From positions 2,090,882-2,114,881 of the forward strand of contig NZ_AKGD01000001.1 of NCBI RefSeq assembly GCF_000271305.1: a stretch of 24,000 bases of DNA. Reading direction: 5' to 3'. A program made the translations under genes and the position numbers. Origin of the DNA: Hydrocarboniphaga effusa AP103 (GTDB lineage Bacteria > Pseudomonadota > Gammaproteobacteria > Nevskiales > Nevskiaceae). Position 1 is the stretch's first letter. Each line of letters begins with the position of its first letter. This document shows, in pieces, positions 1 through 24,000 of this stretch. A model generated the notes under the pieces. The model was given only the letters and a program-made list of their open reading frames with translations, did no database searches and was not told the origin of the DNA.

Positions 1-168
1 CCGGTCGAGAACCGCGTGGTCGCCGACCAGAAACGCATCATGACCCCGGCCGAGGCGATCAGGGCCGGTGCCGATTATCTGGTCATCGGCCGGCCGATCC
101 GCGATGCGGCCGATCCGCGGGCGATGGCGCTGGCGATCCAGCAGGAGATCGGCTCGGCGCTGGGGTGA
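1..168 (+). CDS. pyrF: orotidine 5'-phosphate decarboxylase, C-terminal fragment (5' end lies outside the window)
   Basis: Frame 1 is open from base 1 to TGA at 166-168. The translation ...[43 protein letters not shown]... matches the conserved C-terminal (D-Y-x-V-x-G-R-P-I) region of type-1 PyrF as I recall it from E. coli. It is absent from the ORF track because it has no start codon in the window. Confidence 0.8.
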
Positions 169-287
169 TTTTTCCACGTGGCGAGAGCTTGTCGGCGGCG
201 TGCGCATCGCGCGGCGCATCCGGGCTCGGCCGACGGGGCTGAAGTTCGGGTGCTGGTTTCGAGCGCCCATTTTCCAGGAGTTCCGGC

Positions 288-890
288 ATGGAAGAAGTTG
301 AGCATCTGGAGATTCAGCTCCGCGCCTTGAGCCTCGCACTCCGCGAGCGCGACCTGGACACCGCTCGACACAGTCTTCGCACGAGCGCGCTGGCGCGCGC
401 GCTCGGTGAAGAATGCGGCCTCGATCGTCATCAGCTCGCGCTGCTCGAACTCGCTGCCCGCGTCCACGACCTCGGCAAGATCGGCGTTCCCGACCGTGTG
501 CTGCTCAAGCCCGGGCCGCTCGATGCGGACGAGTGGGCGCTGATGAAACAGCACTCGGAAAGTGGCGGCCGCTTGGTGCAGAGGCTCAGCGGCGATCATG
601 TCGATACCGTCGGGCTCATCGTTCGGCATCATCACGAGGCTTTCGACGGATCCGGCTATCCGGACGGCCTTGCGGGCGAAGACATCCCACTGCTGGCGCG
701 CATCGTCGCGCTGGCCGACAGCTACGATGCGATGGCGGTGGCACGGCCTTACCGGCGTCCGAAAACGCACCCGGAAATCATGACCATTCTGCACTCGGAG
801 AGCGGATCGCATTTCGATCCCCACCTGCTCGGCAAATTCAGCGCGCTGCTGAAGACGAGCCCCCTGAACGCCCATCCAGACTACGGTTGA
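288..890 (+). CDS. stand-alone HD-GYP domain protein (putative c-di-GMP phosphodiesterase)
   Basis: ATG at 288 is preceded by AGGAG at 275-279. Motifs seen: RHSLRT, VHDLGKIGVP (HD) and HHHEAFDGSGYPDGL (HHE...GYP). At 200 aa there is no receiver or sensor domain. Confidence 0.85.
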   Translation: MEEVEHLEIQLRALSLALRERDLDTARHSLRTSALARALGEECGLDRHQLALLELAARVHDLGKIGVPDRVLLKPGPLDADEWALMKQHSESGGRLVQRLSGDHVDTVGLIVRHHHEAFDGSGYPDGLAGEDIPLLARIVALADSYDAMAVARPYRRPKTHPEIMTILHSESGSHFDPHLLGKFSALLKTSPLNAHPDYG

Positions 891-908
891 TCGCGGCGAA
901 CGCGCGCA

Positions 909-1724
909 TCAGCCGCCGTCGGCGAACTCCGGATACAGCGTCATGCCCCCATCGACGAACAGGGTCTGGCCGGTGACGTAGTCGGCCGCGTCCGAGCACA
1001 GCCAGACGGCAGCCTGGCCGATGTCCTCGGGCTCACCGATGCGGCCGTAGGGAATCAGTTCGAGCAGCTTCTTGCGCGCTTCGGGCGTCTCCCAGGCCTC
1101 GCGGTTGATCGGTGTCCTGATCGCGCCGGGGCCGATCGAGTTGACGCGGATGCGCTTGGGTGCGAGCTCTTGCGCGATCGATTGCATGAGCAGCTTCACG
1201 CCGCCCTTGCTCGCCGCGTAGTTCGCGCGCTCGGCCCACGGAATCAGCTCGTGCACCGAGGACATGCAGACGATCTTGCCGAGCGCCTTCGACATCTCGC
1301 GCGGGCCGCGACGCAAGAATTCGCGCGCCGCGAGCTGGCAGCACAGGAACATGCCCGTGAGATTCGTGCCGATGACCTGGTTCCAGTCGTCCAGCGACAT
1401 GTCGACGAAGGCCGCATCGCGTTGCAGGCCGGCGTTGCTGATCAGGATGTCGAGCGTGCCGAACGCCGCGACGGACTGGTCGAACAGGGCTCGCGTTTCA
1501 TCGGGCTTCGAGATATCGGCCTTGATCGCGATCGCCGAGCGTCCGAGCGATTTGATCTGCGCGACGATTTCGTTGGCGCCATCCGGGCTCGAATAGTAGG
1601 CGACGACGACATCGGCCCCGGCCCTCGCGAGCGCAAGCGCGACGCCGGCCCCGATGCCGGAACTGCCGCCGGTGACGAGGGCCTTCTGTCCTGCGAGAAC
1701 CTGCGGCTGCTGGGGCTCGGTCAT
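909..1724 (-). CDS. SDR-family oxidoreductase, glucose 1-dehydrogenase-like
   Basis: The internal ATG at 1722-1724 gives MTEPQQ... followed by the Rossmann motif ALVTGGSSGIG, then NAG and the catalytic S...YAASK. The C-terminal half (IRVNSIGPGAIRTPIN...GEPEDIG..WL.SD.A.YVTGQTLFVDGGMTLYP) closely resembles Bacillus-type Gdh from memory. The track ORF's first 27 residues are an Arg/His-rich extension. Confidence 0.85.
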   Translation of the reverse strand: MTEPQQPQVLAGQKALVTGGSSGIGAGVALALARAGADVVVAYYSSPDGANEIVAQIKSLGRSAIAIKADISKPDETRALFDQSVAAFGTLDILISNAGLQRDAAFVDMSLDDWNQVIGTNLTGMFLCCQLAAREFLRRGPREMSKALGKIVCMSSVHELIPWAERANYAASKGGVKLLMQSIAQELAPKRIRVNSIGPGAIRTPINREAWETPEARKKLLELIPYGRIGEPEDIGQAAVWLCSDAADYVTGQTLFVDGGMTLYPEFADGG

Positions 1725-1821
1725 GCGGGTGTTCCGTCGGCGGTGATGCGATGGAGCATGCAAGTCCAAGCGCGATACAAACTGAACCGCGAGGATGAGG
1801 ACCACGCCGGCCGATGGACGC

Positions 1822-2958
1822 TCAGAACCAGTGTTCGCCGCGCTTCAGATCGTCGCGGAACCGGCGCAGCAGCTCGAACGGCCCGGTGATCTTGGCGCCG
1901 AGCCGCGCATTGGCCTGGCCGATCTCGAAGGCCAGCGCCCACTGCGAGAACATCGCCCGGTAGCCCGTCAGCAGCGGCGTGCCGGGCTGATAGATGTGCG
2001 CGCTCTCGGCGGTGACGCCGTTGAGCTCGATCACCTGCAGGCCCTCGCCTCGGCTCAGGTGCGCCGCGCTAGTCACGCGCAGGTCGATGCGCCCGAAGCC
2101 GTAGCCGGGCACCGCATCGAGCAGGCGCGTGAGCGTGGTGACGAGCGCGGGTGTCGCGAGCTTGCCGGCGTCGAGAAACAGGCTGCCGCGGCAGTGCGCG
2201 CCGATTTCGACCAGCTCGATGCGCTCGCCCGCGAGCGGCACTTCGTCGAGCTGCGCGGACCAGCGCGCGAACAGCGCGCTCGCGATGAGCCGTGCGCGCG
2301 CGTCCGCGAGGATCAGTTCGCGCAGCCTGCGCTTGCCGTCGCCGACGATGCCCGGGAAGGTCTTGTTCACGATCGACAGCACGCGCGGCTGCGTCTCGCC
2401 GGGCTTGCGCGCGACGAAGACGCCGTATTCCTCACCCTCGACGTAGCGCTGGGCGATCACGTCGCCGTCGAAGCGTTCGAGATAGTCGCGCAGGCCCTGG
2501 CCGTCGCGCGCGATGTAGACGCCGCGTCCGCGCGAGCCGACATCGGGCTTGAGCACGACGGGATATCCATGCTTTTCTGCGAAATCGAAGGCCGCGCTCA
2601 GGCGCAGCGGAGCGAAGCGCTCGTCGATCAGCACGAAGCACGCGACGAGTTCGGGCGCGTTGGCTTGCAGCGGTCCCAGCGCCTGATGCTTGCGCTCGCC
2701 GACCACGCCGCCGGCTTCGATCGCCGGATTCGCGGCGGTGAACGCCGTCCACGAGCGATGCTTCACGCCGAGCCACAGAATCCAGCCGATGATCGGCAGG
2801 TAGTACAGCCAGGCCGGCCAGAACTCCCAGCGGCGCGCGCGTTCGAGCGCGATGTTCCAGCGTGTCGCCAGAGGCAGGCTCACCGGCTCGGCTGCGCTCC
2901 ATGGCGCGAGGCTCGGCCGGCGCGTCACGATCGCCTCAGTGCGATGGCGGTCGTTCAT
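1822..2958 (-). CDS. membrane-anchored ATP-grasp carboxylate-amine ligase (RimK / D-Ala-D-Ala-ligase-like fold), substrate unknown
   Basis: N-terminal hydrophobic helix WPAWLYYLPIIGWILWLGV. ATP-grasp signatures: GYPVVLKPDVGSRGRGVYIA, AQRYVEGEEYGVFV and GFGRIDLRV...LQVIELNG. The chosen ATG (2956-2958) overlaps the upstream gene's stop by 23 nt; the track start at 3009 is also possible. Confidence 0.75.
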   Translation of the reverse strand: MNDRHRTEAIVTRRPSLAPWSAAEPVSLPLATRWNIALERARRWEFWPAWLYYLPIIGWILWLGVKHRSWTAFTAANPAIEAGGVVGERKHQALGPLQANAPELVACFVLIDERFAPLRLSAAFDFAEKHGYPVVLKPDVGSRGRGVYIARDGQGLRDYLERFDGDVIAQRYVEGEEYGVFVARKPGETQPRVLSIVNKTFPGIVGDGKRRLRELILADARARLIASALFARWSAQLDEVPLAGERIELVEIGAHCRGSLFLDAGKLATPALVTTLTRLLDAVPGYGFGRIDLRVTSAAHLSRGEGLQVIELNGVTAESAHIYQPGTPLLTGYRAMFSQWALAFEIGQANARLGAKITGPFELLRRFRDDLKRGEHWF

Positions 2959-3556
2959 GGTGACGCGTCGACGGTGCCTTGCCGAAATCGCGACCCAGGT
3001 CGATGCCATCCTGCGCGCAGTAGAGCTGGATCATCGCGTAGTGATGCACCGCATGGCTCGCGACGAACAGCAGCTCGCGCGCGATCGTCGACTGGCTCGC
3101 GAACACGGTCTCGCCGTCGAGGCCGCCGCGCAGCCGGATCGTCAGCGGATCGCGCAGCCATTCGATGCGCAAGGACGCCAGCAGCGCGCTCAACTGCTGC
3201 AGGCGCATGCGCGCGAACCGCGGCGACCGCTGCACCTGCGGATCGCGGCGGCGATCGTCGTAATCGATTCGTCGCTCGTGCAGATGCTCGAGCAGGGCTT
3301 CGTAGTGCTCGACCACGTGGCGCAGATGCGGGCCCGAATGCTGCGCGAAATCGGCCTGCGGACTGGCCTCGTGCGCCGCGATGACGGTCAACGCCTGGTC
3401 GAGCACCGCGCGGTTGTAATCGATCAGCTCGCTCAGCTCGATTGGCGATCGAGGGTTCGCAGCACCATCGTCGCCCCCGTCCTGGTGGCGGCTTTGGTTG
3501 GCGGCTTGCAGTCGGCTCGTGCCGTCGAGAAGCTTCCCTGCTTCCGTGGTTCGCAT
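2936..3556 (-). CDS. DinB/YfiT-like metal-dependent protein (putative)
   Basis: His-rich helices HLRHVVEHYEALLEHLH and ASHAVHHYAMIQLY resemble the His-triad four-helix bundle of DinB-family proteins. ATG at 3554-3556 has GAAGG upstream and sits 1 nt after the stop of the preceding gene (minus strand reads TGA-A-ATG). The alternative start is 3598. Confidence 0.5.
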   Translation of the reverse strand: MRTTEAGKLLDGTSRLQAANQSRHQDGGDDGAANPRSPIELSELIDYNRAVLDQALTVIAAHEASPQADFAQHSGPHLRHVVEHYEALLEHLHERRIDYDDRRRDPQVQRSPRFARMRLQQLSALLASLRIEWLRDPLTIRLRGGLDGETVFASQSTIARELLFVASHAVHHYAMIQLYCAQDGIDLGRDFGKAPSTRHHERPPSH

Positions 3557-3557
3557 T

Positions 3558-4091
3558 TCAGGTGCCTTCTGATGGACTCGTGTCCTTTCGAGTGGCACGC
3601 GCCTCGAGGCGCGAGTTGGGTTTGTGCGTGGTGCGTGACAGCAGCAGCGTGTAGCCGACGCAGTAGACGATGTTCGGAATCACACCGACGGCGAGCGTCA
3701 GCGCGATGTGCGGCGTGCCGACGATCAGGTGCGCGGTGATGAGCACCGAGTAGGTCAGCGTGAGCCCGGCGCACAGCGCGAACGCCATGCCTTCGAGCCG
3801 CGTGCGTCCGAGGCTGAAGAAGTAGCGCATGTTGGCCGCGTCGCAATACGTCAGCGCGGTGCTGATGACCCAATGCGTGAGCCCGGCGCGAATCGCGAGC
3901 GGCGGGCTCGCATGCCAGTTCACGCAGACGGCCCAGATCGCATAGACCATCGCGCCGAGCGCGGCCCCACCGAGCGAATCGGTGAGCCAGCGCAGCCTGC
4001 GCATGCGCGGTGAGGTCGTGGTCGGCGCCGATCTCATGCGTCGCATCCAGCTCCACTGCGCAGTCGAACAGGGGCAGGACGATGAGCCCAT
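3558..4091 (-). CDS. small integral membrane protein (about 4 TM helices), no recognised family
   Basis: ATG at 4089-4091 is preceded by GGAGAG. Four hydrophobic stretches: GAALGAMVYAIWAVCV, HWVISTALTY, MAFALCAGLTLTYSVLITAHLI and IALTLAVGVIPNIVYCVGYTLLL. Confidence 0.6.
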   Translation of the reverse strand: MGSSSCPCSTAQWSWMRRMRSAPTTTSPRMRRLRWLTDSLGGAALGAMVYAIWAVCVNWHASPPLAIRAGLTHWVISTALTYCDAANMRYFFSLGRTRLEGMAFALCAGLTLTYSVLITAHLIVGTPHIALTLAVGVIPNIVYCVGYTLLLSRTTHKPNSRLEARATRKDTSPSEGT

Positions 4092-4265
4092 CGGGTCCGC
4101 TCTCCGGAATGTTTCGACGCCCGCTTAAAACGAGCCGGGAAAGGCCTTATCGCAACGCAGCTACGCCGTATCGGGCATGAATTCAGCTTCATCGGTATCG
4201 GGCCGGGGAATGGGGATCGGAAACGGAAGCGGAGAATCGGGAATCGTCGAGACGAATTCCTGTTT

Positions 4266-5981
4266 TCACCGATGCCCGGCTCCTGCGGCCGCGCTCCCAA
4301 ACTTGTCCCGGACGCGCGGTGGAATGTCGGCCACGCGCACGAACACCAGGCCGTCGAGCGTGCTGCCGAAATCGGCATCGACGTTGAAGCCCGCGAAGCG
4401 TCCGTTGAGTTCGACGTAATGACGCACGAGCACCGGCAGGCCGACACCGCGTTCGAGCCTGGCGAGCACGCGCGAGAGCAGCGACGGATCGGCCAGTGCC
4501 GACACCACGTTGCGCGTCTCCTCGGCCGCGCGCGGCTGTTGCGGCGGCGTGCGCGGCCGCACGAGCGCGGCGAGTTCGGCATCGCTGTGATGCGCCGACA
4601 GCGCCGCCTCGATGAGCGCCTGGCCGGCCGCGCTGTAGCTCGGGCTGATGCTCACCGGACCGAACAGGCAGCGGATCTGCGGCTCGCGATCGAGCAGCGT
4701 CGCGATGCCGCTCCAGAGCAGGCGCAGCGCGCGGAAATTGCGCTGCCATTCCGGGCGCACGAACGAGCGGCCGAGCTCGATCGCCGGGCCGATGCGGCGC
4801 AGCAGGCGCTCGTCGTAATCGAACAGCGTGTGCGTGTAGAGCGCCGCCACGCCGCGCCTGGGCGTCAGCGCCTCGGTGAAGCCGAGCCGGTAGGCGCCGA
4901 TGATTTCGCGCTGCGTCTCGTGCCAGACGAACAGGTGTTCGTAGTGCGCATCGAAGGCATCGAGATCGCGAGCACGGCCGGTGCCTTCCTGCACCTGGCG
5001 AAAGCTCAGCTCGCGCAGCCGGCCAATCTCGAGCAGCAGCTGCGGAATCTGCGCGGCGCGCGCCCGAAAGACGCTGAAATTGGGCTGCGAGACGAGCTTG
5101 CACTCCACCGGCAGCGCAGCCACTTCGGCGGCCAGCGTGGCGGCGTCGATGGGCTCGGCGAGCGGCGCCTGCGCAGTGGCCGGCGCGAGCCGCGAACGGC
5201 CGCCGAGCGAATAGGTCAGCAGCCGCAGGTAAGCGGTCTGCGTCGAAGACTCCAGGCGTTCGAGTTCGGCCGCCTTGATCGGCTCGCCGACGTGCAGCTT
5301 CACCACGTCGCCGCGCTGGCGCAGCAGGTCGCGCGCGAGGCAGGCGGTGCGCAGGCGCGGATGCAGCGCCCCGGCGAGCAGCGAGCCCCAGGCGGCATGG
5401 CCGCCGATGCGCATCGGCAGAATCTGCGCCCCGCTGCGCCGCGCGAGCATCGCCACGCTGTCGGCCCAGGGCGGATCGGCGATGCGCTGGCCGCGCCAGT
5501 CCCAGCGGCTGACTTCGCCGGCCGGAAACACCACCAGGGCGCCGCCGTCCTTCAAATGGCGCATCGCCATGCGCAGGCCGGCCGCGCTCGCGCCGCGGCG
5601 GAACACGTCGATCGGGGCGATCAGCGGGGCGATCTCGGGCACGCGTCGCAGCAGCGTGTTGGCGAGCAGCAGCAGGTCCGGTCGCCGCGGCAGCAGCAGG
5701 TCGGCCAGCACCAGGCCGTCGGCGGCGCCGTAGGGATGATTGGCGACGATGATCAGCGGGCCGCTCTGCGGAATCTGGCTCGGCGAGCCCGAGGCCAGCA
5801 CCCAGCTCAGATCGATCTTCTGCAGGGCGAAGCGGACGAAGGCCTGCGGATTCAGGCCGCTCGGGGTGTCGCGGTACAACCGCGCGATCCGGCGCAGGCC
5901 GGTCGCGCGTTCGGCTATCGCGCTGAGCCAGCCCAGGCCGGGCGGGCGCGGCAGCGACAGCAGGGTGTCAGCCTCGGACAT
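4266..5981 (-). CDS. bifunctional acyltransferase: N-terminal PlsC-type lysolipid O-acyltransferase plus C-terminal OlsB-like GNAT N-acyltransferase (OlsF-like aminolipid synthase)
   Basis: ATG at 5979-5981 with AAGGAG 6 nt upstream. N-terminal half carries the acyltransferase motifs VANHPYGAADG and FPAGEVSR. C-terminal half (RLRELSFRQVQEGTGRARDLDAFDAHYEHLFVWHETQREIIGAYRLG) looks like OlsB / 'hemolysin-like' N-acyl amino acid synthases. The domain order matches what I recall for Serratia OlsF. Confidence 0.75.
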   Translation of the reverse strand: MSEADTLLSLPRPPGLGWLSAIAERATGLRRIARLYRDTPSGLNPQAFVRFALQKIDLSWVLASGSPSQIPQSGPLIIVANHPYGAADGLVLADLLLPRRPDLLLLANTLLRRVPEIAPLIAPIDVFRRGASAAGLRMAMRHLKDGGALVVFPAGEVSRWDWRGQRIADPPWADSVAMLARRSGAQILPMRIGGHAAWGSLLAGALHPRLRTACLARDLLRQRGDVVKLHVGEPIKAAELERLESSTQTAYLRLLTYSLGGRSRLAPATAQAPLAEPIDAATLAAEVAALPVECKLVSQPNFSVFRARAAQIPQLLLEIGRLRELSFRQVQEGTGRARDLDAFDAHYEHLFVWHETQREIIGAYRLGFTEALTPRRGVAALYTHTLFDYDERLLRRIGPAIELGRSFVRPEWQRNFRALRLLWSGIATLLDREPQIRCLFGPVSISPSYSAAGQALIEAALSAHHSDAELAALVRPRTPPQQPRAAEETRNVVSALADPSLLSRVLARLERGVGLPVLVRHYVELNGRFAGFNVDADFGSTLDGLVFVRVADIPPRVRDKFGSAAAGAGHR

Positions 5982-6141
5982 CGGGGCTCCTTGCTCGGGG
6001 TGTTGCGACGCCCTGACCGAAGCTGATGCCTCGTGCCGGCCGCCGTTTGTGATTATTTATCGACTTCCATAGGGTACATGAACGCCCGGTCGGACGCCTT
6101 GGCCGCTCATTCGTTGAGCCGGAGCGCGACGGAAACCCGGA

Positions 6142-6921
6142 CTAGGCCGGCGCCCGCTCGGGCCAGCGGAACGCCAGCGCGGTCTCGCCGAGCGGCACGC
6201 CGTCGTGGCCGAAGCGGCGCTCGACGATGCGCCCGGCGCCGTCGTGGCCGATCGTCACCACCGTGCTGCAGCGCGTGCCGTACTCCGGATTGCGGATGAA
6301 GGCCGGGGCGACCAGGCGCTCGAGCTCGAGTCCGACGCCGGTATCGGGCAGTTCGCCGTCGGTGGGCAGGTGTTCGCTGGCGAGCGCGTCGAACAGTGGC
6401 TCGAAGCGTTCGTCCGCAGCCTGCAGCCAGTCGGCGAGCGCTTCGCGCAGGGCGGTGGTCTTGGGCCAGGGCGTGTCGAGCGCCGCGTTCGAAAGCCCGT
6501 AGACGCCGGCCGCGAGCGATTGCGAGCGGGCCTGCGGCTGGTTGCTCGCGTAGACCCCGTGCTCGCGGTCGAACAGCAGCAGGTTGCAGCCGCCGTAGCG
6601 CGCCAATGTCGGCACGAGCGCATCCGCGTGCGCCCGCGCACCCGCATCGCCGCGCAGGAAATCGACCGCGAGCTTGCCGCGCGAGAGCAGGTGCGGTGCG
6701 GGTGGCTCGGGCAGGCGCACGTTGGTGACGGCGGCGAGCCGTCCGTTCTCCGAGACGCCGAGCCAGGTGCCGCGAGCCTGCAGGTCGCGGCCCGCGAGCA
6801 GGTCGGGCGCGTCGTCCCAACGCGCGAGCGCGGCGCTGGGACGGCCGTGGAATTCATCGCGATTGCCGATGAGCACGAGTCGGTAGCGCGGGTGTTGCCA
6901 GGCGAAGGCGATCAGACACAT
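6142..6921 (-). CDS. NRDE-family protein (TANGO2/DUF833-like)
   Basis: Starting at ATG 6919-6921 gives MCLIAFAW...LIGNRDEFHGRP, the family-typical Met-Cys N-terminus and the NRDE motif. The track start (GTG at 6951) adds 10 residues with no support. Confidence 0.8.
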   Translation of the reverse strand: MCLIAFAWQHPRYRLVLIGNRDEFHGRPSAALARWDDAPDLLAGRDLQARGTWLGVSENGRLAAVTNVRLPEPPAPHLLSRGKLAVDFLRGDAGARAHADALVPTLARYGGCNLLLFDREHGVYASNQPQARSQSLAAGVYGLSNAALDTPWPKTTALREALADWLQAADERFEPLFDALASEHLPTDGELPDTGVGLELERLVAPAFIRNPEYGTRCSTVVTIGHDGAGRIVERRFGHDGVPLGETALAFRWPERAPA

Positions 6922-6951
6922 GGGGAACACATGAGTAGGCAGGCGATCCAC

Positions 6952-7828
6952 GGCGGGCGTGCGCGCATGCTAACCAAGCTCGGCAATGTGGGCTTCTTTC
7001 TGGGTCGGCTGCGATCTGTTGAAAGGAGAATTTTCCGCAGGCTCACTCGATGTGATTTCGCTTCTGAAGATTGTGGCGCGCGCACAACAACTGAATGTTT
7101 TCTGCTGTAAGCGATGTCCCGCCTCGGGAGAATGGCACGATATGGTCAAAGTGCAGCTCATCCTCTGCCTCGCACAGACGGCATTTGCCACCGTCACGCT
7201 TCCAGACTTCGAGCTTCACTGCGGTTGGAATAACTCTTCTCCGCTCTGCGTCGATATGGACAGGCTCTGCCAGATCATCGTCGCCCTTCACAGCAATGAG
7301 CCGAAACTTAAATACTGTCCGGTGATCGTCGCGCTCCTGCCATGAGTCAACGAGGTGAAAGATGCCGTTGTATGACCATATGCCCGACTTGATCTTCTCG
7401 TAGACCCTTACCCGTTCCGGGGAACTCCGCCCCGCCTTGAAGGCCTGCGCAGCCTGGTGAAACTTGCCGTTCTGCGTTCGTTTTCCAGAAGGCAGCATTT
7501 CGGGTTGGTCAACGACCTTGGGATTGGGGCAGGAAGCGTCTTTCGGGTGATCGTGTCCTTCGTAGACCAAGACTGTTCCGCCTTCCTCCAGTCGGTCCTT
7601 GTATGGAGCATTAGGCCGAACCGACATGAGAATGACGGAATGATCGCCGCCGAGCCCATAGTTCATTCCGCGCTGCAGGTTTACACCTTCACGCCGACAC
7701 ATTTCGTTGTGGGAAAGAATGTTGTCCGGCATATGTCTCTGAATTCGGGCTAAGTAATTTGATTGCGGGGTAGGGCGGCGATAGCCCTTTCAAACGTTGA
7801 TGCACTTCGGTGACTCAACCAATTTTCA
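6952..7828. other. low-GC islet (probable horizontally acquired insertion) carrying one gene
   Basis: Hand counts of G+C per 60 nt: 34 (7141-7200), 32 (7321-7380) and 30 (7741-7800), against 45 (6601-6660) and 37 (7861-7920) in the flanking genes. I found no integrase, tRNA or convincing terminal repeats. Confidence 0.6.
7043..7732 (-). CDS. SRA(YDG)-domain / HNH nuclease fusion: putative type IV modification-dependent restriction endonuclease
   Basis: The C-terminus is a ββα-Me HNH: CRLCEAEDELHFDHIVPFSRGG...NIQLLCARHNLQKRN. The N-terminal 150 aa follow the SRA pattern: GVNLQRGMNY, SVILMS..YKDRLEEGGTVLVYEGHD, PERVRVYEKI and GIWSYNGIFHLVDSWQERDDHRTVFKFRLI (compare UHRF1 ...[26 protein letters not shown], from memory). 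Confidence 0.8.
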   Translation of the reverse strand: MPDNILSHNEMCRREGVNLQRGMNYGLGGDHSVILMSVRPNAPYKDRLEEGGTVLVYEGHDHPKDASCPNPKVVDQPEMLPSGKRTQNGKFHQAAQAFKAGRSSPERVRVYEKIKSGIWSYNGIFHLVDSWQERDDHRTVFKFRLIAVKGDDDLAEPVHIDAERRRVIPTAVKLEVWKRDGGKCRLCEAEDELHFDHIVPFSRGGTSLTAENIQLLCARHNLQKRNHIE

Positions 7829-8245
7829 CTACACGGCCCGCGCAATCTCGTCGTAGCCGCGATTCAGGAATTCGAGCAGGCAGAAGCCGTTGCCGAACGG
7901 GTCGGCGAAGTGCGCGATGCGGCCCCAGCTTTCGGTGCGCATCGCGTCTTCGATCACCGCGCCGGCCTGCATCGCGCGATCGATCGCGGACGGCAGATCG
8001 TCGACGACGAAGTCGAGATGCACGGGTGTCCAGTGTCGCTCGTAACGGCGTGTCTCGCCGCTCGCCGAACAGGCTCGCGAGCCCGCTGCTTTGACCAGCA
8101 GATAAATCGGCGCCTCGGCCCCGAGCAGCTCGATGCCGCCATCACCGAAGCGACGCCCGATGCTCAGCCCGAGAGCCTGCGTGTAGAACGCGGTTGCGCG
8201 CGGCAGGTCGTCGAAGTCGATGTTGACGAGCAGCCGCGCGCCCAT
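7829..8245 (-). CDS. VOC-family (glyoxalase / bleomycin-resistance fold) protein
   Basis: The internal ATG at 8243-8245 gives 138 aa: MGARLLVNIDFDDLPRATAFYTQALGL...HLDFVVDDL...FADPFGNGFCLLE, a typical paired βαβββ VOC pattern. The track's 399-aa ORF is this gene plus an out-of-frame read-through across yhhQ. Confidence 0.8.
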   Translation of the reverse strand: MGARLLVNIDFDDLPRATAFYTQALGLSIGRRFGDGGIELLGAEAPIYLLVKAAGSRACSASGETRRYERHWTPVHLDFVVDDLPSAIDRAMQAGAVIEDAMRTESWGRIAHFADPFGNGFCLLEFLNRGYDEIARAV

Positions 8246-8967
8246 CAGCCGTGCGCCTTGCGCTCGCCCTCGTCGCGCAGCGAGAACGGGTTGAAGCTGG
8301 TGTGGGCGTCGTAGGTATCGACGCCTTCGGCGCGCTTGAGCGCGTTGACGACGACGTAGGTCACCGGCGTCAGCACCACTTCGAGCAGCACCTTGAACGC
8401 GAAGTTGAACAGCACCGCGGCGATCAGCGCCTTGCCCGACCACAGGCCGAGGAAGGCGATAGGGTAGAACAGCGCGGAGTCCGCGAACTGGCCGACCACC
8501 GTCGAACCGATGGTGCGCGACCACAGGTGCTTGCCCTGGGTCCAGACCTTCATCTTCGCCATCACGAAGGAGTTCAAGAAGTCGCCGACCCAGTACGCGA
8601 CCATGCTGCCGACGACGATGCGCCAGGTGTTGCCGAACACGGTTTCGAGCGCGGGCTGCAGCGTCTTGTTGTACGGATCGTCGGCGACCGGCATGGCGAG
8701 CACCACGTAGGTCATCACGGTGGCGAAGATCATCGCCGCGAAGCCGGCCCAGATCGCCCGGCGCGTGCGCGCGTAGCCGTAAACCTCGGTCAGCACGTCG
8801 CCGAAGATGTAGCCGATCGGGAAGAACAGGTTGCCGGCCGAGAACGCCAGCGTGCCGAGCAACGGGAAGTCGTACTCGCAGACCTTGCCGGGCCCGATCA
8901 GGTTGGAGCACAGCAGCACGGCGACGACGCCGCCGACGAAGAAGTCGTAGTAGCGGAAGCTCTGCAT
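8245..8967 (-). CDS. yhhQ: queuosine-precursor transporter, YhhQ/DUF165 (VUT) family
   Basis: Starting at ATG 8965-8967 gives MQSFRYYDFFVGGVVAVLLCSNLIGPGKV...FFPIGYIFGDVLTEVYGY..R..IW.GF, the conserved YhhQ core, with multiple TM helices. Its stop overlaps the VOC start (minus strand TGATG at 8243-8247). Confidence 0.85.
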   Translation of the reverse strand: MQSFRYYDFFVGGVVAVLLCSNLIGPGKVCEYDFPLLGTLAFSAGNLFFPIGYIFGDVLTEVYGYARTRRAIWAGFAAMIFATVMTYVVLAMPVADDPYNKTLQPALETVFGNTWRIVVGSMVAYWVGDFLNSFVMAKMKVWTQGKHLWSRTIGSTVVGQFADSALFYPIAFLGLWSGKALIAAVLFNFAFKVLLEVVLTPVTYVVVNALKRAEGVDTYDAHTSFNPFSLRDEGERKAHG

Positions 8968-9050
8968 GGGTCGAATCGTTCGGAGCGCGGGCGCGCGTCG
9001 ACACAACCTTAACAGAGCTCGCCGCCAAAACCTCTAGCCGAAATGCGGGC

Positions 9051-10742
9051 CTAGCGCTTCGCCAGCAGCAAGCTCTCCTCGATCGCCTCGCGTCTCCACT
9101 GCGCGGCCTGCGGCAGGCGCGTGCGCAGGTCGCCGGATTCCGGTGCGCGCAGCCAGCGCGATTGCTTGAGCCGGCGGATGATGGCGGGGATGTCCGAGGT
9201 CGGCTCGATGCGCTGGTTCCAGAGTGCGAGCAGCTGGTTCACCGACTGTTCGCGCGATTCGGGCGTGTCGGGCGTGGAGATGTTGAGCGGCAGCGTGGGC
9301 GTGACGAGGATGATCAGCGATTCCTGGCGGCGCAGGTCGGTGCTGCGCTTGGTGAACCAGTTCGCCACCGGCACGTCGCCGACGCCGGGCACTTTCGAAA
9401 ACGACTTGTCGTTGACCTGCTCGGACAGCGCGCTGAGCACGAGCGTCTGCCCGAACTCGACGTCGGCCGTCGCTGAAACCGATTGCCGGAACGTGGTCAG
9501 CGAGCTGTCGAAATTGCCGATCTGATCCTGCGACAAAAACGAGCGCGCCGCATCGAGGTTGAACACCACGCGCTTGTCGTCGATGAACTCGGGCGTGACC
9601 TTGAGCTGTACGCCGACGTCGATCGGTTGCAGCTGGCCGAGGTTGATGCCGCTGACCGCGACGTTGAGTGTGCGCCCGGCGAAGAACTGCGATTCGCGGC
9701 CCAGGTGCGCGGTGATCGAAGGCCGTGCGACCACGCTGTAATACTGGCCCGAGTCGTTGAACAGGTTGAGGCTGTAGTCGAGCTGCGGCGTCGAGATCTG
9801 CGAGGTGATCGTGCGCGTGCTTTCGCGGCCCAGGCTGCCGCTGATCTGCGAGAGCGTATTGGTGTAGCCGTACAGCACACGCAGGCCGTCGAACAGGTTC
9901 ACGCCGCGATTGGCCTGGTCGAGCACCGAGTTCAGCAGGATCGTCACTTCGACCACGACCTGGTTCAGCGCGCTCGCCGGATTCTGTGCCAGCGGCGCGA
10001 GCGGAGCCGAGTCGCCGCCTTCGTCGCCGATCGGCGTTTGCCGAACGGCCGGCGCCACTTCGAGATATTCGGCGACGCGGCGCATGGCGTAGCGCGCATC
10101 GGCATCGTCTCCGGTGGCGACGAGCTTTTGCGTCATCGCTTGCGCTTCGGGCTCGCCTGCGACTGCGAGCGCAAACGCATTCAAGCGGATCGACTCGCGC
10201 TGCTCGGGCGCGAGCGCGAAGCTGCGTTCGGCCGCGAGACGCATCAACGGCAGATCGCGCCGATAGTACGAAGCCACGCCGAGGCCGTAGAAGGCTTCCC
10301 AGCGGCGCGGCTGATCGAGCACGGCTTCGGCGAAGCGTGACTGCGCCGTGCGGTAGTTGCCGCGTTCGAGCTCGATGTAGCCGAGTTGCAGCAGCGCCCA
10401 GTAATTGCCGGGCGCGAAGCGCTCCGCGTTCGCATACCCGACGGCCGCGAGATCGAGCCGCGCGCGATCGCGTTCACGGCCGATGCCTTCTTCGGTCAGC
10501 GCATGCAAGAACTGCAGCTGGCCATTGCGCAGATCCTGTTGTAGCAGGCGCGCGATCGGTGCCTGCGCCTGTTCCCACTGGCCGGAACGCAGCGCGCGTT
10601 CGGCCAGTGGCCAGTCGGACATCGGCTCATTACTCGTCTTGCGAGCCGCATTGGACGCGCAGCCGGAGAGCGCGAGCGTGGTGGTGAAGACCGCGCATCG
10701 AATCAGCGATGCGCGCAGCTTGCGAGGGTTGAGGCGAGGCAT
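9051..10742 (-). CDS. outer-membrane lipoprotein: N-terminal TPR (pilotin-like) domain fused to a secretin C-domain
   Basis: ATG at 10740-10742 gives MPRLNPRKLRASLIRCAVFTTTLALSGC (lipobox). This is followed by about 220 aa of TPR-like repeats, then the secretin core from NQVVVEVTILLNSVLDQANRGVNL to GQTLVLSALSEQ...KVPGVGDVPVANWFTKRS...ESLIILVTPTL. The track start at 10781 is a TTG inside an 11-bp tandem repeat. Confidence 0.8.
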   Translation of the reverse strand: MPRLNPRKLRASLIRCAVFTTTLALSGCASNAARKTSNEPMSDWPLAERALRSGQWEQAQAPIARLLQQDLRNGQLQFLHALTEEGIGRERDRARLDLAAVGYANAERFAPGNYWALLQLGYIELERGNYRTAQSRFAEAVLDQPRRWEAFYGLGVASYYRRDLPLMRLAAERSFALAPEQRESIRLNAFALAVAGEPEAQAMTQKLVATGDDADARYAMRRVAEYLEVAPAVRQTPIGDEGGDSAPLAPLAQNPASALNQVVVEVTILLNSVLDQANRGVNLFDGLRVLYGYTNTLSQISGSLGRESTRTITSQISTPQLDYSLNLFNDSGQYYSVVARPSITAHLGRESQFFAGRTLNVAVSGINLGQLQPIDVGVQLKVTPEFIDDKRVVFNLDAARSFLSQDQIGNFDSSLTTFRQSVSATADVEFGQTLVLSALSEQVNDKSFSKVPGVGDVPVANWFTKRSTDLRRQESLIILVTPTLPLNISTPDTPESREQSVNQLLALWNQRIEPTSDIPAIIRRLKQSRWLRAPESGDLRTRLPQAAQWRREAIEESLLLAKR

Positions 10743-10777
10743 GGCGTGAAGGTCCGTAAGCAAGTCGAAAGTCGAGC

Positions 10778-10802
10778 GCAAATCAATCGCAAATCAATCG
10801 CA
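10778..10802. repeat. 11-bp tandem duplication, 2.3 copies (gcaaatcaatc)
   Basis: gcaaatcaatc gcaaatcaatc gca is read directly from the sequence. It spans the stop codon (10794-10796) of the 12-Cys gene and the short spacer before the secretin gene. Confidence 0.9.
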
Positions 10803-11315
10803 GCGATACAGGTTGGGACGGCCGATGCGATCCCAGAATCCGGCGCGATGGCTGTTGCCCGAGCAGCAGAAGTTGCGATCGTTGCGATGCACGCCGGCAC
10901 CGTCGCGTGCGCAGTAGTCCGGGCCACGTACGGTGCCGGTGGTATTCTCCACTTCGTCGTTGACGTTGCGCGTCCACTGGTAGCTCCACACTGCGCGATT
11001 GACCGCGCGAGTCCACTCCGCGCTGCAGCGATTGTTCTCGGGCGAGGTGCCGCACATCACGCCGTTCGGATTCGCGGCGCAGCAGGGGTCGTGCGTCATG
11101 CTGCCTCCGCTGACCTTGCAGTTGGCGCGATCGGCGCCGTTGGACGCCGGCAGGCACATCGCAACGCCGGCGAACTGGCCTTGATGAAAGCCCCCGCATT
11201 GCTGGCCGACGGCGCCGAAGCAGCGTTCCGCGAGCGCCGGCGTAGCACTGCCGAACAGCGAGAGCAGCAGCAGGGAGCCCAGCAATCTGCGAGCGTGCGT
11301 GAATATCGTCTTCAT
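10794..11315 (-). CDS. secreted 12-cysteine protein, unknown family (paralog of 14731..15243)
   Basis: ATG at 11313-11315. Signal peptide MKTIFTHARRLLGSLLLLSLFGSATPALA. The mature part has 12 Cys, and they can be aligned one-for-one with those of the 14731..15243 product. Confidence 0.7.
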   Translation of the reverse strand: MKTIFTHARRLLGSLLLLSLFGSATPALAERCFGAVGQQCGGFHQGQFAGVAMCLPASNGADRANCKVSGGSMTHDPCCAANPNGVMCGTSPENNRCSAEWTRAVNRAVWSYQWTRNVNDEVENTTGTVRGPDYCARDGAGVHRNDRNFCCSGNSHRAGFWDRIGRPNLYRCD

Positions 11316-11343
11316 CGAAAATCTCCGTTGAATGCTGCGCTTT

Positions 11344-11772
11344 TCAGCGCAGGCGCTTGACGGTCGAGCCGTCGGCGGCCTGCAAGGTGTTGTCGTCGAC
11401 GATCTTGATCAGCATGGTTTCGCTCGCATCGGTCTTCTCCGATTCGGGCTCCTTCTGGTCGCGTTCGATCTTGAGTTCGAAGCCGGCCTTGTCGGATTTG
11501 CCGACGCTGTAGCGGCCCTGGTTCGACTGCTGATCCTTGAGCGGCTTGAACGCGCTGTCGCGAATCGCGGTGACGTAGCGGCCATCGGGACGGAACTCGA
11601 TCACCGTGGTTTCGGTGATGCCGGTTTCCTTGTCGCTGACGCTGCTGCTCCAGCTGCCGAGCAGCAGCTTGATGGCATCGATGGGCTTTTGTGCGAGCGC
11701 GATCGGCTGTGCGGACGACAGCGCGATAAAGGCGGCCATCGTGAGCACCGCTTTTAAACTGAGTTTGCGCAT
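11344..11772 (-). CDS. small secreted protein, lipocalin-like (tentative)
   Basis: Signal peptide MRKLSLKAVLTMAAFIALSSAQPIALA. The mature start ...LLLGSWSS... and the alternating β-strand-like pattern resemble bacterial lipocalin-like domains. There is an acidic Lys/Glu-rich insert, ERDQKEPESEKTDASE. Confidence 0.6.
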   Translation of the reverse strand: MRKLSLKAVLTMAAFIALSSAQPIALAQKPIDAIKLLLGSWSSSVSDKETGITETTVIEFRPDGRYVTAIRDSAFKPLKDQQSNQGRYSVGKSDKAGFELKIERDQKEPESEKTDASETMLIKIVDDNTLQAADGSTVKRLR

Positions 11773-11824
11773 GAACGTGACTCCGGTGTGAGAACGGTGG
11801 TTCAGAGGGGATTCGAGTGGGTGT

Positions 11825-14701
11825 TCAAGGCGCGGCTTCCAGCACCAGGCTCACGCTGCCGCTGACGGCCAGGTTGTCGCCGCCATCTGGATGGCCGTTG
11901 CCGAGGGAGATGCAGTTCAGGCGCAATGCATGCGAGCCCGGCTCCAGCAGGCCTTCGGTGGGGCCGGACTGCTGCAGGCCTTCGCGCTTATCGGCGGTGG
12001 CCACGAACAGGCGGTCCAGAGACAGCTCCAAGTTGGAATCGCCACGCCCGGCGGTGGCGCTACCGCTGAAGCCGTTGATGCGATAGCGCAGCGGCTTGTC
12101 GCCTTCGACGAGGAACTGCACGTAGGCGGAACCGTTGCCCTGGCTGTCGGTGCCGAATCCTTCCGGTGTCGCTGGCACCGAGCCGCTGGTGTCGCAAGTC
12201 AGGGTGATGGCGCCGACGCGGCCGTCGCTGCGATCGAGGTTGAACGAGGCGCTGCCGACGGTCGATGCGCTGCGGCCTTCGCCACTTTTCTCGGCGTGCA
12301 CGGTGAAGCTGCCATTGCTGCGGAAGCCGGTATCGGGCGTGTCGGTCAGCGAGGCGCGTTGAATTTCCGCAGTGGTGGAAAAGACGCTGCCGCAACTCGC
12401 TCCGTTGCTGCACGACTGCGCGCGTGCGAAGGCCGACACACCGGTTTCTTCGAGCAGTGCGCTCGCCGTCGGCGGCGGTTCCACGGTGACGCTCACCGTG
12501 CCTTGCGCAGTGCCGCCCTTGCCGTCGCTGACGGTGTAGCCGAAAGCGTCGTCGCCGACGAAGCCGAGGTTCGGAATGTAGCGAACCGAATCGCCGGCGC
12601 CGACGATCTCGGTACGGCCGTTCTGCGGCTGCGTCACCGCATCGACCGTCAGCGCATCGCCGTCCGCATCGGTGTCGTTGGCGAGCACGTCGATGACGTG
12701 TCCGCCGCCGTTGCCGACGACCTGGGCGGCGTCGGCGACGGCGGTCGGCGGCTGGTTCTCCGCACGCGCGGTATCGAGCTCGAGCGCGGTCAGCTCGAAC
12801 GGCAGCTTGCGCGTGATCACGAAGGCGCTGAACTCGCCGACTTCGCCTGCATTGGGCGCGGTGAAATCGAACGCGAAGTGGGTTTGATCGTCGCTCGCGG
12901 TGAGGCGCATCACCTCGTTGAGCCCGCCGGAGCGACGCAGCAGCACCACGTCCTTGACGTTGTAATCGCCCAGGAACGAAACGTTGTCGGAATCGAGATC
13001 GAGCTCGAAATGCACCACGTCGCCGGTGACGAAACCGGCGCGATCCGCCGTCAACACGCCGGTCGGCGATTTGGCGAGATCGACCTGCGACAGAAACTCG
13101 AGTCCGGTGAGCCGAATGATGTTGAAGAGCTTGGCCAGGCCTTCGATGCCGGTGCCGAGTCCGGCGCGAAACTCCGCGAAGATGCGGTAGTTGGATTTGT
13201 AGAGCGGATCGGCGAGCTGCGTGGTCTTGGGCGCGAAGCTGCCGAACAGGCGCGGACCGGCCTTGGCTTGAAACGCGTTGAAGCGCAGCGATTTGAGCAG
13301 CGGGTTGCCGAGACTCGCGCCGACGGTGGCCGAGGCGAGCACGCTCGGTTCGAGCCGCAGGTCTTCGATGCCGGGCAGGTTCAGCGTCGGCGTGATGGTG
13401 TTGGTGAGGTCGCCGGCTGCGGCCACGAACATGCAGTCGCCGTTGCACTCCAGGCCGACGCGGCCGTTGAAGCGGGTTTCGTTCTTGAACGAAATGCCCA
13501 TCGTCGCCACGGTGATCTTGCCGCCGGCTTCGAGCGATACGCCGACCGGAACCAGGCCGCTGATGATCATCGACAGCGCGCCGCCCACCGGTACGCGGAA
13601 GGTGAACAGATCGGCCTTGCATTCCACCTTGCCTTCGAACGCGGCCACGATGTTGAGCCCGCCTTCGACGCTCGCCACCGGCGAGGCGCGCACGAGCAGG
13701 CGTTCGAGCCCGCGCGCTTCGGTGTAGAGCACGTCGAGGGTCGGGTTGATGGTCACGCGCAAGGCCGGCGGAGCCAGGATCGAAATCGGCAGCGGCGAGC
13801 CTTCGCGAAAATCCGGAATGAAGGTTTCGCAGCCGCGAGCCAGCGTCGAAGTGCCGGCCGCTGCACCGACCTTGGCGACCAGCGCATCGGCGCTCGCAGC
13901 GGCGGCCGAGGCGCGTGGCGTGAACGAAAACGTGTTGCCCTCGCGAGCGATCTCGTAATCGGCCGCGATCTCATCGGGAATATCGACCGGCGCTTGCGAC
14001 AGATCGAAGACCTGGTTGATTTCCAGGCCCGGAAACAACTCGTTCAAGGGTGCGAGCGCGAGCGTGAGTTCGATGCCTTCGGGACGCGTTTGCGTGGAGA
14101 CCACGCGACCGGCGACCGGCTCCGATCCGGTGCCGACGACGAGCGTTCCGGGCTCGGGCGCGGTCACGCCGCTGACGATCACGGTGTAGGTGTTGTCGAG
14201 GCCGGGCTCGGCGTCCGGATCGGTTTCGACCGCGCCGCGAACCACTTGCGAGTCGTCCACCAGCAGCGTGTCGTCGGCGACGCCGACCACGGCCGCCAGC
14301 AGCGGAGCCGACCGCAGCGTTCCGGTGGTTGCGACGATCTGGCTCGATCCGCTCGCCGCTTCGGCCTTGAGCAGGCCGGTGGAGTCGATCGACAGGCGAC
14401 CGCTGTCGGAACTGCTCCAGCTCACCGGCGCTGCGATCGTCGCGCCGGACGCATCGAGAACGCGCGCGTGCAGCAGGCGAGTCTGGCCGCGTTCGGTCAG
14501 CAGCAGACCGGTCTCGATGATCTCGATGCGAGCGGGCACGGCAGCGACGGGTGGATCGACCGGCGGGGTGTCGTCGCCGTCGTCGTTGTTGCCTCCGCCG
14601 CCACTGCAAGCCGCCAGCGTGGCCAGCGCGAGTGCTGCGAGCAGCGAGCGCCAACCCGGGCGTCGCGCATGGCGATCCCTGCGATCCTTGTCGATGAACA
14701 T
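11825..14701 (-). CDS. large lipoprotein (958 aa): Big_2-like Ig domain, an unrecognised core of about 450-500 aa, a cadherin-like domain and a C-terminal β-rich domain
   Basis: ATG at 14699-14701 with AAGGAA 7 nt upstream. Lipobox LALATLAAC followed by a Gly/Asp-rich linker. Big_2-like stretch ARIEIIETGLLLTERGQTRLLHARVLDASGATIAAPVSWSSSDSGRLSIDSTGLLKA. Cadherin-like stretch VIDVLANDTDADGDALTVDAVTQPQNGRTEIV...VRYIPNLGFVGDDAFGYTVSDGKGGTAQGTVSVTV. The 169 Arg-rich residues upstream in the track ORF overlap the neighbouring gene and were discarded. Confidence 0.8.
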   Translation of the reverse strand: MFIDKDRRDRHARRPGWRSLLAALALATLAACSGGGGNNDDGDDTPPVDPPVAAVPARIEIIETGLLLTERGQTRLLHARVLDASGATIAAPVSWSSSDSGRLSIDSTGLLKAEAASGSSQIVATTGTLRSAPLLAAVVGVADDTLLVDDSQVVRGAVETDPDAEPGLDNTYTVIVSGVTAPEPGTLVVGTGSEPVAGRVVSTQTRPEGIELTLALAPLNELFPGLEINQVFDLSQAPVDIPDEIAADYEIAREGNTFSFTPRASAAAASADALVAKVGAAAGTSTLARGCETFIPDFREGSPLPISILAPPALRVTINPTLDVLYTEARGLERLLVRASPVASVEGGLNIVAAFEGKVECKADLFTFRVPVGGALSMIISGLVPVGVSLEAGGKITVATMGISFKNETRFNGRVGLECNGDCMFVAAAGDLTNTITPTLNLPGIEDLRLEPSVLASATVGASLGNPLLKSLRFNAFQAKAGPRLFGSFAPKTTQLADPLYKSNYRIFAEFRAGLGTGIEGLAKLFNIIRLTGLEFLSQVDLAKSPTGVLTADRAGFVTGDVVHFELDLDSDNVSFLGDYNVKDVVLLRRSGGLNEVMRLTASDDQTHFAFDFTAPNAGEVGEFSAFVITRKLPFELTALELDTARAENQPPTAVADAAQVVGNGGGHVIDVLANDTDADGDALTVDAVTQPQNGRTEIVGAGDSVRYIPNLGFVGDDAFGYTVSDGKGGTAQGTVSVTVEPPPTASALLEETGVSAFARAQSCSNGASCGSVFSTTAEIQRASLTDTPDTGFRSNGSFTVHAEKSGEGRSASTVGSASFNLDRSDGRVGAITLTCDTSGSVPATPEGFGTDSQGNGSAYVQFLVEGDKPLRYRINGFSGSATAGRGDSNLELSLDRLFVATADKREGLQQSGPTEGLLEPGSHALRLNCISLGNGHPDGGDNLAVSGSVSLVLEAAP

Positions 14702-14730
14702 GTTGCGATTCCTTTTGCTTGATGCGGCGC

Positions 14731-15243
14731 CTAGCGGCAGCGCAGCTTGTTGATGCCCTGCAGATCGCGTTCGGCGAGCGCGCTGGCCGAGCGAGAGCAG
14801 CACCAGCGCTCGTCGCCGGGCGCGACGACGGCGCCGGCCGGGGCGCACAGGGCGTTGAAGTCGGCGATGCCGCTGCGATTGGGTTTCTGCGGATCGAGCT
14901 TTCGCGTCCAGTACAGGCCGTGCGAGGTGCGTTGCTGCGACTTCTCCCATTCGTAGGCGCAGTCGGCGGCGACACCGGGCTTGCCGCCGCAGCCCTGGCC
15001 CTGCGGATGCGCGGCGCAGCAGACGTCGTGCTCGATGCTGCCCGCGTGCACCATGCATTCGAGCTGCCCGCCGGCCGGCTTGCAGTAGGCCGGCTGGCCG
15101 CCGCCTCCGGTCGCGCAGCCCTGCCCGGCGGCGCCGAAGCAGGCGCCCGGCACGGCGGGCGACACGGCCGTCTGCGCCGGCGCTGCGGTAGAGCCGAGCA
15201 GCAGGCACAGCACCAGGACTGGAATGGAAGCGATAAGTCGCAT
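14731..15243 (-). CDS. secreted 12-cysteine protein, unknown family (paralog of 10794..11315)
   Basis: ATG at 15241-15243. Signal peptide MRLIASIPVLVLCLLLGSTAAPAQT. Motifs shared with the paralog: CFGA.GQ.C, GS..HD.CCA..P.G..CG, C..EW, WTR, C....GA.V, CCS, and RC at the C-terminus. Confidence 0.7.
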   Translation of the reverse strand: MRLIASIPVLVLCLLLGSTAAPAQTAVSPAVPGACFGAAGQGCATGGGGQPAYCKPAGGQLECMVHAGSIEHDVCCAAHPQGQGCGGKPGVAADCAYEWEKSQQRTSHGLYWTRKLDPQKPNRSGIADFNALCAPAGAVVAPGDERWCCSRSASALAERDLQGINKLRCR

Positions 15244-15277
15244 GGCGGGCAGTGGTGGTTTGAAGGCCCGGGCCGGC

Positions 15278-15784
15278 TTACATCACGTAGTACTTGCCGC
15301 TGCACGTCGAGTAATAAACGCTCGCGTAGCCGCAGGTGGGCGTGCCGCCGTCGTAGTTGCAGTGCTCGGCGCGGAAGATCAGCTTGGCGCGGCAGGAGCG
15401 GGCTTCGGCGGCCGGCACGACGAAATCGGCCAGCGCGGACAGGATCGATTCGGCCCTGGGTGCCAGCGATACCGGCTTGAACCTGGCGCACTTCTGCGCT
15501 TCGGCGGGCAGCTTGGCGAGCGGGGTTTCGACGCCGGCCTTGCCGTCGACGAACAGCCCGCTGCTGACGATCACGCCTTTCTTCACGTGTGCCCGCGCTT
15601 CGAGCACGCCGGCCGGCGTCTTTGCCGACGAGGTCACCTGCTGGCCATCCGGCAGCTTGGTCTTGGTGCCGGCTTCGAGCACTTCGACGTCGTAGTCCTC
15701 GTTCACGCATTCGGCGCGGGCGGGTCCGGCGAGCCCGAGCAGCAGGGCGGCAAGCGGCAGCAGCAGTTTGAATTCGAGGGACAT
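15278..15784 (-). CDS. secreted 6-cysteine protein, unknown family (first gene of the secretin operon)
   Basis: ATG at 15782-15784 with GAAGGAG 7 nt upstream. Signal peptide MSLEFKLLLPLAALLLGLAGPARA|EC. I recognise no family. Confidence 0.7.
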   Translation of the reverse strand: MSLEFKLLLPLAALLLGLAGPARAECVNEDYDVEVLEAGTKTKLPDGQQVTSSAKTPAGVLEARAHVKKGVIVSSGLFVDGKAGVETPLAKLPAEAQKCARFKPVSLAPRAESILSALADFVVPAAEARSCRAKLIFRAEHCNYDGGTPTCGYASVYYSTCSGKYYVM

Positions 15785-15817
15785 GGGCTTCTCCTTCACG
15801 AGGGGGCTGCGAGATGT

Positions 15818-15841
15818 GGAGCCCGATCGACGATCGGCTCC
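15818..15841. repeat. imperfect inverted repeat GGAGCCCGATCG-A-CGATCGGCTCC
   Basis: Read directly from the sequence; the arms differ by one extra C. It lies 34-57 nt upstream of the operon's first start codon. Confidence 0.6.
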
Positions 15842-15860
15842 GGCACCCCGACGCTAAGGC

Positions 15861-15889
15861 CCGAAGCCGCGCGAATCCGGACCGAAGCC
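15861..15889. promoter_or_regulatory. direct repeat CCGAAGCC x2 with 21-bp register
   Basis: CCGAAGCC at 15861-15868 and 15882-15889. In addition, GCCCGATCGA occurs at both 15821-15830 and 15887-15896. A regulatory function is inferred only from the position in the divergent intergenic region. Confidence 0.3.
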
Positions 15890-15897
15890 CGATCGAT

Positions 15898-15919
15898 TTC
15901 CGACCATTTCCCGACCATT
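15898..15919. promoter_or_regulatory. tandem 11-bp direct repeat TTCCGACCATT / TCCCGACCATT: candidate OmpR/PhoB-type wHTH binding site
   Basis: Two adjacent 11-mers, 10/11 identical, lie between the divergent regulator and the secretin operon. The 11-bp periodicity matches how OmpR/PhoB-family winged helices bind tandem half-sites (established). Assignment to this regulator is inference. Confidence 0.4.
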
Positions 15920-15987
15920 GCGGCGGCGCCGTTTCGCGCGCCCACGCGAGCGGTCAAAATCCGTCTCCGATCAGAGACATTCGAGTC

Positions 15988-18717
15988 GTGACCGAGCCAC
16001 TCGCCGCCGACAGCCCCGACGCCAAGGCCCGCGCCCCGCGCTGGCGTTTCGGCGATTGCGTGCTCGACGGCCGCACGCTCGAACTCACGGTGCGCGGCCA
16101 GCTCGTCAAGCTCGAGCCCAAGCCGCTCGACATGCTGATGTTCCTGCTGCGCCACCCCGACGAGGTGCTGACCAAGGACGAGCTGCTCGAAGGCCTGTGG
16201 CCGGGCCGCATCCTGTCCGAGTCGGTGCTGACCAAGTGCGTCGCCAAGCTGCGACAGGGGCTCGGCGACGAAGGCCAGGCGGTCATCAAGACCGTGCACG
16301 GCTTCGGCTACCGGCTGATCGCGCCGGTGACGGTCGAGCACGACGCCGCGCCGATCGCCGCGACCACCGAGCTGCGCGCCGGCCTGTCCGCGGGCGGACA
16401 TCCGCCGCAGCGGCCGCTGTGGGTGCTGCGCGAGGCGATCGGCGCCGGCGGCGGCGGCGAAGTCTGGCTCGCCGAACACGCCAAGACCGGCGAGCGCCGC
16501 GTCTTCAAGTTCGCCACCGACGCGGCCGGGCTGTCGGCGCTCAAGCGCGAGGTCACGCTGTTCCGGCTGCTGCAGGCTACCTACGGTCCGCGCGACGACC
16601 TGCTGCGCCTGCTCGACTGGAATTTCGAAACGCTGCCCTACTTCGTCGAGGCCGAGCACGTCGCCGGCGGCAGCCTGCTGCAATGGAGCGAGCGGCGCGG
16701 CGGCCTGGCGGCGGTACCGGTCGCCCAGCGCATCGCGCTCGCGATCCAGCTCGCCGAGGTACTCGCAGCCGCGCATGCGGCCGGCGTGCTGCACAAGGAT
16801 TTGAAGCCTTCGAACGTGCTCGTCGCCGGCAGCGAGGCCGAACCGCGGCTCAAGCTCGGCGATTTCGGCAGCGGCCGGGTGCTCGATCTCGCGCGGCTCG
16901 AACGGCTCGAAATCACCCGGCTCGGCTTCACCGCGATGCTCGACGACGACGAGGCCGGCACCACGCCGCTGTACCTCGCGCCCGAGTTGCTCGCCGGCCA
17001 GCAGCCGACCGTGCAGTCCGATCTCTACGCGCTCGGCGTGATGCTCTACCAGCTGCTGGTCGGTGACTGGCGCCGGCCGCTCGCGCCGGGCTGGGAGCGT
17101 ACGCTCGACGACGAGCTGCTGCGCGAGGACGTCGCCGCGGCCGCGGCCGGCGATCCGCAGCGGCGGCTCACCAACGCGGCCGAACTCGCGCGTCGGCTGC
17201 GCGAACTCGACGAACGCCGCAGCCAGCGCGCGCACCAGCGCGAGCTCGAAGCCGAGGCCGCCACGCTGCATGCGGCGCTCGAACGCAGCCGCCACCGGCG
17301 CAAGCTGCAACGCGCGATCGCCGCCGTGCTCGCGCTCGGCCTGGGCCTGTCGAGCTGGGGCTTCTGGAACGCGCGGCAGGCGCAGCACCGGGCCGAAGCC
17401 GCCGCCGCCGAAGCGCGCGCCGCGGTGAGTTTTCTCGGCGAAGACGTGCTCGCGGCCACCGATCCGTTCGGTGGCGGACGCCCGACCCTGAGCATCAAGG
17501 GCCTGCTCGACGAAGCCGCGCCCAGGCTGGCGACGCGGCTCGCCGACTACCCGGCGATGCGCGCCGAAATGGGCCTGGCGATGGGTCGCGCCTACGAAGG
17601 GCTCGGCGATTGGCCCAAGGCGCGCGAGCGGCTCGAAGTGGCGCTCGCCGAGGCCGAAGCCGTGCAGGGGGCGGATTCCGAACTCGCGCTGACGATCGCC
17701 GACCGGCTCGGCTCGCTCGCCCTGCTGCAAAGCCGCTACGACGATTCCGAGGCCTTGTACCGGCGCGTTTACGAGACCCATCGCACGAAGTTCGGCGAGC
17801 TCGATGCGCGCACGCTATCCGCGCGCGACGGCCTGGCCTGGCTGCAATACGAGCGCGGGCGCTATCCGCAAGCGGCCGCGCTGTACCAGCGGCTCGTGGA
17901 CGATTATCGCGGAGTCGATGAGCTTGGCCTCACGAGCGCGCAGTGGAGCCTGGCCGACTGCTATCTGGAGCTCAATCGCACGCCCGAAGCCGAAGCGCTG
18001 ATGCGCGAGGTCGTCGCCACCACGAGCCGCTTGCAGGGCGCGAAGCATCCGCGCGCGCTCTGGCAGCGCACCACGCTCGGCGACGCGCTGATGATCCAGG
18101 GCCGCTGGGACGAAGCCGCGGCGCTGTTCGACGAAGCCTACGAAGGGCTCGCGGCGACGGTCGGCGAAACCCATCCGTACACGCTCACGGCGCTGCACTA
18201 TCGCGGCCAGCTCCTGCTCGAACGCGGCGATCCGGTGGCCGCCCTGCCGCTGCTGCGCCGCGCCTACGAGAACCGCGTGCTCGCCCATGGCGTCGATCAC
18301 GTCTGGGCGCGCTATTCGGCCAATCGGGTGGGCGAAGCGCTCGTGCAGCTCGGGCTGGCGAGCGAAGCACTGCCGCTGCTCGAACGCGCGCACGAGCAGA
18401 GTGTGAAAGCGCAGGGACCGGATCATCCCAACGTGCTGCTGATCCAGCGCACACTCGCCGATGCGCTGATCGCGCTCAAGCAATACGACCGTGCCGACGG
18501 TTTGCTCGTCGACGGCCTCGCGAGAGCGCAGCGTACGCTGCCCGAGTACAGCCTGCGCATCGGCTACCTGCACGAAAGCCTCGGTCATTTACGCAGCCTG
18601 CAGAAGCGAAAGGATGAGGCACGGGCGCAGTACGAATCGGCGCGGGTGCTTTACGAGAACGCGATCGGCGCCACGCATCCGCAGACGCTGAAGCTCACGG
18701 CGCTCGCGCAGCGCTGA
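15988..18717 (+). CDS. membrane-tethered transcriptional regulator: OmpR/CadC-type winged-helix DNA-binding domain, Ser/Thr protein kinase, TM helix and TPR domain
   Basis: wHTH: WRFGDCVLDGRTLELTVRGQLVKLEPKPLDMLMFLLRHPDEVLTKDELLEGLW...VHGFGYRL. Kinase: IGAGGGGEVW, RRVFKFA, HKDLKPSNVLV, DFGSG and LYLAPE. A single TM helix AIAAVLALGLGLSSWGFW is followed by about 430 aa of TPR repeats. The start is uncertain: GTG 15988 is favoured over ATG 15814 because 15814-15987 is full of repeats and low-complexity translation. Confidence 0.8.
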   Translation: MTEPLAADSPDAKARAPRWRFGDCVLDGRTLELTVRGQLVKLEPKPLDMLMFLLRHPDEVLTKDELLEGLWPGRILSESVLTKCVAKLRQGLGDEGQAVIKTVHGFGYRLIAPVTVEHDAAPIAATTELRAGLSAGGHPPQRPLWVLREAIGAGGGGEVWLAEHAKTGERRVFKFATDAAGLSALKREVTLFRLLQATYGPRDDLLRLLDWNFETLPYFVEAEHVAGGSLLQWSERRGGLAAVPVAQRIALAIQLAEVLAAAHAAGVLHKDLKPSNVLVAGSEAEPRLKLGDFGSGRVLDLARLERLEITRLGFTAMLDDDEAGTTPLYLAPELLAGQQPTVQSDLYALGVMLYQLLVGDWRRPLAPGWERTLDDELLREDVAAAAAGDPQRRLTNAAELARRLRELDERRSQRAHQRELEAEAATLHAALERSRHRRKLQRAIAAVLALGLGLSSWGFWNARQAQHRAEAAAAEARAAVSFLGEDVLAATDPFGGGRPTLSIKGLLDEAAPRLATRLADYPAMRAEMGLAMGRAYEGLGDWPKARERLEVALAEAEAVQGADSELALTIADRLGSLALLQSRYDDSEALYRRVYETHRTKFGELDARTLSARDGLAWLQYERGRYPQAAALYQRLVDDYRGVDELGLTSAQWSLADCYLELNRTPEAEALMREVVATTSRLQGAKHPRALWQRTTLGDALMIQGRWDEAAALFDEAYEGLAATVGETHPYTLTALHYRGQLLLERGDPVAALPLLRRAYENRVLAHGVDHVWARYSANRVGEALVQLGLASEALPLLERAHEQSVKAQGPDHPNVLLIQRTLADALIALKQYDRADGLLVDGLARAQRTLPEYSLRIGYLHESLGHLRSLQKRKDEARAQYESARVLYENAIGATHPQTLKLTALAQR

Positions 18718-18979
18718 GCACCAGGTCTGCGGCGACGTATAGCGGCACCGGGCGCAGGTCCTTGCGGATGCAAGCGGACATGGAGAAGACTGACGACAGA
18801 ACGGGCTCAATGGACTGCACGGCCACCAAAGCGTGATCGTCGGCGCGCCTGCTGTTTCGGACGCGCAGGTTCAGCCGCCGCCGGCCGCGATGTCGCCGAT
18901 GCCGCAGTTCGTGTGGAGATGTCGACGGCTTGCTTCGACGAATGGACAGGCTGTTTCAAGTGGCGCAAAGGAAAATGTG

Positions 18980-19660
18980 ATGCGGAGGGAGATGAAAGGT
19001 GCTGAAGCTGCCGGTATGCGGGCGCTGATCGGCAGGTGCGGGCTTGCAGGCGCACTGTTGCTCAGCGGCGGCTGCGCTCCGCTCAGCAAAGACCAGTGCA
19101 AGACGGCGAACTGGCAGCAGATCGGTTACCAGAGCGGCGTCAACGGCCGATCACCCGTGCGCTACGAGGAAGAGCGTCAGGCCTGTGCCGAGCATGGCAT
19201 CGGCTCCGACGAAACCGGGTGGAAGATCGGTTACGCGCAGGGGCTCGGTGTTTATTGCACGGCTGCGAACGGCTATGACGTCGGCCGCCATGGTGGCAGC
19301 TACGATGAGGTGTGCCCGCCCGATCTCGATGCCCGTTTCCGTCCGGCCTATCAGGATGGCCGCCATGTTGCGGATCTGCTCAATGCACTCAACGAGCGAC
19401 GTTCTCGCCTGGACGACATCGGTCGCATCCTCGCCGACGACGACAAGCGCGCCCGCGACTACGTCGCCCTGATGCGCAAGAACCCGCAACCGCCGCCGCC
19501 GCCTCCACAGCTGCTCGAACGGCGTGCCCGCCGCGACCTGGAACGCGAGTACGACTATCTGCGCAACGAGCATGAGGGACTGCGCAGGGATTTCGAGCAG
19601 AACGACGGCGAACTCAGCGCACGATATGCGGTGCCGGCGATGGGCTACGACGGTCCCTAG
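18980..19660 (+). CDS. DUF2799-family lipoprotein
   Basis: Lipobox ALLLSGGC, then C.TANWQQIGYQSGVNGR...ACAEHGI...GYAQGLGVYC...G......Y.EVCPPDL...F, the repeated W/G..G..G-plus-Cys pattern I recall for DUF2799. ATG 18980 has AAGGA 7 nt upstream; ATG 19016 is an alternative giving a shorter signal peptide. Confidence 0.7.
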   Translation: MRREMKGAEAAGMRALIGRCGLAGALLLSGGCAPLSKDQCKTANWQQIGYQSGVNGRSPVRYEEERQACAEHGIGSDETGWKIGYAQGLGVYCTAANGYDVGRHGGSYDEVCPPDLDARFRPAYQDGRHVADLLNALNERRSRLDDIGRILADDDKRARDYVALMRKNPQPPPPPPQLLERRARRDLEREYDYLRNEHEGLRRDFEQNDGELSARYAVPAMGYDGP

Positions 19661-19851
19661 CGGTTGCGTGGCGGGCACCTCGGTTCGACATCCCGGTCAA
19701 ATGCGCGTACCGTGCCCCGCGCAAGTATCAGGCAGTGTATTCAGCTAGTTGGCGCCACAGCGGTTCTTCGGCGCGAAATTCCAGATGCGTTCCTTGACCG
19801 TTTGCGCCCAGCGGGCGGTTGGCCCGTTTCTCTTCATCAGGAACACATCTC

Positions 19852-20064
19852 ATGAGCAATACCCAAACCGGCACCGTCAAGTGGTTCAACGACGCCAAGG
19901 GCTTCGGCTTCATTACGCCGGCCAATGGTGGCGAGGACCTGTTCGCGCACTTCAAGGAAATCGTCGGCGATGGCTTCAAGTCGCTTGCCGAAGGTCAGCG
20001 CGTCGAATACGTCGAAGCGCGTGGCCCCAAGGGCATGCAGGCCACCAAGATCCGCCCGGTCTGA
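19852..20064 (+). CDS. cspA: cold-shock protein, CspA family
   Basis: [34 protein letters not shown]... contains the RNP1 (KGFGFI) and RNP2-like (LFAHF) motifs. It is 70 aa. About 190 nt of non-coding leader lie upstream. Confidence 0.95.
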
Positions 20065-20084
20065 TCGCTGCGTGCGGAGTCGTA

Positions 20085-20113
20085 GCGGCGGTGCGATGCG
20101 CCGCCGCCTTTGT
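20085..20113 (+). terminator. hairpin downstream of cspA (possible intrinsic terminator or attenuator)
   Basis: GCGGCGGUGC-GAU-GCGCCGCCGC forms a 10-bp stem including one G-U pair (20085-20107), followed by CUUUGU. The U tract is short, so termination efficiency is uncertain. Confidence 0.45.
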
Positions 20114-20154
20114 ACGCGGCCCGGCCGCGTTCCATTCTCAGGCAGGAGATTCCC

Positions 20155-20559
20155 ATGAGACCCAAGAACAACCGCAAGCCGCTGCGAGACGAAGCGCCCA
20201 AAGTGCGCCGTGCACCCGGCTCGCCGACCAAGAGCCAGCTGCGCGCTCACGCCGATGCGATCGAGCAGGCGCGCTTCGCCAAGTGGAAGACCGTGCTCGG
20301 CATCGCCGGCACCACCTGGAGCAAGGTGCACGCCACCGAGCTCAGCCGCAGCAATGGCGACATCAACGTGCTCGCCGGGCTGGTGCAGCTGCGCCATGCC
20401 CTCAGCCGCCAGGAAGCCGATAGCCAGGTGAAGGCGTTCTACGATCAGCACATGCAGATCGCGCCCATCACCTTGTCGAGCTTCATGCCCGCCGTCTCCG
20501 CGCGTCCCGCCGCCGAGCCGGTGGTCGCGCCGGTCGCTTCGTCGGCCGAAAGCGCGTAG
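20155..20559 (+). CDS. CsbD-like general-stress domain protein (tentative)
   Basis: ATG 20155 has AGGAGA 6 nt upstream. The core WKTVLGIAGTTWSKVHATELSRSNGDINVLAGLVQLRHALSRQEADSQVKAF aligns by eye with E. coli YjbJ WKQFKGKVKEQWGKLTDDDMTIIEGKRDQLVGKIQERYGYQKDQAEKEVVDW (recalled). Confidence 0.5.
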   Translation: MRPKNNRKPLRDEAPKVRRAPGSPTKSQLRAHADAIEQARFAKWKTVLGIAGTTWSKVHATELSRSNGDINVLAGLVQLRHALSRQEADSQVKAFYDQHMQIAPITLSSFMPAVSARPAAEPVVAPVASSAESA

Positions 20560-20606
20560 CCGTTCGGGTTGCGCAGGCAAGGTCGCCGTCATGCGGTGAC
20601 CTCACG

Positions 20607-20632
20607 AAAAAGCCGCCTTTCGGCGGCTTTTT
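20607..20632. terminator. bidirectional rho-independent terminator
   Basis: AAAAAGCCGCC-TTTC-GGCGGCTTTTT: a perfect GC stem flanked by an A5 and a T5 run. It sits between the convergent CsbD-like gene (ends 20559) and pntB (ends 20660). Confidence 0.8.
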
Positions 20633-20659
20633 CGTTTGCAGCGCGATGCTCAGCGCGGA

Positions 20660-22099
20660 TCAGTGCCCGCCGCCATCCAGCGACTTCACGGCCTGGATCA
20701 TCTGCACCATCACCTTCTGCGCGTCGCCGTAGACCATGTTGGTGTTGTCGGCGAAGAACAGCTCGTTCTCCACGCCCGAGTAGCCCTTGCCCTGGCCACG
20801 CTTGACCACGTAGACCTGCTTGGCCTGGTCGACGTTGAGAATCGGCATGCCGTAGATCGGGCTGCTCTTGTTGGTGCGTGCAGCCGGGTTCACGGTGTCG
20901 TTGGCGCCGATCACGATGGCGACGTCGGCATCCTTGAACTCGCTGTTGATGTCTTCCATGTCGTAGATGATGTCGTACGGCACGCCGGCTTCGGCGAGCA
21001 GCACGTTCATGTGACCGGGCATGCGGCCCGCGACCGGGTGGATCGCGAACTTCACTTCCACGCCCTGCTCCTGGATGAGCTTCACGAACTCGAAGAGCTT
21101 GTGCTGCGCCTGCGCCACGGCCAGACCGTAGCCCGGCGCGATGATGACCTTGCTCGCATAGCGCATGTTGATGCCGGCGTCGCCCGCATCGACCGGTTTC
21201 ATGCTGCCCTTGATCTCGCCCTGCTGCTCGTCGCCGGCGGCGCCGAAGTTGGAGAAGATCACGTTGCTCACCGAGCGGTTCATCGCCTTGGCCATCAGCA
21301 GCGTCAGCAGCGTGCCGGCCGAGCCCACCACCATGCCGGCGATCATCAGCGCCGGGTTCTGCAGCACGAAGCCTTCGAAGCCCACCGCCAGACCCGTGAA
21401 CGCGTTGTACAGCGAGATCACCACCGGCATGTCGGCGCCGCCGATCGGCATCGTCATGAGCACGCCGAAGATCAGCGCGAGCACGAAGAACGCGGCGGTC
21501 ATCCAGACCGGCGCGTGGCCGTGCGCGACCAGCGCGATGTACAGGCCCAGCGCGAGCGTGGCGAAGAACACCGTGCCGTTCATGAGCTGCAGGCCGGTGA
21601 AGCGCCAGGTGCCGTTGACGCGACCGTCGAGCTTGGCCCAGGCGATCAGCGAACCCGACAGCGAAATCGCACCGATCAGCGAGCCGATGATGGTGACGAC
21701 CAGCGGAATGGTGCTGTGCTCCGCGCTCGTGCGGAACAGCTCCACCGCGCCGATCGCAGCGGCCGCGCCGCCGCCCATGCCGTTGTAGAGCGCGACCATC
21801 TGCGGCATCGCGGTCATTTCGACCTTCTTGCCGCTGGTCCAGGCCCAACCGAGGCCCAGCACGAGCGCGACCGCGCCGAGGATGACGTTGACGGTCAGAT
21901 GCGGCTTGGCCGCCTCGGACACGCCGAACACATAGAGGAAGCTCGCGAGCACCGCGACGAGCATGCCGAGGCCCGCGACGCGAATGCCCGAGGCCGCCGT
22001 GACCGGCGAGGACATGCGCTTGAGGCCGTAGATGAAGAGAAACGCCGCCGCGAGGAACGCCGCGTCGATGATCAGAGTTGCCGTGGAAAGAGCGTTCAT
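20660..22099 (-). CDS. pntB: NAD(P) transhydrogenase subunit β
   Basis: 479 aa. Polytopic N-terminal half, and a C-terminal NADP(H)-binding domain (...VIIAPGYGLAVAQAQH...GVEVKFAIHPVAGRMPGHMNVLLAEA...ANDTVNPAA) typical of PntB. Confidence 0.95.
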   Translation of the reverse strand: MNALSTATLIIDAAFLAAAFLFIYGLKRMSSPVTAASGIRVAGLGMLVAVLASFLYVFGVSEAAKPHLTVNVILGAVALVLGLGWAWTSGKKVEMTAMPQMVALYNGMGGGAAAAIGAVELFRTSAEHSTIPLVVTIIGSLIGAISLSGSLIAWAKLDGRVNGTWRFTGLQLMNGTVFFATLALGLYIALVAHGHAPVWMTAAFFVLALIFGVLMTMPIGGADMPVVISLYNAFTGLAVGFEGFVLQNPALMIAGMVVGSAGTLLTLLMAKAMNRSVSNVIFSNFGAAGDEQQGEIKGSMKPVDAGDAGINMRYASKVIIAPGYGLAVAQAQHKLFEFVKLIQEQGVEVKFAIHPVAGRMPGHMNVLLAEAGVPYDIIYDMEDINSEFKDADVAIVIGANDTVNPAARTNKSSPIYGMPILNVDQAKQVYVVKRGQGKGYSGVENELFFADNTNMVYGDAQKVMVQMIQAVKSLDGGGH

Positions 22100-22104
22100 G
22101 TCGA

Positions 22105-22398
22105 TCAGGCCTTCTTCTTGTCCGACGACTTGAACATCTGCAGCATGCGCTCGGTCACCACGTAGCCGCCGGCCGCGTTACCCGCGCCGAGCAGCACGCC
22201 GACGAAACCGATCACCTGCTCGGTGACGGACGTGGCGTTGAGCAGCGCGTACAGCGCGCCGACCACGACGATGCCGTGCACGAAGTTGCTGCCCGACATC
22301 AGCGGCGTGTGAAGGATCGACGGCACGCGGCCGATGATCTCGTAGCCCGTGAAGGCCGCGAGCATGAAGATGTACAGCGCAATGAAACCCGTCAGCAT
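22105..22398 (-). CDS. pntAB: NAD(P) transhydrogenase subunit α, part 2 (membrane part)
   Basis: 97 aa with 3 TM helices. The motif GYEIIGRVPSILHTPLMSGSNFVHGIVVVGA is characteristic of split-type PntA2. It sits between pntAA and pntB with gaps of 12 and 5 nt. Confidence 0.9.
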   Translation of the reverse strand: MLTGFIALYIFMLAAFTGYEIIGRVPSILHTPLMSGSNFVHGIVVVGALYALLNATSVTEQVIGFVGVLLGAGNAAGGYVVTERMLQMFKSSDKKKA

Positions 22399-22410
22399 GT
22401 TTCGCTCCCC

Positions 22411-23535
22411 TTAGCCGGCAACCGCTTTGGCAGCGGCTTCGTTCTTGATTTCGCCCGCGTGCGTGAGGCAGCTCTTGGCGAGCACCTCGTCGTTCCAGTC
22501 GATGCTGATCGCCTTGTCCTTGAGGAACAGCTCGATCAGGTTGTACTGGTTCTTTGCGTACAGCTCCGATGCGTGCTCGCCGAGCATCGACGGCACGTTG
22601 AGCGGGCCGACGATCGTCGTCTGGCCGACCTGCACGGTTTCGCCCGGCACCGTGGCTTCGGTGTTGCCGCCGCCTTCGGACGCGAGGTCGATGATCACCG
22701 AGCCCGACTTCATGCCCTCGATCTGCGCCCTGGTGATGAGCTTGGGCGACGGACGGCCCGGAATGGAGGCCGTGGTGATGATGATGTCGGCCGATTGAAT
22801 ATGCTTGGTGACGACCGACGCGATCTTGTCCTTCTCTTCCTGTGTCAGCTCACGCGCATAACCGCCGGTGCCGCGTGCGTCGACGCCGGTGTCGATGAAC
22901 TTGGCGCCGAGCGATTCGACCTGCTCCTTCACTTCCGGACGCACGTCGTAGCCTTCGACCTTGGCGCCGATGCGGCGCGCGGTGGCGATGGCGGACAGGC
23001 CGGCCACGCCGGCGCCCATGACCAGGATCGTGCCCGGACGGATCGAGCCCGTCGCGAACGTGGTCATCGGCATCATGCGGGCGATGTTGATCGAACCCAG
23101 CAGCACGCCGTAGTAACCGGCCAGCGCGGCCTGCGAGGACAGCGCGTCCATCGACTGCGCACGCGTGATGCGCGGAACCAGTTCCATCGCGAAAGAAGTG
23201 ATCTTTTTGTCGCGCAGCGCCTTGGTGATCTCGACTTCCTTGTGCGCGTAGACGAAGGACAGCAGGATGCTGCCTTCCTTCATCGCGTTGACGACTTCGA
23301 GCGACGGCGGCTGCACCGACAGCACGATGTCGGCGTCGGAAACCAGACCCTGCGGGTTGGCGGCGAACGTCACGTTCTTGTAGGCAGCGTCCGCGAGCTT
23401 GACCGCGGTGCCCGCTCCCGACTGCATGTGCAGCTCCGCGCCCAGCTTCGCAAGCTTGTCCGCAACGACCGGCACCAGGGCCACGCGGCGCTCGTTCGGG
23501 CGGGTTTCCTTCAGCACGGCAATTTTGACCGGCAT
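22411..23535 (-). CDS. pntAA: NAD(P) transhydrogenase subunit α, part 1 (dI, NAD(H)-binding)
   Basis: MPVKIAVLKETRPNERRVALVP... followed by the Rossmann motif VMGAGVAGLSAIATARRIGA. 374 aa. AGGGGAG RBS upstream of ATG 23533-23535. Confidence 0.95.
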   Translation of the reverse strand: MPVKIAVLKETRPNERRVALVPVVADKLAKLGAELHMQSGAGTAVKLADAAYKNVTFAANPQGLVSDADIVLSVQPPSLEVVNAMKEGSILLSFVYAHKEVEITKALRDKKITSFAMELVPRITRAQSMDALSSQAALAGYYGVLLGSINIARMMPMTTFATGSIRPGTILVMGAGVAGLSAIATARRIGAKVEGYDVRPEVKEQVESLGAKFIDTGVDARGTGGYARELTQEEKDKIASVVTKHIQSADIIITTASIPGRPSPKLITRAQIEGMKSGSVIIDLASEGGGNTEATVPGETVQVGQTTIVGPLNVPSMLGEHASELYAKNQYNLIELFLKDKAISIDWNDEVLAKSCLTHAGEIKNEAAAKAVAG

Positions 23536-23713
23536 TTGAGACGCTCCCCTTCGACCAATTTTGAAATAGTGGTTTTGCGCTGCAGCAGTCGCTTAGGCAA
23601 TGAGCGTTCTGCAGGCAAACGGGGCGAAGTCTAGCCCAAGCTCGCGCTAGGGGAAATTACCTATTCCGCCAGCGCGCCGGGTCGTTGATATCAGTCGTCG
23701 ATACCGATGGCGC

Positions 23714-24000
23714 TCAACGCGGGCTGTCGAGCAGCAGATAAATCGCCAGCCCCACGCCCAAACAGCCGATCACCAGTGCCAGCAGCGAAGCGATCGAGCG
23801 CTGGTACCGATCCGGCAGGTCATGCGGCGGCAGCGTGGACGTGAACAGCCGGTGCTGCAGCAGCGCCGCGAACATCGCCAGCGCGCCGGCCAGGGTCAGT
23901 GCGATGCCGAGCAGCGACGAAACCCAGTGGGACGGCTGCGCCTGCGCGGATGGGCCGCCGACCAGACGCAGGAACAAGCCGAAGCGGGCGACGACGAAGC
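23714..24000 (-). CDS. DUF202/YidH-like small membrane protein, partial (5' end outside the window)
   Basis: The frame stays open to the window edge (...FVVARFGLFLRLVGG...). Two further TM helices (LLGIALTLAGALAMFAALL and IASLLALVIGCLGVGLAIYLLL) in a YidH-like layout. The 'M' in the track is a TTG, probably not the true start. Confidence 0.5.
   Translation of the reverse strand, partial: FVVARFGLFLRLVGGPSAQAQPSHWVSSLLGIALTLAGALAMFAALLQHRLFTSTLPPHDLPDRYQRSIASLLALVIGCLGVGLAIYLLLDSPR

Follow-up and report, generated by a model that had tools for sequence, protein, structure and literature searches.

A secretin fused to a TPR domain and encoded among exported proteins in Hydrocarboniphaga effusa: a possible outer-membrane-only export route

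Results

A minus-strand operon of exported proteins ends in a secretin gene

The window analyzed here, 24,000 nt of the Hydrocarboniphaga effusa AP103 genome, contains a run of six minus-strand genes (g1 to g6, 15784→9051; Table 1). On translation the intergenic gaps are exactly 34, 29, 52, 28 and 51 nt, as the earlier note on this DNA had described, and no terminator-like site was found on the minus strand within the operon. The N-termini quoted in that note, according to which every product starts with a signal peptide or a lipobox, were all found. In support, a crude signal-peptide heuristic with a high false-positive rate was positive for 6/6 operon products compared with a background of 41% for unrelated genes in 84 loci, a result expected by chance in ~0.5% of cases. 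The lipoboxes read LAAC-S in g3 and LSGC-A in g6. The operon lies between Vut_1/YhhQ and glyoxalase/VOC genes on one side and genes for a regulator, DUF2799, CspA and PntAA/AB/B on the other, in agreement with the neighbors named previously. Genes of T2SS, T4P, Tad or T3SS, including those for a secretion ATPase, platform or pilin, were absent from the 24 kb window, again as noted before.

Table 1. Features of the operon, its regulator and the g6 product
Feature	Position	Strand	Description
g1	15278-15784	-	168 aa; signal peptide + 6-Cys protein; lineage-specific
g2	14731-15243	-	170 aa; signal peptide + 12-Cys domain; g5 paralogue
g3	11825-14701	-	958-aa lipoprotein (Cys32); lineage-specific passenger
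g4	11344-11772	-	142 aa; signal peptide; lipocalin-like, no Cys; conserved upstream partner of g5
g5	10794-11315	-	173 aa; signal peptide + 12-Cys domain (short form)
g6	9051-10742	-	563 aa; TPR-fused liposecretin; conserved anchor of module
g6 lipobox	10659-10670	-	L-S-G-C, Cys28, Ala at +2; read from sequence
g6 TPR domain	10041-10616	-	residues 43-234, ~11 helices; AF2 pLDDT ~90-96
g6 secretin beta core	9294-9962	-	residues 261-483; AF2 strands; no N0-N3 domain
g6 C-terminal helical tail	9054-9293	-	residues 484-563, S-domain position; AF2
g1-regulator intergenic region	15785-15987	.	probable divergent promoter; extent set by regulator start codon
Divergent regulator	15988-18717	+	wHTH, Ser/Thr kinase, TM, TPR; Pfam Trans_reg_C, Pkinase, TPR_12

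The gene previously named only as a regulator encodes a wHTH-Ser/Thr-kinase-TM-TPR protein and is transcribed divergently from the operon. In the numbering of its longest ORF, which starts at 15814, the wHTH spans residues 95-168, the kinase motifs are HKD327, DFG350 and APE389, a single TM helix lies at 501-518 and the TPR at 587-950. The shorter start used in Table 1 was picked by a codon-usage gene caller and by the gene call of the related locus L100. The intergenic region upstream of g1 is probably the divergent promoter region, and no sigma-70 consensus was found in it. Long matches covering most of the regulator adjoin the secretin gene in 17 related loci.

g6 belongs to an undescribed family of orphan TPR-secretins

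The secretin domain attributed to the last gene was recovered as a match to PF00263 at residues 335-484 of g6 (76 bits, cut-off 27.5). Pfam also matched TPR_16 but none of the Secretin_N, STN or N0 domains, and g6 scored only 38-53 bits against the GspD, PilQ, SctC and MshL models, the cut-offs of which are 238-351. The AF2 model extends the earlier description, as both Pfam and AF2 place a TPR domain where N0-N3 would be. A 26-residue linker separates this domain from the secretin core, which is followed by tail helices at 494-511, 518-527 and 546-562. Foldseek matches of the model were secretin cores and TPR proteins only: the core matched those of GspD, InvG, RcpA, PilQ and pIV (E 1e-15 to 1e-10), and the TPR domain matched CTPR, consistent with a PDB profile search that returned consensus TPR proteins.

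We found 112 full-length-type homologues of g6. tblastn was positive in 253 species, the full architecture was checked in the best 80 of these, and the loci retained were near full-length; thus full-length relatives occur in no fewer than 80 species of alpha-, beta- and gammaproteobacteria, among them Nevskiales, Lysobacterales, Zhongshania, Rubrivivax, Rhodoferax, Methylophilus, Sphingomonas, Caulobacter and Asticcacaulis. The secretin core is the best-conserved part (column identity 0.57), ahead of the TPR region (0.38) and the tail (0.31). The lipobox consensus of the family is LxxLxAC, and a crude regular expression detected a lipobox-like motif in 62/83 members. g6 is a member of an undescribed secretin family composed of a lipobox, a TPR domain of ~190 aa, a secretin core and a helical tail, and devoid of N0–N3.

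To our knowledge, all characterized secretins are coupled to an inner-membrane machine through N0-N3 domains. In 84 TPR-secretin loci (±10 kb, 1.49 Mb of flanks), neither a GspE/PilB/TadA-type (T2SS-E-type) Walker A motif nor a prepilin motif was detected. Clustering of the genes neighboring TPR-secretins yielded no conserved ATPase or platform cluster, and the Pfam tables precomputed for L001-L003 and L100 contained no secretion ATPase or platform. These results support that the TPR-secretin is a true orphan beyond this window too, as judged from the flanks of the 84 loci. The idea of a stand-alone secretin is thereby strengthened, both by the lack of ATPase and prepilin motifs and by the absence of the N-domains for inner-membrane docking.

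The secretin is conserved with variable exported partners

The earlier note had read the six genes as one module. The orphan secretin and the exported neighbors of this reading stood, but a gene-neighborhood survey, as suggested there, revealed that the six genes are not kept as a unit across relatives. L004, whose secretin is 88% identical, has four genes only (g2-g4-g5-secretin) and lacks g3, while L100 (94% identical) has seven. g1, for which no Pfam, NCBIfam or other family match was obtained, recurs in just two other loci, L006 (38%) and L100 (80%). Homologues of g3 stand alone in other genomes with no secretin nearby, and in one Stagnimonas genome such a homologue fills the same pntB-yhhQ slot while the TPR-secretin lies 1.6 Mb away. 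g3 consists of a Big_2-like N-terminus, a core that remains unrecognized as stated earlier, and an additional Big_9/cadherin domain at 646-742 (Pfam Big_9, 4e-21); its family profile retrieved nothing informative from the PDB, and g3 shows no relationship to the partner families that recur. Clearly, g3 homologues function without an adjacent secretin, which counts against the export model proposed below, and g1 and g3 are demonstrably lineage-specific, recent arrivals in the slot. As the gene sets vary around a secretin that is kept, the conserved unit consists of the TPR-secretin with its regulator and a changing set of exported partners, which here are the 12-Cys proteins and g4.

Across the loci, 143/182 same-strand neighbors of the secretin were positive for a signal peptide or lipobox vs 389/939 other genes (odds ratio 5.2, p ~1e-20). 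The partners that recur belong to the F0/F2/F9/F11 superfamily, contain the 12-Cys domain, or fall into the g4 family or a family of ~100 aa; no Pfam domain was found in the ten partner-family representatives scanned. The link to any single partner family is partial, which argues against the export model proposed below: the 12-Cys domain occurs ≤7 kb from the secretin in 28/84 loci and the F0 superfamily in ~38 loci, while 15 loci have no same-strand neighbor called.

g2 and g5 share a new 12-cysteine domain

The earlier picture of three Cys-rich proteins had to be amended. g2 and g5 are 32% identical with all 12 Cys aligned and are thus paralogues sharing a new 12-cysteine domain, to which the 6-Cys protein g1 is unrelated. 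The g5 domain combines the 12 conserved Cys with GGSMTHDPCCA and HKND motifs. His75-Asp76, Arg107 and Arg116 are invariant and His143 and Asp146 near-invariant on a 6-disulfide scaffold. g5 had no match in Pfam, NCBIfam or the PDB, nor did its AF2 model (pLDDT 82) have a Foldseek match in the PDB or BFVD. In L006, L007, L008 and L010, the gene immediately preceding the secretin gene is a copy of the g2 type. In the reverse sample, the secretin was present on 3 of ~6 informative g5-bearing metagenome contigs. Against the export model, 12-Cys proteins are also encoded on contigs whose sequence around them has no TPR-secretin match, in L084 (covering 2 kb upstream and 8 kb downstream) and L085 (covering nothing upstream and 6 kb downstream). 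The domain is found, too, at the C-terminus of large exported proteins built of several domains, attached to varied carriers.

g4 showed weak matches to TIGR03066 (E 1e-5) and a fatty-acid-binding protein (E 0.09). In 10 related loci, tblastn placed a g4 match next to the secretin, and the g4-family ORF cluster comprises 11 loci including the window. On 7/11 metagenome contigs, g4 directly precedes g5.

Discussion

A liposecretin that carries TPRs, lacks N-domains and a motor, and has varying exported neighbors may therefore represent a new outer-membrane-only export route. We tentatively propose that g6 is a self-piloting secretin confined to the outer membrane, which exports variable cargo encoded next to it under the control of the divergent regulator. 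A PilF/TadD-like TPR fused straight to the secretin beta core and anchored by lipid would make the protein self-piloting, by Lol targeting and TPR-assisted assembly, and its multimer would form a gated channel in the outer membrane only. The neighboring proteins would be taken across the inner membrane by Sec and would acquire their fold and their disulfides in the periplasm; after docking on a ring of periplasmic TPRs, they would be released or surface-exposed through the channel. The ancestral cargo in H. effusa might be the two 12-Cys proteins g2 and g5, with the tightly linked, lipocalin-like g4 serving g5 as a chaperone, an adaptor or an immunity protein, whereas g1 and the g3 lipoprotein would be recent additions to the operon and facultative cargo at most. 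The membrane-spanning wHTH-kinase-TPR protein may turn the operon on when it senses a signal from the periplasm or envelope. In known secretins it is a pseudopilus, a needle or a phage that opens the gate, and the lack of an obvious energy source or gate opener for an outer-membrane-only secretin speaks against this proposal.

The neighbors could instead be periplasmic accessory or structural subunits, such as caps, gates or adaptors replacing the N-domain rings, or sensors, around a channel that moves exopolymer, DNA, small molecules, or periplasmic contents under stress. TPR plus channel is indeed the architecture of polysaccharide exporters, to which g6 is linked by weak NCBIfam matches of its TPR part (PgaA and PrsT) and a Foldseek match to BcsC (rank 50), and secretins have lately been implicated in slime export (PMC12475490). 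Small genes recur immediately ahead of the secretin gene, some of them called as overlapping it; their products have ~100 aa in eight loci, alphaproteobacterial and related, while the one in Solimonas has 464 aa. This recurrence resembles that of a stoichiometric partner, and the tight g4-g5 spacing suggests a complex. We nevertheless regard this explanation as unlikely, since genes for glycosyltransferases, polymerases or DNA processing do not recur across the 84 neighborhoods and the 12-Cys domain also ends large multidomain exported proteins. Moreover, partner sets are swapped even among close relatives (4, 6 or 7 genes), and such variability would be less usual for structural subunits than for cargo or effectors. 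It is rather improbable that the TPR-secretin serves in trans as an alternative gate of T2SS, T4P or Tad machinery encoded at another place in the genome, with neighbors that are its substrates or unrelated. Every characterized secretin is established to work with such a machine (PMC10499894). Family members are annotated as CpaC or TadD in some JGI records, and the related genus Stenotrophobium has a canonical PilQ; yet g6 falls far under the cut-offs of all typed secretin models, lacks the N0/N1-N3 or VirB9-like N-domain that contacts GspC, PilP or other basal components, and the 84 loci of its family show no ATPase, platform or pilin genes beside the secretin. The TPR-secretin also occurs in taxa already equipped with their own GspD, CpaC or PilQ, which likewise argues against a gate in trans.

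Regulated toxin release is a specialized version of the cargo model, in which the 12-Cys proteins would be disulfide-stabilized toxins or enzymes, g4 the immunity protein of g5, and the secretin the release pore. The conserved His, Asp and Arg in a 6-disulfide scaffold suggest a putative catalytic or binding site; g4 is strictly followed by g5, an arrangement reminiscent of effector-immunity pairs, the C-terminal position of the domain on varied carriers recalls polymorphic toxins, and a dedicated regulator is present. This version is nonetheless quite doubtful, because the 12-Cys protein matches no toxin or enzyme in fold or sequence, g2-type copies lack a g4-like neighbor and many secretin loci lack a 12-Cys protein. 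Finally, the pntB-yhhQ interval might be a variable slot that gathers unrelated exported-protein genes, their co-orientation being incidental. The slot does vary across Nevskiales, from one g3 homologue up to seven genes, with g1 and g3 as newcomers. The absence of any functional unit is very improbable, however, as the combination of secretin, 12-Cys protein, g4 and regulator recurs in other orders and classes (Lysobacterales, Methylophilus, Sphingomonas) at other places and in other gene orders, and the short operon gaps of 28-52 nt enclose no terminator.

The proposed export route resembles several known systems in part. HxcQ of the Pseudomonas aeruginosa Hxc T2SS retains its N-domains and is encoded in a complete T2SS operon, whereas g6 has TPRs in their place and no machine nearby. 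The likeness lies in the lipobox on the secretin itself; HxcQ, as cited in PMC12475490, is a self-piloted liposecretin with its own N-terminal lipobox, so that it can reach the outer membrane without a separate pilotin. In the RcpA-TadD and PilQ-PilF/PilW pairs, a TPR lipoprotein of ~five repeats works with a secretin core as two chains, while g6, which weakly matches type_IV_pilW, unites lipobox, ~11 TPR helices, core and tail in one fused polypeptide. TadD takes the C-terminal tail of RcpA in its groove (PMC10499894), and by analogy the g6 tail would bind the fused TPR. g6 has neither the VirB9-like N-domain of RcpA nor the AMIN, N0 and N1 domains of PilQ, and none of the 84 TPR-secretin neighborhoods contains Tad or T4P genes. 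GspD/PulD shares the secretin core fold with g6 (Foldseek E 1e-13 to 1e-15) and handles Sec-exported, periplasm-folded substrates, of which the surface-displayed lipoprotein PulA is a precedent for g3; in contrast, g6 reaches 53 bits against TIGR02517 (cut-off 351) and has no N0-N3 and no GspC-M, ATPase or pseudopilins nearby.

The TPR-plus-porin exopolysaccharide exporters PgaA, BcsC, PelB and AlgK-AlgE also join a periplasmic TPR scaffold to an outer-membrane channel, but the channels are monomeric beta-barrels and the operons encode synthases, genes for which are not found near TPR-secretins. The translocon Slam (type XI) works in the outer membrane alone, carries a periplasmic TPR domain at its N-terminus, takes Sec-dependent substrates and is encoded next to variable substrate genes; its membrane part is a DUF560 beta-barrel rather than a multimeric secretin and has no sequence kinship with g6, so the resemblance is an analogy only. 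In curli secretion, the lipoprotein oligomer CsgG forms a channel that exports Sec-delivered proteins of its own operon without an inner-membrane motor. CsgG differs in its unrelated fold and its narrow, ungated pore for an unfolded substrate; the disulfide-rich partners of g6 are presumably folded, which would suit a wide gated secretin. The comparison with curli drawn in the earlier note is therefore fair for an outer-membrane-only route downstream of Sec, while Slam/T11SS and the TPR-plus-porin exporters are architecturally closer to the TPR-secretin.

The six-gene operon and its flanks

Translation of the window bore out exactly the six minus-strand genes described in the earlier note, with spacers of 34, 29, 52, 28 and 51 nt (g1 to g6 in the order of transcription; see the table). 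Every signal peptide quoted there was found, the lipoboxes being those of g3 (Cys32, followed by Ser) and g6 (Cys28, followed by Ala), and the secretin domain assigned to the last gene is a Pfam match of g6 residues 335-484 to PF00263 (76.1 bits, cut-off 27.5). The flanks are likewise as noted: Vut_1/YhhQ, glyoxalase/VOC, an SRA-HNH gene, TANGO2 and an acyltransferase on one side, and a large regulator, DUF2799, CspA and PntAA/AB/B on the other. The absence of secretion machinery from the 24-kb window also stands, as nothing in it looks like part of a T2SS, T4P, Tad or T3SS; neither the T2SS partners GspC-M, the GspE ATPase and pseudopilins nor T3SS basal-body genes were found.

Coordinates of features in the window (g1-g6 from translation)
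Feature	Position	Strand	Description
g1	15278-15784	-	168 aa
g2	14731-15243	-	170 aa; 12-Cys domain
g3	11825-14701	-	958 aa; lipoprotein
g4	11344-11772	-	142 aa; weakly lipocalin-like
g5	10794-11315	-	173 aa; 12-Cys domain
g6	9051-10742	-	563 aa; TPR-secretin
Regulator	15988-18717	+	wHTH, kinase, one TM, TPR; longest ORF from 15814
pntB-yhhQ (Vut_1) interval	8245-20660		variable slot
SAD/SRA + HNH endonuclease gene	7043-7732	-	in the low-GC kilobase

No terminator-like hairpin was detected inside the operon on the minus strand, and the promoter search of the window found no sigma-70 consensus promoter. The GC content is uniform over the operon, and a plasmid origin was rejected, as megablast against PLSDB gave no match. 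The sole low-GC kilobase of the window (0.56 at 7001-8000 versus ~0.66 in the rest) holds the SRA-HNH gene, which lies beside the VOC gene and looks like a small foreign insert.

g6 is a secretin core fused to a predicted TPR lipoprotein

The g6 product is 100% identical to the NCBI entry 'hypothetical protein [Hydrocarboniphaga]'. Pfam recognized weak TPR repeats at residues ~100-165, and neither Pfam nor NCBIfam matched any N-domain (N0/STN, Secretin_N N1-N3, AMIN or VirB9-like). In an AlphaFold2 model built from 30 family members, the lipoprotein signal is followed by an all-helical TPR domain (residues 43-234, ~11 helices, pLDDT ~90-96), a disordered linker of 26 residues, the beta-rich secretin core (residues 261-483) and a tail of three helices (residues 494-562). 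Foldseek matched the core to ~40 solved secretins with E-values of 1e-15 to 1e-10, including GspD, InvG, RcpA, PilQ, BfpB and phage pIV; for the N-terminal part it found consensus TPR proteins. The g6 profile also matched GspD, RcpA, PilQ and pIV in the PDB. Among solved structures, PDB 8jvb/9wfd, a 'type II secretion system protein' of Acidithiobacillus caldus, came closest to the core in profile as well as in fold. Within the family, column identity is highest in the core (0.57), followed by the TPR domain (0.38) and the tail (0.31). The lipobox, LSGC in g6, has the family consensus LxxLxAC and was matched by a regular expression in 62 of 83 members.

Both its domain and its fold place g6 in the secretin superfamily. 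Its layout in Pfam, AlphaFold2 and Foldseek leads to the predicted architecture of a secretin core preceded by a fused PilF/TadD-like TPR lipoprotein. As modeled, the protein is devoid of N-domains, which build rings and contact partners such as GspC, PilP or those of the basal body; their roles have been summarized elsewhere (PMC10499894).

All typed NCBIfam secretin models match only the C-terminal core of g6, with scores of 53 bits for GspD (TIGR02517, cut-off 351), 45 for PilQ (TIGR02515, cut-off 284), 38 for MshL (TIGR02519, cut-off 250), 33 for HofQ (cut-off 554) and 39.5 for the T3SS secretin SctC (TIGR02516, cut-off 238). By curated scores, N-domains and gene context, g6 is outside the GspD, PilQ, MshL, HofQ, SctC and RcpA groups.

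TPR-secretins are widespread and orphan at the loci examined

A protein search returned 112 relatives that agree with g6 in length and in the order of their domains; most are unnamed or miscalled TadD, CpaC or PilF. When one genome per species was scanned by tblastn, 253 species were positive for g6, and the best 80 loci among them align over almost the entire protein, including the TPR part. The best 80 come from Nevskiales, Lysobacterales, Zhongshania and Steroidobacteraceae, from Rubrivivax, Rhodoferax, Ideonella and Methylophilus, and from Sphingomonas, Novosphingobium, Caulobacter and Asticcacaulis. Together with three loci chosen by protein identity and the window itself, they constitute the 84 loci (±10 kb) analyzed here.

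A six-frame regular-expression search over the 1.49 Mb of these 84 loci detected neither a Walker A motif of the GspE/PilB/TadA/VirB11 type (TGSGK[ST]T type) nor a prepilin cleavage motif. All-against-all clustering of the flanking ORFs yielded no conserved ATPase or platform family, and the precomputed tables of four loci contained no secretion-machine Pfams. The TPR-secretin family is orphan at every locus examined.

Changing partners enriched in export signals lie beside the secretin

Genes around the secretin were called with a self-trained codon-usage caller, and a crude signal-peptide/lipobox heuristic was used to score export; with each of the two, all six genes of the window were recovered. 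At least one same-strand neighbor is located within 200 bp of the secretin in 68 of 83 loci. Such neighbors scored as exported in 143 of 182 cases versus 389 of 939 other genes (odds ratio 5.2, p ~1e-20), where only the contrast between the gene sets is meaningful because the heuristic over-calls (41% background).

The recurrent neighbors are F0 (415-640 aa; 19 loci), the 12-Cys domain within the operon (16 loci), F2 (16 loci), g4 (9 loci) and a family of ~100 aa directly upstream of the secretin (8 loci), in addition to further, smaller families. Profile-profile links between F2 and F9 (97%), F9 and F11 (97%), and F0 and F11 (85%) place these four families in one superfamily. No Pfam domain was found in the ten neighbor-family representatives scanned. 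An apparent second secretin upstream in betaproteobacterial loci was an artefact of single-linkage clustering; this protein is an F0-type partner.

The earlier note had treated the six genes as one module, and this part of it fell: the unit is not conserved, since gene number differs among close relatives. The window holds six genes, one relative (L004, secretin 88% identical to g6, yhhQ downstream) has a four-gene operon, and another (L100, 94% identical) has seven genes, including an extra exported protein of 446 aa. This 446-aa protein was considered as a member of F0 and showed no detectable relation. What is kept is a core made up of the TPR-secretin, its regulator, g4 and the 12-Cys proteins.

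The pntB-yhhQ interval is a variable slot in Nevskiales. It is filled by the seven genes in L100 and the six in the window, in Solimonas (L001) by the secretin together with a two-component system and a 464-aa protein, and by a g3 homologue and a 105-aa gene alone in a Stagnimonas chromosome (L087). g1 contains 6 Cys, has no relation to the 12-Cys domain and recurs only in L100 and in the Stagnimonas operon L006. The latter operon encodes a 196-aa exported protein (8767-9357, plus strand) with four DGSSNT(I/F/V) repeats, a motif that we take to be otherwise typical of H-X9-DG/DUF1559 pseudopilin-like proteins.

The 12-Cys domain, g4 and g3

g2 and g5 are paralogues with 32% identity and 12 aligned cysteines, and the new domain they share has an invariant GGSMTHDPCCA-type motif and a near-invariant HKND. 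An exhaustive profile search found 355 cluster representatives at 50% identity. Many are proteins of ~300 aa that carry it C-terminally, and a few reach 800-1400 aa and contain CARDB or InlB-B-repeat domains; P0174, P0192 and P0269 are very large exported proteins of the latter kind that end in the 12-Cys domain. The long forms were considered as g4 fusions, of which the g4 HMM found none; their commonest N-terminal domain is unrelated to g4, and one member has a weak CarboxypepD_reg match. Profile searches of Pfam, NCBIfam and PDB returned no relative of the domain, and Foldseek searches of PDB and BFVD with its model (pLDDT 82) gave nothing below E=2. A supposed likeness of CFGAxGQxCGG / HDPCC to the Ca-loop and CCxxHD motif of sPLA2 was unsupported and dropped.

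The 12-Cys domain occurs ≤7 kb from the TPR-secretin in 28 of 84 loci, representing all three proteobacterial classes, and among g5 relatives sampled independently from metagenomes, the secretin is present on 3 of ~6 informative contigs. Two 12-Cys loci (L084 and L085) have no TPR-secretin match on the contig, the L085 contig being without upstream sequence. In L084 the domain is encoded within a string of unknown genes, close to a reprolysin-like metalloprotease. A regulator in which an alpha/beta-hydrolase is fused to GerE adjoins the TPR-secretin of Aquabacterium (L002, 7605-8684), and the same type adjoins the long-form 12-Cys protein of L085 (3331-5103), which hints that the secretin and the long form share a regulatory partner.

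g4 is Cys-free and carries a signal peptide. Its likeness to lipocalins and fatty-acid-binding proteins is weak, with 25 bits to TIGR03066 (cut-off 93) and an E-value of 0.09 to a fatty-acid-binding protein over residues 32-132. It lies directly upstream of the short-form g5 in every locus with both genes and in 7 of 11 metagenome contigs, and this strict adjacency suggests that g4 and g5 may form a complex.

In g3, an N-terminal module of ~600 aa is conserved and the C-termini are swapped, being Big_9/cadherin here and RCC1 repeats elsewhere (g3 compared with P0329, P0334, P0335 and P0340). This arrangement resembles that of a polymorphic surface or effector protein. Its homologues also occur away from the TPR-secretin, after a two-component system in Stenotrophobium and beside an ECF sigma factor in another genome; in the Stagnimonas chromosome the TPR-secretin is 1.6 Mb off the slot that holds the g3 homologue. 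The g3 core was tried as a relative of the F0/F2/F9/F11 superfamily and rejected (hhalign ≤12% probability), and among PDB profiles it found only a Big_2-like Ig match.

Regulators adjoin the secretin

The start codon of the divergent regulator is ambiguous, at 15814 or 15988. Its kinase motifs HKD, DFG and APE are intact, so that an active Ser/Thr kinase is apparently encoded, and the TM helix (residues 501-518) is accompanied by a TPR region of ~360 aa. This domain order points to a ToxR/CadC-like topology in which the TPR sensor would be periplasmic. For a one-component regulator, the combination of wHTH, kinase, single TM and TPR is unusual. In 17 related loci, long matches that span most of this protein were found beside the secretin, and pairs of hybrid histidine kinase and GerE response regulator as well as wHTH-AAA-TPR proteins also recur beside TPR-secretins.

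A self-piloting outer-membrane channel as the preferred reading

The earlier note proposed that Sec-exported proteins are released or displayed through a dedicated orphan secretin. The analysis shows the architecture, the orphan context, the breadth of the family, and the export bias and turnover of its partners. The best-supported reading is a self-piloting, outer-membrane-only channel for neighbor-encoded proteins. It is an inference that the protein pilots itself and forms a channel, that the neighbors are its cargo, that its gate opens and that the operon is regulated from the adjacent gene. In this reading, the TPR-secretin would pilot itself via its lipid anchor and fused pilotin-like TPR, assemble a channel in the outer membrane only and handle Sec-exported, periplasm-folded proteins encoded adjacent to it. 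The TPR ring would stand in for the N-domains as periplasmic vestibule and docking site, and the adjacent regulator would control expression of the operon.

The main weakness of this autonomous reading is mechanistic: a filament forces open the gates of known secretins, and here no energy source is evident. A machine encoded elsewhere might use the TPR-secretin in trans, but the missing N-domains disfavor such use, which we regard as improbable. It is unlikely, too, that the neighbors serve as accessory subunits and that the channel moves a different substrate, and we have similarly strong doubts about a variant in which the module serves toxin, immunity and release. That the genes cluster incidentally is hardly credible in view of the recurrence of the arrangement in other classes and gene orders.

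The self-piloting channel can be extended, tentatively and with less than even confidence, to a new and widespread two-step secretion pathway of alpha-, beta- and gammaproteobacteria, in which TPR-liposecretins would act as outer-membrane secretins without ATPase, pseudopilus or needle. The TPR ring would pilot the channel and select folded, disulfide-bonded cargo encoded nearby; the 12-Cys and F0/F2/F9/F11 proteins would be the substrates, and the membrane-spanning regulators the switch.

In textbooks, secretins are parts of filamentous phage export and of four large machines that span the envelope; to our knowledge all of them dock via N-domains, and a filament or needle opens them. If it does export its neighbors, a secretin with TPR in place of N-domains would challenge the assumption that secretins cannot act autonomously. 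The family is motor-less in context, yet it is found in three proteobacterial classes with exported proteins and regulators, which raises the question of what opens the gate of a secretin that has no piston. Autonomous export, if shown, would be a new secretion pathway, to which several sizeable unknown protein families such as the 12-Cys domain could be assigned, and the TPR-secretin would be a minimal secretin for structural and biotechnological use.

Comparison with known systems

The literature, covered in part as full text, contained no account of an orphan, stand-alone, TPR-fused or atypical secretin like the g6 family, which is absence of evidence only; in the partially covered literature on H. 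effusa secretion systems, the family is likewise without mention. Among known secretins, RcpA/CpaC of Tad systems has a core similar to that of g6 by profile (E 2e-15) and fold (Foldseek rank 14), but it has a VirB9-like/BON-type N-terminal domain whereas g6 has no such domain. The N-terminal part of g6, with its lipobox and helices, is reminiscent of the PilF/PilW/TadD pilotins, which are lipoproteins with ~5-6 TPRs; the score of 19.7 bits against TIGR02521 is far below the cut-off of 154, so this likeness is a resemblance and not membership in the sequence family. These pilotins are separate polypeptides, and TadD binds the C-terminal tail of RcpA (PMC10499894), while every full-length relative of g6 carries its TPR in cis with the secretin core. 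The TPR lipoprotein and the secretin that make up the RcpA-TadD and PilQ-PilF pairs are combined in one chain in g6. The lipobox on the secretin itself is a trait shared with HxcQ, to which a reference in PMC12475490 points as a precedent for a lipid-anchored, self-piloted secretin.

In overall logic only, g6 is similar to Slam/T11SS, which is outer-membrane-only and Sec-dependent and has a periplasmic TPR and adjacent cargo genes. The 14-stranded DUF560 barrel of Slam has no Pfam match in g6, and the likeness is an analogy of layout; if the channel reading is true, the same logic of outer-membrane translocon, periplasmic TPR and adjacent cargo genes would extend to a different channel fold. 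The TPR-plus-porin exporters of polysaccharides are similar to g6 as well, and so, at a greater distance, is the curli channel CsgG to which the earlier note had likened it.

Follow-up and report, generated by a model that had tools for sequence, protein, structure and literature searches.

Gene content of the secretin locus

The window (the whole stretch of 24,000 nucleotides analysed here) carries on its minus strand, at 9051..10742, a gene encoding a protein of 563 aa plus stop, defined from its open reading frame and translation and hereafter called the TPR-secretin. Translation was considered to begin at the ATG at 10742; an alternative TTG start at 10781 would give a longer protein, and alignments of homologues begin at the ATG. 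The gene was considered as real and conserved because of its GC3 of 0.84 and its 113 homologues; a hypothetical protein of Hydrocarboniphaga is 100% identical to the 563-aa product.

Five genes are found upstream of the TPR-secretin on the same strand, separated by gaps of about 28-52 nt, and the products of all five carry a signal peptide or a lipobox. The nearest (10794..11315, minus strand), 51 nt upstream of the secretin, encodes a secreted protein of 173 aa with a signal peptide and 12 cysteines, which is a candidate cargo. It has no Pfam match, and Foldseek found nothing similar to its AF2 model (pLDDT 82) among solved (PDB) structures; the alignment of the 12-Cys family contains an invariant GGSxxHDxCC motif. 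It is preceded by a gene (11344..11772, minus strand) for a secreted protein of 142 aa, with a signal peptide, no cysteine and no Pfam match, whose homologues adjoin the secretin in 9 loci. The next gene (11825..14701, minus strand) encodes a lipoprotein of 958 aa (lipobox LAAC|S) with a Big_9/cadherin-like domain (Big_9, 76 bits). This second type of candidate cargo is lineage-specific, being missing at the same position in a sister Hydrocarboniphaga MAG (L001), and its ATG at 14701 lies 29 nt past the stop of the upstream gene. The latter (14731..15243, minus strand) encodes a second 12-Cys secreted protein, of 170 aa, which is a paralogue of the product of 10794..11315 (phmmer E of 1e-20 against it; HMM match E of 9e-47). 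The first gene of the putative operon (15278..15799, minus strand) was recognised from the sequence as encoding a protein of about 170 aa with a signal peptide and 6 cysteines, without Pfam match and with a homologue in one related locus (L003).

A divergent gene (15814..18717, plus strand) encodes a regulator of 967 aa, in which Pfam identifies a winged-helix Trans_reg_C domain, a Ser/Thr kinase domain and TPRs; homologues of this protein or related Trans_reg_C regulators adjoin the secretin in 25-33 loci. Neither a sigma-70-like promoter nor a minus-strand terminator was found between positions 7700 and 16000 of the window, so that the operon limits are those given by gene spacing only.

Domain architecture and family of the TPR-secretin

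The initial annotation described a secretin fused to a pilotin-like TPR lipoprotein part and apparently devoid of N0-N3 domains. All the peptides that it quoted are present in the translation, i.e. the lipobox LALSGC|ASN (aa 23-31), a TPR stretch (aa 112-177), NQVVVEVTILLNS (aa 260), KVPGVGDVPVANWF (aa 451) and LIILVTPTL (aa 476), and the architecture, a TPR lipoprotein part joined to a secretin core without N-domains, is fully supported. The order along the protein is a signal peptide with lipobox, a TPR superhelix, a disordered linker, a compact secretin core and a C-terminal helical tail. The AF2 model used below is that of a monomer, with a pTM of 0.48.

The signal peptide (aa 1-28; 10659..10742, minus strand), recognised from the sequence, ends in the lipobox L-S-G-C28, with Ala as the +2 residue. 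C28 is at least 90% conserved in a wider alignment of 117 sequences; a lipobox is present in about 75% of the close homologues, the others having a plain signal peptide. As about a quarter of these homologues are without lipobox, lipid-anchored self-piloting cannot account for everything that the TPR domain does, and this domain could equally be a cargo dock.

The TPR superhelix (aa 43-229; 10056..10616, minus strand) is modelled by AF2 with pLDDT >90 as 12 helices forming about 6 repeats, and Foldseek relates this helical part to consensus TPR superhelices (8chy, TMt 0.60). Using Pfam, the single sequence gave TPR_16 at 22.6 bits, below threshold, and TPR models were matched by up to 49 of the 69 relatives; the family profile aligned aa 102-184 to consensus TPR proteins with per-repeat i-Evalues of about 1e-7, and 9qhb reached 1.6e-48 overall. 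A lipobox (LSGC28) followed by about six TPR repeats is a trait of the pilotin type. Against the PilW/PilF model TIGR02521, aa 21-211 align co-linearly, lipoprotein signal included, with positions 5-199 of a profile of 234; with 19.7 bits for a cutoff of 154, the TPR part is not a member of the PilW family. Weak co-linear PilW matches were obtained in 37 of 45 members (best E of 4.5e-10), none of them shown to reach the cutoff. At the TPR level, weak matches also concerned PrsT, a PEP-CTERM lipoprotein (38/45 members), PgaA (9/45), BcsC (9/45) and TPR_Slam.

The short Gly/Asp/Pro linker of the initial annotation corresponds to a low-complexity Gly/Asp/Pro/Ala segment (aa 230-260; 9963..10055, minus strand), with a pLDDT <50 at aa 233-256 and a length and sequence that vary among aligned homologues. 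For residues 40-270, AF2, Foldseek, Pfam searches of relatives and the family profile all give TPR plus linker, and no N0/N3. Pfam and curated family model scans gave no match to Secretin_N, N0, STN, BON or AMIN in the 563-aa protein, and these domains were likewise absent from all 69 relatives scanned.

The secretin core (aa 261-485; 9288..9962, minus strand) is all beta, and was delimited using Pfam, Foldseek and invariant motifs. Pfam scored the C-terminal region as a secretin (PF00263, 76.1 bits against a cutoff of 27.5, aa 335-484), as it did for each of the 69 relatives, in agreement with Foldseek and with sequence matches to solved structures. AF2 placed only beta strands across aa 261-483, and this beta part was aligned by Foldseek with the secretin cores of 8jvb, PulD, GspD, InvG, RcpA and pIV (E about 1e-13 to 1e-8), over 223-353 columns for RcpA, pIV, GspD and InvG. 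A secretin beta-barrel core fold is thus predicted with moderate confidence, the pLDDT being <50 in aa 280-331. The canonical motifs of secretins do not vary within the family; they comprise G280, N282, Y323, N329, A339-R340-P341, F353, G356, G377, P384, P458 and P482. Models of the established secretin families were matched far below their cutoffs and over the C-terminal region only: the GspD model TIGR02517 gave 53 bits (cutoff 351), over the C-terminal 119 aa and not over the full length, PilQ (TIGR02515) 45 bits (cutoff 284), SctC (TIGR02516) 39.5 bits (cutoff 238) and MshL (TIGR02519) 38 bits (cutoff 250), and the PilQ, SctC and MshL scores were likewise below cutoff in all 45 members scanned. 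With the single protein as query, the solved structure closest in sequence was RcpA, whereas in the family profile search RcpA and GspD scored 58.9 and 58.6 bits, i.e. the core is no closer to RcpA.

The C-terminal tail (aa 486-563; 9054..9287, minus strand), at the position of the secretin S-domain, is modelled by AF2 as three helices (494-511, 518-527 and 546-562), the last one with a pLDDT >90, and contains W508, P514 and an invariant D538. By analogy with the RcpA-TadD complex, this tail may bind the groove of the TPR domain.

The search for other proteins of this TPR plus secretin architecture, suggested by the initial annotation, yielded a large family spread over several phyla and classes. 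The family profile retrieved 623 clusters (50% identity) at E<=1e-30; the best 150 clusters all have E<1e-96, most of them over almost the full length. Relatives were found in 260 species genomes in a genome scan, and the named members belong to the Alpha-, Beta- and Gammaproteobacteria, Campylobacterota and Elusimicrobia. Three apparently TPR-less, core-only secretins (P0228, P0249 and P0272) were N-terminally truncated or chimeric gene calls and do not represent a split architecture. No description of a TPR-secretin fusion, of an N-domain-less secretin family or of a ricin-lectin/secretin/trypsin operon was found in the open-access literature.

Exported neighbours and lack of recurrent inner-membrane machinery at related loci

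Comparisons of gene neighbourhoods were performed on the window and 80 related loci (81 loci, 1.41 Mb), of which 11 with called genes formed a Pfam-annotated subset. The strongest functional clue, missed by the initial annotation, is that genes adjacent to the secretin consistently encode exported proteins. Signal-peptide-like ORFs represent 31% of those within 2 kb of the secretin and 14% of those beyond 4 kb (p=2e-7, using a crude heuristic); a more permissive signal-peptide scan of flanking ORFs was discarded because it flagged 58% of background ORFs. A 12-Cys domain is encoded at most 7 kb from the secretin in 27 of the 81 loci, from the alpha, beta and gamma classes; for an additional N-terminal domain of the Burkholderiales 12-Cys proteins, a carboxypeptidase-regulatory-like assignment was dropped, Pfam giving only a sub-threshold bMG3 match. 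The upstream gene overlaps the secretin start by 4 nt in five loci (L081, L083, L085, L086 and L087). In seven of eight distant systems, a Ricin_B_lectin protein of 900-2626 aa is encoded directly upstream or at most 2 kb downstream, followed in 3 of these 7 by a trypsin-like protease, and the eighth has a Tectonin protein and a DsbA-like gene. For the giant protein of Halarcobacter, homologues were limited to a "ricin-type beta-trefoil lectin domain protein" and two unnamed proteins. The label of cargo derives from signal peptides, cysteines and lectin-like domains, and is a guess, as these families vary and are mostly without annotation.

The best explanation of these data, to which we would give an even chance, is a family of stand-alone, self-targeting outer-membrane secretins, in which a lipid-anchored TPR domain replaces the N-domains, and which exports periplasmic proteins encoded alongside. 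The initial annotation had likewise proposed a self-piloting and platform-independent secretin, two properties which we infer as well, together with the export function itself.

The absence of inner-membrane machinery genes nearby, reported by the initial annotation for one window, extends to the 80 related loci: no recurrent inner-membrane gene family of the T2SS, T4P or Tad type was found in the 1.41 Mb. The window contains no gspC-M gene, nor do such genes form a recurrent family in the 80 loci; there is no tad gene near the secretin of the window or recurrent in the 80 loci, and no ATPase or platform gene in the 11 Pfam-annotated loci. A broadened pattern for T2SS-type ATPases, which also picked up two helicases, detected a single CpaF-like Walker A motif in 1.41 Mb (L079, 8 kb from the secretin). 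This absence concerns the loci themselves and leaves room for a partner machine elsewhere in the genome. The TPR-secretin would then serve a conventional T2SS, T4P or Tad machine, its TPR domain replacing only the separate pilotin and the platform being coupled via another contact. We consider this unlikely. To our knowledge, all characterised secretins have as partner either an inner-membrane machine or a complex for phage assembly, and we know of no way in which a closed secretin gate could open unaided. The match to RcpA, whose pilotin TadD is itself a TPR lipoprotein, and the weak co-linear PilW matches point in the same direction, and the RcpA of P. aeruginosa already lacks N3 (PMC10499894). 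However, no N-domain is left for contact with GspC, PilP or their equivalents, no machine cluster accompanies the secretins apart from the CpaF-like gene, and the TPR-secretins have conserved neighbours of their own, often translationally coupled; in addition, one MAG (assembly prefix JAZKFO01) contains two paralogous secretins (L019 and L025) with different sets of neighbours.

The neighbours could instead belong to a new envelope complex, as its structural or accessory components, the secretin being involved in uptake, in the surface display of an anchored lectin or adhesin, or in envelope signalling. This is quite unlikely in our opinion, although a small 4-Cys protein (family F22), translationally coupled upstream in six alphaproteobacterial loci (L083, L043, L028, L049, L052 and L054), could by its size be an accessory factor, the gene after the secretin in L088 encodes a pentapeptide-repeat protein (a cyanobacterial PilQ co-purifies with such a protein), and regulators are abundant at the loci. 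Against it, many neighbours contain lectin, Calx-beta, GDSL-like or trypsin domains, typical of extracellular proteins, and the neighbour families change between lineages while the secretin stays conserved, which is the pattern expected of interchangeable cargo and not of fixed subunits.

Export of an exopolysaccharide or of some other non-protein polymer, on the plan of PgaA, BcsC and PelB, appears improbable: the overall plan of a TPR domain followed by an outer-membrane channel is the same, the TPR domain gives the weak PgaA, BcsC and PrsT matches mentioned above, and secretins have been implicated in slime export in a 2025 paper (PMC12475490), but no glycosyltransferase, synthase or Wza/Wzc-type family is recurrent in the window and 80 loci or present in the 11 annotated loci, and what recurs beside the secretin is genes for proteins with a signal peptide. 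That the TPR-secretin is a decayed or domain-swapped remnant without channel function, as might be thought from the lack of parts considered necessary for function and from the low AF2 confidence in aa 280-331, is very improbable, given its conservation across hundreds of clusters with invariant canonical motifs, its high GC3 and its conserved operons.

Proposed mechanism and comparison with known systems

For a stand-alone secretin exporting its neighbours, the following steps can be proposed. The TPR-secretin would be carried across the inner membrane by Sec, lipidated at Cys28 and delivered to the outer membrane by Lol. Its TPR domain would be tethered at both ends, by the lipid to the membrane and by a linker of roughly 25 residues to the base of the barrel, and would thus lie around the periplasmic barrel wall, which is the site of the separate pilotins TadD and PilF. 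In that position it would serve as an integral pilotin or scaffold, probably through contact with the conserved C-terminal helices, either those of its own subunit or those of an adjacent one, and the ring of TPR domains may also be a cargo dock. The assembled ring would let out or expose at the surface co-encoded proteins already in the periplasm via Sec or Tat and folded with their disulfides: in the window, the two 12-Cys proteins, the 142-aa protein and the 958-aa lipoprotein, and in distant relatives the giant ricin-lectin proteins. The adjacent winged-helix/kinase/TPR regulator would control expression. More tentatively, this may represent a widespread and so far unrecognised two-step export route, in which a self-piloting secretin ring, without pseudopilus, ATPase or platform, releases folded, disulfide-bonded periplasmic proteins encoded alongside, from Cys-rich proteins of 140 aa to lectin-bearing proteins of 2600 aa, which in its genetic logic would be a secretin-based counterpart of two-partner secretion.

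Secretins form the outer-membrane end of envelope-spanning machines (T2SS, T3SS, type IV and Tad pili, filamentous phage), with the N-domains as coupling device. A large, conserved family without N-domains, located beside exported proteins and without co-located machine, raises the question of whether a secretin can work alone and of what opens its gate. If it does work alone, many environmental Proteobacteria, Campylobacterota and Elusimicrobia would possess a new, simple route of protein export; several secreted families, including the 12-Cys family and the giant ricin-lectin proteins, would be assigned a function, and structural biology would gain a natural covalent secretin-pilotin fusion. 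If it docks to a remote machine instead, a mode of coupling that needs no N0/N3 domains would be involved.

Among known systems, liposecretins such as HxcQ (Hxc T2SS of P. aeruginosa) and BfpB (bundle-forming pilus of EPEC) carry an N-terminal lipobox that would target them to the outer membrane in the absence of a separate pilotin. The TPR-secretin, whose lipidation is predicted, resembles them in this respect, but liposecretins retain domains of the N0/N3 type, lack TPRs and belong to complete T2SS or T4bP operons, whereas neither such domains nor such an operon accompany the TPR-secretin. In the case of PilQ, the pilotin (PilF/PilW/Tgl) is a lipoprotein of about 200-250 aa with six TPRs, with which the TPR part is co-linear, as seen for PilW, but PilQ has AMIN, N0 and N3 domains and functions together with PilMNOP.

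The RcpA-TadD complex of P. aeruginosa (PDB 8odn; PMC10499894) similarly associates a compact secretin core with a TPR lipoprotein, TadD, which holds the C-terminus of RcpA in its groove, a contact that would exist in the TPR-secretin by analogy only. The two parts are separate polypeptides there and a single one here, and RcpA keeps a VirB9-like N-domain and a tad locus with ATPase, platform and pilins, all of which are lacking for the TPR-secretin; the VirB9/BON-like N-domain and tad/cpa locus that characterise Tad secretins (RcpA/CpaC) are therefore both absent.

The exopolysaccharide exporters PgaA, BcsC and PelB and the surface lipoprotein translocon Slam also combine, in one polypeptide, an N-terminal periplasmic TPR domain with a C-terminal outer-membrane channel; they operate without pilus or piston and are encoded beside their substrate pathway, but the channel of each is a monomeric beta-barrel, without relation to the double barrel that secretins form as multimers. 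Finally, two-partner secretion (TpsB/TpsA) is comparable for its genetic logic only: the channel gene adjoins, and is often coupled with, the gene of a Sec-dependent exoprotein of very large size. TpsB, which belongs to the Omp85 proteins and has POTRA domains, is not homologous to the TPR-secretin, and the counterparts of TpsA in the distant clade would be the giant ricin-lectin proteins.

Architecture of the TPR-secretin

The TPR-secretin gene (window 9051..10742, minus strand, ATG at 10742) encodes 563 aa, has a GC3 of 0.84 that matches nearby coding sequence, and contains in its translation every peptide quoted by the initial annotation. Homologue retrieval yielded 113 sequences, and a Hydrocarboniphaga "hypothetical protein" matches the product at 100% identity. 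In a Pfam scan, Secretin (PF00263) was matched at aa 335-484 (76.1 bits, cutoff 27.5), TPR models stayed below threshold with the lone sequence as query, and Secretin_N, N0 and STN domains were not detected. Among curated NCBIfam models none was matched at its cutoff; GspD, PilQ, SctC and MshL were matched far below threshold and in the C-terminal part only, and aa 21-211 gave a weak, co-linear match to the pilotin model PilW.

The structure was predicted with AlphaFold2 using a 45-sequence family alignment (A1), in which the canonical secretin motifs are invariant. The model comprises twelve helices in aa 43-229 (pLDDT >90), a disordered stretch (aa 233-256), exclusively beta strands in aa 261-483, and C-terminal helices at 494-511, 518-527 and 546-562 (pLDDT >90 for the last). 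Being without helices in this model, aa 261-335 would belong to the barrel and would not hide an N3 domain. In Foldseek searches against the PDB, the beta part was matched to 8jvb, PulD (6hcg), GspD (5wq7), InvG, RcpA (8odn) and pIV (7ofh), with E-values from 1e-13 to 6e-9 and alignments that, for the small secretins RcpA and pIV, span all of the resolved core, and the helical part to consensus TPR superhelices (8chy, TMt 0.60). With the family profile, aa 102-184 were aligned repeatedly with consensus TPR proteins (9qhb, E 1.6e-48), and near-equal scores were obtained for 8jvb (61 bits), RcpA (59) and GspD (59).

From the domain, fold and motif results, the protein consists of a lipobox signal peptide, a TPR domain, a linker, a complete compact secretin core and a helical tail with conserved W508 and P514 and an invariant D538. 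Domain and fold alike mark it as a secretin, and it is entirely without an N-domain. The initial reading of TPR repeats, and not N0-N3, ahead of a C-terminal secretin core is thus borne out on both counts by the Pfam, AlphaFold2 and Foldseek results.

Extent of the family

TPR-secretins are a family and not an oddity. Searching 1.84 billion representative proteins with a family profile returned 623 clusters at E<=1e-30, and relatives were found in 260 genomes when one genome of each species was scanned. The best 150 of the 623 clusters all have E<1e-96, mostly near full profile length, with sizes mainly of 530-810 aa. The best 80 of the 260 genomes include Nevskiales, Steroidobacteraceae, Lysobacterales, Zhongshania, Thiolinea, Burkholderiales, Methylophilaceae, Sphingomonadaceae and Caulobacterales; remoter members occur in Halarcobacter (Campylobacterota) and Elusimicrobia. 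In a Pfam scan of 69 members, Secretin was matched in all, TPR models in up to 49, an extra SPOR domain in one, and Secretin_N, STN, BON or AMIN in none. The 45 members scanned with NCBIfam matched the same secretin and TPR models as the window protein, and the most widespread weak match of the TPR domain was PrsT, a lipoprotein of the PEP-CTERM system (38/45).

The lipobox cysteine is at least 90% conserved in a 117-sequence alignment, and a plain signal peptide replaces the lipobox in about one quarter of close homologues. Database names of members are all generic (hypothetical, TPR, PilF, TadD, CpaC, GspD), and no description of the architecture, or of a ricin-lectin/secretin/trypsin operon, was found in open-access papers.

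Genomic context

In the window, five same-strand genes separated by gaps of 28-52 nt lie upstream of the TPR-secretin, and every product is predicted to be exported: a protein of ~170 aa with 6 Cys (15278-15799), a 170-aa member of a 12-Cys family (14731-15243), a 958-aa lipoprotein (11825-14701), a 142-aa protein (11344-11772) and a second, 173-aa 12-Cys protein (10794-11315), all on the minus strand and, the lipoprotein (lipobox LAAC|S) apart, with signal peptides. The lipoprotein, which has a single Big_9/cadherin-like domain, is an insertion into the operon: it is missing at this position in a sister Hydrocarboniphaga MAG (L001), and over a 449-aa stretch it shares 50% identity with a gene located ~9 kb away from the TPR-secretin in a Piscinibacter MAG (L034). 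A divergent 967-aa regulator (15814-18717, plus strand; Pfam Trans_reg_C winged helix, Ser/Thr kinase and many TPRs) starts only 14 nt from the start of ORF 15278-15799, so that the start of one or the other is probably misplaced.

Downstream lie Vut_1 transporter and glyoxalase genes. The YhhQ-like Vut_1 transporter gene begins only 44 nt after the secretin stop (9006-9051) and no minus-strand terminator-like site was found in 7700-16000, so the two may be co-transcribed; this synteny is limited to the closest relatives (L001-L004). Further away on the minus strand, a 229-aa protein with SRA (SAD/SRA) and HNH nuclease domains (7043-7732) looks like a modification-dependent restriction enzyme unrelated to the secretin, and a 571-aa protein (4266-5981) carries an N-terminal acyltransferase and a C-terminal GNAT Acetyltransf_5 domain, presumably the order of the bifunctional ornithine-lipid synthase OlsF.

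In the secreted 12-Cys paralogues, 12 cysteines are conserved and the motif GGSxxHDxCC is invariant; a confident AlphaFold2 model (pLDDT 82, pTM 0.72) had no Foldseek match among PDB structures, and Pfam gave none. In 27 of 81 loci, from the alpha, beta and gamma classes, the domain was found within 7 kb of the TPR-secretin and mostly no more than 2 kb away, and it is fused in Burkholderiales to an additional N-terminal domain of ~150 aa.

ORFs of the 80 related loci and of the window (~1.41 Mb) were clustered. The initial annotation had noted the absence of inner-membrane machinery genes nearby, and this extends beyond the window: nothing resembling T2SS, T4P or Tad components was found in the 24 kb, no ATPase, platform or pilin family recurs among the clustered ORFs, and a Walker A search for T2SS/CpaF-type ATPases returned just one such gene, which is CpaF-like and lies 8 kb away from the secretin of locus L079. 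The families that do recur are exported proteins without Pfam matches and regulators (Trans_reg_C+kinase+TPR, BTAD+NB-ARC+TPR, TIR+TPR, histidine kinases with response regulators); homologues of the 967-aa regulator or other Trans_reg_C/STAND-type regulators adjoin the secretin in 25-33 loci. By a crude signal-peptide heuristic, 31% of ORFs within 2 kb were flagged against 14% beyond 4 kb (p=2e-7); a looser version for flanking ORFs was uninformative. In properly called loci, a 4-nt overlap between the upstream gene and the secretin start is frequent, and the upstream product has a signal peptide, examples being a 464-aa protein in Solimonas (L081) and a 100-aa 4-Cys protein (L083) homologous to small proteins that occupy this position in several alphaproteobacterial loci. 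Two paralogous secretins whose neighbours differ (L019, L025) occur in a single MAG (assembly prefix JAZKFO01). A PEP-CTERM sorting signal (VPEP, hydrophobic stretch, basic residues) terminates the product of the gene just 3' of the TPR-secretin in two loci of Methylophilaceae and one of Aquabacterium (L058 12139-16881, L072 11897-13465, L082 12578-13222), and a link to the way in which PEP-CTERM proteins cross the outer membrane is possible.

The clearest context pattern is that of the distant clade, sampled as eight systems. In six (family member P0111 with two loci, L085 and L086; Halarcobacter L084; L087; L089; L090; L092), a 900-2626-aa Ricin_B_lectin protein is encoded directly upstream of the secretin, with a 4-nt overlap in three; in a seventh (L088) it lies ~2 kb downstream (14105-21016). 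Homology extends along most of the length in four of these giants, and each of the five examined begins with a signal-peptide-like sequence. The sole recognisable domain of the giants is the ricin-type lectin, on the C-terminal side, and their coupling to TPR-secretins is seen in Campylobacterota, Elusimicrobia and metagenomes. In L084, L085/L086 and L087, the next gene after the secretin encodes a small trypsin-like protease. The eighth system (L091, 7053-9982) has genes for a DsbA/ScsC-like thioredoxin and for a Tectonin-domain protein directly before that of an 809-aa TPR-secretin, and a gene for a >1400-aa protein overlaps downstream.

Candidate export route and known systems

Lipoproteins with Ala at +2 of the lipidated Cys are sorted by Lol to the outer membrane, and the TPR-secretin is predicted from its sequence to be lipidated at Cys28 (+2 Ala) and to follow this path. 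Held at its N-terminus by the membrane and at its C-terminus by a linker of ~25 residues to the barrel base, the TPR domain would lie on the periplasmic outer wall of the barrel, where separate pilotins sit in cryo-EM structures such as RcpA-TadD (PMC10499894). There the RcpA C-terminus is bound in the TadD groove (PMC10499894), and by analogy the helical tail is the obvious candidate to bind the TPR groove, in cis or in a neighbouring subunit. The co-encoded exported proteins would, judging from context, be cargo let out by the secretin; their even Cys counts and their lectin, Calx-beta, GDSL-like and trypsin domains fit extracellular proteins, and the DsbA-like gene of L091 fits disulfide-bonded cargo. 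The TPR-secretin may be the outer-membrane component of a new export route that works independently of such machines as T2SS, T4P or Tad, a tentative reading to which we give clearly less than even weight.

Some neighbours could be accessory subunits and not cargo, as hinted by the coupled 4-Cys protein and by a signal-peptide pentapeptide-repeat protein encoded directly after the secretin in L088 (12030-12875); against this, neighbour families switch between lineages while the secretin is conserved. A cyanobacterial pentapeptide-repeat protein was reported to co-purify with PilQ nozzles (PMC12475490). That the protein serves a T2SS, T4P or Tad machine encoded elsewhere in the genome is disfavoured, since the protein is totally without a coupling domain and the family has conserved neighbourhoods of its own. 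Polymer export on the PgaA/BcsC plan, to which a weak TPR-level similarity points, is very improbable, synthase genes being absent nearby. That the protein is a decayed remnant is scarcely credible given its conservation.

Compared with known systems, the TPR-secretin falls outside the curated thresholds or defining features of GspD, PilQ, SctC, MshL, RcpA and PilW. RcpA-TadD is closest in parts, but consists of two proteins, retains the N-domain of RcpA and belongs to a tad locus. Liposecretins, too, are lipid-anchored but have kept N0/N3, and PgaA, BcsC, PelB and Slam likewise fuse TPRs to an outer-membrane channel, although the channels are unrelated. Two-partner secretion follows the same genetic logic as the distant clade, a channel gene coupled to that of a very large Sec-dependent protein, here with a secretin as the channel.
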